A stretch of DNA of 64,000 bases from Spirochaetota bacterium (GCA_963664815.2 CAXXHB010000003.1:832001-896000); one strand, 5' to 3'; positions 1 through 64,000 are shown, counted from the first letter of the stretch. A program made the numbers and translations. The notes: generated from the sequence alone by a model not told the origin.

Positions 1-249
1 TCACCGGGATAGAAATATATATAGATGAAAGCCTTGCCGCTTACAGTAAAGTATACCCATCCGCCGGTAATGATGCATCAGGCGTTCCGACAGACTTCAG
101 TACACTCCTTGCAATAACTGGAAACAGAAGCTGCTGCGTAACAGTATTGCCGGAGGAAGCCGGATGAAGGAAATCGGCTGATTCAGGATACGGATATTTA
201 TGGACAGGCAGACTAAATCCATACAGAAATCTTTTATGTATAGAGTAAA

Positions 250-1005
250 ATGGAAAAAAACAGTTCAATAGAATCGATAAATATAGATCGTCTCCCAGGT
301 AATTTAAAGAAGCATTTTCACGAAAGCTTTTCTGTGACATTTATTGAAAATGGCGAATGCACACTGCTGGTTGAGGAAAAATTATATTCAGTTCAGGGTG
401 GGGATGTTGTTTTAATATCCGGATATATTCCCCACGCCTGCGTGCCGTTTCCCGGATCGGATGTTTCCTACAAAGTGATAATGATATCTGATGAAATAAC
501 AGAGAGCTATAATTTAACTGAAAAACTCGCTGTAATAAGAGAACCCCGCAGATTTCCGGCTTTAAGCGGCATATCACATTTCAATTTACCATACAATTGC
601 GGTGAATACCATGAGGAAATATCAGAATACCTCTCCGGCCTTCTTCAGGCTTATAACAATAATTTCAGCGATTCCCAATTGCCCTGTGTTTCCCTTTCCA
701 TGAAGAGAATAGCTGATTATATAAGTGCCGGATGGCAGAGGGATATAACTCTTGATGAATTATCAGAAATCTCCGGCCTTAGTAAATATCACCTGGTTAA
801 AAGGTTTAGAAGAGAGTTCGGAATGACTCCACACTCATATTCTGTAAATGTCAGGATAAACAGAGCCAGGATACTTCTTAAGTCCGATACCCCTCTTGCA
901 GACCTTTCACTTGATCTGGGATTTTACGACCAGAGTCATTTCTGTAATACCTTTTTAAAATATACCGGTCTGACACCATTAAAATACAGAAAATTATTGA
1001 GCTGA
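250..1005 (+). CDS. AraC family transcriptional regulator
   Basis: N-terminal cupin (HFHE...PH) and C-terminal AraC HTH (LDELSEISGLSKYHLVKRF...GFYDQSHFCNTF). Confidence 0.92.
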   Translation: MEKNSSIESINIDRLPGNLKKHFHESFSVTFIENGECTLLVEEKLYSVQGGDVVLISGYIPHACVPFPGSDVSYKVIMISDEITESYNLTEKLAVIREPRRFPALSGISHFNLPYNCGEYHEEISEYLSGLLQAYNNNFSDSQLPCVSLSMKRIADYISAGWQRDITLDELSEISGLSKYHLVKRFRREFGMTPHSYSVNVRINRARILLKSDTPLADLSLDLGFYDQSHFCNTFLKYTGLTPLKYRKLLS

Positions 1006-1078
1006 CAGCAATTTTTTCCAATACAGAGAAAATCACAATGTTAAAATTACGCATATTTATCCGGTTAACAGGTGAAAT

Positions 1079-1477
1079 ATGAAAATTGTAATTATACTTG
1101 ATGATAATCTTCCGGCAGGAGTGATGGCAAATACAGCTGCAGCTCTTGCCATGAGCTGTTCTCTTAAAATTCCGGGCATTGTAGGGGAGGATGTGCAGGA
1201 TGCCGATATGCAGATACACCCGGGACTTCTCACAACCCCTGTTGCGATCCTTTCTTCAAATGGGAAAAACCTTGTCAATTTAAAGAATGCAGCTGAAGCG
1301 GCGGATCTTGGTGTAATTGGTTTTACTGATATTGCAAGAAAATCGAGATCTTATAAAGATTATATTAAATTGATGTCTGCAGCAGGGGCAGGGGAGCTGA
1401 ATTATATTGGTATCTGTATATATGGCGAAAAAAGTAAAGTAACAGGTATAACGGGCGCTCTGCCGCTTGTGAAATAA
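1079..1477 (+). CDS. DUF2000 family protein
   Basis: KIVIILD..LP.G..ANTAAAL and YIGICIYG..V..ITG.LPL patterns; typical AraC neighbour. Confidence 0.75.
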   Translation: MKIVIILDDNLPAGVMANTAAALAMSCSLKIPGIVGEDVQDADMQIHPGLLTTPVAILSSNGKNLVNLKNAAEAADLGVIGFTDIARKSRSYKDYIKLMSAAGAGELNYIGICIYGEKSKVTGITGALPLVK

Positions 1478-1494
1478 ACAAAGGTGGTGAAAAA

Positions 1495-1821
1495 ATGTTT
1501 TCGAAGAAGAGTGAAGGGATATACAGGGATATGCTTCCCGGTATACAGATGCGTACTGCATCATATGGGGACAGGACTCTTATGAGCGAGTTTATTCTTG
1601 AAAAGGGATCTGCTCTGCCATCTCACAGTCATGTCCAGGAACAGACCGGTTATCTTGTTTCGGGGAGAATAACACTTAAAATCGACGGCAGAATTTATGA
1701 AACGTTCCCTGGCGACAGCTGGTGTGTTGAATCGGGGGTGGAACACTCTGCTGTTGCTCTGGAGAATTCAGTCGCAGTTGAGGTATTTTCACCGGTACGG
1801 GAGGATTATCTTCCGGGATAG
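1495..1821 (+). CDS. Cupin domain protein
   Basis: HSHVQEQTGYLVSG and VEHSA...VEVFSPVREDY motifs. Confidence 0.85.
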   Translation: MFSKKSEGIYRDMLPGIQMRTASYGDRTLMSEFILEKGSALPSHSHVQEQTGYLVSGRITLKIDGRIYETFPGDSWCVESGVEHSAVALENSVAVEVFSPVREDYLPG

Positions 1822-2282
1822 AATCCTGTATCATTAACATTTTCAGAGTGGAGAAAGAAATATCTTTTTTCAGGATAACTTTCCATGAGGAACATTTTTT
1901 ATAATATATAATGCTCTATTCTCACAGCCTCAAAGGGCGACTTTGATATCAAAACGTTTATTTTTACACTAAAATGTATATTAAGGAATTAGTAACTGAT
2001 ATATATTAAAAACCTTCATGTATTATATATAGGGTTTTAATGTATATGCGGTCGGATTTCGCATATATACAGAAACCAGTCATTTGCACGACTATCCTTC
2101 ATACAGCTTTTTTATTTGCGCTTTCCGGGAGCAGTGTGTCGCTGCTTAATTTTCATTTTTCTTGACATAAATTTCCATGTATGAAATTAGTCTCAGGAAT
2201 TAAGTTTACCCCTTATACCGGTTTAAACTTCATACCGGATCAGGAAACGCTTAAGTTAAATAAAATACTCTCCGGGATTGAG

Positions 2283-2492
2283 ATGAAAGGAAAAATTGAA
2301 ATAAACCAGGAACTATGCAAGGGGTGCGAACTCTGTATTCATTTTTGTCCGAAAAAGCTTATTACTCTTTCGGAAAATCTGAACAGGGCTGGTTATCTCC
2401 CTTCAGAATTTAAAGAGACTAAAGAATGTACCGGTTGCGCTACATGCGCAACGGTCTGTCCGGAAGTTGCAATAGAGGTGTATCGTGGCTAA
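2283..2492 (+). CDS. 2[4Fe-4S] ferredoxin, delta subunit of 2-oxoacid:ferredoxin oxidoreductase
   Basis: Two CxxCxxCxxxCP motifs; start placed at ATG 2283 (MKGKIEI); overlaps the alpha subunit. Confidence 0.88.
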   Translation: MKGKIEINQELCKGCELCIHFCPKKLITLSENLNRAGYLPSEFKETKECTGCATCATVCPEVAIEVYRG

Positions 2493-3555
2493 AGTACTTA
2501 TGACAGGAAATGCGGCAATCGCGGAAGCAGCAATCAGGGCTGGATGCCAATGTTATTTCGGTTATCCCATTACGCCGCAGAATGAACTCACAGAATACAT
2601 GGCTGCCAATTTAAGCCGAAGGCCGGGATGTACTTTTATCCAGGCTGAAAGCGAAATTGCAGCAATTAACATGGTCTATGGAGCCAGCGTAACAGGCGCA
2701 AGGGCTATGACATCATCGTCAAGCCCCGGGATAAGCCTGAAGCAGGAGGGGATTTCATACCTGGCGGCATGTCAGCTCCCTGCTGTTATAGTGAATATGT
2801 CAAGAGGGGGTCCGGGTCTCGGGTGTATATCAGCTGCCCAGTCGGACTATTTCCAGTCCACGCGCGGAGGGGGGCATGGAGATTACAGAACAGTTGTCCT
2901 CGCGCCGTCATCGGTACAGGAACTTGCCGATGCAACGCACAGAGCTTTTGAACTGACTGACAAGTACTCAATACCTGTACTGATTCTTGGCGACGGAATG
3001 CTGGGACAGATGATGGAGCCGGTTGAGTTCAGACATGAGGCGCCTGCCGTTCCGCCGGTGAGGGCAAATGGCCTCAGAGGGGCAAAGGGGCGGCCAAGCA
3101 GATTTATCCGCTCCTTTACATCCAATGCCTCAGAGCTTGAAGAGCTGAACTGGAGCCTCTACAGGAGGTATCAGCAGCTGCAGGAAGAGGAGACCACATG
3201 TGAAAACTTCATGACAGATGATGCTGCCCTTGTAGTCACTGCTTATGGTATTGCGGCGCGTATAGCAAAAGGAGCAATTACCAACGCCCGGTCTATGGGG
3301 ATGAAGGTCGGCATGTTCAGACCTGTAACACTCTGGCCTTTTCCGAAAGAACAGCTGAAGGACCTGTCAAAAAACACAAAGTATTTTCTGGATTTTGAAA
3401 TGAATATGGGCCAGATGATTGACGATGTTAAACTCTCGCTTGAAGGTAAAGGGGATGTTACCTTCTATGGAAGGCCCGGCGGTGTTATACCGACGTCATC
3501 CGAAGTTCTGCGCGTAATAACGCGTTTATATTACCAGAAAGGATTGAACAGTTAA
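2485..3555 (+). CDS. vorB: 2-oxoacid:ferredoxin oxidoreductase alpha subunit (VorB-like)
   Basis: YFGYPITPQNE, QAESEIAAINMVYGA, TSSSSPGISLKQEG motifs. Confidence 0.88.
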   Translation: MAKVLMTGNAAIAEAAIRAGCQCYFGYPITPQNELTEYMAANLSRRPGCTFIQAESEIAAINMVYGASVTGARAMTSSSSPGISLKQEGISYLAACQLPAVIVNMSRGGPGLGCISAAQSDYFQSTRGGGHGDYRTVVLAPSSVQELADATHRAFELTDKYSIPVLILGDGMLGQMMEPVEFRHEAPAVPPVRANGLRGAKGRPSRFIRSFTSNASELEELNWSLYRRYQQLQEEETTCENFMTDDAALVVTAYGIAARIAKGAITNARSMGMKVGMFRPVTLWPFPKEQLKDLSKNTKYFLDFEMNMGQMIDDVKLSLEGKGDVTFYGRPGGVIPTSSEVLRVITRLYYQKGLNS

Positions 3556-3559
3556 TTAA

Positions 3560-4315
3560 ATGGAAAAAATATTTACCAGACCAAAATCCCTTAAAAAAGC
3601 GGTATTCCATTACTGCCCGGGGTGCGGCCATTCAATAATACACAGACTTATATGTGAAGTAATTGATGAACTTAACATACAGGATAAAACAATAGGCGTC
3701 CCGCCCCCCGGGTGCTCCGTATTTGCCTACTACTATTTTGATGTGGATATGATCGAATCCCCGCATGGAAGAGGAGCGGCTGTTGCAACCGGTATAAAAA
3801 GGGCAAATCCTGAAGCAATTGTTTTTTCATACCAGGGTGACGGAGATCTTGCAGCAATAGGAACAGGTGAAACTCTTCACGCGGCTAACAGAGGGGAAAA
3901 TATAACCGCTATTTTCATCAACAATGCCGTTTACGGAATGACAGGGGGACAGATGGCTCCCACAACCATGCTGGGGATGAAAACAACCACTTCACCATTC
4001 GGGCGAGATCCTGAGTTCGATGGCCACCCTATAAAGATGAGTGAAATAATCGGGCAGGTTGAAGGGGCATCCTATGTTGAGAGGGTTGCTGTAAATTCAC
4101 CGGCCAATATACGAAAGGCAAAGAAGGCCATAAAGAAGGCATTTCAGAACCAGATAGACGGCAAAGGGTATTCTCTCGTTGAAATACTCTCACCATGCCC
4201 AACTAACTGGAAAATGGGTGCAATTGAGTCATGGAACTGGGTTGAAGAGGTTATGTCAAAGAAATTTCCGATCGGAATAATAAAGGATACTACAGGGGAA
4301 ACTCATGCTGATTAA
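3560..4315 (+). CDS. 2-oxoacid:ferredoxin oxidoreductase beta (TPP-binding) subunit
   Basis: HYCPGCGH, YQGDGD...NN TPP motif, YGMTGGQMAPTT, SPCPTNW. Confidence 0.92.
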   Translation: MEKIFTRPKSLKKAVFHYCPGCGHSIIHRLICEVIDELNIQDKTIGVPPPGCSVFAYYYFDVDMIESPHGRGAAVATGIKRANPEAIVFSYQGDGDLAAIGTGETLHAANRGENITAIFINNAVYGMTGGQMAPTTMLGMKTTTSPFGRDPEFDGHPIKMSEIIGQVEGASYVERVAVNSPANIRKAKKAIKKAFQNQIDGKGYSLVEILSPCPTNWKMGAIESWNWVEEVMSKKFPIGIIKDTTGETHAD

Positions 4316-4835
4316 AACTATATTTGCCGGTTTCGGGGGACAGGGTGTTCTGTCAATGGGGCTGAATCTTGCCCAGGCAGCAATGATCGAAAACAGACAT
4401 GTAACATATCTGCCTGCATACGGCGCGGAAGTCCGCGGAGGGACTGCCAACTGTACAGTTTCTGTATCTGATGAGGAGATCGCCTCACCTGTGGCATCAT
4501 CCCCGACTTTTGTTGTGGCCATGAATCAGCCGTCAATGATAAGGTTTCAGAACAGGATACAGTCCGGGGGAATTTTTTTCCTTAATTCGTCGCTTATTAA
4601 GGAACAGGTAAGCCGCGGCGATATGGAAATAGTAAATATACCTGCAAACGCCCTTGCAGAACAGATGGGAAATGTAAAATCGGCCAACATGATAATGCTG
4701 GGAGCTTTCATAAAAAAAAGCAACATAGTGCATCTGGACAGTATTGTTGAAGGTCTGGAAGTTGTATTAAAGGGGAACAGGAAGTTAATTACAATAAATA
4801 AAGACGCCCTTTCGAAAGGGTATGAACTTTTGTAG
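4305..4835 (+). CDS. 2-oxoacid:ferredoxin oxidoreductase gamma subunit
   Basis: AGFGGQGV, YGAEVRGG, NMIMLGA motifs. Confidence 0.92.
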   Translation: MLIKTIFAGFGGQGVLSMGLNLAQAAMIENRHVTYLPAYGAEVRGGTANCTVSVSDEEIASPVASSPTFVVAMNQPSMIRFQNRIQSGGIFFLNSSLIKEQVSRGDMEIVNIPANALAEQMGNVKSANMIMLGAFIKKSNIVHLDSIVEGLEVVLKGNRKLITINKDALSKGYELL

Positions 4836-4930
4836 TCAGGCAGTTTTATAAATGTTCAGTCTGCTGCATCATTTCATGCCTGGCAGTGACAGAAATAAAA
4901 CGGATTATGATATAAATTCTGGAGATTAAA

Positions 4931-5362
4931 ATGTGTGTAAAACAGATTTCTGTAAGTCTCAGCAATGAGCCGGGACAATTTCTTGCAATAAGTGAAAACC
5001 TTGGGGCTGAAGGGATAAATATAAGAGCGATTTCAGTAGCGGATACAGCTGACATCAGCACTGTAAGATTTGTCACTGATGATCCGGAAAAGACCGTTAT
5101 GGTTCTCAAAAGCCACAGTTATTCAGTAAAGGAAAAAGATGTAATCGCAGTTGAGATACCGGACCATCCCGGCGGTCTGCAGGCAATACTTAAACCTCTT
5201 AATACAGCCGGGATTAATGTACATTACTTTTATACTTTTCTCGGCAGGGGTGCAAGCGGGCAGGCTATTGTTATAATTGGGGTTGACAGAACCGCCGAAG
5301 CTGTTGAGATCTTCAGGAAAAACTGGGTTAAAACCTTTGGTGATGAAATATATTCGCTCTGA
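4931..5362 (+). CDS. Tandem ACT domain protein
   Basis: QISV..N.PG...GINIRA and DHPGGL..L..L...GINV.Y.Y. Confidence 0.85.
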   Translation: MCVKQISVSLSNEPGQFLAISENLGAEGINIRAISVADTADISTVRFVTDDPEKTVMVLKSHSYSVKEKDVIAVEIPDHPGGLQAILKPLNTAGINVHYFYTFLGRGASGQAIVIIGVDRTAEAVEIFRKNWVKTFGDEIYSL

Positions 5363-5367
5363 CAGGC

Positions 5368-5393
5368 AAAGCCGGCTTTCAGCCGGCTTTTTT
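5368..5393 (+). terminator. Rho-independent terminator
   Basis: AAAGCCGGCT-TTC-AGCCGGCTTTTTT directly after the ACT gene. Confidence 0.8.
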
Positions 5394-5458
5394 AATGATA
5401 TAATGTTATGTGGCAGAGGTGACGTTTACCTATACTGCGGCCGGTGTAAATCCGGCAG

Positions 5459-6658
5459 TTGTTCAGACTGATGTATTCAGAAACAGTATCAGGCAGCAGG
5501 CAGTATCAGCTTATAGCAGGAGTTTTTATAGCCGGGTTCTGTGTTTTTCTTCAGTTGTATTCTCCTCAGCCGCTTCTTGTTGTTTTCCGCGGATATTTTG
5601 GTGAATCCGAAGCGCGTGTAAGCCTGATAGTCTCTTCGGCAGCATTTGCCGTAGCAATCTCATCTCCGGTCATCGGGATGTTTGCAGATTCCATCGGCCG
5701 TAAAAAAATTATAGTCCCATGCATATTTATTTTGTCAGCCGCTACCCTCGGATGTGCAGCCGCACAGAATCTGAATCAGCTTATAATCTTCCGATTAATT
5801 GCAGGCGCATGCACCCCGGGCGTAGTTGCGGTGATTATTGCATATATAAGCGAAGAAGCTGAGAGCGGCACTACCGGTTCAGTTATGGCTCTTTATGTTA
5901 CAGGCACAGTTCTGGGTGGGCTTACAGGAAGATTATCGGCTGCTTTCATTGCCGATTTTTTTATATGGAGGTTTTCATTTGTCTTTTTAAGTATACTTAC
6001 CTTCCTTGGAGCAATATCAGTATGGATATTTCTCCCGGTATCAGGGAATTTTCAAAAAGTTCCGGAGCGGCGTAATGTTATTTCGGCAATGATAAGGCAT
6101 TTGGGAAACAGAAAACTGATTGCAACATATATTACCGGTTTTAATGCACTTTTCTGTCATGTCGGACTTTTTACTTATGCAAATTTTTATCTGTCAAAGC
6201 CGCCCTTCTCCCTGTCGACATCATCACTGGGATTGATATTTATTGTTTATGCCCTTGGTCTGGTGATAACGCCTCTTGCGGGACGGATCATTGATCATAT
6301 AGGTTATTGTTCAGGGGCAATAGCGGCAATAGGGTTAATTGTTGCGGGACTCCTGCTTACATTGTTCAGTAATCTGCCGGTTTTTATATTCGGGCTTGCA
6401 GTAGCTTCAACCGGAATTTTTATTATTCAGTCATCGGCATCCGGCCATGTAGGTCATGTATCTGAAGGAGCGCGTTCGGCTGCTACCGGTCTTTATGTTG
6501 CATTCTATTATCTCGGAGGATCAGCCGGAGCTACTGCCCTTATATTCCCATGGGACCTCGGCGGGTGGAAAGCCATTATTACGGCAATGATACTGGTGCA
6601 GTGCATCTCTTTTATTTTTGTTTTAAAATATTTTGACAGGATTCCAGGCGGGAATTAG
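5459..6658 (+). CDS. MFS transporter (YnfM-like)
   Basis: About 12 hydrophobic segments, motif A GMFADSIGRKK, GLYVAFYYLGGS; start may be ATG 5471. Confidence 0.88.
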   Translation: MFRLMYSETVSGSRQYQLIAGVFIAGFCVFLQLYSPQPLLVVFRGYFGESEARVSLIVSSAAFAVAISSPVIGMFADSIGRKKIIVPCIFILSAATLGCAAAQNLNQLIIFRLIAGACTPGVVAVIIAYISEEAESGTTGSVMALYVTGTVLGGLTGRLSAAFIADFFIWRFSFVFLSILTFLGAISVWIFLPVSGNFQKVPERRNVISAMIRHLGNRKLIATYITGFNALFCHVGLFTYANFYLSKPPFSLSTSSLGLIFIVYALGLVITPLAGRIIDHIGYCSGAIAAIGLIVAGLLLTLFSNLPVFIFGLAVASTGIFIIQSSASGHVGHVSEGARSAATGLYVAFYYLGGSAGATALIFPWDLGGWKAIITAMILVQCISFIFVLKYFDRIPGGN

Positions 6659-6699
6659 GTATTCAATGAAATGCCCGACCTGTTGATGCATGGATTTTT

Positions 6700-8142
6700 T
6701 TATTCCGGTTTCCTGTTATAAAAATTGGGATAGAGCTTTTTTGCACAGTTTGGACAGATACTGTGAGTAAATTCGGCATGTGAATGCTTGCTGATATAAC
6801 TTTCAAGCTGGCTCCAGTAACCGTTATCTTCACGGATCTTTTTGCATGATGCACATATCGGGAGGAGCCCTTTCAGATCTTTCACCTCTGAGAGGGCATT
6901 GTTCAGTTCATTATTTGACTTCTGCAGCTCCAGTGTTCTCACCTCAACAATGAGTTCAAGATTATTTTTCAGATTGCTCAGTTCGGTGTTTGCCGAAGTG
7001 ATCTCCATATGGGCTTTCTTAAGGTTGGATACCATACTGTTGAATGTTGAGGCCAGAACTCCGAATTCATCAGATCTGTTTATATTTACCGAACAGTCGA
7101 GATCCCCTTCACTGACTTTTTCTGTTACCCTGGTAAGGTTTCTTATGGGAAACGTAATATATTCAGCCAGTATCCATGTGAGTATTATTGTGATCAGAAA
7201 AGTCAGGATAGATACGGCAGCAGATATTATCATGATTGATTTTTTAAAACTTGCAACCTCTTCCTGAAAAATCTCAACAACTACGAGACCATTTGCAATT
7301 CCCTCACTGTCTGCAATTACGCCGTAAACAGTCGTAACATTATCCCCGTATATACTTGTCTGAATATTTCTCCTTACTACAGTACTTTGTCCGCTCTTGA
7401 TTATCTCTTTGCACTGATCGACAACATACCTGGATTCCGCATAGAGTTCTCCAGGCATGCTCTGTGATTCACCCCTGCCGGTGAATGAGCAGTATAATTC
7501 AAACGGTTTGCCGCTTATCATGACTTTTGAGTAGAGCTCACGGTTTTTTATGCTGAGTTTTTTCCCTGAAGCTTCAAGTATAAGAGGCGATTTTGAAACA
7601 ATACGGGCGAGTTCATTATCGCCGAGAAAAAGAACCCCCTCCGGGCTTATTTTCAGCGGGATTTTGTTATCTCCGATATGGATATTAAAATCTTCAGTAT
7701 AGACAATTTCATTGTATTTAATGTTAATTTTGTTATCGTTTCCTATTGAAAGCGCAAGACCGAAGAACTCGGTTGTTATCCATATTATATCAACAGGATT
7801 AATATCCGCATCGATGATATAGGAAACGCGCTCTTTTTCTCTGTCGTAGTTTATTGTAAAAAGATAGGTTACATATTTCTCATTGAGCCTTATTTTATTC
7901 AGATAATGCAGGTATTTCCGGTATTCTTTATCCCCCATTGCCTTAAGCGTGGTAAAGGTTTTATGCCTGTCGCCATCAATTGAGAGCGCTATAGAACGCG
8001 CCAGGGACTGTTTGCTGCTGATAAATGACTGGTAATACAACTCGCCGGCATATTTATACAGAGAGCCACCGATTGAGGCTGCAACCAGTATATTAATAAT
8101 AAGCGAATAGAAGATAATTTTTTTCTTGAGATTCAGTTTCAT
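6700..8142 (-). CDS. Membrane sensor with periplasmic domain, HAMP and C-terminal Cys/His (putative Zn) tail
   Basis: Two TM helices, HAMP (PIRNL...GDL...DEFGVLASTFNSM), tail LPICASCKKIR...HSICPNC. Confidence 0.8.
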   Translation of the reverse strand: MKLNLKKKIIFYSLIINILVAASIGGSLYKYAGELYYQSFISSKQSLARSIALSIDGDRHKTFTTLKAMGDKEYRKYLHYLNKIRLNEKYVTYLFTINYDREKERVSYIIDADINPVDIIWITTEFFGLALSIGNDNKINIKYNEIVYTEDFNIHIGDNKIPLKISPEGVLFLGDNELARIVSKSPLILEASGKKLSIKNRELYSKVMISGKPFELYCSFTGRGESQSMPGELYAESRYVVDQCKEIIKSGQSTVVRRNIQTSIYGDNVTTVYGVIADSEGIANGLVVVEIFQEEVASFKKSIMIISAAVSILTFLITIILTWILAEYITFPIRNLTRVTEKVSEGDLDCSVNINRSDEFGVLASTFNSMVSNLKKAHMEITSANTELSNLKNNLELIVEVRTLELQKSNNELNNALSEVKDLKGLLPICASCKKIREDNGYWSQLESYISKHSHAEFTHSICPNCAKKLYPNFYNRKPE

Positions 8143-8564
8143 AAAGAATAAAAGTCCCGGTTTTATATCTGACTCTGTTTGTTTAGAATATGATAACTAA
8201 TATGATACTTAAAGAACAGGATTAAGGCAATTTATTTACATGAAATTAATACAGATATATACATTCGTTTTTTACAGATAATATGAAATTCAACTCCCTG
8301 AAATTATATTAAACAGGGAGTAATAGTTCACGAGCATGTAATTTATTGTAAATATGAAACAGGATTTTTTACTTATATTAAGCTGAGAAATACATATACT
8401 ATTACGTCAAGAAAGTTGCAAAAGTGTAAAATATTATTTTAATTTTATATGCAAATTGGAGTCTTATGGGAAACTAACAGCTATTATAATGCAGTTTTCA
8501 TAACTTAAAGAGAGAAATGCACTTAATGTTAATTCAGTGATCTGTATTAATATATGGACGATTG

Positions 8565-8597
8565 TATTACTCCACCATTAATGACAGTGGAGTAATA
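8565..8597 (-). terminator. Inverted repeat, probable terminator of the hydrolase-flavoprotein unit
   Basis: TATTACTCCAC-N11-GTGGAGTAATA downstream of 8640. Confidence 0.45.
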
Positions 8598-8639
8598 GAG
8601 TATTTTCTGTTAAAAAATTCCGGAGATAGCGAACAGTGT

Positions 8640-9182
8640 TTATTTTACGAGACTGATTCCGAAACTTAAACCATCATTCAGCGCCTTTTCATTTTTACTG
8701 ACCGGCTGAGCCCCTGTGCATACGCCGAGAACGCCGGATGCCTCCATTTTAAGGTAATCGCATATTTCCCTGAATAATACTTCAGTTGTTTCCGGACCGG
8801 AGTTGGGGAGCTCACCCTCGTAGGTCATAATAAGGGCGACCTTTTTTCTGCCGCACCTGAAATCCATACCGTACAGCCTGTCTACCATGGTTTTCATCTG
8901 AGCGGTAATGCTCCACCAGTAGATTGGCGTGGCGAGAATAATTATATCTGATTTCGCTGCCGCTGAATATATTTTCTGCATGTCGTCTTTTACGACACAT
9001 CCTGAGCTTCCCTCTTTTTTGCATGAATTGCACCCTCTGCAGGGTGCTATATTCATCTCCTGCAGAAAAAAAGATTCGCTTTCAGCATCAGTGCATGAAT
9101 GAATCCCTTTGAGTACTGAGTCAAGCAGGGTTGCTGTATTCCCGTTTTTACGCGGACTTCCCAGGAATGACGTTATTTTCAT
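8640..9182 (-). CDS. Flavodoxin family / iron-sulfur flavoprotein (NADPH-dependent FMN reductase)
   Basis: GSPRKNGNT, CxxCxxC...C, ATPIYWW motifs. Confidence 0.88.
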   Translation of the reverse strand: MKITSFLGSPRKNGNTATLLDSVLKGIHSCTDAESESFFLQEMNIAPCRGCNSCKKEGSSGCVVKDDMQKIYSAAAKSDIIILATPIYWWSITAQMKTMVDRLYGMDFRCGRKKVALIMTYEGELPNSGPETTEVLFREICDYLKMEASGVLGVCTGAQPVSKNEKALNDGLSFGISLVK

Positions 9183-9218
9183 GATATTGCCTCCTTAGAT
9201 AATAATTTGAATTTTTCC

Positions 9219-10049
9219 TTACATATACCCGGTAAAAGAAAGAATATCATCCGCAAGTCTCCGGGGAGATTCAATCGCTGTCATGTGGCCGATTCCTTTA
9301 TATTCAACCAGTTTTGCGCCGGGAATCTCTTTAGCCATCAGCTTGCTTGATTCGATAAAGAGATCATCTTTTTCTCCGTATATAATTAAGACAGGGCATG
9401 ATATTTTCCTGAGACCTTCAACCATCGGGTCGGGGTCAGTATAAAACGAACGTATAAAAGCGGCAATAGTGGCAGTTTTATTAATGATTGTCATCTCTCT
9501 TGCAATCTTCATAAACGTCTCCCGTGATTCCGATTCCATAATACCCCGGTAAAACGGCCCTGGATTTACATAAAGGTCTTTAAAAACATCATCCCATGTA
9601 GAATTCTCAAAACTTTTTGCGAACTTGTCGTTGAACCTGTCGATTGACTCAGGTTTTGCCTTGATGTTGGAAGTTGTGGAAGCCGTATCTGTCAGTATCA
9701 GGGAATGCAGACGGCTCCATTTTTTCATTGCGTACCGTGACGAAAGGAATCCCCCGGAGGAATGAGTCAAGAGATGAAATTTATCTATGCCGAGATGATC
9801 GGCGAGGGCGTCGATATCCCCGGCAATTGTCTCAACGTCAAAACCGAATGGTTCTCCATTAACAACCGTGCGGCCGTGTCCCCGCATCTCCATTGATATT
9901 ACCCTGAATTTTTCAGAAAGTCTACCTGTTACACCTGGAAGGCTCCAGTACAGCGTGCTTTCGCTCAACCCATGTAATGTAATCATCGGCTCGCCATTTC
10001 CTGTTTCCTCGTAATAAATCTCCGCGTTTCCTCTTTTAAACACCGGCAT
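9219..10049 (-). CDS. Alpha/beta fold hydrolase
   Basis: LHG, RGHGRT, nucleophile elbow THSSGG, GEKD, GH. Confidence 0.88.
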   Translation of the reverse strand: MPVFKRGNAEIYYEETGNGEPMITLHGLSESTLYWSLPGVTGRLSEKFRVISMEMRGHGRTVVNGEPFGFDVETIAGDIDALADHLGIDKFHLLTHSSGGFLSSRYAMKKWSRLHSLILTDTASTTSNIKAKPESIDRFNDKFAKSFENSTWDDVFKDLYVNPGPFYRGIMESESRETFMKIAREMTIINKTATIAAFIRSFYTDPDPMVEGLRKISCPVLIIYGEKDDLFIESSKLMAKEIPGAKLVEYKGIGHMTAIESPRRLADDILSFTGYM

Positions 10050-10084
10050 TGTATGCTCCTTAAAATTATATTTATTTTCAGTAA

Positions 10085-10197
10085 TAATTCCTTTACATAT
10101 AATTTAATATAAAATGAACGGCAATATAACACCGCCGCCTCCGGCGACGGTGATAATTAAACGTTTATTCTGAATTAAAGTAAACATTAAGGAATTA
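10085..10197. repeat. AT-rich dispersed element, copy A (AATTCCTT terminal inverted repeats, central GC hairpin)
   Basis: TAATTCCTT...CACCGCCGCCTCCGGCGACGGTG...AAGGAATTA; similar to 10943-11046. Confidence 0.7.
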
Positions 10198-10288
10198 ACT
10201 TTGATAATCAATAATAATTTTTCTGTAAATATATTAATGCAGATGTAAATAATATATCATCAGAAAATTTGTCAGATTCACAGCCGGT

Positions 10289-10906
10289 TCAGTCTGTCAG
10301 CCATTTCACCTCGTAAGAGTCTATGGGACACCTTGCCCCGATAATTTTAAGTCTCCCCTCCTCAACCATTTTTTTACAGACAGGCTCAAGTTTTTTCAGG
10401 TATTTTACCGTGTCAATTATATGACGGTCAATTGCATTTGAGACTTTATCTCCATCCATGTCTTTTGTCTTTTCCACAGCGTGGAAGATGTTTTCAAGAA
10501 CATTAAATACATGGCCCCTGACTTCCGTGTGATTCACCGCTGCCGTGACAGCCCCGCAGTTATCGTGACCCATGACAACTATAAGCGGCACGTTGAGATG
10601 TTCAACGGCATACTCAATGCTGCCGGCTGCGTCACTCCCTATTACATGTCCCGCTGTCCGTACAACAAAAAGATCACCTTCGCGGTTAGCGAAGATTATT
10701 TCCGGAGGAAAACGCGAATCGGAGCAGCTTACTATAATTGCAAATGGATGCTGCCCCTCTGTAAGTTTTTTCCTCTGCTCAATATATTTTGGTCCCCTCT
10801 CGGGATCCTCCGCATGCCTTCTCATTATAATGAGCCTTCTGCGGTTTCCGATATTCAGCAGTTCAATAGACTTCTCTGAAGTAAAACGCTGTACCACGTG
10901 ATCCAT
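10289..10906 (-). CDS. Beta-class carbonic anhydrase
   Basis: CSDSR, GDLFVVRTAG, SIEYAV, HDNCGAV zinc-ligand motifs. Confidence 0.92.
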   Translation of the reverse strand: MDHVVQRFTSEKSIELLNIGNRRRLIIMRRHAEDPERGPKYIEQRKKLTEGQHPFAIIVSCSDSRFPPEIIFANREGDLFVVRTAGHVIGSDAAGSIEYAVEHLNVPLIVVMGHDNCGAVTAAVNHTEVRGHVFNVLENIFHAVEKTKDMDGDKVSNAIDRHIIDTVKYLKKLEPVCKKMVEEGRLKIIGARCPIDSYEVKWLTD

Positions 10907-10942
10907 AGGAATCCCCCGTTGTTATTTTATTTAAAAAACGTA

Positions 10943-11046
10943 AATTCCTTAATATATATTTTAATATAAAATAAGTGATTCTATTCCAGCGCCGCCTCCG
11001 GTGGCGTTGGAATAGAGCATTTTCTACTAAACGAAGTTAAGGAATT
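10943..11046. repeat. AT-rich dispersed element, copy B
   Basis: Perfect 10-bp TIR AATTCCTTAA...TTAAGGAATT with central hairpin TCTATTCCAGCGCCGCC-TCC-GGTGGCGTTGGAATAGA. Confidence 0.7.
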
Positions 11047-11134
11047 ATTATTAATTTAAAGATAATACGAACTGCGGATCAGGCAATCTTTAGTGATAAA
11101 AAAAGCAATATGACATGTTTTATTGAAGAGTATT

Positions 11135-12193
11135 TTAAATACTGACTACCTTAATTGAATTTTTATGATGCCTTTTTTTTGCCCGGGATCTGGTTTCATT
11201 CTTGGTAACAATTTTTTTATGTTTTATATTCTTAAGTGCATGTTTTTTAGCCGGATGAACCGTGGATTTTATCATTGCTTCCTTTTTATTATCTGTTTCT
11301 GTTATAACAGGCATCATGGCTAAATTATCTGCTATTATTTTTTTTATTCTTTCAGGGTAGGTTATAACTGAATTTTTATTCATGTTGCTGCTTTTTTCAT
11401 CAACGGCCTGTGCTGTATTTAAATTTTCAGGGCTGATCTTTGTTTCTGCAACTGCCCCGTTCTCTGAATTTTTGATCATATAGGTTATAAACTCTTTTTG
11501 TCTCGGTTTTGTCATAAGATAGCGGTTAATGTGAAAGTTGTCATCAAGAGGGAGGGATGTCACATTTGGTACTACAGTCATTCCGTATTTATAACCTGCA
11601 TTTTTTGATTCGCTGACAGCGGCATCACAGTTCAGGCCGAACGGATACACCATGGTTTCAATCTTCCTGTTCAGTTTCTCTTCAAGGACTTTCTTTGATG
11701 TATAAATCTCTTTTTTAAAGTCAAAGGGGCTCTTTTTATAAAACTTTTCGGATAAAAAAAGGTGATAATATCCGTGGGATGCGATGTAGCAGCCGTCATC
11801 AGAAAGCTCTTTTACCTGGTTCCAGGTCATGGCATAATGCATCCTGCTGATCACGGCGGGATATATTGCAAGTACCGGTTTTATTCCCAAAGGTTTCATT
11901 ACCGAATAGTATGTCTGGTATACAGAATGATTGCCGTCGTCGATAGTAACAAGAATATTCCTGTTCCCGGAAATTCTGTTGTTTATAACATCTTCAAAGG
12001 AAACAAAATTAAACCCATTATCCTTCAGTCTCCGGAGCTGGCTTCTGAACTGGTCATTTGAAAAAGAGTAGGGGTCCTTTTTTTCCAGGAATGCATGGTA
12101 GCAGAGAATATAAACACTTTCTGAATATGAAGGTGCGGCAAGGATAAACAGTAACAGAGTGGAAATTAATAGCCTGATTTTATTTTTTTTCAC
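11135..12193 (-). CDS. Exported polysaccharide deacetylase (PgaB/IcaB-like) with basic C-terminal tail
   Basis: Signal peptide, ILCYH, VTIDDG, SHGYYH, YPFG. Confidence 0.85.
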   Translation of the reverse strand: MKKNKIRLLISTLLLFILAAPSYSESVYILCYHAFLEKKDPYSFSNDQFRSQLRRLKDNGFNFVSFEDVINNRISGNRNILVTIDDGNHSVYQTYYSVMKPLGIKPVLAIYPAVISRMHYAMTWNQVKELSDDGCYIASHGYYHLFLSEKFYKKSPFDFKKEIYTSKKVLEEKLNRKIETMVYPFGLNCDAAVSESKNAGYKYGMTVVPNVTSLPLDDNFHINRYLMTKPRQKEFITYMIKNSENGAVAETKISPENLNTAQAVDEKSSNMNKNSVITYPERIKKIIADNLAMMPVITETDNKKEAMIKSTVHPAKKHALKNIKHKKIVTKNETRSRAKKRHHKNSIKVVSI

Positions 12194-12534
12194 AGCGGGT
12201 CTCTCTTTTTATCTATATATAGATCTGATCGATAAAAAACCGTTTTATATCAAGCAATTATATATTAATTGCCGGAAAATATTTTTAAAAACGGTTTATC
12301 GTGTATTTTTTAACAATAATGGTGTTCATTAATCCGGAATTTTCTTTTTACTTGACTTAAGAGATTATTCCTCTGTTACAATTATAAACAGGTTGATAAA
12401 ATACCGGCTGATGAACAGCAATGTATTACCATCGACCTCAGCTATTCAGTGAAATAATAATATCCACGACAAAACAATAACCAGGTGTTAAAAGAACCGG
12501 ATATAATTACGGAATTTGTGGAGGTAACTATAGA

Positions 12535-13941
12535 ATGAGAATAAGAATTGCCGAACCTGAAATTGATAAAGATAATCCCTTTCTTCATGATAAGCTGGAG
12601 AGGAAACAGAGTGCAATAGTATTAACACAGCTTTTCGGCAATGTTGACGGGCCTTTTGTCCTCTGCCTTAATTCGGCTTCGGGATCAGGCAAAACAGTTT
12701 TTATAAGGATGCTCAGGCAGCATCTTTTTAATGAGGGATTCCCGTCGATCTATTTTAATGCCCGAGAGTCTGACTACCAGGATAACCCGCTGATGGCATT
12801 TATAGGTGAGATAAATTCAGGTTTTGACGAGTTGAAAAAACAGGGCTTTGAATCTGAAAGAGCAAGAAAAGTATTCAAGAAGATTAAAAAGACCGGAAAG
12901 GATATAGTAAAAAAATCAATCCCCGCTGTTGTTAAAATAGCGTCTCACGGGACACTGGATATAGAAAAGGGAATGGATGATACTTTTTCCGAATTTGTCT
13001 CCGGTGTTCTGGAAGAACAGATAAAAAATTATTCAGCCACAAAAGATCATGTTAAGAAATTCAGAGAACAATTAAAGGAGATGGTTGAAGATCTACAGAA
13101 GAATGAGAATAACAGAGAACAGACAATAAGGCCATTGATTTTTTTTATTGATGAACTGGATCTCTGCAGACCGGATTATGCAATACAGGTACTTGAAAAG
13201 ATTCAACATTTCCTTGAAGTTGAGGGTATAATTATTGTTCTGGGTATGGACATGGAACAGATCGGATATTCAGTTAAAACCGTGTTCGGTCAGAATATGA
13301 AAGAACGGAATTATCTCAGAAAATTTATTGATTTTGAATACAATTTAACATCAGATAATTATACCGGTGAATTGTACTGTGGATATCTGTCAACTGAAAC
13401 ACCCTTAACTGAAATAATAAACAAAAATTCAAATCCTGAAATTTTGACTGAGGAACTGAAATATTCGGCGATGTTAATGGCATCGACATTTTCATTATCA
13501 TTGCGCGATCTGAACCTGCTGTGCAGTTCTGTTTATCTGTTTTTCCTGTCCTGCGAAAATTTAAGAACGGAGGCTGTTTCCCTGTCGGTGATATTGATCT
13601 CTTTAAAAATGCGGCATACAAAGCTGTTCAATCAGGTGATGAATAAAGAGAGAACAGTTCTCTATGTAATTAATGAGTTAAACAAGATAAAAAGAGAAAA
13701 TAATGCCGTTAAAGAATACGATAAGTTTTTTATTGAAAGACGTATCTCTTCACTAAGCTTAAAAAAATTCACTGAAGAGGAATACCAGCACCAGGTGTTA
13801 TCGGGTTCTGTAAATACCAATAATGAACATATCAAAGTATATAAAACAATAAAAGAGAATAACAGATCGGAAAGTGCTGAATTGTTTACAGAAGTGTTGA
13901 TAAAAAGACTAAAGTTTCTCGACTCATTTAAGATTAACTGA
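12535..13941 (+). CDS. KAP family P-loop NTPase
   Basis: DKLER, Walker A SGSGKT, IFFIDELD.CRP, LEKIQH, YLRKFID. Confidence 0.85.
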   Translation: MRIRIAEPEIDKDNPFLHDKLERKQSAIVLTQLFGNVDGPFVLCLNSASGSGKTVFIRMLRQHLFNEGFPSIYFNARESDYQDNPLMAFIGEINSGFDELKKQGFESERARKVFKKIKKTGKDIVKKSIPAVVKIASHGTLDIEKGMDDTFSEFVSGVLEEQIKNYSATKDHVKKFREQLKEMVEDLQKNENNREQTIRPLIFFIDELDLCRPDYAIQVLEKIQHFLEVEGIIIVLGMDMEQIGYSVKTVFGQNMKERNYLRKFIDFEYNLTSDNYTGELYCGYLSTETPLTEIINKNSNPEILTEELKYSAMLMASTFSLSLRDLNLLCSSVYLFFLSCENLRTEAVSLSVILISLKMRHTKLFNQVMNKERTVLYVINELNKIKRENNAVKEYDKFFIERRISSLSLKKFTEEEYQHQVLSGSVNTNNEHIKVYKTIKENNRSESAELFTEVLIKRLKFLDSFKIN

Positions 13942-14058
13942 TCCTATATTGCCAGTTACATCTTCATTTTTAAATCATAAAGTAGTTATTCCAACACTCT
14001 TAAGATATTTGTCCCTGTAATCGTCATAATCCTTTCTGGGCTTATGAACATCCTTATT

Positions 14059-14084
14059 AAAAAAGAGGGGTGCTCCCCTCTTTT
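14059..14084. terminator. Bidirectional rho-independent terminator
   Basis: AAAAAAGAGGGG-TGCT-CCCCTCTTTT between convergent genes. Confidence 0.75.
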
Positions 14085-14097
14085 ACGATAAGAAATA

Positions 14098-14295
14098 TCA
14101 GTTCTTCGGAGCAGCTTTTGGTTTTGCTTTTGCTTTGGGTTTTGATTTTGTTTCTGCTTCTTTTTTCTTCGCAGCAGCCATATCAGTTTTAAGTTTAGCT
14201 ATTGCTGCTGTTTCAGCTTTGATTTCTTTCTGACACTTTGCCACTTTTGCTGTCTTTCTTTTGATTGTGTTTTCAATTTGTTTTGCAGTTGCCAT
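14098..14295 (-). CDS. Small Lys/Ala-rich basic protein (histone-like)
   Basis: 65 aa, AAGGAG RBS, PKAKAKPKA tail, own terminator. Confidence 0.7.
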   Translation of the reverse strand: MATAKQIENTIKRKTAKVAKCQKEIKAETAAIAKLKTDMAAAKKKEAETKSKPKAKAKPKAAPKN

Positions 14296-14519
14296 ATGTA
14301 CTCCTTGTTTTTTATTAAATTATTTATAAATTTATTAACTGGAAAATAATCGTATAACACTTGAAATATCGGAACATCGTTCTTCGGGCTTTAATATATT
14401 CTTTAAATTTTTTACAAACATAGTTCCGGTTGTTCTTCAGCTCAGGTATGAAGACGGTTATTAAAAAAAGGAGTATTATGGTTTATACGGAAGGATGAAT
14501 GAGAAAACAATTGTCAGTT

Positions 14520-15920
14520 TCAGCATGGGAAGAATCGGCTCATTATCCTTTTAACTTCATTTATATTTACCGGTTTTGAGATCAGATCATTCATACCCGC
14601 ACTGTGGAGTTTATCTTTTTCCTCTTTTAAAACTCCGGCTGTGACTGCTATTATAACCGCGTTTCTGCTTTTACCGGAACTCCTTATCTCCAGTGCAGCT
14701 TCGAAGCCGGTTTTCAGCGGCATTATATTATCCATGAAGATAAGATCGTATTCTTTATTTCTGCATCTGTCAACGGCCTCTTCCCCGTTGACGGCGCTAT
14801 CCGTGTGTAATTCAAGTATATTCAGAATTTTATCAAAAAGTCTCATGCTGGTTGAGTTATCTTCGGCAACAAGTATTGAGATATCTTTTCTGAAATTTAT
14901 CCCGTCACTGATAATTCCATTTTCCGGTTCAGCTCCCTGCAGTTCATCAATACCTCTTTCCAGAGTCAATTCGAAACAGAATCGGGAGCCTTTACCATAC
15001 TCGCTTTTAAGAATTATGTCACTCCCCATTTGCCGGACTATCTGTTTGCATATTGTCAGCCCCAGGCCTGTGCCTCCGGTTAGCTCATAAATATTTGATT
15101 TTGACTGTATAAATGGCTCAAACAGGATATCTTTCTCTTCATCTTTGATGCCGATTCCGGTGTCGGAAACAGAGATTAATATCTTTTCCTTTTCTCCTGC
15201 TGATCCTCCATAGACGGCCTCTATTACAATTCCTCCTGTGCTGGTAAACTTTACTGCATTGGAAATCAGGTTATTCAGTACCTGTTTTAATCTCATGGGA
15301 TCACCCATTAGTATGCCGGGAATCGCGTCATCATAATTAATTATAAGATATAATCCTTTCTCTTCTGCTTTAGGTATATTAAGCGAAGAGCTTTCGTTTA
15401 TGATTTTTTTCAGGCTGAAATTCTTTTCCTCGAATATCATTTTCCCCGATTCGATTTTTGAAAGGTCAAGTATGTCATTGACAAGAAAAAGAAGAATATC
15501 GGAGGCGTTTTTTATCTCTCCGGCATATTCTCCCTGCTGTGAATTTAAATCTGTTTTTCCAAGGAGTGACAGGTAACCAATTACCGCATTCATCGGTGTC
15601 CTGATTTCATGAGACATGTTTGCAAGAAATTCACTTTTAAACCTGTCCGATTTCTCGGCTTTTTCTTTTGCAAATAAAAGCTGAAGATTCGCGGATTCAA
15701 GTTCTATAGTTTTTTCATTGAGAACGCTTTTTGCCTTTTCCAGTTCCTCCTTCTGTTCGGTCAGCTGTTTCAGAACAAATTTATAAATATTCTGATACCT
15801 GTCATTTGCCTCTTCGATAAGAATTCTGGATAGCGTGTCCTGCTTAAGCTTTCGTTCAAGCAGTCTGATCTTCTTTTCAAGATCATATATCCTTTTTTTC
15901 TCGTCATCGGCTGCAGGCAT
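14520..15920 (-). CDS. Cytoplasmic hybrid sensor histidine kinase/response regulator
   Basis: H-box FLANMSHEIRTPMN, N/G boxes (NLISNAVKFT, DTGIG, GGTGLGL), C-terminal REC (AEDN...FMD...KP). Confidence 0.93.
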   Translation of the reverse strand: MPAADDEKKRIYDLEKKIRLLERKLKQDTLSRILIEEANDRYQNIYKFVLKQLTEQKEELEKAKSVLNEKTIELESANLQLLFAKEKAEKSDRFKSEFLANMSHEIRTPMNAVIGYLSLLGKTDLNSQQGEYAGEIKNASDILLFLVNDILDLSKIESGKMIFEEKNFSLKKIINESSSLNIPKAEEKGLYLIINYDDAIPGILMGDPMRLKQVLNNLISNAVKFTSTGGIVIEAVYGGSAGEKEKILISVSDTGIGIKDEEKDILFEPFIQSKSNIYELTGGTGLGLTICKQIVRQMGSDIILKSEYGKGSRFCFELTLERGIDELQGAEPENGIISDGINFRKDISILVAEDNSTSMRLFDKILNILELHTDSAVNGEEAVDRCRNKEYDLIFMDNIMPLKTGFEAALEIRSSGKSRNAVIIAVTAGVLKEEKDKLHSAGMNDLISKPVNINEVKRIMSRFFPC

Positions 15921-15937
15921 TGGGTTTACTCTGAGTA

Positions 15938-17098
15938 TTATTCTATCAGCAGACAGACAAATGTTTCGTTGTGGAATATGCTTTTCATGGATGCCTCCGG
16001 GGGTGAAAATTCACCATATGTATAAAAACCGCATATAATAGTATTTTCATCAAGCCTTGATTTCACTATACTGCATTCTTCGTCAGTTCGTGACCCGAGA
16101 ACCGCTCTTCGTGCTGTACATGAAAAGCATATGGCAATGGATGGTTTATTCCCTGACGGGAACTTCATTTTCGCATTCTCCACCGCGGTTATTACGCCGT
16201 CAAGTATAGAATTACGGTCAACAACGGTCAGCTTTACCCTGTAATTTTCAGGGATATTGCCTAAAAAAGTAATTGAACCGTCTTCACCGATATTGTTTTC
16301 AAGAGCAGTCCGGAGGTAAATGAAAGAATTATTCTGGTCGTACACCGCCATGGGCATTTCAATTGATGGAGTGGCTCCATCCCCCAGGAGTCCCCTGTAG
16401 AAATCGATAGCTCTGATGTTGTCAATTTCTTTTATAACATTTTTATCGGAGCTGTTTACTATGCTGAAATTCCCCACCGGGATCCAGCCTGTACCTGTCC
16501 CGAAGGAAAAATCAAAATCTCCGCAGATAATAAGATAAACAGATGTACTCTCCAGTACCGAGTTGCCGTAAAATTGTTTTGTCCCTGTGAAGCTCCAGCT
16601 GTCTCCTGCAGCGCCCCCGAAAACCGGTATTTCACCATAAAATACACTGTTCATGATTTCCAGTGATGTTTCGCTGTTCATGGCGATTCCGTCGGAAAAA
16701 AGAATCCCGAGTTTCGGACTTTTCCCCGTTCTGCTGATTGAACTTTTAATCTCCTTTCTTATATTTTCAATATTGTATTCTTTCATGTCTATTTTGCCAG
16801 GAATAAACTGAATTATATCACTGCTGAACAGTATAAGGAGTATTGAATCCTGTATGTAGCCTGTTTCGGTTGAGAACTCGCCGTCAGTTGTGCATCCTAT
16901 CAGTTCAATATTTTTAAGCTTTTCCGATATTATATTCAGCACCTTCTCATGGTCAACAGCCATACCCATATATATAATCCCTACATCAGGTTTTCTGCCG
17001 TTAAGTTGTGAAAGACATCTTTTTGTTATGTCATTCGTCGCATATTCCGGATCAATATCATCACTCTGCGCCATAGCATAATAAAGTTTTTTGTCCAT
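15938..17098 (-). CDS. FIST N/C domain signal transduction protein
   Basis: IGCTTDGE, FGGAAGD, GW.P.G, SCTARR, GFYTYGE, FHNET. Confidence 0.92.
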   Translation of the reverse strand: MDKKLYYAMAQSDDIDPEYATNDITKRCLSQLNGRKPDVGIIYMGMAVDHEKVLNIISEKLKNIELIGCTTDGEFSTETGYIQDSILLILFSSDIIQFIPGKIDMKEYNIENIRKEIKSSISRTGKSPKLGILFSDGIAMNSETSLEIMNSVFYGEIPVFGGAAGDSWSFTGTKQFYGNSVLESTSVYLIICGDFDFSFGTGTGWIPVGNFSIVNSSDKNVIKEIDNIRAIDFYRGLLGDGATPSIEMPMAVYDQNNSFIYLRTALENNIGEDGSITFLGNIPENYRVKLTVVDRNSILDGVITAVENAKMKFPSGNKPSIAICFSCTARRAVLGSRTDEECSIVKSRLDENTIICGFYTYGEFSPPEASMKSIFHNETFVCLLIE

Positions 17099-17193
17099 CA
17101 GGAATCCCTTATTTTTTATTAATGAGAAGTATATTTAATAATACAATGATAAAAGTCTGTATAATGTTTAATATCAAGTTATTTTTATATATT

Positions 17194-18351
17194 TCAGCAG
17201 AGCAGTTCAATGCCTAAAATACAGACGTCGTCATTAAATTTATCAGAACCTCTGAATTCGATCAGCTTTTCATAAATAGAATTAATGTAATCCTGTATAT
17301 TCATATCTGCATTTTTGTCGAGTGTATCCCGCAGCGTCTGAGTTTCAAAAGCAATACCATCATTGTTTTCAGTTTCTGTAAGACCATCGGTATATATAAT
17401 CAGTTTATCTCCTGAACTGAATGGGACAGTCTGTGTTTCTATAGAAATATCTTTCATTACCCCAAGCATAGGTCCGTCTGCATTCAGTTCAGATATTTCG
17501 TGATTTTGCTGTATCCAGAATGGTCTGTTGTGGCCTCCCCGGGCATATGTAAATGTTTTATTTTTGACATCACATATCCCGTAAAGAGCCGTAAAGTATA
17601 TATCAAGACCAAGATCGACAATACGGCTGTTGATATCATGTAAAAACTCAGCCGGTTCACTCTTGAGTTCTCCGGATGAGTTTATCAGCACGGCAAGTAT
17701 CCCCGTAACAAGGGCCGCACTAACACCATGACCGTTAACATCGGCGATAAATACGCCGAAACGTTCCTCGTTTCTGAATTTTACAAAAGTGAAGAAATCA
17801 CCGCCGATAAGAATCATCGGTTTATAGATTGAATGAATTTTTATTCCGGGGATATCAGGTTTATCTGATATCAGCGCTTTTTGTACAACTGCCGCCAGTT
17901 TGAGATCACGGGTTATCTCCCTGTCCCGTTTCAGAAGCTTTATATTCTGTGATTCAATAATTTCAAAAGCCTGCTTCAGCTGCATAGTCATGCTGTTGAA
18001 TGCATTTGAGAAATCACCCATAAAGTCGACCTGATGGCTGAAATCTCCTGCGGCAATTCTTTTGGTAGTCCACGTAAGATGATTAAGATTTGCCTGTAAA
18101 TTCTTTAAAGCACCGTGTATTTTCATTTTCCCTTTCGGAATTTCATGTGCAAGTTCGCCATTTGAAATAGAGAGAAGAGACTCAGTATAGGAATTGAGCC
18201 CGGTTATTATCTCATTGACTCTGCCTGTAAGTATTTTGATTTTATTATCGGCGCAGCCTTCAGGTATAATCACCGGATCGCTTTTTCCGCCCACCAGCAA
18301 TGCGGCTAATGAATCTGAGATAGCTTCAATTATTTTTATATCATCATTCAT
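17194..18351 (-). CDS. SpoIIE/RsbU-type PP2C phosphatase with HAMP-like N-terminus
   Basis: IGGDFF, IADVNGHGVSAAL, YTDGLTE, DDVCIL. Confidence 0.9.
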   Translation of the reverse strand: MNDDIKIIEAISDSLAALLVGGKSDPVIIPEGCADNKIKILTGRVNEIITGLNSYTESLLSISNGELAHEIPKGKMKIHGALKNLQANLNHLTWTTKRIAAGDFSHQVDFMGDFSNAFNSMTMQLKQAFEIIESQNIKLLKRDREITRDLKLAAVVQKALISDKPDIPGIKIHSIYKPMILIGGDFFTFVKFRNEERFGVFIADVNGHGVSAALVTGILAVLINSSGELKSEPAEFLHDINSRIVDLGLDIYFTALYGICDVKNKTFTYARGGHNRPFWIQQNHEISELNADGPMLGVMKDISIETQTVPFSSGDKLIIYTDGLTETENNDGIAFETQTLRDTLDKNADMNIQDYINSIYEKLIEFRGSDKFNDDVCILGIELLC

Positions 18352-18365
18352 ATGTTAAATTGTCA

Positions 18366-18896
18366 TTAATCTTCAACCTGTATCGCCCTGAATCTGCAAA
18401 CCCGGTCACCGGAACACCAGCAATCTATCTCCCTGACCTGAAAGTTTTTTCCTGTATGTTCCCATAAAAGGCCCCTTATAAAACCTTCATCGTATGTGCA
18501 GATTGCTTCGTCCGAAACCGGTAGTCCGGAACAATCAAGGTCTTCTGCGACTGTCAGCACAAGTTCCATTTTTTCAAGATCAGCTGATTCCATCCTGAGT
18601 ATGCCTATTTTCAGGTTTTTTAACAGCATCTGCAGCTCTTCAATAAATTCGTTCAGGCTCCCCTTTCCGGTTATCATATTCCGGTAAAATTCTCTTCCGG
18701 AGAGATCCCCGGCCTGGTAGAAAATTTTATCTGCAGTCTCTACACCTACCTCTTTAATCAGGGCATCACGAATTGTGTATTGCATCAGGCGATATATGCT
18801 GAGATCAACCGCTGAACCGAGGTTTGGCCTGCCGAGCTCAATATCTCCCAGCATCTCCCATTTAAAATCCTGAGATTCTCTCTCCTCTTTGAACAT
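18366..18896 (-). CDS. V4R domain protein
   Basis: GRPNLG, EDLDCSGLP, CTYDEGFI, EIDCWCSGDRVCRF. Confidence 0.88.
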   Translation of the reverse strand: MFKEERESQDFKWEMLGDIELGRPNLGSAVDLSIYRLMQYTIRDALIKEVGVETADKIFYQAGDLSGREFYRNMITGKGSLNEFIEELQMLLKNLKIGILRMESADLEKMELVLTVAEDLDCSGLPVSDEAICTYDEGFIRGLLWEHTGKNFQVREIDCWCSGDRVCRFRAIQVED

Positions 18897-19086
18897 ATTA
18901 TCCTCAAATTTTTATCAGTTTTATTATAAATATATATAATATGGACGTCTCTTCAATCCGGATGTCTAATTTTCAAATAATTATTTTTAATGATTGAAAA
19001 ATAGTATTAATCATTTAGATTTGTGTGTGAAATATAAGTAAAACAAATAAAATTTACAACAAAATTGAGAGGAGGATTGAATCATT

Positions 19087-20703
19087 ATGGAAAAAACCTG
19101 GTTGAAATGGTATGACAAGGGAGTTCCTCATTCTATTGACTACCCGAAAGTGCCGTTGAAGGATAAGTTCAATGAAAACGCAGCAGCAGCGCCTGACCGT
19201 CCCTATATAATAATTGAGGACACAGTAATTACATACAAAGCAGCAAACAGCATGGCGAGAAAGCTGGCGGACGCACTTCTTAATCTTGGTGTAAAAAAAG
19301 GGGATTGTGTTGCTCTTATGTCTCCGAATTTCCCGCAGTACATTATAGGCCTTGAGGCGTGTTATAAAATAGGGGCTATTATAGTGCCAACAAATCCAAT
19401 GGCAACAGAAAAGGAGATTACACACCAGTTTAATGACAGCGGAACAAGAACAGTCATCGCGTGGGCCGGAGTCTCGGCAAAGCCGATTGAGGTAATGCAG
19501 AAGGGATCGGTTGCGCTTAAAGAAGTTGTTGTTTTCCAGGCCGGCCAGAAAGTTGATATACCCTACGGGAAAAATGTACTCGATTTCGATGAACTGCTGA
19601 AGAGCGGAGCCGACAGGGAACCGGATATTAAGGTAGCCTCGGAAGATGTCGCGATGCTTCAATATACCGGCGGAACAACAGGTGTTTCCAAGGGGTGCAT
19701 GCTGAGCAACTATAATGTTCTTTCAATTGCATACCAGGACCATGCATGGTTTGGAGGATGCTACAAAGAAGAACCATACCTTAAGACGTTATGCTGCATG
19801 CCGCTGTACCATATATATGGATTTAATACCAACGTGAACATAAACAAAATTGCCGGCGGATGTTCTGTTCTTGTAACACAGCCGACCCCTGACAATATCC
19901 TGGCTGCAATCAACAGGCATGAACCGAATTATTATGCGGCGGTACCTGCGATGATTTTCGGTCTTAACCAGCATCCTGATACTCCGAAATCCAAGATAAA
20001 ATCGATAAAAGGGATTATCTGCGGTTCATCTCCTTTGGCTGTTGAGGCAATGAAGACCTTTGAGGAGCTCTCCGGCGCTGTCATAACCGAGGGTTATGGA
20101 ATGTCTGAAACATCGAATGTTCTTACATGTACACCCTTCGGTAAGCGTAAAATAGGCAGCGTCGGTCTGCCGTGGCCTGATGTTGATATACGCATTGTCG
20201 ATATCGATACAGGTACAAAGGATCTGCCTCTGGGCGAGGCCGGAGAACTCATAGCAAAAAGCCCTACCATAATGTCAGGCTACTGGAAAAACCAGAAGGA
20301 GACTGATATAGCAATAAGGGACGGCTGGCTTTATACCGGGGATATAGCATACATGGATGAAGACGGTTTTATCTTTATTGTGGACAGGAAGAAAGATATG
20401 ATTCTGTGCAGCGGATTCAACGTATATCCGCGTGAAGTGGACGAGGTTCTCTATGCAATACCCGGAGTGCTCAATGCATGCTCTGTGGGGATTCCGGACC
20501 CCAAACGCGGTGAATCCGTAAAGGCTTTTATCGTCAAAAAGCCGGGCGCTGAACTTTCGGAACAGCAGGTTATAGATTACTGTAAAAAGCAGCTTTCGGG
20601 ATACAAGGTTCCCACGCAGGTTGAGTTTATAGACTCACTCCCTGTAACGGGTGTAGGCAAGCCTATGCGTAATGAACTGAGGAAAAGAGAGGCAGGGAAG
20701 TAA
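19087..20703 (+). CDS. Long-chain fatty-acid--CoA ligase
   Basis: QYTGGTTGVSKG AMP-binding motif, EGYGMSE, WLYTGD, DRKKD, GFNVYPREV. Confidence 0.93.
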   Translation: MEKTWLKWYDKGVPHSIDYPKVPLKDKFNENAAAAPDRPYIIIEDTVITYKAANSMARKLADALLNLGVKKGDCVALMSPNFPQYIIGLEACYKIGAIIVPTNPMATEKEITHQFNDSGTRTVIAWAGVSAKPIEVMQKGSVALKEVVVFQAGQKVDIPYGKNVLDFDELLKSGADREPDIKVASEDVAMLQYTGGTTGVSKGCMLSNYNVLSIAYQDHAWFGGCYKEEPYLKTLCCMPLYHIYGFNTNVNINKIAGGCSVLVTQPTPDNILAAINRHEPNYYAAVPAMIFGLNQHPDTPKSKIKSIKGIICGSSPLAVEAMKTFEELSGAVITEGYGMSETSNVLTCTPFGKRKIGSVGLPWPDVDIRIVDIDTGTKDLPLGEAGELIAKSPTIMSGYWKNQKETDIAIRDGWLYTGDIAYMDEDGFIFIVDRKKDMILCSGFNVYPREVDEVLYAIPGVLNACSVGIPDPKRGESVKAFIVKKPGAELSEQQVIDYCKKQLSGYKVPTQVEFIDSLPVTGVGKPMRNELRKREAGK

Positions 20704-20904
20704 ACAGAACTGCTTTTTGTCTTATTTAAGCCGGTAAATTATAAATAGTTAAACCTTCAGAGGGGGGCCGGACGGCATGAATATTGTTTCCGAAAAACGA
20801 ATAGCCGTCACCCCTCTTTAATGGGTTTATTAACCGTTATAGCTGAAGCTCTTCCGAAGGTTGCCTCACCCGAAGTTAGAGTGAGGTATGCCTGTACCGG
20901 TAAT

Positions 20905-21774
20905 TTACATGGCCTGCCTGATAACCTCCGCGCTTCCTTTATTGAACTTCCATCTGACTAACTCTTCGGCAGTTGCAAATTTATATCCTGAACTTTTAAG
21001 CTTCTCAATGATGGAGGGTAGAATTTCCATTGTTGTAAGGTGTGTGTCATGAAAAAGAATAACAATCCCTTTACCGTCGGCGCGGGAGATTACTCTTTTG
21101 TATATCCAGTGCATTCTTTTTGTAAATTCAGCACTATCGATGTTAACTCCCGGAGCTTCCTTATACCAGTCACCCCTGACCCAGTTTTTTGAATCTCCTG
21201 AATCGAAGTGCCTTGACCACATTATTACAACACCCCGCTTTTTAACTACGTCACCGACCATAATTTTAGAGGCTTCCGGATATTTATCAAACCATGGTGA
21301 ACCGAAAGGGGGCCTTATGAGAGTCAGTTTTACTGAATCTTTTCCCAGTTCTCTGTCCAGCATCTCCTGGTTCTCATCAAACTCGCGTGCTATTTTTTCC
21401 GGAGTGAGATGGGCGAGATCTTTATGGTCAACAGTATGGTTGCCAAGTGCATGTCCGTCTTTTATCATGCGGATGAGCGAGGTTTTATATCTTTTGAAAT
21501 CATTATTTACCCTTGTTGAATGTGGAGCCCAGTCGCCGCTTATGAAGAATGTAGCTTTGACATCCTCCTTTTTCAGTATATCCAGTATTTTTTCTGTCCA
21601 TTCCGAAGGGCCGTCATCAAAGGTCAGATAAACTGTTTTATCGGGGAGAGGATCATCTTCATAAAAGCCGGCAGGGAAGGAGGGTAATCCTGCATCAACA
21701 TGCGGGTGAGAATTACAGCAGAATATCGCTGGTGTGAAAAAAAATATTGTAACAGTCAAACAGAAGGCTTTCAT
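20905..21774 (-). CDS. NodB-type polysaccharide deacetylase, probably exported or lipoprotein
   Basis: YLTFDDGP, GNHTVDH, RPPFG, ILFHD; start placed at ATG 21774 (MKAFCL). Confidence 0.87.
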   Translation of the reverse strand: MKAFCLTVTIFFFTPAIFCCNSHPHVDAGLPSFPAGFYEDDPLPDKTVYLTFDDGPSEWTEKILDILKKEDVKATFFISGDWAPHSTRVNNDFKRYKTSLIRMIKDGHALGNHTVDHKDLAHLTPEKIAREFDENQEMLDRELGKDSVKLTLIRPPFGSPWFDKYPEASKIMVGDVVKKRGVVIMWSRHFDSGDSKNWVRGDWYKEAPGVNIDSAEFTKRMHWIYKRVISRADGKGIVILFHDTHLTTMEILPSIIEKLKSSGYKFATAEELVRWKFNKGSAEVIRQAM

Positions 21775-22079
21775 AAAATCCCCTTTGCAGATTAATTTTA
21801 TACAGTTATTACAGTTGTTGTAACAGCGACTCATAAACAAGAACAGAGTTGTTTCCAAACCGGTTATTTTATCATAATTGATCACATCACAAATAATAGT
21901 ATATTGTTGAAAGAATAGTTTCAAGGTTCAATTACGGTTTGGTTGCAGTTTTTTGCCCGAATACATAAAACTGGTTATATACAGTAAAACCATCTCCGGA
22001 ATATACCTGATTTATTTAAAAAATGAATTGAATATCTGTATAAATATATATTAATCTGTTTCATAAATAGGGGGGTGGT

Positions 22080-22982
22080 ATGCAGAAAAAAATCAGTTTT
22101 ATAATATTTACTCTATGTCTTATAGTGTCGGTTGCCCTGCCGGTTATTGCCGGATGGCAGGTTGACAGACAGCTTCGTTTTCAGTTGGCCTATACTCCGG
22201 ACGGAAAGGTTGTACCGGGCAATTCAATTAAAGTTCCGTCAATGAAGCTCTCGAAAGAGTATTTGCCGGATATAGACAATATTGTACTTTCAGATATCAA
22301 GGGTCTCGGTTTTACCCTGCCTGACAGAAAAAAACCTGAAAAGTTCAAATTGTATCTAAAACTTTTTAATTTTCCAGAGAATCTTAAAGCAGCGGATATC
22401 TGTCCTGAAGTACTCAGGGTATACCATATTGCTGACATGCCTGAGAGCGGCAGGAAGCTTGTTAATTATACCTCCGGCAACGGCAATGCAGCCGTCAAGT
22501 TCGGATATATAGATGCATCAGACCGGTTATTCACAGAAAACAGTCCCTATCCTTCATTTCTGAGTGGTAATGATGCCGCTTTTTCCGGTGCATTTATGAA
22601 GAATACGCCATTTTATTCTCTTTATCTTAATCCGGACAAAAATCTGAAAAGCTCCGATAAAGATGAGCTTGCCCGCAGCAGCGCGCAGGGTGTTCTCGAT
22701 TTTCACAGAGAATTGCTTGATCATTACAATAAGACGCTTACACCGGTTAAGGGCAAAGAGTCTGAAAAATATTATTATTTCCGCGATGATAAAAAACGGG
22801 TAACCATCAAAATACTGAAAGAACCAATGGTGTTTAAAAACTGGCGTGACCTGCCCATGCCCACTGATCCTGCACGTCATTTTCTGAGTGGTCTGCTCCT
22901 TATTTATCTCTCTGATGATGGCGATTCAAAACTTGCAAAAGAGACTGTTTTTGAAGTGGGTTCAATAGTGCGGCTGCCGTAG
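22080..22982 (+). CDS. Exported hypothetical protein
   Basis: 300-aa ORF with RBS and signal peptide; no recognised domain. Confidence 0.7.
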   Translation: MQKKISFIIFTLCLIVSVALPVIAGWQVDRQLRFQLAYTPDGKVVPGNSIKVPSMKLSKEYLPDIDNIVLSDIKGLGFTLPDRKKPEKFKLYLKLFNFPENLKAADICPEVLRVYHIADMPESGRKLVNYTSGNGNAAVKFGYIDASDRLFTENSPYPSFLSGNDAAFSGAFMKNTPFYSLYLNPDKNLKSSDKDELARSSAQGVLDFHRELLDHYNKTLTPVKGKESEKYYYFRDDKKRVTIKILKEPMVFKNWRDLPMPTDPARHFLSGLLLIYLSDDGDSKLAKETVFEVGSIVRLP

Positions 22983-23092
22983 GGCAGAAGCATCAATTGC
23001 AGAGGCCTCTGCTCACGGAGAGAAATTTCTCACTGAGAGTCCCGGAGCAGGGAGCAGAGGCATGCTTAAACTTTCTCTGTCTGATTTTCGGA

Positions 23093-23863
23093 TTACCTGA
23101 AGAATATATTACTTTTTCGTCTTTTCCCCATGACAGCAAGTTCTTCCACCCGGCCGGTTATAATATTTCTTACCATATCCGAGGTCTCCTCAACAGACAT
23201 AGATGCAAATTCCGAATATGGGATCTCTTCAAGTATATCAAGATAAAGGTTCTGAATACCTCTGGTGTTCAGACTGTATTTGGGAAGTGCTATACAGGTC
23301 CCTGAAATTGCTATTGGAATAATCGGAAGCTTCAGTTTATGCGCAAGGATGAAAGCTCCCGGTTTGAACTTCTTAACCTTTCCGTCATGTGACCTGGTTC
23401 CCTCAGGGAAAAAATAGACAGAACTCCCCTCAAGCAGCCGCTCTTCACTTGCAGCCATCATCTTTTCAATACTCTCCCTGTCGCCGCGGATAAGCCGTAT
23501 ATACCTGTTAAAATACATGTTCCAGCCTATAAACGGGAGCCTGAATATCTCTGCCTTGGATACCCACTTGAAATGTCTGAAAAGGTTAAAGGCCAGCAGG
23601 ATATCAAGCTGCGACTGGTGATTCGATACGACAATATATGTTGTGTTTTTCCTGAAGTTCTTTCTTCCTGAAACATGCACTCTCCAGCTCGGGAAAATCC
23701 AGGTATAAAGGGCACCCCAGAAACAGGTATATATATGGAGCAGCCTCTTCTTTTTATCGAATGGGAGAGTAACAAGCCAGATTAAAAGTGCCGGGAAAAA
23801 GAGAACTGCGCAGGTTATCATAATTAAAAAAAGGTATAATGTGGAAACTATTCTATCGAACAT
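23093..23863 (-). CDS. 1-acyl-sn-glycerol-3-phosphate acyltransferase (PlsC family)
   Basis: NHQSQLD and FFPEGTRS motifs. Confidence 0.92.
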   Translation of the reverse strand: MFDRIVSTLYLFLIMITCAVLFFPALLIWLVTLPFDKKKRLLHIYTCFWGALYTWIFPSWRVHVSGRKNFRKNTTYIVVSNHQSQLDILLAFNLFRHFKWVSKAEIFRLPFIGWNMYFNRYIRLIRGDRESIEKMMAASEERLLEGSSVYFFPEGTRSHDGKVKKFKPGAFILAHKLKLPIIPIAISGTCIALPKYSLNTRGIQNLYLDILEEIPYSEFASMSVEETSDMVRNIITGRVEELAVMGKRRKSNIFFR

Positions 23864-23946
23864 AAATTAATCCTCCATTTTATTATTAATTTCCAATGTC
23901 AGACAGCTTTCTTTTTTTGCTGTAGTATGGTATAATTTCCTGTAAT

Positions 23947-24657
23947 TTAGTTTTTTAAAATGAAATCTACAACATCGTCATATCCTGTTGATATAAATTT
24001 TTCCTGGTGCTCTAACAGGATTTTTTTATTTGCATAGGTTAATGGACACCAGTTACTTTCAATTATTGATAAAGTGTGCTGAAAAGATTTAAACAAAATA
24101 CGGAGTTTAAATGCATTCTGATAAATTGATTTAAAACCCTCTGATCGCAGATTTCTGCCATAATTTCTTTTTTTCAAGTCATCTTTGATAACATTCATAT
24201 CTGCCTTGTCATATCCCAGTAATTTTTTAAAGGTTAAGACAAATGCCAGACCTGTAATTCCAACAGGTTTGGCCCAGAAAAAGGCTTTAGCCAGAAGATG
24301 CTCCACCTGTTTTTTTTCTGATTCGGACATAGTGTTAATATCACATTCTCCTATTAAATCCAGCGTCACGGATATCATCTGGGTAATACCATTCGCATAA
24401 GCGCAGAAATGGCAGTTTCCCCGGTCAAACCAGCTGTAATCATCAAGATCAATCCTGCCATAGGAGACAAAATCTCTTTTCTCCAGAGTCCGGGCTCCGT
24501 TGTTGAGAATAAGTAATACCCTTGTTAATATTTTCAGAAATAATATCTCGAAAATTAAAAATATTACAATTGAAGGATACATGATGTACCCCCCTATCGT
24601 TCCTCTGATAAAACCATGTTTTTTATTATTTGTCCAGAAAATACCTTTGAGTAACAT
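23947..24657 (-). CDS. Hypothetical membrane protein (NCxFCAYANG / WCP motif family)
   Basis: TM segments, NCHFCAYANG, ESNWCP; start placed at ATG 24657. Confidence 0.65.
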   Translation of the reverse strand: MLLKGIFWTNNKKHGFIRGTIGGYIMYPSIVIFLIFEILFLKILTRVLLILNNGARTLEKRDFVSYGRIDLDDYSWFDRGNCHFCAYANGITQMISVTLDLIGECDINTMSESEKKQVEHLLAKAFFWAKPVGITGLAFVLTFKKLLGYDKADMNVIKDDLKKRNYGRNLRSEGFKSIYQNAFKLRILFKSFQHTLSIIESNWCPLTYANKKILLEHQEKFISTGYDDVVDFILKN

Positions 24658-25292
24658 AAAATACCCCCGCTGATTTTTATAAGGAACATCCGTCTTAAAA
24701 ACTTTCTGTATCATGCAGTACTCCATGATACAGAAAGCATGTCTGTCTGTTTTCTTGGTTTAGCAATTCCGGCATTTACAATAAAACTTTAAAAACCCGG
24801 AAGTTACATGGTGGTTATTGATCTTAAAAAATACAACAGCGGTTTGCAGTGAATGGTTGCAATAATATAAAACTGAAACCTTTAAAAGGGTTGTTCTGTA
24901 TATCTATATTCCTTCTGTTGCATCAACATACCTCACGTGCTGAACATTTACCAAAACATCGGGTGTCATTTTCATTTTTGTCAGAGCAGTTTTCTGTCAG
25001 ACAGTATAAAAGTTATCGGCAATCACTTATTCCCAATATGTAAATCAGCAATAGAATATTACGGCGGGAGTGAAAATTCCGTTCTATGTATTAATAGTAT
25101 CATCTATAAATTCATAGTACTGCATTTTTAATATTTAGTAGTTACAAAGCAATAATGTAGCGGACCACCGGCCGGCGGATAAATATGTTTTATCAGCGCC
25201 ATAAAGCTGTGCAGACAATTACTGTCTGCAATTTTCAGGTAGTCACGAAAAAGCCGTGGTTTTAAGGGTGTATTTTCACCGGGAGAGAGTAA

Positions 25293-25850
25293 TCAGAAAG
25301 ACCTTATTGCGCGTACTCTCTGCTCTGCGTCTTTGCCAAAATGATTTTCAATACGTCCGGCGTAATTCTGCATCCAGCCGGAGTTTGAATTATACTGGGA
25401 GGAACTCCAGTAATTTTCAAATACAAGTTTTGCATCTCCCCTGCCGGAGAGCACTTTGAACATCTCGTTCAGTTCACTTTTAGAGGGGAGGTACCAGTCG
25501 CTTTTACCCCCTCCACGGTAATCTACACATAACCTGGCAGCGGTGTCCAGATCTTCACATTCATTTATTATCGCTTCTGTATTCATTTTACCCTGGCCCA
25601 TCCCTGTATATTTTACACCCTTCAGATATACCGGGTAGCATCCCCATGCCGCCTTACCCTGGTCTTCAGGTGCAGCTTCAAGATAACGCCAGGGGCCTGA
25701 TGAATTTCCTGTGTCATAAAAAATTATTCCGCCGGCAGGGCCCTTGTCGCCGATTTTATATGCTTTTTCCTCTTCAGCGACGGTTTTCTGTGTAATCAGC
25801 AAAACAGCTGCTAAAAATATAAATGCAGTAAAAAATATAATTTTTTTCAT
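25293..25850 (-). CDS. Exported DUF1566 (Lcl C-terminal-like) domain protein
   Basis: GPAGGIIFYD, WRYLEAAP, DWYLPS..EL, YWSSS, VRAIRSF. Confidence 0.8.
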   Translation of the reverse strand: MKKIIFFTAFIFLAAVLLITQKTVAEEEKAYKIGDKGPAGGIIFYDTGNSSGPWRYLEAAPEDQGKAAWGCYPVYLKGVKYTGMGQGKMNTEAIINECEDLDTAARLCVDYRGGGKSDWYLPSKSELNEMFKVLSGRGDAKLVFENYWSSSQYNSNSGWMQNYAGRIENHFGKDAEQRVRAIRSF

Positions 25851-25971
25851 TCTTAATCCTTCAGCTTTTATTTTTTTCCGGGAATTTTCATTTGAAAATT
25901 CAATTTACTGATATTAACAGATTATGATTTGTCAATCGTGATTTACTGTTTATGCTTCACACTTACCCGGA

Positions 25972-27261
25972 TTATCCCCTGTACCTGTAAACCTTCATAC
26001 CCGGTTTTATATCACTGCTGCTCCCTGATATAACTTTGCATTTCACAACAGTCATCATGGGGAATGTTGCACGGAGAATAATCACCCTGTCACCTGAATA
26101 AACGCAGAGTTTATCCCACATCTTCACGCTGCTGGCGATATCACTTCCATCTACAAGTATCTCTCCGGAAGTAACGGATTTCAGTGTCCCGACCAGTAGC
26201 CCAGCTTCTATTGCTCCATTCTCCTGTTTTACTGCAGGGTAAGTATTCAGAATCATTCCCCAGTACAATTTCATTACAGATGCAGCACCTTCATGAAATC
26301 CATTGGCCTGACTGAACTGAGGTTTTATAACCATATTTCCTTTCCTGTCTATGAAGCCCCATTTTCCCGTTGATTCATCCAGCACGGCAGCCAGTCCTTC
26401 ACTGAAACCATTCACATAATGAAATTGCGGTTTTATAACAAACTCGCCGCTTTTATTTATGTAACCATAGAATTTTCCCTTCTTAGCGGGAGATAAACCC
26501 TCTGAAAAACTCCGGCCTTCATCAAACTGAGGCTGGATAAGAAAATTCCCGGTTTTATTAATATATCCCCATTTATCACCCTTTTTAACGGCTGCGATCC
26601 CTTCGACAAAATAGATCGCCCTTTCAAATTGTACCGGAATAATCATCTTCCCTTCCTTGTTGATATACCCGTACTTTCCGTTCTTTTCCAGCTGCACAGG
26701 GGCCAGGCCCTCATTAAAATAATCAGCTGTTTCATAGATGTAATCTGTTACAACTTTACCATCTCTGTTTATGTATGCATATTTTCCGTTTGAGGTTTTT
26801 TTAACCCTGGCCATGCCGTCCCAGAATTCACCTGCGGAATCAAACTGCGGCTCAATTACAAAGTCCCCTTTGAGATCAATAAATCCGAATTTTCCATCTT
26901 TAACAGCGCTTGCAAGGCCTTCATGAAAGTACAGGTAATACTGGTGAACAGGTTTTATAATATAATCACCGTTTCTGTCTATAAGACCGCATTTGCCATC
27001 AGCTACAGAAGCTGTCCCGTTTGAAAAATCGAAGGCCTTTTCGAACTTCGGTTTTATTACAACTTTACCATCCCTGTTAATGAAACCGTATTTACCGTTT
27101 AATGCGAATACTGCAAGTCCCTCGGAAAAATTGCCAACCCACTGGAAATCCGGCTTAAGCAGCCATGTGATTCCCTCTTTTTCTGCAGAATAGGAAACCA
27201 CATTTACAGCAGAAATTATAATAATAACAAAAAGAAGGTTTTTAAAATTGTTCCGTTTCAT
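25972..27261 (-). CDS. WG repeat protein with distinct C-terminal domain
   Basis: Repeated F.EGLA.V...GK(Y/W)G(F/Y)I...G..VI.PQF units; signal peptide. Confidence 0.9.
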   Translation of the reverse strand: MKRNNFKNLLFVIIIISAVNVVSYSAEKEGITWLLKPDFQWVGNFSEGLAVFALNGKYGFINRDGKVVIKPKFEKAFDFSNGTASVADGKCGLIDRNGDYIIKPVHQYYLYFHEGLASAVKDGKFGFIDLKGDFVIEPQFDSAGEFWDGMARVKKTSNGKYAYINRDGKVVTDYIYETADYFNEGLAPVQLEKNGKYGYINKEGKMIIPVQFERAIYFVEGIAAVKKGDKWGYINKTGNFLIQPQFDEGRSFSEGLSPAKKGKFYGYINKSGEFVIKPQFHYVNGFSEGLAAVLDESTGKWGFIDRKGNMVIKPQFSQANGFHEGAASVMKLYWGMILNTYPAVKQENGAIEAGLLVGTLKSVTSGEILVDGSDIASSVKMWDKLCVYSGDRVIILRATFPMMTVVKCKVISGSSSDIKPGMKVYRYRG

Positions 27262-27488
27262 ATATTCTCCATTTATTTAATTACAGCCTGTCTGACAACT
27301 CCACATACCTGCCGGATATATAAAAAGGCACCGGTTTTCTGAATTATACACACATCCTGTTGCCTGTCAATCTTTAACTGTCAGGTCATAATCTTGATAT
27401 CCTGCACATTAATTTTCATGTCAATTCTTGACAAAAAACCGGTACTATATAATGTTGTGTCAATTTTAAAAATCCGGAGGAGTCTGTT

Positions 27489-28118
27489 ATGAAAGAGATC
27501 AATATAAATAACTGGAAAAGAAAAGAACATTTCGCGTTTTTTTCAAGAATGGATTACCCGCATATTAATCTCTGCTTTAATGTTGATATAACATCCCTTA
27601 TCTCAAAAATAAAAGAGGAGAGATATCCCCTCTACTATACATTGATCTATCTTTCAACAATAAGCGCGAACCAGGTTGAAGAATTCCGGTACAGGATAAG
27701 AAATGAAAAAGTGGTACTTCATGAATTATTAACCCCTTCATTCTCGTATATGGATGATGGTAGCGACCTGTTTAAGATGGTAACTGTTGAGATGAGAGAG
27801 AGCCTTAAGGATTTTATTGATGATGCAAAGATCAAGTCGGCCTCACAGAAGGAATATTTTGTAGCCGGGGATTTTATTGACCGGGATGATTACATATTCT
27901 ATACCTCCATACCATGGATTTCATTTACCCATATATCCCATACCATAAACCTGAATAAAAACGATTCTGTTCCAAGAATATCCTGGGGTAAACATTTTGA
28001 AGACTCCTCGAGGATATGGCTCCCTTACTCGGTTCAGGTGAACCACTCCTTTGTTGACGGTATCCACATAGGAAAATTCAAGGAGGTTCTGGAGAGCAAC
28101 ATTGATAATTTTATGTAG
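27489..28118 (+). CDS. cat: CatA-type chloramphenicol O-acetyltransferase family protein
   Basis: W.RKEHF.FF, SIPWISFT, PRISWGK, catalytic VNHSFVDGIH. Confidence 0.85.
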   Translation: MKEININNWKRKEHFAFFSRMDYPHINLCFNVDITSLISKIKEERYPLYYTLIYLSTISANQVEEFRYRIRNEKVVLHELLTPSFSYMDDGSDLFKMVTVEMRESLKDFIDDAKIKSASQKEYFVAGDFIDRDDYIFYTSIPWISFTHISHTINLNKNDSVPRISWGKHFEDSSRIWLPYSVQVNHSFVDGIHIGKFKEVLESNIDNFM

Positions 28119-28402
28119 CAGAAGATATATGAAAGGATAAACACTGTCTATATAGTATATCTTCAGTAGTCTTTACCTCTCTGACCCCGCACACTTCGCA
28201 GCTCTCAGCTCAGTGCGGCGCTTACCCCGGGGGTACTTTGTCGCTACGCTCGGGCGCCCGGAAGGGGCAAAACATATTTTAACATATAAAATTTTTAAAA
28301 AATATGCTTGCCCCATGTCATTTGCTTTTCCGCACTGGTTATAGGAGACATAAGTTTCAATATAACGAGAAAATAATAATAATAAATAAGGAGTGTATAT
28401 CT

Positions 28403-28972
28403 ATGGCAAAAGTAAAGCTTCATCCCTATTTAAGAACTGCGCATGGCGGTCTGGATGGTCTTGTATTTTACAGACGCTATGGTAAAATCTATATTAAAGC
28501 ACGTACAATCCCATCAAACCCACGAACTGAACCGCAAGTGAAGTGCAGGGGTAATTTCGGCGGCGGCGTAAAGGCCTGGCAGGTTCTTCCGGATGAGGAG
28601 AAGGCTCTTTACAGAAACAGGGCAAAGAGGAAGAGAAAGTCAGGGTATAACCTTTTTATGTCTGAATACCTTCGCGGCATTGCACCTAGTTCACCTGTTA
28701 CTCCATCGGGAAATAGCGGAAAAGGGGATGCAGTGGTTGTATCCGCCTCCGGTGAAGCTGCAGAATATACATGCTGCTATTCAGGAAACAGCAGATCAGC
28801 AGATGGACAGAGTAATATTAATGCAGCAAAAGATAAAAGTAAATCTGCTAATACGGGACTTAAGCAGTATGAAAACGGTGTTAAAAACCGTTTCAATACC
28901 GTTTCAACACCGTTACCGGCAGAGAAAAACGCGCGTTTAAAGCTGTATGCATCGTGTTTGAGGCGGAATTGA
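28403..28972 (+). CDS. Basic putative DNA-binding protein (G..VFY...NPRT..Q...W..L...EK..Y...SGYNLF) with low-complexity tail
   Basis: AAGGAG RBS before ATG 28403; Arg/Lys-rich ~95-aa core. Confidence 0.6.
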   Translation: MAKVKLHPYLRTAHGGLDGLVFYRRYGKIYIKARTIPSNPRTEPQVKCRGNFGGGVKAWQVLPDEEKALYRNRAKRKRKSGYNLFMSEYLRGIAPSSPVTPSGNSGKGDAVVVSASGEAAEYTCCYSGNSRSADGQSNINAAKDKSKSANTGLKQYENGVKNRFNTVSTPLPAEKNARLKLYASCLRRN

Positions 28973-28993
28973 AGTGAAATTGAAGCGAAACTG
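28871..28993. repeat. Degenerate 11-bp period repeat arrays
   Basis: AAAACCGTTTC/AATACCGTTTC/AACACCGTTAC (28884-28916) and AGGCGGAATTG/AAGTGAAATTG/AAGCGAAACTG (28961-28993). Confidence 0.55.
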
Positions 28994-29166
28994 ACTTTTC
29001 TGTAAAGAGAGTCGGGATTTTGTCTTAAATCTGTCCTGTTATTACATCTGAATTGTCTGATGTCCGACCTGAGAATGTTCGTGCAGGGTATTTCTGTACG
29101 CATAAAATCATGCCAATCCCTTAATAGATTAAAGACTCCTCTCCCGCTCGACGCTGACGCTGGAGC

Positions 29167-29197
29167 ACCCTCTCCCGGCCGAAGTCCGGGAGAGGGT
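29167..29197. repeat. REP-like palindrome
   Basis: ACCCTCTCCCGG-N7-CCGGGAGAGGGT perfect 12-bp stem. Confidence 0.6.
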
Positions 29198-29643
29198 ATC
29201 TGGCTTGAACCGGTTTTTTTTATACACAGAAAACCTCTGTACAGGGTGCGGGAGCGGTTGTAATGCGGATGAGGGCATTCAGACAAGCATCCCCGCTCAA
29301 CTCTGATACTTCCGGAATCGGGAGATTTAAAAGAAATTGAAAAAAATAAAATTTTTCAGTTTTATCCGGGCGAACACGTGGCGAACAGATGGCAAAGAAT
29401 TTGTATGAAGATATTTTACACTGTGTAGTGATGTCTTATATAACAATTTTAAAATGCTGAATTGTTATATAAGATAAAGGTATTTCAGCAAAAAGATTTA
29501 TACAGATATAGTTTTATGTGCAGTGTTATGCTGAATTTTTAATTTAATAAGGTTTTTATGTATATTCAGGTTTTACTGTTTGACAGGCAACGTCAGATAT
29601 GTCTGTAAATTGATATAGAAATAAAAATAATATCAGGAACCAA

Positions 29644-30354
29644 ATGCCTAAAAAAGAACCGGACTTAAAACCATCCAGAAAGACAAATACAAATGCCGCC
29701 AATATCGGCTTTGAAGAAAAGCTGTGGCTCGCTGCTGACAAGATGCGGAACAATATGGATCCCGCGGAGTACAAGCATACTGTGCCGGGACAGCTGTTTT
29801 ATTCAACAGGTATACCGGTATCGCTATGGTTTGTAAACCGCAACAAGGAGAACCCCAGGTTCAGAAGCAGAAAGGGAGAGACTCTGTTTATTGACGCACG
29901 GAAGATGGGGGCTCTGATTGACAGGGTTCACAGGGAGCTTTCTGATGAGGATATTAAGAGGATTGCGGGGGCGTATCATGCGTGGAGGGCTTCGACTCCG
30001 CTCAACCAGCGTAATGGAACTGAACAGTTAGTTTCGGCTCCGCTCAACCAGCGTAATGGAACTGAACAGTTAGTTTCGGCTCCGCTCAATGACCACGGAG
30101 CCGAAGGGTGCAGTTCGGACTACACTGATGTTCCCGGCTTCTGCAGGTCTGTTAAGATTGAAGAGATTCGGGAACATGAATATATTCTTACACCTGGCAG
30201 GTATGTTGGGATTGAAGAGAAGGCTGATGACGGGGAACCTTTTGAAGAGAAGATGCAGAGGCTCACAGAGGAGCTTGAGGAACAGTTTGTTAAGAGTGAG
30301 CATCTGGATAAGAGGATAAGGGAGAATTTGAAGGGGATTGGGTTTGAGGTGTGA
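29644..30354 (+). pseudogene. hsdM: Type I R-M methyltransferase HsdM with large in-frame internal deletion
   Basis: N-terminus (GFEEKLWLAADKMRNNMDPAEYKH) fused directly to C-terminal part (PGQLFYSTGIPVSLWF...LTPGRYVG...DGEPFEEKMQRL); no DPxCGSG SAM motif or NPPF motif. Confidence 0.88.
29990..30106 (+). repeat. In-frame 42-bp tandem repeat carrying REP-like TTCGRCTCCGCTCA
   Basis: Units start at 29991, 30033, 30075 (partial); closed by inverted CGGAGCCGAAG at 30096; encodes S(T/A)PLNQRNGTEQLV twice. Confidence 0.88.
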
Positions 30355-30403
30355 CCTACTACGTAATTGTAGATTGCTTTAGAGGGATATTATGGAGTGA
30401 TAA

Positions 30404-32797
30404 ATGGAAGATAAATTATATAATTATTTAAAAAAAGTATACAATGACCAGCTTAAAGAGAATAAACTTTTAAGACTTTTTATAACAACATGGAGTAGTT
30501 TGAAAACCTCATATGTTGAAACAGATCAATTAAAAGGTGCCGATTTATACAATATTGTTAATAAATTATATGAAGGATATATTCCACAAACATCTTTAAC
30601 CAAAGATGAAAGTAGTTTATTATTTCCTGATGAACAACTAAATTCAGCTAATGATTATAGATGTAAATATATTTTTCTAACAAATACTAGAGGAATCGGA
30701 GATTATAAAAATGAACAACCCTATGGTATCAGTTTATTAAAAGATAAAGCCATTCAGAATGCTGTAATCATTGGGCATAATGGCTCTGGCAAATCTTCAA
30801 TTTTTTCAGCAATGGAATATATTTATTGCAATGATCAAATCGGAGAAAAGTTATATCGAAATTATAAAGAAAGCAGTATAAGATATCTGGAAAATGAAAT
30901 AACAAAAAAAAGTTCAAATGTAGAGATTTCAACACCAAGTGGTATTTTTTCATTAAAGAACAAAATTTCAGATATTGAAGAAGTCTCAAATACAAATCCT
31001 TCAGTTTCATTCATAAGCGAGTATGATATACTTATTAATTCACAAATAGAAATTAATGATGACAGTTATACAATTGAGATAGCTAGAAAACTTGGATTTA
31101 TTGATTTTACAAATTTTAAAACTAATCTTGATGCAATAATAAAATACCAGTTTAATCGAAGTACTAAAAGTACTGATTATAAGAAAGCAGTTGATAAGTT
31201 AAAAACAATTGAAGCAAGTATTAACAGGATTACAAATGAAATAGAAACACTTAGTTCAAAAATTTCTTCATATACTCTTGATAATTATAATAATGATTTC
31301 TCTAAAAAGATAAATGAGATTGATGAATTGATTAATAAACAAATTAACTTACCTGATATTAATACAATTAAAAAGAATGGTGATGAATTTATAAAATTTT
31401 TTGAACAACTTAATCTAATTAAAAATAATACTCAGAGAACTTTAGAATCAGCAAAAGTCGATTTTCTACAACATGGTTTACAATTTCTTGAAGTTGAAAA
31501 AAACTGTCCATTCTGTTCAGATTCAAGAAAAGATTACCAGGTTATAAAGACTGAAGTAAATGAAACTATTATTTCATATAAAGATTATACAAAATTAAAT
31601 GAAGAAGTAAAGCAATACTTTGAAAATACAGTTCATAAACTTATTTACTTATTAGATTCTCTTAGAATAATTTTAGAAATATTTGATACGGAAATATATT
31701 TTCCAGTTAATGAAGAATTAAATGCACATTACAAAGTTTTATTAAACGATGTGAACACGATTATAGGAATAATACCTTATGATGAAATTTTGGAAGAATT
31801 ACATTCTATTAAAGGTAATGGCTTTATTGAAAATGATAGAAATAAATTATTAGATTTAATTCAACAATTTGGTGAAAACCTATTTGCTGAAAGTTATTAT
31901 GCTGAGATTAGAAATAAAATAAGCTCCAGAGATATTCTTTTAAAGGAAATCAAGGACGGTTTATTGAAAAAGTCTGCCGTGCGTGGATATGATGAAAAAA
32001 TAACTACTGAACTAGTTTTAAAACAAAAAAGAGATGAATATGATAATCTCTTAAAAGAAAAGGTAACTAATGAAGATAAAAAAAATATTGGTTTACGAGA
32101 TTTAGAAATTCATTCTGAGATTATTAAGGAAGCAAAAATATTATTAGAAGAAGTTGGTGCATATATTGATTCGATAGTTGAGGATAGAATTGAACCAATA
32201 AAAGAAGTTATTACTAATGCTATGGATGATTTTCTTGATGATGGTATGAAGCTAAGTATATCATTCAAAGATGTGGAGTATGGAGAATCTATTTCTAAAA
32301 AATTAGAAATTAAATTAAAATATAATAATACAGAAATTGATCCAAAAAAGTATTTCAATAATGCAAGATATAAAATGTTTGCTACTTCACTTGCTATAGG
32401 GATTGCTCTTGCTTCAAGAAGAAATACTAATATTAACCTGCCTCTTGTTATGGATGACGAATTCTTTGATTGTGATATAATTAAACGATCAGAATTTGAA
32501 ATATTTTTTTCAAAAATAATTGAATTATATTTTAAATTTTCACCTGATATGCCATTTCAATTTATAATATTTACCCACGACGAATTAATTTTCGAAAGTA
32601 CAGCCAAAGCTGTTGAAAATGCAAGTTGTGAAATTCAAAGAATGATACATGATAAAAAGATTGAATCCCATGAATATTGGAAAAATAATTTAAGAGACAA
32701 TACTATATTTGCTCGATTGTTTGATTACAAGGATAGTGATTCAACGGTTAAGATAGTAAATGATAATAAATACTGGGATCTTACAGTAGAATTATAA
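30404..32797 (+). CDS. SMC/Rad50-like ABC ATPase (RloC/AAA_13-like) with zinc hook
   Basis: Walker A GHNGSGKSS, coiled coils around CPFC, Walker B LVMDD, H-loop IIFTHD. Confidence 0.8.
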   Translation: MEDKLYNYLKKVYNDQLKENKLLRLFITTWSSLKTSYVETDQLKGADLYNIVNKLYEGYIPQTSLTKDESSLLFPDEQLNSANDYRCKYIFLTNTRGIGDYKNEQPYGISLLKDKAIQNAVIIGHNGSGKSSIFSAMEYIYCNDQIGEKLYRNYKESSIRYLENEITKKSSNVEISTPSGIFSLKNKISDIEEVSNTNPSVSFISEYDILINSQIEINDDSYTIEIARKLGFIDFTNFKTNLDAIIKYQFNRSTKSTDYKKAVDKLKTIEASINRITNEIETLSSKISSYTLDNYNNDFSKKINEIDELINKQINLPDINTIKKNGDEFIKFFEQLNLIKNNTQRTLESAKVDFLQHGLQFLEVEKNCPFCSDSRKDYQVIKTEVNETIISYKDYTKLNEEVKQYFENTVHKLIYLLDSLRIILEIFDTEIYFPVNEELNAHYKVLLNDVNTIIGIIPYDEILEELHSIKGNGFIENDRNKLLDLIQQFGENLFAESYYAEIRNKISSRDILLKEIKDGLLKKSAVRGYDEKITTELVLKQKRDEYDNLLKEKVTNEDKKNIGLRDLEIHSEIIKEAKILLEEVGAYIDSIVEDRIEPIKEVITNAMDDFLDDGMKLSISFKDVEYGESISKKLEIKLKYNNTEIDPKKYFNNARYKMFATSLAIGIALASRRNTNINLPLVMDDEFFDCDIIKRSEFEIFFSKIIELYFKFSPDMPFQFIIFTHDELIFESTAKAVENASCEIQRMIHDKKIESHEYWKNNLRDNTIFARLFDYKDSDSTVKIVNDNKYWDLTVEL

Positions 32798-32806
32798 GGA
32801 GATAGT

Positions 32807-33865
32807 ATGAATCTTGCAAATACTGAAATTGAGCAATCAGATACAGCAATAAAAAAAGGTAGGGATTGGAAAATAATCGGATTCTGGTATCTTATCATAA
32901 TTAATGCTATAATGCTATTAACTCTAGTTTTTTATTTTCAAATAAAAGTAAAAGATTGGGTCAGCGAAATCAAACCACAAATTAATGATCTTAATAATTC
33001 ATATATTGATTTATACTATAAATATTCACGTGTAGATGATATTGAAAAAAATCAACAGCAATTCTATGTGATGCAAAAAAAGGATTTAGAGGAGATTAAA
33101 TCGTTAATACTGTATATTAAAACTGATAATGATAAGATGTCTGAAAGAATTAGTCAAGAAACTTCAACCATAGTTGATAAGGTAAATTTATATGTTTCAA
33201 TAGCTGTAGTCTTATTAACACTTATAGGAATATTTATACCTCTTATAGTTCAAAATATGGGAAATCATCAGATTCAAGAGAAATATGATGAACTTAAAAA
33301 AGATTTTGGTGAAAAAAATAACAAAATTTCAAAGTTAGACAAACAATTAGTGAATTTATCTAAAAGTTATAAAGAGATTGATGCAAAGACGGAACATGTA
33401 GATGAACTTAATGAAAAAATAAAAGTGCAGGAAGTCACTGTAAGTGATATAGAAAACAATTTGAAACAACTTCCTCCTGTACGTATTATGTTTTACCTGC
33501 ATAAGGTTTTAGACCTCAATGATATTAGGTATTATTCACAATCAATGAAAACTACATACGAATATTTTTTAACAATTATTAATAGTATTAAGTGTGATAT
33601 TGAAAAATGTAAAGAAACTAAAGTTGCGAGTGATGATAGCGTTTTGTTGCAAAGTTTGAATTCTTTTATTATTGATTGTAAGTCAATCAAAGTTTATGGT
33701 TATACACGTTCTGCAATTACAATATTAAAATCATTGGAAGAAGCTTTTAGTATTTTTATTCAAAATGAGATAGTTGAAGATGAACAAAAATACAACTTAC
33801 TAATATTGTCTCTTGAAAATACTATTTCAAAATTAAATGAAGTCGTGTTTGATGATCTTTTATAA
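32807..33865 (+). CDS. Hypothetical 2-TM coiled-coil membrane protein
   Basis: Two hydrophobic helices (aa ~22-45 and ~128-148) followed by heptad-rich region; very AT-rich. Confidence 0.7.
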   Translation: MNLANTEIEQSDTAIKKGRDWKIIGFWYLIIINAIMLLTLVFYFQIKVKDWVSEIKPQINDLNNSYIDLYYKYSRVDDIEKNQQQFYVMQKKDLEEIKSLILYIKTDNDKMSERISQETSTIVDKVNLYVSIAVVLLTLIGIFIPLIVQNMGNHQIQEKYDELKKDFGEKNNKISKLDKQLVNLSKSYKEIDAKTEHVDELNEKIKVQEVTVSDIENNLKQLPPVRIMFYLHKVLDLNDIRYYSQSMKTTYEYFLTIINSIKCDIEKCKETKVASDDSVLLQSLNSFIIDCKSIKVYGYTRSAITILKSLEEAFSIFIQNEIVEDEQKYNLLILSLENTISKLNEVVFDDLL

Positions 33866-33989
33866 AATCAAGTTGTGATTAATAAAAGTTTAATTGGAGT
33901 TAATATGTTATTAAGATGTTGTAATATAATAGAAAAAGATAAATATATATAAAAAGCAAGTTGATTGAAATTGATTAAGGACTAAATTT

Positions 33990-34862
33990 ATGGATACAAT
34001 GTTAACACATGGAAATTATGGTTTCGCAAAAATGTATATATCAAATCTCCAGGGTGAAAACGGATTAGGTTTTTACAGGCTTATTATAAAAACAAAAATC
34101 TTTTGGAATGAACGACTTGATGAGATGCTTGTAAGACTTTCTGATTTAAATGGTGAATTATTTATAACATTTCCAAATGGTGATCGTAAATATGTAGGTC
34201 GTGTTCATTACCAATTATCTCAATCTGAACTAAAAAGTAAGACAAATTCATATGACGATTATTTAAATTTTGAAATAGAATTTGATAGAACTAGAATTGA
34301 AGCAATAGAAGATGGTCGAAAAGGATCTGATTTCAATTTCGAATTTAAAATGAAGGCAAGAGGTTTAATTCAAAATGACTCCAGATTAATTGAAGCAACA
34401 CTAAACTATCAAGTTAATCAAAGCGCATGGATTCAAGTACTAAGAGAGATGAATTATAAAAAAATGTTGTTACTTGAAATCCCTTTAGAAATGGATGATA
34501 ATTCAGAAACAATGAAGGATGTTGTTGGATATTTAAAAGAGGCTCAGAATTTTTTTGTAAATGGAAAGTATAGGGATTCTATTGGTTCATGCCGTGATGT
34601 ATTAGAATCATTAACTAATGTCATTGGTGATGAGAAACTACAATTGCCAGATGAAATTAAAACATTTTTTAATCATTCAAAAGATATGGATAAGTCTGAA
34701 CGAATTAAGATCTTACATCGGGCAATAAAAACGTTAACACATCCAGCACGTCATGTTGATGAGGTTTCTAAGAGCTTTGATTGGAATATGACTGATTCGA
34801 GATCAATTCTGGCTATGACTGCTTCTTTGATACAGATGAGTTTAGAAGATAATGTTAAATAA
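33990..34862 (+). CDS. Hypothetical protein with C-terminal HEPN-like domain
   Basis: Beta-rich N-terminus; C-terminal YLKEAQ...DSIGSCRDVLESL...LTHPARH helical pattern. Confidence 0.6.
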   Translation: MDTMLTHGNYGFAKMYISNLQGENGLGFYRLIIKTKIFWNERLDEMLVRLSDLNGELFITFPNGDRKYVGRVHYQLSQSELKSKTNSYDDYLNFEIEFDRTRIEAIEDGRKGSDFNFEFKMKARGLIQNDSRLIEATLNYQVNQSAWIQVLREMNYKKMLLLEIPLEMDDNSETMKDVVGYLKEAQNFFVNGKYRDSIGSCRDVLESLTNVIGDEKLQLPDEIKTFFNHSKDMDKSERIKILHRAIKTLTHPARHVDEVSKSFDWNMTDSRSILAMTASLIQMSLEDNVK

Positions 34863-36294
34863 AGATATGAATTGGAAAGAAATTGAACTAGATGAAGTTG
34901 GTGATATCGTAACAGGAAAAACACCATCCACAGGAGATATTGATAATTTTGGTAGGATTTATCCTTTCATAACACCAAAAGACATGACTGGCCAGAAATA
35001 CATCTTTGAAACTGAAAGATATCTTTCAGAGAAAGGGATGAAAGCGGTTAAGAATTGTTTAATAAATAAAAATGCAGTTTGTGTATCATGTATTGGTTCA
35101 GATATGGGTAAAGTTGTGATGGCAACAAAACCGAGTGTTACTAATCAACAATTAAATTCAATTAAGGTTAATAATAAATATAATCCAGATTTCATTTATT
35201 ACTCATTATATCAAATAAGTAAAGATTTAAGGAATGCCGCATTTCATTCGACAGCATTACCTATTTTAAATAAAACGCAATTCTCGAAATTTAGGATAAT
35301 GGAACCCCCTCTCCCTGAACAACGCGCAATAGCAGAAATCCTGTCATCCATTGACGACAAAATAAAATTGAACAACCAGATGAACCGAACCCTCGAAGCA
35401 ACAGCACAGGCCATATTCAAACAGTGGTTTGTAGACTTCGAGTTTCCCTTCGACTTCGCTCAGGGCAAGCTCTTCGACTTCGCTAGGGAGGACAAGCCAG
35501 TAACCCAGACTTCGGCTCCACGGTTGGTGAGCTTGTCGAACCACAGCCAACGTAGTGACACAAAAAAGAAGAGTTCAGATACACAACGCTCATTGAGCGG
35601 AGTCGAAATGAGCGAGTTCATGGCCGGCTACAAATCCTCCGGCGGTAAAATGATCGACAGCGAACTTGGACCGATACCGGAAGGGTGGAGAATAAAAACA
35701 TTATATGAATTTGGTGAATACATAAATGGGCTTGCATTTAAAACAGATGATTTTTGTGAACCAATTGAAGGGTTGGCAATAATAAAAATTGCTGAATTAA
35801 AAAATGGAATACAGTCAAGTACTCAATTTACAAAAAGAGTAGTGGATGAAAAGTATTATCTATATGATAAAGATATTCTGTTTAGCTGGTCAGGTAGTCC
35901 TAATACATCGATAGATATATTTATCTGGAGTTTGAATAAAGCAATCTTGAATCAGCATATTTTTAAAGTAGTACCAAACTCATCGGATGAGTATTCATTC
36001 TTGTTTTTATTACTAAAATATTTTAAACCAATATTTATTCAAATTGCCAGTCAAAAGCAAACTACAGGCTTAGGTCATGTTACTATTACTGATTTGAAAA
36101 GATTAAAATTTGTTTATCCGAATGAAGAGCTAATTAAATTTTTTAATGAAAGTGTTAATAATATATTATCCAAAATTTTTTATAACAATAAAGAGATCCA
36201 AACCCTCTCCACCCTCCGTGACTCTCTCCTCCCAAAACTGATGTCAGGGGAACTGCGTGTACCGGAAGAGATAGTAGCAGGATTTACAAAATAA
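34852..36294 (+). CDS. hsdS: Type I R-M specificity subunit HsdS (intact, with REP-derived linker insertion)
   Basis: Two TRDs, PPLPEQRAIAEILSSIDDKI, LEATAQAIFKQWFVDF, SELGPIPEGW, LRDSLLPKLMSGE. Confidence 0.93.
   Translation: MLNKDMNWKEIELDEVGDIVTGKTPSTGDIDNFGRIYPFITPKDMTGQKYIFETERYLSEKGMKAVKNCLINKNAVCVSCIGSDMGKVVMATKPSVTNQQLNSIKVNNKYNPDFIYYSLYQISKDLRNAAFHSTALPILNKTQFSKFRIMEPPLPEQRAIAEILSSIDDKIKLNNQMNRTLEATAQAIFKQWFVDFEFPFDFAQGKLFDFAREDKPVTQTSAPRLVSLSNHSQRSDTKKKSSDTQRSLSGVEMSEFMAGYKSSGGKMIDSELGPIPEGWRIKTLYEFGEYINGLAFKTDDFCEPIEGLAIIKIAELKNGIQSSTQFTKRVVDEKYYLYDKDILFSWSGSPNTSIDIFIWSLNKAILNQHIFKVVPNSSDEYSFLFLLLKYFKPIFIQIASQKQTTGLGHVTITDLKRLKFVYPNEELIKFFNESVNNILSKIFYNNKEIQTLSTLRDSLLPKLMSGELRVPEEIVAGFTK
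35446..35610. repeat. REP-like palindromic cluster inserted in frame in hsdS
   Basis: CTTCGACTTCGCTCAGG, CTTCGACTTCGCT, TTCGGCTCC, TGAGCTTGTCGAA, TGAGCGGAGTCGAA. Confidence 0.8.
36198..36285 (+). repeat. 88-bp direct repeat copy 1 (hsdS 3' end)
   Basis: Matches 37027-37114 with one difference. Confidence 0.92.
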
Positions 36295-36475
36295 GAATGG
36301 ATTTTGATCATGAAAAAAATCCTTGAAATATAAAAAAAATTGTTTAATATGATTCCCGTGAACATATTTATAAATAACAAACTATAAAGATACCCGGAGC
36401 TTCTGCTGATACCGAGTGTATTCCGAGGTTAATAAAAAGTGTTTTATTAAATTTAAATATCCCGGTGAAGTGAAT

Positions 36476-36745
36476 ATGCCAATTATCTCTATGTTTTACG
36501 GAATCATTGTACGTATGTTTAATCTCGACAACAGAAGACATCATCTTCCGCACATACATGTTGAGTATCAGGATTATCAGGCTGTTTTCAGCATTGATAA
36601 TGGTGAAATTCCTGAAGGGACTTTTCCGAATAAGCAGACTAAATTGGTTCAGGCATGGATAGAAATTCATAAAGATGAGTTAACAGCAGACTGGAAACTT
36701 GCAATTTCAGGTGAAAAGGTCTTTAAAATCAAACCGCTGGATTAG
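36476..36745 (+). CDS. DUF4160 family protein (putative toxin, DhiT-like)
   Basis: MPIISMFYGIIVRM...HHLPHIHV.Y...LVQAWIEIH..EL...W...I.PL. Confidence 0.85.
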   Translation: MPIISMFYGIIVRMFNLDNRRHHLPHIHVEYQDYQAVFSIDNGEIPEGTFPNKQTKLVQAWIEIHKDELTADWKLAISGEKVFKIKPLD

Positions 36746-36755
36746 GTGAATAAAA

Positions 36756-36977
36756 ATGGTAAAAGTTAAAAGTGTTAAACCGATGGAAAACTATAGATTG
36801 TATGTTGTGTTTGAAAATAATACAGAGAAAGTATGTGACATCAGACAGTTTTTGGATACAGGTTCCTTTAATGAGTTAAAGGACACTCAACTATTCAACC
36901 AGGTTAAAAATGCAGGTTATTCTGTTGAGTGGCCCAATGAACTTGATTTAAGCTCTGACACATTGTTGAGCCTTTGA
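36756..36977 (+). CDS. DUF2442 family protein (putative antitoxin)
   Basis: V..V.P..Y.L.V.F.N...F..LKD..LF..V...V.WPN.LDL..D.L. Confidence 0.85.
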   Translation: MVKVKSVKPMENYRLYVVFENNTEKVCDIRQFLDTGSFNELKDTQLFNQVKNAGYSVEWPNELDLSSDTLLSL

Positions 36978-37026
36978 TAAAGTTAACAGTTGCATAATAC
37001 AATTTCGTAAATAATATTTTTCAATC

Positions 37027-37114
37027 CCAAACCCTCTCCACCCTCCGTGACTCTCTCCTCCCCAAACTGATGTCAGGGGAACTGCGTGTACCGGAAGAGA
37101 TAGTAGCAGGATTT
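37027..37114 (+). repeat. 88-bp direct repeat copy 2 (orphan hsdS 3' end)
   Basis: Encodes QTLSTLRDSLLPKLMSGELRVPEEIVAGF, as in hsdS. Confidence 0.92.
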
Positions 37115-37245
37115 GAGGATTAAATGATTTTCAGGATATGAATTGATGAAGAGATGTAACCAGGAAAAGTTTTATTGAATGAAGTAAAATTTCAGGATAC
37201 ACATCCAGCTAATCCGAACATCATGTAAATCCTGATTCAGACGAT
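37106..37245. repeat. Palindromic element copy 1, upstream of GxxExxY
   Basis: 37130-37245 near-identical to 37684-37799; ends ATCC...AAATCCTGATTCAGAC. Confidence 0.88.
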
Positions 37246-37256
37246 GTGAAAATTAT

Positions 37257-37646
37257 ATGAACTTAAACGATATAACATATAAAATAATCGGGTGTGCAAT
37301 GAAAGTTCATAATACGCTCGGTAACGGATTTCAGGAAGTAATATACCAGAGGTGTCTGGCAATTGAACTTGAGAAGGCCGGGTTATCTTTTGAAAGAGAG
37401 AAAGATCAGGCGATATTTTATGAAGCTGTCCATGTAGGTACGCGCAGAGCAGATTTTATTGTTGAAGATAAAATTGTTGTAGAACTTAAAGCGCTGGTTA
37501 ATCTGGAAGATGTTCATCTGGCCCAGGCAAAAAACTATGTAGTTGCATATAATTTTAATGTCGGATTGCTTATAAATTTCGGAGCAGTAAGTTTGCAGTA
37601 TAAGAAAGTATTTAATAACTGTCCGAATCAGGATTTTCAGGATTAA
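37257..37646 (+). CDS. GxxExxY protein (PD-(D/E)xK nuclease fold)
   Basis: VHNTLGNGFQEVIYQ, RADFIVE..IVVELK, AQ..NY, GLLINFG. Confidence 0.93.
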   Translation: MNLNDITYKIIGCAMKVHNTLGNGFQEVIYQRCLAIELEKAGLSFEREKDQAIFYEAVHVGTRRADFIVEDKIVVELKALVNLEDVHLAQAKNYVVAYNFNVGLLINFGAVSLQYKKVFNNCPNQDFQD

Positions 37647-37799
37647 AGGATGTTCAGGATCAGTATTAAAGGATTAAAGGATGTTCAGGATAAGAATTGA
37701 TGAAGAGATGTAACCAGGAAAAGTTTTATTGAATGAAGTAAAATTTCAGGATACACATCCTGCTAATCCGAACATCCTGTAAATCCTGATTCAGACGAT
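37621..37799. repeat. Palindromic element copy 2 (complete, 40-bp imperfect terminal inverted repeats)
   Basis: Left arm GTCCGAATCAGGATTTTCAGGATTAAAGGATGTTCAGGAT; right arm ATCCTGCTAATCCGAACATCCTGTAAATCCTGATTCAGAC. Confidence 0.88.
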
Positions 37800-37841
37800 A
37801 TTAAGAGTGTATTAAACTCAAAGTAACATGGAGAAAACACT

Positions 37842-38810
37842 ATGATAAAAACATTAAAAATAAATAACTTCAAATCGATCCGGTCACTTTCTCTCGATTG
37901 TAAAAGAGTAAACCTTTTTATTGGCGAACCGAATACAGGTAAATCAAATATTCTTGAAGCATTTGGCTTGATAAACTATTTTAGTGATACAAATTTCAGA
38001 GAGCTAAAAGATTATGTAAGATTTGAGAATATACATAATCTCTTTTATGACAGCATTGTAGATGAACCTATTCAAGTTGTTATAGCGGATGATAAAGAAT
38101 ATGAAGTTAAGATAAAAAATTATGAAAATAGGTTTGATGTGTTTTTAACTGATTCAGCAAATGCTGTTTGCTCATTTGAAAGTAAGGGCAATTTTACAGG
38201 AAGTAGAACATATGGGAATAGAAAAGATATTTTATATTATAAATATAATAAAAATGCAGTTATAAGTCAGGGATTTTCTAATAAACTTGCAACACCTTCT
38301 GGTGATAATTTATTCATGACAGCTTATTCAACTAAAGAAAATCGTGAAATGATTTCAAATCTATTTAAATCATACGGGTTAAAAGCAATCTTTAAACCTC
38401 AGGATAACACAATTGAAATTCAGAAACAACAGGATGATGTTGCAGTATCATATCCTTACAGTATGACATCCGATACACTCCTTCGAATTATATTCTACAT
38501 GCTTGCAATAAAGTCAAATAAAGATGCAACCCTAGTATTTGAAGAGCCCGAAGCTCACGCATTCCCGTATTATACAAAACATCTCGGTGAAGTGATCGCT
38601 GCTGATACATCAAATCAGTATTTTATAGCGACACATAATCCATATCTACTTAATGCGATAGTTGAAAAAGCAAAAATCGAAGATGTCAATGTTGTAGCTG
38701 TTTACTATGAGGATTACCAGACAAAAATTAAACAGCTCTCTGAGATAGATATTGCAGACCTTCTTGAACAGGACCCGTTCCTTGCAATAGATCATTTTAC
38801 AGGCAAGTAG
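37842..38810 (+). CDS. ABC-type ATPase (AAA_15/AAA_21, OLD/AriA-like)
   Basis: IKTLKINNFKSI, GEPNTGKSNILEA, LVFEEPEAH, FIATHNPY. Confidence 0.88.
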   Translation: MIKTLKINNFKSIRSLSLDCKRVNLFIGEPNTGKSNILEAFGLINYFSDTNFRELKDYVRFENIHNLFYDSIVDEPIQVVIADDKEYEVKIKNYENRFDVFLTDSANAVCSFESKGNFTGSRTYGNRKDILYYKYNKNAVISQGFSNKLATPSGDNLFMTAYSTKENREMISNLFKSYGLKAIFKPQDNTIEIQKQQDDVAVSYPYSMTSDTLLRIIFYMLAIKSNKDATLVFEEPEAHAFPYYTKHLGEVIAADTSNQYFIATHNPYLLNAIVEKAKIEDVNVVAVYYEDYQTKIKQLSEIDIADLLEQDPFLAIDHFTGK

Positions 38811-38813
38811 ATT

Positions 38814-39296
38814 ATGGCCATATCTGTTGAATGTAATGCCGATGAAAAGCTGGTAAAACTGCTTCTTTCAGAAGAAGTTGAAACCCTGCATCAGAATGGC
38901 AGGGGAAATATTCTGAATCATCTAAGAAAGAAATCTACCATGTCTGGTATAGGGTTAATTGATGAAGATCCCGGCAGCGCGCATACCAGGGATTTTGTCA
39001 GTTCTTATGTAGAAGTTGAAAGCGTTGGTAATGTTAAAAGGTTTTCCCGTAAAGACAATAATAATATTACCATAGTAATGCTTTCTCCACGACTTGAAGA
39101 GTGGATTATATCCCGTGCTTCAGATTCCGGGATTAAAATGTCCGATTATTCATTGCCTGATGACGGTATTAAGCTCCATGACAGATATCATTATGAAAAA
39201 GAAGATAATTTCACTTCCCTGATAAACAAACTCATCGAACTGAAAGATAAAGAAATCCTAACTGTAAAAAAATGGCTCTCTGGAGACAATCCATGA
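38814..39296 (+). CDS. Small TOPRIM-like protein, partner of the ATPase
   Basis: SVECNAD (conserved E), GLIDED (DxD), PRLEEWII; starts 3 bp after the ATPase stop. Confidence 0.6.
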   Translation: MAISVECNADEKLVKLLLSEEVETLHQNGRGNILNHLRKKSTMSGIGLIDEDPGSAHTRDFVSSYVEVESVGNVKRFSRKDNNNITIVMLSPRLEEWIISRASDSGIKMSDYSLPDDGIKLHDRYHYEKEDNFTSLINKLIELKDKEILTVKKWLSGDNP

Positions 39297-39768
39297 ACCT
39301 CTTCACCGAAGCCACACTCGAACAGGCAGCCCTTTCATGGTTTGAATCCCTTGGGTATAGTATAATATTCGGTCCAGATATCGCCTGTGACGGTGATTCT
39401 CCTGAAAGGTCAAACTACGGTGAGGTTGTAATCGAAGGCCGTTTAAGGGACGCTCTATCCCGGATAAATAAAAAAGTTCCAGCCTCTGCAGTTGACGATG
39501 CGATACGAAAAATACTTATAACAGAAAGCCCGTCGTTAATAATTAATAACAGAAACTTTCAGAAAATGATAACTGACGGTATTGATGTTCAGTTCAACAG
39601 ACCCGATGGAAGTGTTAAGACGGATAAGGTTTATCTCTTCGACTTTTAAAATGCGGATAACAACGACTGGGCTACTGTAAACCAGCTCGTTTCAAAGTCA
39701 ATAATATCCGAAGAGGTCATTGACATTTTACGGAGCCATAAAAGCGAAGCCCCTTAAAAAAGCCGGAT
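39293..39768 (+). pseudogene. hsdR: Type I R-M restriction subunit HsdR remnant (nonsense codon plus large internal deletion)
   Basis: N-terminus MNLFTEATLEQAALSWFESLGY...; TAA at 39647; continues NADNNDWATVNQ then jumps to C-terminal-type LVSKSIISEEVIDI and (shifted) LKKPD; no DEAD helicase core. Confidence 0.85.
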
Positions 39769-39842
39769 CAGGGCTTCCTGAACGCTGCAGACGGCTGTCT
39801 GTAAGCAGCTTTATTGAATAATAAAAGTCGGGGGGAATTATT

Positions 39843-41963
39843 ATGCGTAACAGAAGGATTGTAGTCTATATGTTAATTATTGTTGTTGTTCTTATCGGTT
39901 TTAATGGGACAAAAGAAATAATTTTAGGGAATGAAGCCACAGATACAAAATTGACAGAATTACTTGGAAAGTATACAGAATTAACAAAGGAAAGAGATGC
40001 CATTGCCAAGCAATCAAATAACATTATCATCAGTGAAGCTATATCTGAAAATGATAAACATACGCCTATTTATAAAAAAACAATAGATAAATCAGATAAA
40101 AAATATTTATATAGATCTTTAGCTTCTATCGGTGATACAGATGCAATGATAAATGAACTGTTCGGCATAATGGCGGAAGTTGCTGTTGATAAAGCAAAGA
40201 GTAATACACTGAATATAGTTATAAAAAAGATTCAAAAAGCCTTTAATCAGAAAGAATTAGGTTCAAATTTCCCGGCGACAAAAAGAATCGTCGATTCTCT
40301 TACCGTATCCACCCTTTCATCTTCAAGTCAGTCACTTGTTAACGCACTGGTTATAGATTGTGGTTCTATAATGGAAAAATACATTTCAGTTAATAACACG
40401 TATGGAGCAGTTAGTTCCAGGGATATAGAATTGCTTTTTAAATTATTTTATTCAACCATAATGGATGGGAAGAATGACCCTGTAGATTTAATGAACAGCT
40501 TTGCAATGATTAAATGGAGCAATGATAAAATAAATATAATTCTAATTGCAGTAAGAACATTTGAAAAGATGCCTGATGTCTCACCAGAAGAGATGATTGG
40601 TTATATAGATGATATTATAGATAATTATAATTCTTATTGTATTAAAAATGGTAAAGTAACAGTTAGTACAAATATAATAAATAGATCTGAGTTGCTGATG
40701 ATACTTAGAAGCTATGATAAAGCTGTCAGGAATGGGGCAGTGTACACAAGTTCATCCGGGGAGAAATTAAGGTTAAAAGAGCTTTCTGATCTGTACTTTT
40801 CAATGCTGAGAATAATTATGAATGATGAAGATAAATGCAATATTTACATCAACACCATGGAGAGATTGATAAACGCAAGAATTCAAAATAACAATCAGGA
40901 GTTTGTCACGGCAATATTTGATATTATTGAACTGACACTTAAAGACAAAGGTTATTTTGGTTTTAAACAAAGCTTAAAACAGATAAATGATCAACTGGAT
41001 GACATTAATGAACGGATTTTGGGATGTAAAAGCGAAAATGATAAAAAAGCTGTTATCGAAGTACTTAAGAATTGCAAGGGAAATTTAAAGGACATTGAGG
41101 AGAATGCCGAATCAGCATATAAAGATTATAATAAAAGTGATCTGAATAATTATAAGGAGCTTTATGGTTCATATAGTAAAAAATATGAAAGCATACAAAA
41201 AAACATCAAAACATTAAAAGATAATATTATAATTCTTAAAGGTGTTCTTAATATAGACCATTGTTTGGACTCAGAAGAAAATATTAAAATTGGTTTATTG
41301 ATAGATTCGATCGATGGTAAAATTACGGAGTGGGATAATAAGTTAGAGAAATATATAGCTTTTTATAATTCAGAGATTGGTATGGTTATAAAGAGATTTA
41401 AAAGAATAAAACCTCTGGTCAACGCTGCAGTTGCCTATACGGCAACTTACTCAAGCGATCAAACAGATGAAAAGGATTTGAAAGAATCCAGAAAACAGAT
41501 TGTTGAAAATCTTATAACCGAGACAGCGAACAGGTACGAGAGATATGATGAATGGATATTCTCAATAGGTATTAATACAGGTTTTATGTTCCCCGGACAT
41601 ACAAAAGATGGCTGGAATTTTTATCCACCGCAGGTAAGTCTTCCTCTTGGTTTTTACTTGCAGTCTATGCCTGAAGAAAATTCAGGATTTTCGTTAGGTC
41701 ATATCGGTTTGTATTTTTTTGATCTTGGGCAATATGTTTTTTATGACAAGAACAGTGATGTTAAAGAGGCATCATGGAAAAATGCTTTTACGCTGGGAAT
41801 GCAATTGGGTTTTTTCATTTTCAGTTCACCCGATATGTTATTTAACGCAGGAATTGATGTCAGGTATTCACCTGCTCTTCATACTGAGGGGGAAAAGAGA
41901 CGGGATGATATCTGGGCTGGCGTCTATTGTTCTTACTATGTGCCGTTTTTTGATTTTAATTAA
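39843..41963 (+). CDS. Large exported hypothetical protein; helical/coiled-coil body with beta-rich C-terminus
   Basis: 706-aa ORF, N-terminal signal/TM, aromatic beta-strand-like C-terminus ending YYVPFFDFN. Confidence 0.65.
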   Translation: MRNRRIVVYMLIIVVVLIGFNGTKEIILGNEATDTKLTELLGKYTELTKERDAIAKQSNNIIISEAISENDKHTPIYKKTIDKSDKKYLYRSLASIGDTDAMINELFGIMAEVAVDKAKSNTLNIVIKKIQKAFNQKELGSNFPATKRIVDSLTVSTLSSSSQSLVNALVIDCGSIMEKYISVNNTYGAVSSRDIELLFKLFYSTIMDGKNDPVDLMNSFAMIKWSNDKINIILIAVRTFEKMPDVSPEEMIGYIDDIIDNYNSYCIKNGKVTVSTNIINRSELLMILRSYDKAVRNGAVYTSSSGEKLRLKELSDLYFSMLRIIMNDEDKCNIYINTMERLINARIQNNNQEFVTAIFDIIELTLKDKGYFGFKQSLKQINDQLDDINERILGCKSENDKKAVIEVLKNCKGNLKDIEENAESAYKDYNKSDLNNYKELYGSYSKKYESIQKNIKTLKDNIIILKGVLNIDHCLDSEENIKIGLLIDSIDGKITEWDNKLEKYIAFYNSEIGMVIKRFKRIKPLVNAAVAYTATYSSDQTDEKDLKESRKQIVENLITETANRYERYDEWIFSIGINTGFMFPGHTKDGWNFYPPQVSLPLGFYLQSMPEENSGFSLGHIGLYFFDLGQYVFYDKNSDVKEASWKNAFTLGMQLGFFIFSSPDMLFNAGIDVRYSPALHTEGEKRRDDIWAGVYCSYYVPFFDFN

Positions 41964-42055
41964 TTTGTAAGTTATTCTGCTGTTCCGGTATTCACGGGAT
42001 CAATGTTAAAAAAATTTTTAAAATGTGTAAAACTAAATCAGCTCTCTGCTTCATT

Positions 42056-42245
42056 TGAGCCTGCCGAATTACATGAACAGCACCATTCGACTCCGCGGTT
42101 GGTGAGCCTGTCGAACTACAGGGAGCGTGGTGTACATAAATTTTAGATAGTTCACTCAAGCACCGCTCGTTGAGCGGAGTCGAAACGGGAAAGCTCTTTC
42201 GTGCACCGCTCGTTGAGCGGAGTCGAAACGAGCATGTTCACTCAA
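42056..42245. repeat. REP-like cluster (same family as the hsdM/hsdS insertions)
   Basis: TTCGACTCCGCGGTTGGTGAGCCTGTCGAAC at 42086; GCACCGCTCGTTGAGCGGAGTCGAAACG at 42160 and 42203. Confidence 0.8.
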
Positions 42246-42530
42246 ACACTTCATTCCTGTAGCATAAATCACCACATGTATGTAGCAACAGACACCATTA
42301 AAAATTGCCCGTGTGGTAATTTTTAGACTTGCCTTTATTTTAATTTAGATACTTATTCTATAATAGCGAAGTTTTATTTTAAACAGAGAATCCCCGTTAT
42401 CGGTTATATGTAGTTACGCTGATTATCGGGAGTTGGCCGGTTTTTTCTTATAATCTGCTGTATGCACCGGGGAGATGTATTCTTCTGTTTAAACTGAATT
42501 CACTAAAAATAAAAAAATGAGGTAAAAAAT

Positions 42531-43310
42531 ATGGATTTTAAAAGTCTGCTTTTTGAAAAAGAGAACGGTATAGCCATTATAACCCTTAACCGTCCGAAAG
42601 CCTTCAACGCGATAAATGATGAACTGATAAGGGAACTTGCAGTGGCTGTAGACCAGATCGCCTCTGATGATTCAGTAGGCGCTGTTATCATTACCGGCGG
42701 CAGCAAGGTGTTTGCTGCGGGGGGAGATATAACATATATGCAGACAGCCGATCCTCTTAAAGCAGAGGCGTTTATTGCCGAATGTCATGCAACAATGGAT
42801 AAAATAGAAAACCTGGACAAGCCGGTAATCGCTGCAATTGCAGGTATGGCTCTTGGCGGCGGATGTGAGCTTGCACTGTCATGTGATATACGTATAGCGG
42901 CAGAGGATGCAGCATTCGGTCAGCCGGAGATCAATCTTGGAATTATGCCCGGCGCAGGGGGGACGCAGCGTCTTGCCAAGACTGTCGGTGTAGGCTGGGC
43001 AAAACAGCTTATCTACACGGGGGATAACCTGAAAGCGGCCGATGCGTTCCGTATAGGCCTTGTAACAAAGGTTGTGCCGGGAGAGACATTGATGGATGAG
43101 GCTAAAAAGCTTGCCGGCAAACTTGCGTCCAAAGGGGCCATAGCAATGAGAATGTCTAAAAAATGCATCAACTACGGAATGAATGTAGACCTCAGATCCG
43201 GCCTGATATTTGAACAGAAAATCTGGGCGTTTCTTTTTGCTACTGAAGATCAGAAAGAGGGGATGAAGGCCTTTATAGAAAAACGTAAACCGCAGTTTAA
43301 AAACAGGTAA
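42531..43310 (+). CDS. Enoyl-CoA hydratase / crotonase
   Basis: LNRPKAFNA, FAAGGDI, ALGGGCELALSCD, FGQPEINLGIMPGAGGTQRL. Confidence 0.93.
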   Translation: MDFKSLLFEKENGIAIITLNRPKAFNAINDELIRELAVAVDQIASDDSVGAVIITGGSKVFAAGGDITYMQTADPLKAEAFIAECHATMDKIENLDKPVIAAIAGMALGGGCELALSCDIRIAAEDAAFGQPEINLGIMPGAGGTQRLAKTVGVGWAKQLIYTGDNLKAADAFRIGLVTKVVPGETLMDEAKKLAGKLASKGAIAMRMSKKCINYGMNVDLRSGLIFEQKIWAFLFATEDQKEGMKAFIEKRKPQFKNR

Positions 43311-43658
43311 TAACCTCTGATAAATTGTTCTGATAACCCGGAGTATTGTTAATGATATTTCGGGTTATTAAAAACACTGTATTAAGCTCTTCAACCCGGT
43401 TTAAACCACACAAAAGTGTCAATCTTGCGACCTGTAGATTATTACAGGATATAATATTACTTCTGATATAAAATTTTAGATTATTTCAAATTATTTCATT
43501 GAAATATTCAAATTTCCCTGATTTAAATCAGGAAATTACATCAAAAATAACGTCAGACTCTATGTGCTCCTTTAGTGCCGGATTGCCCGATTAATATCTG
43601 TAATCGGGAGCTGTTTTATAAAAACATAAAGAATGTTTGCTGAAAAAAGGGGGATATT

Positions 43659-45230
43659 ATGAAAGAAAAATATACTGCCAGTGAAGCTTTGCAGATAAGA
43701 ACCACCTTCGCATATTTAATGGCACTGACAATGACATTAACAATCGCCACTGGTTTTTTGATTTACGCAAGAATGCCAATCAGGGAGCTTCTCCCATCAG
43801 TTTCAATATGTTTTGTATGTATTGTCCTGGCCTTCATTCAGTACAGGTTAAAGGTTAACAGGAGGGATTCGCTTGTTATCCCCTGGGTTATCTCTTCCAT
43901 TACTATTATTATACCATTTTTTGTTAAAATAAAATATGCCATGACTCATGGATGGACTTTTGCCCTTGAATCATACAATTCATCGATGATGATAGTTATA
44001 ATGATCCTTATTACCTGCCTCTTTTTAAGGGAGAAACTTTTCGTGACAATATCCCTGATCGCTATTATCTGTTGGAGTATACTGCTCTATATCGCGCTGA
44101 CCCATGGTGCCGAATATTCATGGAATGCTGTAGTCAACGGAAAGATATTTCATGGAATAATCCCCGGGAGGGAGATCTTTTTAATAATAGGAACGGGTAT
44201 TGTGGCTTATGTTGCCTTCAGGCTGATAAGGATAATAAACAAATTTGAAAAAACATCTTCGGGACAGAAGATTGAGATTGAAAAAAGAATCGAGCAGATG
44301 CACAATATGAATGTGGAGATCAGGGATAAGGTGAATCTTCTCTTCAGTGAAGTAGACTCACAGAACGGCCTTGTGATGAAGTTCAACGACAGAATGCAGA
44401 GTCAGGCTGCTACTTTTGAAGAGATATCTGCAACCCTTGAAGAGCTCAGAGGGTCGTCTGAGAGTATACACACCTCAACCATTGAGCAGATAAATGGTAA
44501 TGTTAAAATGGATGAAATCATAGTTGACTTCCGCCATATAAAGAGTGAGACAAAGGAGAACCTTAACCAGACATATGCGCAGATCCAGGGTATCGCCAGC
44601 AGAACTAATGAAGCCAATGCAAAAATCATCGATGTTGAAAATACCATGAATACCATAGCAAATCAGAGCAGTAAAATTTCGGAAACCGTAAACATTATAG
44701 TTGATATAGCAGACAAGATTAACCTTCTTTCGCTGAATGCAAGCATCGAGGCTGCACGTGCAGGCGATCAGGGGAAGGGATTTGCTGTTGTTGCCGATGA
44801 AATAGGGAAGCTGGCTTTCCTTACGACTGAGAGTATAAAGGATATTGAAAAGGTTCTCAGTTTTAATAACTCGGTTACCAAAAAAGGGGTTGATGTCATA
44901 AAGGTATCCTCTGCGACGATAAAGGAGATGATAAACTCCATAGCGGGTAGCAATCAGAATATCCAGATCCTCCAGGATAGCCTTCTGATAGAGGAGAAGT
45001 ATATCAACTCTATTTTAAAACAGATGGAGGAGAATATAAGGCTTGCGAGATTTATTGGTACGGGAACCGATGAACAGAAGAATGCGCTGGAAAATACCGG
45101 CAACGCCATTGAAGACCTTAACATGACTGTGGCGGAGATGGTAAGGGAGATAAATGAGCTGGCAGACTCCTCGAAAATTATTCTTGAAAGTGCAAGGTTT
45201 CTTCTGGGGAAGGCGGATGAAACTGTCTGA
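43659..45230 (+). CDS. Methyl-accepting chemotaxis protein with multi-TM input
   Basis: INLLSLNASIEAARAGDQGKGFAVVADEIGKLA signalling hairpin; several N-terminal TM helices. Confidence 0.92.
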   Translation: MKEKYTASEALQIRTTFAYLMALTMTLTIATGFLIYARMPIRELLPSVSICFVCIVLAFIQYRLKVNRRDSLVIPWVISSITIIIPFFVKIKYAMTHGWTFALESYNSSMMIVIMILITCLFLREKLFVTISLIAIICWSILLYIALTHGAEYSWNAVVNGKIFHGIIPGREIFLIIGTGIVAYVAFRLIRIINKFEKTSSGQKIEIEKRIEQMHNMNVEIRDKVNLLFSEVDSQNGLVMKFNDRMQSQAATFEEISATLEELRGSSESIHTSTIEQINGNVKMDEIIVDFRHIKSETKENLNQTYAQIQGIASRTNEANAKIIDVENTMNTIANQSSKISETVNIIVDIADKINLLSLNASIEAARAGDQGKGFAVVADEIGKLAFLTTESIKDIEKVLSFNNSVTKKGVDVIKVSSATIKEMINSIAGSNQNIQILQDSLLIEEKYINSILKQMEENIRLARFIGTGTDEQKNALENTGNAIEDLNMTVAEMVREINELADSSKIILESARFLLGKADETV

Positions 45231-45327
45231 AGGATTGCCCGCGGTTTTTTAAAACTATTCAGTAATTCACTAAAGATCTGCTCATCCTGAAGCGATTAAT
45301 ATGTAAGTTGTTCAGGATAAATCACCA

Positions 45328-46041
45328 ATGTTATGGAATAAAATAAAGTTTACAACAAGCAGATTAAGCTATAAACATATGTTGTTTCTTTTCCTGCTGC
45401 TGCCGTATATTACTGATTATCTGGAGGGTGGTCATTTCCCTGAAAAGGCTACTGAATGGATTACGGAAATTGTTATGACAATAGTTATCAGTTATACTAT
45501 TTTCATAATATATCGTCAGTATGCAAAGCTCGAAAAGCTTTCTCTGAGCGATCATCTCACCGGTATCGGAAACAGGCGTCTGTTCGAAATGGACCTTAAC
45601 CGTGAAATACTGAGAACTAAACGGAAAGGGAGCGGGCTTATTCTGTTATTTTTTGACCTTGATGGTTTTAAACAGATAAATGATATTTATGGTCATCAGC
45701 ATGGCGATCAGGTGCTTATTGATTTTGCCTGCGGGTTATCTGATTTTATCAGAAAAGGTTCAGATTCATGCTATAGATTCGGCGGTGATGAATTTGCACT
45801 TTTAATGACAGATATAAAGGGACAGGAATTAATAAACATTGAAAGAAAAATTGATAAACGTTTAACAAAAATAGTTTACAACAGATTACCAGATGGAGTT
45901 TCGGCATCAAGAGGTCTTGTTATACTGAAAGATAATGAAGATTTTAATGAATTTCTGAAGAGAGCGGATGAGGCGATGTACCGGGCTAAAAGTGAAAGAA
46001 AATCATTCAGAAATAAATCTGCAAAGAGAAAAGTTCATTAG
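45328..46041 (+). CDS. Membrane-anchored diguanylate cyclase
   Basis: DHLTGIGNRR, DLDGFKQIND.YGH..GD, RFGGDEF, ADEAMY.AK. Confidence 0.92.
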   Translation: MLWNKIKFTTSRLSYKHMLFLFLLLPYITDYLEGGHFPEKATEWITEIVMTIVISYTIFIIYRQYAKLEKLSLSDHLTGIGNRRLFEMDLNREILRTKRKGSGLILLFFDLDGFKQINDIYGHQHGDQVLIDFACGLSDFIRKGSDSCYRFGGDEFALLMTDIKGQELINIERKIDKRLTKIVYNRLPDGVSASRGLVILKDNEDFNEFLKRADEAMYRAKSERKSFRNKSAKRKVH

Positions 46042-46143
46042 CCATGTCCGGAAAAATATTGTTTACTTTAAATAATATTCAGTGGGGGTTACAATTTCTC
46101 CTGATTATCTGTATTTTAAATATAAAAAGCAAGGAGCATTAAT

Positions 46144-46839
46144 ATGAAAAAATATGGCGCAGAGTTTTTCGGCACATTCTGGCTTGTTCTCGGGGGTTGC
46201 GGCAGCGCGGTAATTGCAGCATCGTTCCCCTGTGTAGGGATAGGGCTTCTGGGGGTTTCCATTGCCTTTGGTCTTACGGTTCTTACAATGGCCTATGCAA
46301 TAGGTCATATATCGGGATGCCATCTTAATCCTGCGGTCTCAATAGGACTCTGGGCGGGCGGCCGTTTTGAAGCGAAGGAGTTATTGCCATACATTATTGC
46401 CCAGGTGGCCGGAGCAATCGCCGCAGGCGGCGTGTTGTATTTTATAGCAGGCGGGAGGCCGGGCTTCGATCTGGCTGCGGGGTTTGCTTCAAACGGTTAT
46501 GGTGCACATTCGCCGGGCGGGTACTCCCTTGCTGCTGCTCTTGTAACTGAGGTTGTGATGACAATGATGTTCCTTGTTATTATTCTCGGCGCAACAGACA
46601 AACGCGCGCCCCAGGGTTTTGCCCCTGTTGCAATCGGTCTGGGCCTTACTTTGATACATCTTATCAGTATACCCGTTACCAATACATCGGTAAACCCTGC
46701 CCGCAGTACAGGTGTAGCCATATTTGCCGGCGACTGGGCGCTGGCACAGCTCTGGCTCTTCTGGCTTGCGCCAATCATCGGCGCGTTGTTCGGGGCTCTT
46801 GTCTACAGATTCATTATAGGTTCAGACGACAGTAATTAA
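46144..46839 (+). CDS. aqpZ: Aquaporin Z
   Basis: [32 protein letters not shown]. Confidence 0.96.
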
Positions 46840-46847
46840 AACGGGAT

Positions 46848-47315
46848 CTACTCGGGCGGAGTGCCGAAATCGTATCTCCGCTTGATGTACTTCATTATAA
46901 CCGAGGTTTCAACCTGCTCGATACCGTCAATCTGGCTTATGCGGTTGTAGACAAGGGTATGCAGTTCTTCAAGGTTTTTCACTATAAACTCGGCGTTTAT
47001 GTTGTATCGTCCGGTGGTTGCAACTATATACCAGAGCTCCCTGAAGTTGCCCAGTTCCCTGATTACATTGTCCATCTTTTTCATATCAACGGAGATATTG
47101 AGGTCGCCGGTGATCTCGAATCCCAGTTTAAGCGGATTCGAGACCGCAACTATCTGGATAATCTCGTCTTCAGTAAGGCGCTTTATTCTTCCCCTCACTG
47201 TAGCCTCCGATACATCTAGCATCTTTGCAATATCGGTATTGCTTGTGCGTCCGTCTTTCTGAAGTATCGATATTATTCCCGAATCGAGTTCATCTATGTA
47301 ACGTTTTTCATTCAT
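46848..47315 (-). CDS. Lrp/AsnC family transcriptional regulator
   Basis: DELD..II..LQ.DGR....IA..L.VSEATV..RI.RL HTH plus RAM domain. Confidence 0.92.
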   Translation of the reverse strand: MNEKRYIDELDSGIISILQKDGRTSNTDIAKMLDVSEATVRGRIKRLTEDEIIQIVAVSNPLKLGFEITGDLNISVDMKKMDNVIRELGNFRELWYIVATTGRYNINAEFIVKNLEELHTLVYNRISQIDGIEQVETSVIMKYIKRRYDFGTPPE

Positions 47316-47324
47316 AATCTTTTT

Positions 47325-48149
47325 CTATTCGTATGAATGTTCCTTTGCCGGAAAGCTTCTCTCTTTTACCTCCCTGTCATATGCATCAAGGGCGTTCTTT
47401 GACTGTGTATAAAGGTCGGCATATTTCTTTACAAATTTGGGATGGAAGTCGGGATCAAGGCCGAGAAGATCGTTTATTACAAGGACCTGTCCGTCACAGC
47501 CGTTTCCTGCTCCTATTCCTATTGTCGGGATATCGAGTTTTTCAGATATCTCCTTTGCAAGAGGCGCCGGAACTTTTTCCAGTACAATTGAAAATGCGCC
47601 GGCCTCCTGGAGAATGATGGCGTCCTCGATAAGCCTCCTTCTCTTGTCCTCTTCACGCCCCTGGACAGAGTATCCTCCAAGCTTGTGTACAGACTGCGGC
47701 GTCAAACCGAGGTGCCCCATTACAGGGATTGACGCTGCTGTGAGGGCCTCAACTACGGCGCGGAACTCTCTCCCCCCCTCCAGTTTTACAGCGTTGACGT
47801 TTGTCTCCTTCATCATGCGTCCCGCGTTACGCAGGGAATCCTCAGTGGAGATATGGTAACTCATAAAGGGCATGTCAATAATTACAAACTTTGATGGCGC
47901 GCCGCGTTTAACAATTTCAGCGTGATATATCATCTGGTCAACGGTTACCGGTATGGTTGTCTCGTATCCGGCAACGGCATTTCCGAGTGAATCCCCTACA
48001 AGTATAACATCCATCCCGGTGCCGTCGATAATGCGGGCAAATGCATGTTCGTAACAGGTTACCATTGAAATGGGTATTCCTGACTCTTTTCGTTTTCTGA
48101 AATCATTGATTGTAAAAGCCTGTGTTTTAGTGTTAACCATGGTGCTCAT
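47325..48149 (-). CDS. panB: 3-methyl-2-oxobutanoate hydroxymethyltransferase
   Basis: ILVGDSLG, DMPFMSY, VKLEGG, GHLGLTPQS, IGIGAG..CDGQVLV; start placed at ATG 48149. Confidence 0.96.
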   Translation of the reverse strand: MSTMVNTKTQAFTINDFRKRKESGIPISMVTCYEHAFARIIDGTGMDVILVGDSLGNAVAGYETTIPVTVDQMIYHAEIVKRGAPSKFVIIDMPFMSYHISTEDSLRNAGRMMKETNVNAVKLEGGREFRAVVEALTAASIPVMGHLGLTPQSVHKLGGYSVQGREEDKRRRLIEDAIILQEAGAFSIVLEKVPAPLAKEISEKLDIPTIGIGAGNGCDGQVLVINDLLGLDPDFHPKFVKKYADLYTQSKNALDAYDREVKERSFPAKEHSYE

Positions 48150-48577
48150 GCTGAAAACCTCCACAAGAGTAGTTGTCAGTTTCAATAACCCGATTTTTAA
48201 AAGGTTCTGAGGCTGATTTTAACTATTTTAAAAATCTGATCCTGAAACAGTCATAATGTAATAAATATGCGATATATATAAAAAATGTCAATAAAATATA
48301 CGAATAAAACATAAAAAAATAAAAAATATTGCGAAATACAGGAGATATTGTTTAAAAGAGAAAAAACAATATAATTTTGCACTAAAATATATATTAAGGA
48401 ATCATTCCTTATGTTTTAAATTATATTACTGTATCAGCAGAGATTTTAAAATACCGAAATGTGGTTGAATTTTTTTATTAATATGTTAAAATTTAAATGG
48501 GGCTGGTATATGATTTTAGTCAGTCCTTCTTAAAAGTGTTAATATCTGACAGAAAAGTGATTCAAAGGAGATTTTTT

Positions 48578-49183
48578 ATGAAACGGGTTATTGCTTTTTC
48601 AGTTTTGATTTTATCAACATATATATTTTATGATAACAGTCAGGGGGGAGTTGCATTTTATACAATCCCTTCGCTTTCTGTCGCAGCTGAAAGGTTTGAT
48701 ACCCCTCCGTTGAACAGGTTTTTTTTCATAAAATCGGCACAGTCGGGGACTCAGAATGCGGGGTACTGGGATCAGCAGGGAACCCCCGTAAAATTCAGGG
48801 ATGGTGAAAATCTTGCTCTTAATGTGAAAGACAGCAAACCGGATCAGCAGTTCAGGTTCATAAACGCAGGTGCCGGTTTCTGCTATATAGAAACAAAAAT
48901 CGGTGGACTTGTTGATGTTTCAGGGAACAGGAGGGATAACGGCACCAGTGTCCAGATATGGAAAGGGCATGGAGGGAGCAACCAGCTGTTCAGGTTTAAA
49001 CATGTGGGGGAGGGTCGCTGGAAGATATATGCTGGTAACGGAACTGTGGTATCTGCGCCGCAGGATTACAGTAACGGTTCCTTTGTACATGTATGGGAGG
49101 ACAGGGAGGGGCCCTGGATGGAGTGGTATTTTGAAGACGCTGCAACAGGGAAGGTTTACAAGCCGCAGTCGAAGAATAAATGA
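48578..49183 (+). CDS. Exported ricin B (beta-trefoil) lectin domain protein
   Basis: DVSG...NGT.VQIW...G.NQ.F repeats; signal peptide; RBS before ATG 48578. Confidence 0.8.
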   Translation: MKRVIAFSVLILSTYIFYDNSQGGVAFYTIPSLSVAAERFDTPPLNRFFFIKSAQSGTQNAGYWDQQGTPVKFRDGENLALNVKDSKPDQQFRFINAGAGFCYIETKIGGLVDVSGNRRDNGTSVQIWKGHGGSNQLFRFKHVGEGRWKIYAGNGTVVSAPQDYSNGSFVHVWEDREGPWMEWYFEDAATGKVYKPQSKNK

Positions 49184-49189
49184 AGATTG

Positions 49190-49215
49190 AAAAGCCCGCC
49201 GTAAGGCGGGCTTTT
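49190..49215. terminator. Bidirectional rho-independent terminator
   Basis: AAAAGCCCGCC-GTAA-GGCGGGCTTTT. Confidence 0.85.
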
Positions 49216-49326
49216 GATTATGAGGTATATTTTGTTATTGATTCTTCCGGCTGCTGATATATCCTGATATTGATATTCTCTGCTGTTGGTACTTTCCGTA
49301 ATTCTTTCTGTCGATGATATATATTT

Positions 49327-50652
49327 TCAATTATATGTTTCAGAGCCGAGAGATGTTACAGGGGGCTCATTTTTAAGCCACCTGAGCGTGTTTTTAAACC
49401 GCATAATCTGAACAAAAAGGTCATGCTCCGGTTCTTCATCAGGTCTGTGCATGGGGCTTTTCCAGTAGAATGAGAGCCACTCCTGATTTCCTGAAAGTCC
49501 TGCCCTCTGCGAAAGGTCGAGAAACATTATAAGGTCAAGGACAATCGGCGCCGCAAGTATTGAATCGCGGCAGAGAAAGTTTACCTTTATCTGCATCGGG
49601 TAGCAGAGCCATCCGAATATGTCGATATTGTCCCATCCCTCCTTGTTGTCACCCCTTGGAGGGTAATAGTTAATTGTAACCTTGTGATGAAAGTCGCCAT
49701 ACAGGTCCGGGTATATTTCAGGCTGGCAGATCTGGTGCAGAACCGACAGTTTGCTTACCTCTTTTGATTTAAAAGATTCAGGGTCATCGAGTACCTCTCC
49801 ATCCCTGTTGCCGAGTATGTTTGTTGAAAACCATCCTTTCATGCCGAGCATCCTGGCCTTCAGGCCGGGGGCAAGGAGTGTTTTCATGAATGTCTGTCCC
49901 GATTTGAAGTCTTTTCCCCCCATGGGGGCTTTTCTTTTCTCTGCAAGTTCCCAGAATGCCGGGATATCGTTGCAGAGATTCGGCGCGCCGTTTGCGTATG
50001 GAATGCCCAGATCGAGAGCGGCGTAACAGTATATCATGCTGGGCGCTATTGCCGGGTGATTCTCCCTGAGCGCTTTTTCAAAATTGGCCAGCGTATCATG
50101 GACGCCTGGAACCATAACCTGGTATATCTCTGTGCTTGCACACCATACCATAACCATTCTGGAGAGGTTTTTCTCGTCTTTAAACCTGAGTATATCATCC
50201 TTGACCATCTGTGCGAGATCCCAGTGAGTTGCCCCCTGCTTTACATTTTTACCATCGAGGTTTTTAACAAAGTGCCTGTTGAAAACCGCTTTCCATGGTT
50301 TGATCTTTGCAAGCTCATCTTTCACAAGGTTAAGGTCATCTCTTGTAAGTACCTGGGCGTTAAGGGCTGATTCATAAACTGTATCCTCGAAAATATCCCA
50401 CCCGCCGAACTCCAGATCTTTAAGCTCTGCAAGTGGTATAAAGTCTTTAATGTTAACCTCTCTGGCCTGGTCGCCGGTGCCGACTCTCAGTTTTCCCATC
50501 TGTGACAGGGAGCCTATAGGTTTATTGAGGCCCTTTCTTATCATCATTACACCGGCAATAAATGTTGTGCTTACAGCTCCGAGGCCGGGTATAAGTACAC
50601 CGAGTTTCCCTTCGGGTTTATTAATTTCAATTTTATCAGATGCCACAATCAA
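49327..50652 (-). CDS. ino1: Inositol-3-phosphate synthase
   Basis: GLGAVST, FGGWD, WCASTE, GKDFKSGQT, NILGNRDG, GDNKEGWD, CRDSILAAPIVLDL. Confidence 0.93.
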   Translation of the reverse strand: MIVASDKIEINKPEGKLGVLIPGLGAVSTTFIAGVMMIRKGLNKPIGSLSQMGKLRVGTGDQAREVNIKDFIPLAELKDLEFGGWDIFEDTVYESALNAQVLTRDDLNLVKDELAKIKPWKAVFNRHFVKNLDGKNVKQGATHWDLAQMVKDDILRFKDEKNLSRMVMVWCASTEIYQVMVPGVHDTLANFEKALRENHPAIAPSMIYCYAALDLGIPYANGAPNLCNDIPAFWELAEKRKAPMGGKDFKSGQTFMKTLLAPGLKARMLGMKGWFSTNILGNRDGEVLDDPESFKSKEVSKLSVLHQICQPEIYPDLYGDFHHKVTINYYPPRGDNKEGWDNIDIFGWLCYPMQIKVNFLCRDSILAAPIVLDLIMFLDLSQRAGLSGNQEWLSFYWKSPMHRPDEEPEHDLFVQIMRFKNTLRWLKNEPPVTSLGSETYN

Positions 50653-51163
50653 ACTCCTTTTATTCAGTAATTTATAAAATACCCGGTATCAATTCCTTAA
50701 CCTATCTTTAAGCAAAATACCTTAATAATTCAACCCCGCATATGATTGATATTGAATTATCTGTTTTTTATACTGATATATATGTTAAAAATATTACCGG
50801 TATATGTCTATGATATTAATTAAACTGCATATTTTCCAGAATATTGAGGGAAATATAACTCATTTTTAATAAATAAACAAAATTATATTACGCAATAGTT
50901 GTGCCATAAATATTTTTTAATAAAAAAACGGTTAACTTTGATTTAATCAGCATCTTCGACGATTTAACATAATAATGAAAAGTGATGGCAGGTTAACTTT
51001 TGAGTTCTGTATCAATTTTACAACATATGTATAATTAATTGATACAGAATTAATACACTATTCCTTTATATCATTTACAGGAATAATCCAGGCAGGCTCC
51101 TGTTAAAGGTAAAAGCCGGCATAATTGGCAGTAAATATATCATGCAGGCCTTTTTGTTTATGC

Positions 51164-51526
51164 TTACCGGCCGAAACCCTGGTGCATCTTTCTTGATAAT
51201 CTCTGCTGATACTCCTGTTCCTGCTGGGGAGTCATGGTTTCCCATGCGTCTTTTTTTCTGGTGAACTTCATTCTCTCTTTTTCCAGGTTATGTTCATTAT
51301 GCCAGTTTTTCATTCTTTCAGATGTGAGTTCTGTCATGCAGTCTTTGGCAAGTTCATCGAGTATATCCTTGGCCCTGCGGATTTTATCTCTCATCTGCCT
51401 GCTGAAAGAGGCATGATATGTCGACTCCAGTTCGAGTATGGTTTGTCCTACTTCCATAATCTGCATTGATAACTGGTGTGAGAGTTTCTGTTCGGTTGTC
51501 TGAGTTAAATCCTGCTTTGTTGACAT
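51164..51526 (-). CDS. Hypothetical helical protein
   Basis: 120-aa ORF with GGAG RBS; no recognised domain. Confidence 0.6.
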   Translation of the reverse strand: MSTKQDLTQTTEQKLSHQLSMQIMEVGQTILELESTYHASFSRQMRDKIRRAKDILDELAKDCMTELTSERMKNWHNEHNLEKERMKFTRKKDAWETMTPQQEQEYQQRLSRKMHQGFGR

Positions 51527-52102
51527 GGTATATTTCTCCAGGTGATTAGTTTTAATACTGCTTCAATATATTCATCTTTGTTTTTATGTTGTTATTTATT
51601 TACCATACTTTAGTTTATTATCTTTTTTCCATCAATTTTATAAAAAAAATACATGTTTTATGTGAATTTTTTATTTTTTTATGAAAGACCTGTTTTATGC
51701 AGATATGCAATTTCCTGCCATGTTCTATTACAACTATTATTTGTACATTCGGAAAATTTAATTTTTAAATTACTGGAATATCTGAGTATTTAACTTAATA
51801 TTATGTTACCATGTTTTTGTATATGGCGGTATGTAAAAGATGAAGAGAGTGCATAATAATTTAAATCTGCCCCGATGACAATACATCGATGATACCATAT
51901 GTGTGACTACGGTGAGTTTATTTCTGCGGGATTGCGCCATGAAGATGTAAAACATCAGTACAAATAATACAGTTTTTTATAAAAAATAAAACTGATTCTG
52001 GAACCGGTTTACAATTGAGATTTTACAGCTGATGTCTGTATCTGTAATAAATCTGGAATGACAGATGAAATACTTCAGAGATACAACACCACACTTTGCT
52101 GT

Positions 52103-52360
52103 TTAAAGAGTGAACGAAAAGGCATCAGATATACATTTTATCGGCCTTATTTTACCCGGATCGTATCCTGTTAAGTTGGTACATCCGACGTGACATCCCA
52201 TGATTACAATAATGATATCAAAATCAGATTTTTTATATGATACGAATTCAGCCCGGTCTTTTAATCTGTTCATTATAATTTTAGCGGCAGAAGCCCTGTC
52301 GTAAAGTTTGTAATTGCAGCCTCCGCAGAATTTAAATCCTATTTTAGCAACAGTTTCCAT
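52103..52360 (-). CDS. Small CGGC-motif protein
   Basis: IGFKFCGGCN..YDR...GC..GC; start placed at ATG 52360 behind an AGGTGAGG RBS. Confidence 0.6.
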   Translation of the reverse strand: METVAKIGFKFCGGCNYKLYDRASAAKIIMNRLKDRAEFVSYKKSDFDIIIVIMGCHVGCTNLTGYDPGKIRPIKCISDAFSFTL

Positions 52361-52630
52361 TTCCTCACCTGCATTTTTATATTTTCTTTCATACCACGGA
52401 TACCTGTCTGGACTGTTTTTAAACGGAGAAGAGCAGCAGGAAGCCGTAAATTGATTCAACTGACCGGATCTGACTGTAAAATATGCCGTCTAAAAGTCAA
52501 TTACTTCATATTTCGATGACTGACCTGGACTGGTGCTAAATTTTTATTGACTTTCTCTTTTTTTTAGTATGCTGTTCGGGAATAGCTGTTATTGCTGATG
52601 CAGCTGATAAAATATTGAGGGTTATTGCCG

Positions 52631-53353
52631 ATGAAAATTCATTCTGCTATCTGCAGTATTGTCATGATTGCTGTTGTTGCCGGTTGCGGCGGGCAGGTCA
52701 GGTATGATCAATATGCGACAAAAGGCTGGATTGATAACAATACTTACTACATTACTGCTGCCGGTGTTCCCAACTCGAAACTGGTAACAAAAATTGAAAG
52801 AAGGGATTCCGCGAAGCGGGCGTCAATATTAAATGCCCAATACCAGATTTCTGAGGAGTTCAGGGGGGAAACAATTGCCGGGAATAGTGTTGATTTCTCC
52901 CGGGTTGATGCGATTCTTACCGGGTCTGTTATGTCGGCAACCTACGATGAAGAGGATAACTGTGAAATAAATTATCAGATACAATGTACTGGTTTCAGGG
53001 GGGATGTAAAGGCGGGCAGCGGAAAGTGTCTTAAAATGAGAGATTCTACAGTTGTCGCGAATACTCCGATTAATCAGTCAAAGATTGTTTCTTCAGGCGG
53101 ATTTGATACCGCAAATTTAAAAAAAATCGGTGTGGTCGGCGCAGTCAGCCGGAGTAGTAAGGAGATTACTGTCAATTCAGCCTCTGCCGGTAAGGATATA
53201 CATATGGGAGATAAACTCTTCCTGTTAATCGATAATCAGAAGATTGAAATGACTGTTGTATTCCCGATGTTGACAGTGGCAAAATGCCGTATTGATAAGC
53301 AATTTTATGATCAGTTGAATAAAATCAAAAAAGAGATGCCGGTTTATAAATAG
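52631..53353 (+). CDS. Lipoprotein with C-terminal domain shared with the WG-repeat protein
   Basis: Lipobox VAGC; GW....Y...AAG N-terminal domain; C-terminal MGDKL...FPMLT..KC...PVYK. Confidence 0.75.
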   Translation: MKIHSAICSIVMIAVVAGCGGQVRYDQYATKGWIDNNTYYITAAGVPNSKLVTKIERRDSAKRASILNAQYQISEEFRGETIAGNSVDFSRVDAILTGSVMSATYDEEDNCEINYQIQCTGFRGDVKAGSGKCLKMRDSTVVANTPINQSKIVSSGGFDTANLKKIGVVGAVSRSSKEITVNSASAGKDIHMGDKLFLLIDNQKIEMTVVFPMLTVAKCRIDKQFYDQLNKIKKEMPVYK

Positions 53354-53462
53354 TTATCAGATACCTTAACGGCTGGAAAGATTTTTAACGGGATGCTGAA
53401 GCTCCGGTGAAAACAGCCGGAGTATGGTTATGTAAATACTTTTCTGATAACTCTTAAAAATC

Positions 53463-55361
53463 CTACATCTCTACTCTGGTAATAATTCCGTGAAGCTTTG
53501 TTACCGGAAGCCTGTAGAACTGAACAAAGTGAGGCGTCAGTTTTTTTATCAGTGAATAAATTTTCCAGAAAACATTTCCTGTGGTAATCTCTTCGGTGCC
53601 ATAAAAAATTACCTTCGGTTTAATCCCGGCTTTGGCAATCTCGCTTGTAATATCAACCTCCTCTTTGTAGCCGGCGCGTATTTCGAATGCATGAAGTCCC
53701 GGGCCGAGGTCGTGAATAAAGCGGGTCTGTATTCCCACGGGGTCATCGGTAATGTTTACTATTATAAAAATATTATTTTCGTATATTATATTTGCGCTTA
53801 CTATGCAGTGAGTGATATATGGGGATATTACATTATAGTTTCCTACGAAGAAGAGGCATGTCCCCGGGATTATTCTGCTTTTATTATAAATCTGTTCATA
53901 GCTGACAATGAATGTCTCAAAATCTGTAGGCATAAGCTGTTTATAGATTCTTTCATTGCCTTTCTGCCAGATTATCATGACTGTAAAGGGTATAGACGCA
54001 AGCAGTATTGACCAGTATCCCCCATGAGAGAACTTGCTGAAGTTTGCCATGAGAAAGGTGAGGTTTATAAAAAGGATAACCGATGCAGCAACCCAGCTTA
54101 TTGTCTCCTTTCTGATGCGGTAAATCATTATCATCATGGTGGCTGTAATGCACATTGTTCCGGTTACGGCAAGGCCGTAGGCTGCGGCGAGTTTTTCAGA
54201 TTTCTGAAACAGCAGCATTATAAATATTACGGCTGCCATGAGGGCCCAGTTTATACCCCCTATATAAATCTGCGATTTAAGTTTAGTCGATGTAAAATCA
54301 ACTTTCACACGCGGGAATATGCGTGTCGTTACCCCCTGGTAAATGACCGAGAATACTCCGCTGATCAGCGCCTGGGATGCAATAATAGTGGCCAGTATAG
54401 CCGTTACAAGAAAGGGGATGTATACAAATGATGATTCGTTCTGCACCATTGAAAACAGAACATTTTTAACCGGTCCGTGTGACAGTATAAATGCCCCCTG
54501 CCCGAGGTAAGTCAGAACAAGGGCGAAAAAGATTATCCGCCAGGCCCTGATAATAGGTTTTTTTCCGAGGTGCCCCATGTCGGCGTACAGAGCCTCGGCC
54601 CCTGTGGCGCAGAGTATCACCTCCGACAGAATAAGGAACCCGGCGAAACCGTTATTTTTAAAAAATGAAATAAAGTAAAGAGGGTTCACCGCCCTGAAAA
54701 CCTGCGGATAGCCGCAGATAGAAGCCGCTCCGCTGAATGCCAGTGCCAGGAACCATATTACCATAACGGGGCCGAAAATGGAGGATACCTTATCTGTTCC
54801 CCTGGGCTGAAAGAAGAATAGCCCTATTGTTATAACAACTGATATTATAATAATATTAGACTGGTGTATATTGGTAAAAGCAGGTATAAGCGCAAGGCCC
54901 TCAACGGCCGAGAGAATACTGATCGCAGGAGTTATTACTCCATCTCCAAGCAGCAGGGAAACACCGGCATAGGCGAGAATGGTCACAATTGCGGCCTTTC
55001 TCCCTTTCTTCATGTTTTTTTCGAGTATCTTCTTCAGTATTATGGTGCCGCCTTCCCCATGATCTTCAAGACGCATGGCGAGCCAGGCATACTCAACGCT
55101 GACAAGTATAATAAGAGTCCAGATTATCAGTGAGATAATACCGAGTATATTTGCTTCAGTCGGTTTAATGAAAAGTATTACCACGGAGAGCGTGTATATG
55201 GGGCTTGTTCCGATATCGCCGAATACAAGACCCATTGCCTTGACTATCTCTTTCCAGTCATCTCCGGTATAGATTATTTTCTTACTTTGCAGGTGAGGGG
55301 TCTTTTCTTTCCACGTAAACAAACGCTTCACCCTGATAAAGAATGAAACCTTTTCTGCCAT
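53463..55361 (-). CDS. kup: KUP/HAK/KT potassium transporter
   Basis: GLVFGDIGTSPIYT, GEGG, GDGVITPAISILSAVEG, TGAEALYADMGH, IASQALISG, AAYGLAVTGTM. Confidence 0.95.
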   Translation of the reverse strand: MAEKVSFFIRVKRLFTWKEKTPHLQSKKIIYTGDDWKEIVKAMGLVFGDIGTSPIYTLSVVILFIKPTEANILGIISLIIWTLIILVSVEYAWLAMRLEDHGEGGTIILKKILEKNMKKGRKAAIVTILAYAGVSLLLGDGVITPAISILSAVEGLALIPAFTNIHQSNIIIISVVITIGLFFFQPRGTDKVSSIFGPVMVIWFLALAFSGAASICGYPQVFRAVNPLYFISFFKNNGFAGFLILSEVILCATGAEALYADMGHLGKKPIIRAWRIIFFALVLTYLGQGAFILSHGPVKNVLFSMVQNESSFVYIPFLVTAILATIIASQALISGVFSVIYQGVTTRIFPRVKVDFTSTKLKSQIYIGGINWALMAAVIFIMLLFQKSEKLAAAYGLAVTGTMCITATMMIMIYRIRKETISWVAASVILFINLTFLMANFSKFSHGGYWSILLASIPFTVMIIWQKGNERIYKQLMPTDFETFIVSYEQIYNKSRIIPGTCLFFVGNYNVISPYITHCIVSANIIYENNIFIIVNITDDPVGIQTRFIHDLGPGLHAFEIRAGYKEEVDITSEIAKAGIKPKVIFYGTEEITTGNVFWKIYSLIKKLTPHFVQFYRLPVTKLHGIITRVEM

Positions 55362-55429
55362 TTTTCAATCCCCCTGAAGAGAGCAGGGAAACAGAAAAAC
55401 CGCACAGGGGGTTTTCTTTTTCACTTTTG

Positions 55430-55553
55430 CCCTTCCATATGCCTGCGAGGTTAGCTGACGGGCTCGGGTATGGAAGTACCCTATTCTCTGAAGAAATACG
55501 CCCCGAAAAAACGGTTCCCCCGCATCCATACTTTGTATGAATCTCGGCGATAA
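55430..55553 (-). ncRNA. c-di-AMP (ydaO/yuaA) riboswitch
   Basis: Minus strand: TCGCCGA...GCGGGGGAACC...TTCGGGGCGTA...TAGGG...CCCGAGCCCGTCAGCTAACCTCGCAGGC; in the 5' leader of kup. Confidence 0.9.
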
Positions 55554-55803
55554 TTTAATAAAGGGAATATATTTTTTAAACCGGTTATGAGTCAAGCTTT
55601 TTGAGATAAAAAGTAGTACAACAAAATGTAATGACGATTAAATATATGTAAAAAATGTATTATTTTCAATAAAATGCTCAAATTATTAAAAAAAAATATC
55701 ACTAAACCTCTGGTACTTTTTTTTTTATTTACATATAATTGAAAAAGTTCTTAAATTATTGAACTGGAAAGTCAGTACAATATATATCAAAAAGGAATAC
55801 TGG

Positions 55804-57216
55804 ATGAAGAGAATGTCGACCGCAATAGTGTGGTTTATTTTTATGATGAGTATCCACAATGCCGGTTATGGAGAATATATATTCAGGAAGGATGGGGCAA
55901 TAATAAAGGGTTCAATAGTGAGGGATGATGTTGCCACCATTTCAGTAAGGAGAGAAGACAAGGCTGTAATTAACATCAACCGGAATGATGTATTGAGGAT
56001 AATCTATACAGATATATACCTGGGGAAGGTATTCGTCAGGCTTACAAGCGGAGAGATTTTTGAAGGGTTCCAGATTGATGAAGACAGGGATAACTATTAT
56101 TTCAGGAGGGATATCTCAAAACCTGAAGAAATTGTGCTTCCGAGGCAGAAGGTCATGTTTATCTCAAGAACCAACCCCACCGATGTCAAGGGCGCACCTT
56201 CAACAGTAAGTATTGAAGTATCGTGGAGCCCCCCGTTTAAACCGGCCAAAAAGTACAAGGTATATGTTCGCGATGTAATGGGTAAACAGGAAAAGTTCAG
56301 GATGGAGGGTGAAACGGGTGATGTAAGCTACAGTTTAAATAACCTTCAGAAAAGCTGGACTTACGAGATCTACGCCACAGCAATTGCCTCTACCGGGGAG
56401 GAGTCGCTGCCGAGCGAGAAGATTACAGTTAATACCCTTCCCGATCCACCCGAAAAATTAACCATAACAGATATCCCTGCGCCAGGCGGGAAGACGGCGA
56501 CTCTGATCTTTAACTGGGTTACTGTAAGCGACCCGTCGAGCAGGGTGAAATCATATGCAATATACGAGACAGTCGGCGGCAGGAGGGTTAAAAAGGGGAC
56601 ATCCCTTAATGGTGAATTTGTAATAAAGGACTTCCCTGCCGAGGGGAGACACAGGTTCTCAGTTGTATCTGTAAATGATATCAATACGGAATCGGATGAA
56701 GCCAGGGGGATCTATGATGCCGGGTATAAGATATATTTAAGAGGAATGTTCTCATATATCAAACCTCTGGGCGTCATGGGAGAGATGGCCACATCGGGTT
56801 ACGGCATGGTTTTTGATGCGGGGCTTTCAGCGAAGAGGTTTTCTCTTGGTGTTGAGATCGGGTATAGCCTGTTTAATTATACCGAGGATATCAGCAGCAT
56901 GACGATGATACCTCTTCTGCTGGAGTTTGACTGCCGGATACCTCTTACTCTCAGTTTTTCCCTGAGACCGGTTATAAAAGCCGGGTGGAGTTCAGATACG
57001 ATAGAATATGTGGTTCATGATGTCACAGATCCGCTTATTACAGCGACCAGCAGTAAGTCAAATTTTGATCCCATGGCTGCTGCCGGGGCATATATTCAGT
57101 ATGAGATAATAGACCGAGTGGATGTCTTTACCGGAGCGGAGTACTCAATGATCTTCCAGGAGAAGGGGAGAATGAATTTTATAAGCATCTCTTTCGGGGG
57201 AAGCTATACGTTTTAA
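55804..57216 (+). CDS. Exported protein: duplicated N-terminal beta module, fibronectin type III domains, C-terminal outer-membrane beta-barrel
   Basis: Signal peptide; KDG.II.G and TSGEIFEG modules; VSW.PP...Y...L.NL....YEI...A...GEES FN3; alternating strands ending in F. Confidence 0.7.
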   Translation: MKRMSTAIVWFIFMMSIHNAGYGEYIFRKDGAIIKGSIVRDDVATISVRREDKAVININRNDVLRIIYTDIYLGKVFVRLTSGEIFEGFQIDEDRDNYYFRRDISKPEEIVLPRQKVMFISRTNPTDVKGAPSTVSIEVSWSPPFKPAKKYKVYVRDVMGKQEKFRMEGETGDVSYSLNNLQKSWTYEIYATAIASTGEESLPSEKITVNTLPDPPEKLTITDIPAPGGKTATLIFNWVTVSDPSSRVKSYAIYETVGGRRVKKGTSLNGEFVIKDFPAEGRHRFSVVSVNDINTESDEARGIYDAGYKIYLRGMFSYIKPLGVMGEMATSGYGMVFDAGLSAKRFSLGVEIGYSLFNYTEDISSMTMIPLLLEFDCRIPLTLSFSLRPVIKAGWSSDTIEYVVHDVTDPLITATSSKSNFDPMAAAGAYIQYEIIDRVDVFTGAEYSMIFQEKGRMNFISISFGGSYTF

Positions 57217-57322
57217 AGTAACAGTCTCCAGTTGGGGTTCGAAATGACAGTATATATTTTAAAATTTAAATGGATGATTGTATAAAAGTCAATAAACTGT
57301 GAATGGTGTGAAACTATCACTT

Positions 57323-59950
57323 ATGAGAGTAATAAATAAAATTATTTATATGGTTATGCTGCTTGCGGTATTCGGCTGCGGTAACTCCTTTTACGAGGCG
57401 CAGGATTACCTGACCGGCCCTGTAAGCGGCGTGGGACTTAAGAAGAGCACGACTATAGCGAGCGGCGGAACGGAGCAGCTTTCTGCGGTGGTTGTCCCCT
57501 CAAAGACATCGAATAAGGGTGTAACATGGACAAGCAGCGATAACTCGATAGTATCGGTGGATGCAAACGGCCTTGTTTCTGCGGTTGTTGTTGTGGCGCA
57601 TGGCTATACAAAGCAGGCAGTGATAACAGTAACTACGTCTGAGGGGGGTTACAGCACGCAGTGCACTGTAACGGTGGTCGAGAAGCCTGTTGCAGTAACA
57701 GGGGTTACGCTTAACAGGAGTTCGGCATACCTCTATTACCAGTCAGGGAGTATCTATTCAACGGATCAGCTTGCGGCAACAATTACACCATCTGCGGCTA
57801 CAAACCAGGCAATAACATGGTCCAGCGATGATCCCACAATAGCTTCGGTAAACAACGGCCTTGTGACTCCGAACAGAACCGGATCAACTGTAATAAGAGT
57901 GACAACAGCCGACGGAGGTTACAGCGCGTCGTGTACATATACGGTAACAGCTTCGCCGGTACTGGTGACCGGGATAAGCCTGAATAAATCAGCATTAACT
58001 CTGGCTGCGGGGTATTCCGAGACGCTGTTTGCAAGTATAGTCCCCACGACTGCGACAAACCAGACACTGACATGGACAAGCAGTACATCTGCAGCGACAG
58101 TGGATGCCCTCGGTAGTGTTACAGGAGTGTCGGCGGGAACATCTGTGATCAGGGCGACGGTGACTGAAAATATTGCATTATATGCCGAGGCGACAGTGAC
58201 GGTGGTATCCACGCCTGTTTCTGTGACGGGTGTAACAGTATCCCCGAAGACAGCCACGGTTGCGGTTGGCAGCCAGCAGACGCTTGCTGCGACGATAACG
58301 CCGTCAGGTGCAACAAACCAGAACCTTGAGTGGAACAGCAACAACAGCGGAATAGTATCTGTGAGCAGCAGCGGCATAATAACGGGAATAGCCGCGGGGA
58401 ACGCGAAGGTTACGGTAACAACGATCGACGGGAGTTACACAGCGACAAGCTATATTACAGTGTCATCGGAGCCTACATATGCGGTAACCTACTACCCGAA
58501 CAATCCTGCAACGGGTACAACAAGCGGATCGGTACCTGCGGATACAAACGGCTACATATCGGGGTCGACCGTGACGGTGAGGAACAACGGAACGATTGCG
58601 AATACATTGAATACGTTTACGGGTTGGAATACCCAGGCAGGGGGCGGAGGAACACCGTATTCCCCCGGCTCGACATTTACGATGGGGAGCGCGGATGTTT
58701 CGCTTTACGCCCAGTGGTCAACAGCTGCAACATATACGGTTACATACGACGGGAATTTCAATACAGGGGGCAGCGTACCGGCTGATTCAAGCTATACATC
58801 CGGCACAACGGTGACAGTGGCATCCAATTCCGGTTCGCTTGTAAGAAGTGGTTTTGTATTCGGCGGGTGGTATATAAGTTCCGGAACCATTCTCACCGCC
58901 GGGAGCGGAACATTCACCATGCCGGCTCATAACACTACACTGTATGCATACTGGATACCGGTATATACGGTGACATATATAGCCAACGGCAGTACTTCGG
59001 GAACAGTTCCCGTTGACAGTACTTCATATACTTCAGCTTCAACTGTTACTGTAAAAACCAATACAGGAACTCTGGCAAAGACAGGATACAGCCTTGCAGG
59101 TTGGTATACCGGTTCCGGTACATATTACTATCCTGGACAGACATTTACCATGGGGAGTTCAAATATTATTTTATATGCAAACTGGGGTGTAAAAACTGTC
59201 TATATTACATCAACTGATGTAACACTGACCAATAATTGTCTTGTTATAGTAAAAGCCTGGGGAGCAGGTGGACAGGGGTCAAGCAGTAACGGTTATGGAG
59301 GGAGCGGAGGATACTCCTATTCGGTATTTACAGCTTCTGCAAATGATGTACTGTATATAGTTGTCGGAGTAGGTGGGGGGAATACCCGTGATACAACAAT
59401 GCCGGCCCTTGGCGGGATAAATGGCCATGCAGGCGGAGGCGGGTCACTGGCTGCAATACTAAGCGGAGGTGTATATACGCTTAAATGCTGTGCCGGAGGA
59501 GGCGGCGGCGGAGGTGCCGGCGCTTATGTCGGCGGTAGCGGCGGAGGAGCATCAGGACAGGCGGGTATTTACAGTCCGACAGGAGGAAGTGGCGGCACAG
59601 GCGGCAGCGGAACTATCAGCAGCGGAAGTAATATGTTGTTAACATCTGCAACGCTTCTGGGACTCGGAGGAAATGGAGGTAATGCCGGCGGATTAAATGG
59701 GGGAGCAGGCGGTGGAGGATTCGGCGGCGGAGGGACTAATGGATATAGCACATTAAATCACGGCGGAAGCGGCGGAGGAGGATACGCTGTCGGGGATGCG
59801 GGTGTTACTATTACCGGGAATACTACCGGTTCTTCAACTACGCCGGGGAACAGTACGGATTCTGATATTCCTGACGGGTTTGCACAGGGTGGGTTTAATG
59901 CATCCGCCGGAGAGAATGGTTACGTTGTTGTATATATTATAAATCAGTAG
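57323..59950 (+). CDS. Surface lipoprotein: Big_2 Ig domains, InlB B-like repeats, glycine-rich C-terminal domain
   Basis: Lipobox VFGC; four V.WTSS...ASV..GLV units; F.GW...G..Y..G..FTM....LYAQW repeats; AWGAGG glycine-rich tip. Confidence 0.85.
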   Translation: MRVINKIIYMVMLLAVFGCGNSFYEAQDYLTGPVSGVGLKKSTTIASGGTEQLSAVVVPSKTSNKGVTWTSSDNSIVSVDANGLVSAVVVVAHGYTKQAVITVTTSEGGYSTQCTVTVVEKPVAVTGVTLNRSSAYLYYQSGSIYSTDQLAATITPSAATNQAITWSSDDPTIASVNNGLVTPNRTGSTVIRVTTADGGYSASCTYTVTASPVLVTGISLNKSALTLAAGYSETLFASIVPTTATNQTLTWTSSTSAATVDALGSVTGVSAGTSVIRATVTENIALYAEATVTVVSTPVSVTGVTVSPKTATVAVGSQQTLAATITPSGATNQNLEWNSNNSGIVSVSSSGIITGIAAGNAKVTVTTIDGSYTATSYITVSSEPTYAVTYYPNNPATGTTSGSVPADTNGYISGSTVTVRNNGTIANTLNTFTGWNTQAGGGGTPYSPGSTFTMGSADVSLYAQWSTAATYTVTYDGNFNTGGSVPADSSYTSGTTVTVASNSGSLVRSGFVFGGWYISSGTILTAGSGTFTMPAHNTTLYAYWIPVYTVTYIANGSTSGTVPVDSTSYTSASTVTVKTNTGTLAKTGYSLAGWYTGSGTYYYPGQTFTMGSSNIILYANWGVKTVYITSTDVTLTNNCLVIVKAWGAGGQGSSSNGYGGSGGYSYSVFTASANDVLYIVVGVGGGNTRDTTMPALGGINGHAGGGGSLAAILSGGVYTLKCCAGGGGGGGAGAYVGGSGGGASGQAGIYSPTGGSGGTGGSGTISSGSNMLLTSATLLGLGGNGGNAGGLNGGAGGGGFGGGGTNGYSTLNHGGSGGGGYAVGDAGVTITGNTTGSSTTPGNSTDSDIPDGFAQGGFNASAGENGYVVVYIINQ

Positions 59951-61690
59951 ATGAGATATTATAAGTATTAATTTATGAATAAACTGAAAAAAACAGTACT
60001 GATGGTTATGCTGCTTGCAGTATTCGGCTGCGGCAACTCCTTTTACGAGGCGCAGGATTACCTGACCGGCCCTGTAAGCGGCGTGGGACTTAAGAAGAGC
60101 ACGACTATAGCGAGCGGCGGTACTGAGCAGCTTTCTGCGGTGGTTGTCCCCTCAAAGACATCGAATAAGGGTGTAACATGGACAAGCAGCGACAGCTCGA
60201 TAGTATCGGTGGATGCAAACGGCCTTGTTTCTGCGGTTGTTGTTGTGGCACATGGGCAGACAAAACAGGCAGTGATAACAGTAACTACGTCTGAGGGGGG
60301 TTACAGCACGCAGTGCACTGTAACGGTGGTTGAGAAGCCTGTTGCAGTAACAGGGGTTACGCTTAACAGGAGTTCGGCATACCTCTATTACCAGTCAGGG
60401 AGTATCTATTCAACGGATCAGCTTGCGGCAACAATTACACCATCTGCGGCTACAAACCAGGCAATAACATGGTCCAGCGATGATCCCACAATAGCTTCGG
60501 TAAATAACGGCCTTGTGACTCCGAACAGAACCGGATCAACTGTAATAAGGGTGACAACAGCCGACGGCGGCTACAGCGCGTCGTGTACATATACGGTAAC
60601 AGCTTCACCGGTACTGGTGACCGGAATAAGCCTCAATAAATCAGCATTAACTCTGGCTGCGGGGTATTCCGAGACGCTGTTTGCAAGTATAGTCCCCACG
60701 ACTGCGACAAACCAGACACTGACATGGACAAGCAGTACATCTGCAGCGACAGTGGATGCCCTCGGGAATGTTACAGGAGTGTCAGCGGGTAGTTCAACTA
60801 TAAGGGCGACTACAACTGACGGTTCTGCCAAATATGCCGAGGCGACAGTGACGGTGGTATCCACGCCTGTTTCTGTGACGGGTGTAACAGTATCTCCGAA
60901 GACAGCCACGGTGGCGATGGGGAGCCAGCAGACGTTGACTGCGACGATAACGCCGTCAGGTGCAACAAACCAGAACCTTGAGTGGAACAGCAACAACAGC
61001 GGAATAGTATCTGTGAGCAGCAGCGGCATAATAACGGGAATAGCCGCGGGGAACGCGAAGGTTACGGTAACCACGATCGACGGGAGTTACACAGCGACAA
61101 GCTATATTACAGTGTCATCGGAGCCTGCATATGCGGTAACCTACTACCCGAACAATCCTGCAACCGGTACAACAAGCGGATCGGTACCTGCGGATGCAAA
61201 CGGCTACATGTCGGGGGCGACCGTGACGGTGAGGAACAACGGAACGATTGTGAATACATTGAATACGTTTACGGGTTGGAATACCCAGGCAGGGGGGGGA
61301 GGAACAACGTATTCCCCCGGCTCGACATTTACGATGGGGAGCGCGGATGTTTCGCTTTACGCCCAGTGGACAACAGCTGCAACATATACGGTGACATACG
61401 ACGGTAATTTCAATACAGGGGGGAGTGTTCCGGCCGATGGGAACACATATACATCCGGGACAGCAGTGACTGTACTTGGCAATGTAAACAGTCTGGTGAG
61501 AACCGGTTTTGTTTTCGGCGGTTGGTATATGAGTTCCGGAACCATTCTCACCGCCGGGAGCGGAACATTCACCATGCCGGCATATAACGTGACACTGATG
61601 GCATACTGGATACCTGTTCATACCGTGACCTATATAGGTAACGGGAATACTTCGGGGAGTGTCCCCGTTGACAGCGTTTCATATACTGAG
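57350..61690 (+). repeat. ~1.7-kb near-identical direct duplication (57350-~59030 and 60002-~61690)
   Basis: Nucleotide sequences co-linear at offset ~2652 with short divergent patches. Confidence 0.92.
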
Positions 61691-62431
61691 GGGGTTGATA
61701 CGGTAACTATATCGGCAAACACTGGAAGTCTTGCCGGTGAAATTATAACCGGTTCCGTGGCGACAAACAACCAGATATGCCAGCGATTTACCGGGTGGAA
61801 TACATCGCCTGACGGCAACGGTACATCATATTCAGCCGGATCAACTTTGACTATGGGTAAGGCAAATATGATATTGTACGCAGTTTATACAACAGATACA
61901 GCTGTAATAGGTAAAGTCGGCCCGGGGGGCGGATGGGTATTTTATGATGCAGGTTCAACTCAAACTGATGCCTATGGGAGCTGGCGGTATATGGAGTGTG
62001 CTGTTTCAAATGTTGCTGGATTTGGTTCTGTGGCCTATCCACCTTTTGAGTGGAGCACTATAGCGAATGCTTATGCAAATGGATCTACACCATTACCTGC
62101 TACATTAGGAACAGGGCGGGCGAATACATATACGATAGTTGCGCAAAACAGCTCTGCGGACAGTGCAGCGAAATTGTGTCAGGATTACCGGGGTGGGGGG
62201 CTCAGTGACTGGTTTCTGCCATCGCTTGATGAATTTAATGCTATCGCTGCAGCAACATCGACATCAGGACTTGGAAGCCTCTCCTGGGATCACTGGACTT
62301 CTAGTGAAATTTCCGAGACTGTTGCCTATGTAGTATGGGTGTCTTTTGATACAGATCATAAAACTTATTCAACAAAATTTGATTATATTAAAAGCAGTTT
62401 AAGGGGTGTGCGCCCTGTAAGGGCATTCTGA
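59975..62431 (+). CDS. Surface lipoprotein: Big_2 Ig domains, InlB B-like repeats, DUF1566-like C-terminal domain
   Basis: Same stalk as upstream paralog; tip GPGGGWVFYD...WRYMEC...DWFLPS..E...WTSSE...VRPVRAF. Confidence 0.85.
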   Translation: MNKLKKTVLMVMLLAVFGCGNSFYEAQDYLTGPVSGVGLKKSTTIASGGTEQLSAVVVPSKTSNKGVTWTSSDSSIVSVDANGLVSAVVVVAHGQTKQAVITVTTSEGGYSTQCTVTVVEKPVAVTGVTLNRSSAYLYYQSGSIYSTDQLAATITPSAATNQAITWSSDDPTIASVNNGLVTPNRTGSTVIRVTTADGGYSASCTYTVTASPVLVTGISLNKSALTLAAGYSETLFASIVPTTATNQTLTWTSSTSAATVDALGNVTGVSAGSSTIRATTTDGSAKYAEATVTVVSTPVSVTGVTVSPKTATVAMGSQQTLTATITPSGATNQNLEWNSNNSGIVSVSSSGIITGIAAGNAKVTVTTIDGSYTATSYITVSSEPAYAVTYYPNNPATGTTSGSVPADANGYMSGATVTVRNNGTIVNTLNTFTGWNTQAGGGGTTYSPGSTFTMGSADVSLYAQWTTAATYTVTYDGNFNTGGSVPADGNTYTSGTAVTVLGNVNSLVRTGFVFGGWYMSSGTILTAGSGTFTMPAYNVTLMAYWIPVHTVTYIGNGNTSGSVPVDSVSYTEGVDTVTISANTGSLAGEIITGSVATNNQICQRFTGWNTSPDGNGTSYSAGSTLTMGKANMILYAVYTTDTAVIGKVGPGGGWVFYDAGSTQTDAYGSWRYMECAVSNVAGFGSVAYPPFEWSTIANAYANGSTPLPATLGTGRANTYTIVAQNSSADSAAKLCQDYRGGGLSDWFLPSLDEFNAIAAATSTSGLGSLSWDHWTSSEISETVAYVVWVSFDTDHKTYSTKFDYIKSSLRGVRPVRAF

Positions 62432-62531
62432 TATGTAATGGACCGATAGATTGCAGGGAAACAGGTTCCGGTGTTAAATACTTGTATTTAAAATTAATAC
62501 AACCCCGGATATTTCAGTTGCCGGCCGGAAA

Positions 62532-63194
62532 TTATATCTTTTCATTATTTATATTACATATTGTAAAGAATTCATATGTGTCTTTGTTATTATATGGATC
62601 CATTATTACAAGAGTGGTTTTTATTCCGGCCGGGAGTCTCTTTTTTTCTCTTGTATCCCATGTGTTAACCCAATCGCTTTCATATTTAAAATCAAACCTG
62701 ATTGATTCAACATTTTTTAAAATTATTTCTTCAGCCCCTGCATCAGCAGGGGAAAGAGGACCACTGCGATAATGAATTTCACTTCTTCTGATTAAATTAT
62801 TTTTACCGCTTTTACTGTCCATTTTAAGATAATAACCCACTGCATGAATATCTGAGGATGGAAAACTCTCTTTTATTGAAAAAATGAATTTATTGCTTTT
62901 ATATTCAACAGTAATAAATTCGAGTCTGCTGGAGTTACCTTCAATTGTAGAGATAAAATTTAAATATTTTGAATCAGCCTGCCAGAATGTATTTTGCAGA
63001 TCTGAATCTATTTTTCGTAGTACCAGGTTTACCTCTTCATAGTATTGAGATGCAACCTTTCCCTGATTGACGCTTCTTATAATGGATGAATATGCTGTGT
63101 AGACCATTACAAGTATAATCGAAGAAACGGCTGTAGCAACAAGCATTTCAATAAGCGTAAAGCCATCATTTTTATATATGAAATTCATTCTCAT
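62532..63194 (-). CDS. Type II secretion pseudopilin GspJ-like protein
   Basis: GFTLIEMLVA prepilin cleavage site; L..I..DL, V.YYL, L.RR, W...WD...LP.GI motifs. Confidence 0.8.
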   Translation of the reverse strand: MRMNFIYKNDGFTLIEMLVATAVSSIILVMVYTAYSSIIRSVNQGKVASQYYEEVNLVLRKIDSDLQNTFWQADSKYLNFISTIEGNSSRLEFITVEYKSNKFIFSIKESFPSSDIHAVGYYLKMDSKSGKNNLIRRSEIHYRSGPLSPADAGAEEIILKNVESIRFDFKYESDWVNTWDTREKKRLPAGIKTTLVIMDPYNNKDTYEFFTICNINNEKI

Positions 63195-63432
63195 AATGCC
63201 GTTATTGTGATCTTACCCCTTTATTTCAATACTACATCGAATTTAAAAATTTGAAGATTGAGAGATGTATTCAATACAAATGGTATTGTTTTAAATTTTT
63301 GAATACTATTAATTCTCGTTTTTATAAATGGAATCTATCTTTTAAAAATCTTTTTAATCTTATTTTTAATAGCATCCTCTTTAGAGTTTATCTGTTTATC
63401 TATTTTATCTCATAAAAACCGTTAATCTGAGA

Positions 63433-63960
63433 TTATTTTAAAATCTCGTAATCGGAACAAAAATCCTTTCGCCTGCATTTTTTGCATTGTAATCCCATCC
63501 AGATATTATCGAACTGATTCATAACCTGTTTCACTAATTCTGTATCTTCAGAGATAATTCCGGATTCAAAATTTCTTCTTGTTGAGCTTTTTGCCCCCAT
63601 GCCTGCTCCGGTAAGATTTGCACTTCCGGTATAGATAAAGGTTCCATCAATAATGACTGATTTGAAATGAACACGGGGGCAAAGAATTCGTTCTAATCCG
63701 CTTATAATATTCGGGTAGCGGTCGAAATCTTTACGGAAATTTGGCCCAGGTTCTTTTGCGTGAATAAGCCTTACAAAAATGTTTTTATCTATAAGATCAG
63801 ATAAAATTTCAAGAAATGGAACCATTAATCTTCCCTTTTTTACATGGAGATCCTTAATGTCAGATGTGGCTATCCATAAAAATTTCTTTGCGGATGGAAT
63901 TTTTTCAAGAATAACTCTGGTATAAATTTCTTCATCTGTAATAAATTCTGTTTTTTCCAT
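63433..63960 (-). CDS. Single-domain phospholipase D-like (HKD) protein with C-terminal Cys cluster
   Basis: HFKSVIID...GSANLT...NFESG; CKKCRRKDFC; start placed at ATG 63960. Confidence 0.82.
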   Translation of the reverse strand: MEKTEFITDEEIYTRVILEKIPSAKKFLWIATSDIKDLHVKKGRLMVPFLEILSDLIDKNIFVRLIHAKEPGPNFRKDFDRYPNIISGLERILCPRVHFKSVIIDGTFIYTGSANLTGAGMGAKSSTRRNFESGIISEDTELVKQVMNQFDNIWMGLQCKKCRRKDFCSDYEILK

Positions 63961-64000
63961 CTGTACAATTTTTAAGGATAATCTCAATATGCAACATCTT

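Follow-up and report, generated by a model that had tools for sequence, protein, structure and literature searches.

Probably two independent units, a conserved ATPase-membrane protein gene pair and a predicted HEPN-like protein, in a dead type I restriction-modification operon of a Spirochaetota bacterium

A type I restriction-modification (R-M) operon of a Spirochaetota bacterium is dead, with hsdM and hsdR decayed, and holds a block of three intact genes that is rather probably made up of two independent units, the first (genes 1 and 2) being Lamassu-like with a membrane effector and the second being gene 3. We analysed this block within a 64,000-nucleotide stretch of DNA (GCA_963664815.2 CAXXHB010000003.1:832001-896000), referred to here as the window. 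An earlier note had proposed that the three genes form a single defence system, with an SMC-like sensor governing a membrane effector, a HEPN RNase or both. Counts of co-occurrence in other genomes largely refute this proposal, and we consider it highly improbable.

Organization of the locus

The three intact genes lie on one strand at 30404-34862, between a remnant of hsdM and hsdS (Table 1). Open reading frames and composition agreed with the earlier description of three genes in an AT-rich block. The block is 25-30% GC, with values of 0.253 for gene 1, 0.259 for gene 2, 0.185 for the spacer between genes 2 and 3 and 0.304 for gene 3, compared with 0.353 for hsdS and 0.395 for the whole window. 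As had been noted, gene 2 starts 9 bp after the stop of gene 1, and gene 3 overlaps hsdS, by 11 bp; genes 2 and 3 are 124 bp apart. The placement of the block between hsdM and hsdS held in part, in that hsdS is full length but "hsdM" is merely a remnant without its methyltransferase core.

Table 1. Features of the locus, numbered from the first nucleotide of the window
Feature	Position	Strand	Evidence
hsdM remnant	29644..30354	+	Pfam, tblastn, frame translation
Gene 1, coiled-coil ABC ATPase of Rad50/LmuB type, 797 aa	30404..32797	+	translation, motifs, family profile
Gene 1 Walker A, GHNGSGKSS, aa 124-132	30773-30799	+
Gene 1 zinc hook, CPFC, aa 368-371	31505-31516	+
Gene 1 signature position, KYFNNARY, aa 649-656	32348-32371	+
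Gene 1 Walker B, LPLVMDD, aa 679-685	32438-32458	+
Gene 1 FTHDE, aa 723-727	32570-32584	+
Gene 2, predicted all-helical 2-TM protein, 352 aa	32807..33865	+	hydropathy, model, position of homologues
Gene 2 hydrophobic segment, aa 23-41	32873-32929	+
Gene 2 hydrophobic segment, aa 130-148	33194-33250	+
Gene 3, predicted beta-sandwich and HEPN-like bundle, 290 aa	33990..34862	+	alignment, model, fold matches, context
Gene 3 predicted beta-sandwich, residues 1-145	33990-34424	+
Gene 3 predicted HEPN-like bundle, residues 169-290	34494-34859	+
Gene 3 THPARH	34737-34754	+
hsdS, type I specificity subunit, length intact	34852..36294	+	Pfam Methylase_S 4.4e-41; PADLOC Specificity_I 1.1e-93
hsdR N-terminal fragment, 125 aa	39272..39649	+	Pfam HSDR_N 6.6e-14, profile positions 2-104 of 198 only

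The hsdM remnant joins approximately 45 N-terminal residues of HsdM to approximately 150 C-terminal residues, the methyltransferase core between them being deleted. Its Pfam match to N6_Mtase was confined to profile positions 213-310, HsdM_N matched at positions 2-31, and a tblastn search with the 526-aa HsdM of another locus (L021) found matches in the window only for residues 6-50 and 375-522. No helicase or nuclease part was found in the window after the hsdR fragment, and the 706-aa ORF that follows this fragment had no match in Pfam, PADLOC or NCBIfam. While a functional type I R-M system has intact hsdM, hsdS and hsdR, only hsdS is full length here. An in-frame tandem mini-repeat is present in the hsdM remnant, and a mini-repeat insert is located in the central region of hsdS. 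Around 35447-35544 in hsdS, 96 or 40 nt are missing in the contigs of other runs.

Genes 1 and 2 form a conserved pair that does not co-occur with gene 3

We identified nine related loci with a relative of gene 1 (L003 and L005 being close relatives), ten when the window is included. The gene directly 3' of the gene 1 homologue, on the same strand, encoded a protein with two transmembrane (TM) segments in 9/9 of these loci, in keeping with the earlier view that genes 1 and 2 are one unit. Full partner proteins span 282-461 aa, and only the start of the partner is present in L007, where the contig ends. Gene 2 of the window gave tblastn matches at the partner position in 5/9 related loci, and blastp with SEG and composition correction linked it to 7/8 full partner proteins, with E-values calculated against a 9-sequence database. 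An HMM of gene 2 detected the L007 fragment, which was outside its training set, at 5e-12. The partner in L009 resembles gene 2 in position and topology only. Genes 1 and 2 are a rare, unnamed conserved pair. Both the genes upstream of the pair and those after it differ from locus to locus.

Gene 3 belongs to a different set of loci. Its family comprises 66 proteins of approximately 290 aa, and neither gene 1 nor gene 2 was detected in any of 73 loci with a gene 3 relative. Conversely, gene 3 was absent from all nine related loci holding the pair (tblastn, and HMM at E<=1). An N6_Mtase gene directly upstream together with a Methylase_S gene directly downstream was present in 8/73 gene 3 loci, and at least one of the two was the nearest neighbour in 13/73. 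The closest relatives of gene 3 sit alone between hsdM and hsdS.

These counts bear directly on the single-system proposal. In its favour, genes 1-3 are all AT-rich and on the same strand, genes 1 and 2 are tightly and genes 2 and 3 moderately spaced, and gene 3 has a predicted HEPN-like fold. Against it stand the mutual absence of the pair and gene 3 (0/9 and 0/73), the eight loci in which gene 3 relatives occur alone between hsdM and hsdS, and the differing genes that follow the pair elsewhere. Of what the earlier note had expected of co-occurrence, recurrence was therefore observed for the pair, but the triad was never found together in another locus. The earlier note could not match the block to a named system by eye, and with Pfam, PADLOC, NCBIfam and LmuB models no named system matched completely.

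Since the pair occurs without gene 3, and gene 3 occurs without the pair between hsdM and hsdS, we favour two units, with a foreign cassette inserted into an operon that already carried gene 3. Composition and distribution suggest that genes 1 and 2 are this horizontally acquired cassette, as their GC content is 0.25-0.26 compared with 0.395 for the window, and gene 1 was found in 0/400 other genomes sampled from the phylum.

Gene 1 encodes a Rad50-like zinc-hook ATPase

The sequence of gene 1 identifies its product as a Rad50-like zinc-hook ABC ATPase. Walker A, the CPFC hook, Walker B and FTHDE could all be located (Table 1), as could the degenerate signature that the earlier note had pointed out, here KYFNNARY. 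The N-terminal extension, previously put at about 85 aa, is approximately 80 aa, and the short sequence after the H-loop amounts to 72 residues beyond the histidine, with no further domain. Among 71 aligned family members, K130, C368, P369, C371, N652, D684 and D685 are invariant, and H725 is conserved in at least 90%. The family counts 72 representatives at E<=1e-30, rising to 427 when the cut-off is relaxed to E<=1e-3, and has no name in Pfam, NCBIfam or PADLOC (2023). Gene 1 gave only weak matches to SMC_N/AAA_23 and LmuB models, and among solved head domains the family profile matched only SMC3 and Rad50, around Walker A.

Rad50 has a Walker B of the form hhhhDE and an LSGG-type signature, and an Mre11/SbcD phosphoesterase is encoded adjacent to it. 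Gene 1 shares with Rad50/SbcC the coiled-coil ABC ATPase architecture and the zinc hook, but differs in having DD rather than DE in Walker B, YFN..RY in place of the signature, the N-terminal extension, and a hook that is nearer in sequence to the N-terminal than to the C-terminal head. No phosphoesterase family was found among the neighbours in the window and related loci. We therefore rejected gene 1 as the Rad50/SbcC of an Mre11/SbcD pair, on its DD and KYFNNARY motifs and the lack of a phosphoesterase neighbour. With the catalytic glutamate replaced by aspartate, the signature altered to YFN..RY, and the Walker lysine and aspartates invariant, the protein should bind ATP and hydrolyse it slowly; judged by these motifs, it should be a switch rather than a motor. 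It probably dimerises through the CPFC zinc hook.

Gene 2 encodes a predicted inner-membrane protein

Hydropathy analysis and an all-alpha structural model were consistent with the earlier description of gene 2 as a 2-TM coiled-coil protein, and two hydrophobic segments were present in 9/9 proteins at the gene 2 position. The product is predicted to be an inner-membrane protein with its N-terminus inside and two transmembrane helices flanking an external loop of approximately 88 aa; its cytoplasmic part would comprise a coiled coil and, C-terminally, a helical bundle of approximately 100 aa. The model is poor overall (pLDDT 63; 72-87 in the C-terminal domain), and its matches were all to generic four-helix bundles, at E>=0.12. 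No enzymatic, catalytic or pore domain was recognisable in gene 2 by Pfam or by fold matches of the model.

The pair resembles Lamassu

Long Lamassu has the composition LmuA-LmuC-LmuB (ABC-3C; PMC12663957; bioRxiv 10.1101/2025.03.14.643221). Its LmuB is approximately 800 aa in length, with a Walker B of the form hhhhDD and a single CxxC hook (PMC12663957, section 5), and gene 1 shares all three traits (797 aa, LPLVMDD, one CPFC). It is nevertheless somewhat unlikely, in our judgement, that the pair is a true Lamassu member, derived from long Lamassu, with gene 2 standing in for both LmuA and LmuC. The three shared traits would fit such an origin, some Lamassu clades have lost LmuC or the effector domain (PMC12663957), and PADLOC LmuB models matched most of the gene 1 family (PDLC03859 in 51/58, best 6.2e-20; PDLC03865 in 45/58). 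However, the PDLC03859 matches fall within the non-specific range of this model, which at E<=1e-10 matched ordinary Rad50/SMC-type proteins in 11/14 control genomes. Gene 1 of the window matched it at 1.1e-7, less well than another protein of this genome (1.3e-16), whereas true LmuB controls gave 4e-126 and 1e-66. Models of LmuA, the Lamassu effector with a C-terminal docking domain, found no match in the window block or the scanned neighbours of the nine loci, and LmuC models none in the window or the nine loci among ORFs above 90-120 aa. The gene order, with the ATPase first, also differs from lmuA-lmuC-lmuB.

R-M genes adjoin the pair in 5/10 loci (type I in the window, type III Mod/Res in L002, complete type I in L003, type IIG in L005 and a type III methylase in L008). 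We infer that genes 1 and 2 are probably a defence module akin to Lamassu, in which the effector is a membrane protein. Like Lamassu, the pair is found among defence genes; in place of the LmuA effector, its partner is a 2-TM coiled-coil protein without an enzymatic domain. The word "transmembrane" is absent from the Lamassu descriptions in PMC12663957 and bioRxiv 10.1101/2025.03.14.643221. The Lamassu ATPase sequesters the C-terminal domain of its partner near the hook and then releases it to oligomerise (PMC12663957; bioRxiv 10.1101/2025.03.14.643221). By analogy, a dimer of the gene 1 ATPase would hold the cytoplasmic part of gene 2 inactive, the two proteins presumably being in contact. 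Foreign DNA ends or structures, with ATP-driven engagement of the heads, would release or rearrange gene 2, and the freed protein would oligomerise and damage the membrane, aborting the infection.

The absence of a recognisable catalytic or pore domain in gene 2 would suit a membrane anchor that is not itself an effector, with a DNA-end sensor stationed at the membrane and neighbouring genes, either R-M or the variable downstream genes, performing the killing or cutting. The R-M genes beside the pair in 5/10 loci would fit this arrangement too. Two further genes overlap the 3' end of the pair in L001, one for a 348-aa protein and the other for an ion-channel protein, so that other effectors are possible there, and a conserved 830-850-aa protein follows the pair in L003 and L005. 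We still regard this arrangement as unlikely: conservation across loci does not extend to the downstream genes, all that comes after the pair in L004 is a transposase on the opposite strand, and the R-M partner in the window is dead.

A role outside defence, in which a Rad50-like machine tethered to the membrane would serve DNA repair, uptake or transfer, appears quite improbable. It would be compatible with the absence of any recognised defence gene near the pair in 4/9 related loci (L001, L006, L007 and L009, with L007 too short to judge). The distribution of the pair is sporadic and rare, as the phylum sample illustrates, its GC content is foreign to the host, and it is inserted in or beside R-M loci and transposases; together with the missing Mre11/SbcD-type nuclease partner and the degenerate catalytic motifs of gene 1, this argues against such a role.

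Gene 3 is predicted to combine a beta-sandwich with a HEPN-like domain

The model of gene 3 (pLDDT 83.7) consists of an N-terminal beta-sandwich and a C-terminal helical bundle, and the sequence contains a conserved CRDVLE block as well as THPARH. With residues 160-290, the best five of 48,161 chains in a VIA search were all HEPN proteins (2hsb, Z 10.7; 1wol, 9.6; LsoA 5hy3, 9.6; 1ufb, 9.6; sacsin HEPN, 9.4; 102-119 residues aligned), Z-scores in a range that by VIA's own note is indecisive, since values below approximately 13 are so regarded and approximately 10 can be reached by chance for helical bundles. RnlA, AbiV and Csm6 were further down the same list. These matches agree with the HEPN-like tail seen in the earlier note, and the C-terminal domain is, as modelled, a HEPN-like fold. 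Gene 3 matched no Pfam family at E<=0.01, HEPN-clan models included, and its nearest named cluster in the Atlas was DUF4145, at a score of 0.75 only.

HEPN proteins carry a conserved Rx4-6H motif (PMC3710099). The arginine- and histidine-rich block of gene 3 reads K235..R238..H243-R244-A..T250-H251-P-A-R254-H255, so that R244 to H251 forms Rx6H in the window protein. This is not a clean Rx4-6H across the family, where the near-invariant arginine falls at position 243, giving x7, and H255 is the histidine that never varies.

PrrC and RloC are anticodon nucleases in which an ABC ATPase is fused to HEPN, and PrrC is embedded in type I R-M operons (PMC3710099). Gene 3 is like PrrC in its location inside an hsd operon and in its HEPN-like C-terminal domain, and unlike PrrC and RloC in having a beta-sandwich instead of the ABC ATPase, with no P-loop present; gene 1, for its part, has no HEPN domain. 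Genes 1 and 3 were rejected as PrrC/RloC on the grounds that ATPase and HEPN are not in one polypeptide, and, since the two genes were not found together in any other locus, they are not a split PrrC either. The family of gene 3 shares the niche of PrrC between hsdM and hsdS and may thus be another back-up to restriction. By this analogy, gene 3 is most likely an RNase or RNA-binding protein that is linked to R-M as a second line, in the manner of PrrC.

Implications

A bolder interpretation, which we offer tentatively as possible, would assign both units to new classes. For genes 1 and 2 this would mean a new system of abortive infection, similar to Lamassu, in which a Rad50-type zinc-hook sensor restrains a two-pass membrane protein until foreign DNA is sensed, and a membrane lesion replaces the LmuA enzyme. 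Gene 3 would found a new PrrC-like class of guardian of type I R-M, in which a HEPN RNase is joined to an Ig-like sensor replacing the ABC ATPase.

The locus illustrates how a type I R-M operon, while decaying itself, can take in other cassettes of probable defence function. With gene 3, a widespread but unnamed family of proteins of approximately 290 aa comes into view that recurs between hsdM and hsdS. If the pair does act in defence, its ATPase family would gain a name, covering at least 72 deeply divergent clusters, or 427 with looser relatives. The Rad50/Lamassu principle of an SMC-like DNA sensor gating a toxic partner would then also include a membrane effector whose gene comes after that of the ATPase.

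Locus organization

The three genes of interest, a Rad50-like zinc-hook ATPase (gene 1), a protein with two predicted transmembrane segments (gene 2) and a HEPN-like protein (gene 3), are intact same-strand ORFs and are AT-rich, with GC of 0.253-0.304 against 0.395 for the window. This agrees with the earlier note, which had also correctly read a CPFC hook and degenerate signature in gene 1, the start of gene 2 9 bp downstream, and the overlap of gene 3 with hsdS. The flanking genes had been taken for hsdM and hsdS. An hsdS gene is present, but the supposed hsdM is a remnant that retains only two segments of HsdM and has therefore lost its methyltransferase core.

The interval from hsdS to an N-terminal piece of hsdR contains a DUF2442 gene, a PD-(D/E)XK_3 gene and an ATPase of the AAA_15 family accompanied by a 160-aa protein, and the 706-aa ORF that directly follows the hsdR piece had no match in Pfam, PADLOC, NCBIfam or PHROGs. 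The genes on either side are ordinary. With a decayed operon, its inserted genes and such flanks, the region from ~28.2 to 42.0 kb resembles a defence island built upon the remains of a type I R-M operon. Scanning the AT-rich DNA for promoters and terminators was uninformative.

The AAA_15/AAA_21 ATPase (322 aa) is tightly linked to its family-less 160-aa partner and matched the PADLOC models HEC-01A (4.9e-22), NsnB (1e-20) and AriA (3.9e-17); the two look like a second defence cassette in the same operon. Upstream of the hsdM remnant, contig depth rises in three sequencing runs to 15-80 times that of adjoining DNA (270-440 in run X1 and 1270-3140 in run X3, against ~11-60), with many variant letters. 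Such a pattern suggests a repeat in high copy number or a mobile element, and the 222-aa ORF inside this stretch had no family match. Two genes also carry short, GC-rich, in-frame mini-repeats: the hsdM remnant has a tandem copy, and hsdS has an insert at its centre. At these sites 96, 40 or 140 nt are missing from contigs of other runs, and further contigs connect 35521-35547 with 42089-42129, so this element is repeated and polymorphic.

Features of the window and of related loci (positions in the window or in the locus named)
Locus	Feature	Position	Strand	Remarks
Window	Chloramphenicol acetyltransferase	up to 28118		flank
Window	High-depth stretch	28000-29000
Window	222-aa ORF	28304-28972
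Window	hsdM remnant	29644-30354	+	residues ~6-50 and 375-522 of 526-aa HsdM
Window	Mini-repeat in hsdM remnant	29980-30130
Window	Cassette	30355-33989		~3.6 kb; genes 1 and 2
Window	Gene 1	30404-32797	+	797 aa; GC 0.253
Window	Gene 2	32807-33865	+	352 aa; GC 0.259
Window	Gene 3	33990-34862	+	290 aa; 124 bp past gene 2; GC 0.304
Window	hsdS	34852-36294	+	11 bp shared with gene 3 end; GC 0.353
Window	Mini-repeat in hsdS	35447-35544
Window	322-aa ATPase and 160-aa protein	37842-39296
Window	hsdR N-terminal piece	39272-39649	+	125 aa
Window	706-aa ORF	39843-41963		GC ~0.30-0.32
Window	Enoyl-CoA hydratase	from 42531		flank
L001	348-aa and 311-aa proteins	13311-15289
L003	Bracketing genes	7359-9773 and 13578-16130
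L005	Bracketing genes	7224-9737 and 13575-16070
L071	626-aa ATPase after gene-3 relative	5738-7618

Genes 1 and 2 form a conserved pair

When one genome was scanned for each species, nine loci with a gene-1 relative were identified (L001-L009), in Bacteroidota, Ignavibacteriaceae and one Faecalimonas MAG. In all nine, the following same-strand gene overlaps the stop of the gene-1 homologue or begins within a few bases of it. This downstream gene encodes 282-461 aa, only its start being present in L007, a 2.6-kb contig. Every one of the nine aligned proteins at the gene-2 position, that of the window included, has one hydrophobic segment near the N-terminus, followed 85-160 residues later by another. 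Window gene 2 matched L004, L002, L001, L007 and L006 at this position by tblastn (E 4e-8 to 8e-5), and filtered blastp joined it to seven of the eight full proteins (all except that of L009), with E-values that are generous given the small database. A gene-2 HMM built from the nine aligned proteins recovered the L007 fragment, which had been excluded from the alignment, at 5e-12. By sequence comparison, similarity among these proteins is low but real.

Outside these loci, a word-indexed homologue search with gene 2 returned only itself, and the Atlas gave only unnamed Bacteroidota clusters. The gene 2 model was all-helical with a pLDDT of 63 (72-87 over the last ~100 residues), and Foldseek against the PDB found nothing at E<=0.001. 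Complex prediction with gene 1 (1-797) and gene 2 (150-352) scored 0.22 against a mark of 0.32, which is evidence neither way. The first hydrophobic segment is preceded by a basic N-terminus (KKGRDWK) which, by the established positive-inside rule of membrane topology, suggests that both termini of gene 2 are cytoplasmic.

R-M genes adjoin the pair in five of the ten loci: type I genes in the window; type III Mod and Res in L002, beginning 6 bp past gene 2; a complete type I hsdM/S/R and an HD-CE/HATPase protein directly upstream in L003; a type IIG enzyme, helicase, T5orf172 protein and HD-CE/HATPase protein upstream in L005; and a type III-like methylase upstream in L008. Transposases flank the pair in L004, where a PD-Lambda-2_B-like fragment is also present; no known defence gene was found near the pair in L001, L006 or L009, and the L007 contig is too short for a judgement. 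Sampling 400 further genomes across the phylum gave no gene 1, plasmid and phage collections gave no tblastn match to gene 1 or gene 3, and viral contigs gave one weak partial match to gene 1. The pair is rare.

Two arrangements extend beyond the pair. In two Marinilabiliaceae genomes (L003 and L005) it is bracketed: an ~800-aa protein with HD-CE and HATPase_c_3 domains lies upstream, and an unannotated protein of 830-850 aa follows downstream. Together with the pair, these two may constitute a more extensive module conserved within the lineage. In L001, the pair overlaps at its 3' end with two more genes, for a family-less 348-aa protein and a 311-aa Ion_trans_2 channel protein, which suggests an operon of four genes that includes a further membrane component.

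Gene 3 belongs to a separate HEPN-like family

The earlier note had proposed that genes 1, 2 and 3 make up one defence system. Their distribution contradicts this: no gene-3 relative was present at any of the nine pair loci (tblastn; family HMM at E<=1), and neither gene 1 nor gene 2 was found by tblastn or HMM at any of the 73 loci with a gene-3 relative that a metagenome scan identified. The gene-3 family comprises 66 clusters of ~290 aa, including Gammaproteobacteria and, according to the Atlas, Actinomycetota.

We assigned Pfam families (E<=1e-5) to the nearest neighbour on each side of gene 3 (113 proteins) at these separately numbered loci. N6_Mtase lay directly upstream and Methylase_S directly downstream in 8 of 73 (L013, L014, L016, L017, L018, L020, L021 and L022), and at least one of the two was a nearest neighbour in 13 of 73, many of the other loci being contigs of <2.5 kb with no informative neighbour. 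Further hsdM or hsdS pieces were found by tblastn in L024, L026, L029 and L035. Distant gene-3 relatives adjoin SIR2, TIR, GmrSD, DUF4145, RES, N6_N4 methylases, KilA-N, integrase and resolvase. In one of these loci, L071, the distant relative is followed by a 626-aa AAA_21/SMC_N ABC ATPase that the gene-1 family HMM fails to match and that is therefore unrelated to gene 1.

The hsdM stop and gene 3 are separated by ~30-45 bp in relatives; in the window this gap is filled by the cassette of genes 1 and 2. The most economical account is that the pair entered an operon already arranged as hsdM-gene 3-hsdS. Direct or inverted repeats flanking the cassette were limited to AT-rich chance matches, none convincing. 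Gene 3 was not found in any of 40 further genomes from the taxonomic family of the host, so these show no cassette-free 'empty site'. Contigs of four runs carried the same locus with a ~94% identical gene-1 relative, and none of them had a cassette-free form.

The AlphaFold model of gene 3 (pLDDT 83.7, 34-row alignment) combines a beta-sandwich, whose strands extend to residue 142, with a helical bundle spanning residues 173-289. Foldseek matched the sandwich alone, to ApaG-like and Ig-like domains at E 4e-5 and weaker, and a gene 3 profile found nothing among PDB sequences. VIA-align of residues 160-290 against 48,161 chains placed HEPN entries first, namely AF_0298 (Z 10.7), ST0689 (9.6), LsoA (9.6), TT1696 (9.6) and sacsin HEPN (9.4), at Z values near the ~10 that helical bundles can reach by chance; RnlA, AbiV, SO_3166 and Csm6 were lower in the list. 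We read the bundle as HEPN because such entries run at the top of the list, not because of Z, and to this extent the HEPN-like tail noted earlier is borne out.

Conserved blocks in gene 3 are CRDVLE (aa 201-206) and T250-H251-P-A-R254-H255-x-D257, with K235, R238 and H255 invariant. R244 and H251 of the window protein have Rx6H spacing, and since the conserved arginine is one residue earlier in most relatives, the motif appears compatible with the Rx4-6H given for HEPN in PMC3710099 without matching it cleanly. Several HEPN families are described there as embedded in R-M operons, PrrC foremost (PMC3710099). Gene 3 is like PrrC in occupying this niche, but its N-terminal domain is unlike that of PrrC.

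Gene 1 resembles LmuB, with no LmuA or LmuC detected beside it

Gene 1 is a coiled-coil ABC ATPase with Walker A GHNGSGKSS (aa 124-132), hook CPFC (aa 368-371), Walker B LPLVMDD (aa 679-685), which has an aspartate at the catalytic glutamate position, and FTHDE (aa 723-727). KYFNNARY stands at the expected place of the ABC signature, and there is no canonical signature motif. Exhaustive phmmer yielded 427 family representatives at E<=1e-3, a number that falls to 256 at E<=1e-10 and to 72 at E<=1e-30, the best mostly of 760-840 aa; a word-indexed search had found one relative only. Residues D84, R86, N126, K130, E138, E148, R152, G231, C368, P369, C371, N652, P680, D684, D685, D691 and Q719 are invariant in 71 aligned members, and H725 is at least 90% conserved. 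Shorter distant relatives (56 aligned) keep the D.R, Walker A, Y.NTFRFK, hhhhDD and FTHDE blocks, and their consensus has no conserved cysteine pair. In gene 1 the CPFC lies ~110 residues past the N-terminal head and ~210-250 before the C-terminal head (aa 255-640 region). This off-centre position gives coiled-coil arms of unequal sequence length, suggesting an extra helical insert or folding points.

Sub-threshold Pfam matches among 58 members were to SMC_N (25/58), AAA_23 (17/58) and AAA_21 (10/58), and NCBIfam and PHROGs gave nothing useful for genes 1-3. Searching solved structures with the single gene 1 sequence gave nothing relevant, and the family profile, run against PDB sequences, picked up nothing but coiled coils and the Walker-A stretches of SMC3, Rad50 and retron PtuA. 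The curated families searched (Pfam, NCBIfam) thus do not name this protein; Krishnan et al. 2020, in classifying ABC ATPases, may already do so.

PADLOC LmuB models matched many of the 58 members (PDLC03859 51, best 6.2e-20; PDLC03865 45), and window gene 1 matched at 1.1e-7. However, PDLC03859 also matched 102 of 301 genomes at E<=1e-10 and 11 of 14 named control genomes, prefers another protein of 949 aa in this genome (1.3e-16), and scores real LmuB at 4e-126 and 1e-66. These matches therefore show Rad50/SMC likeness and not LmuB membership. PDLC03865 gave only four weak matches over 301 genomes (best 2e-35). Long LmuB proteins are described as averaging ~800 aa, with a Walker B of hhhhDD and always one CxxC hook (PMC12663957). 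Each of these three traits is also seen in gene 1 and its family. Neither LmuA nor LmuC was detected beside gene 1, their models having no match in the window or related loci.

A possible function for the pair

The pair combines a protein with an ATP-binding fold, in which the Walker A lysine, the Walker B aspartate and a mid-sequence CP.C are invariant, with a conserved membrane partner that has a long, probably cytoplasmic part. In Rad50, the hook dimerises the ATPase, and an altered Walker B slows hydrolysis. In Lamassu structures, LmuB is described as keeping the C-terminal domain of the effector sequestered close to the hook; on sensing of DNA ends this hold ends and the effector oligomerises (PMC12663957; bioRxiv 10.1101/2025.03.14.643221). 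We consider a role of the pair in defence reasonably probable. By analogy with Lamassu, and much more tentatively, a gene 1 dimer could restrain gene 2 by its cytoplasmic bundle or coiled coil; sensing of DNA would free gene 2, which would then assemble in the membrane and collapse it. The main alternative is that gene 2 merely anchors the sensor while other genes do the damage, and the ion-channel and 348-aa proteins overlapping the end of the pair in L001 argue for this.

The word 'transmembrane' is absent from the main texts of the two Lamassu structure papers searched for it, which is weak evidence that a variant with a membrane partner is undescribed in them. What is left of the proposed three-gene system is a conserved and unnamed two-gene module, a candidate for defence, of the Lamassu/Rad50 type and with a membrane partner, inserted beside an R-M-linked HEPN-like gene.
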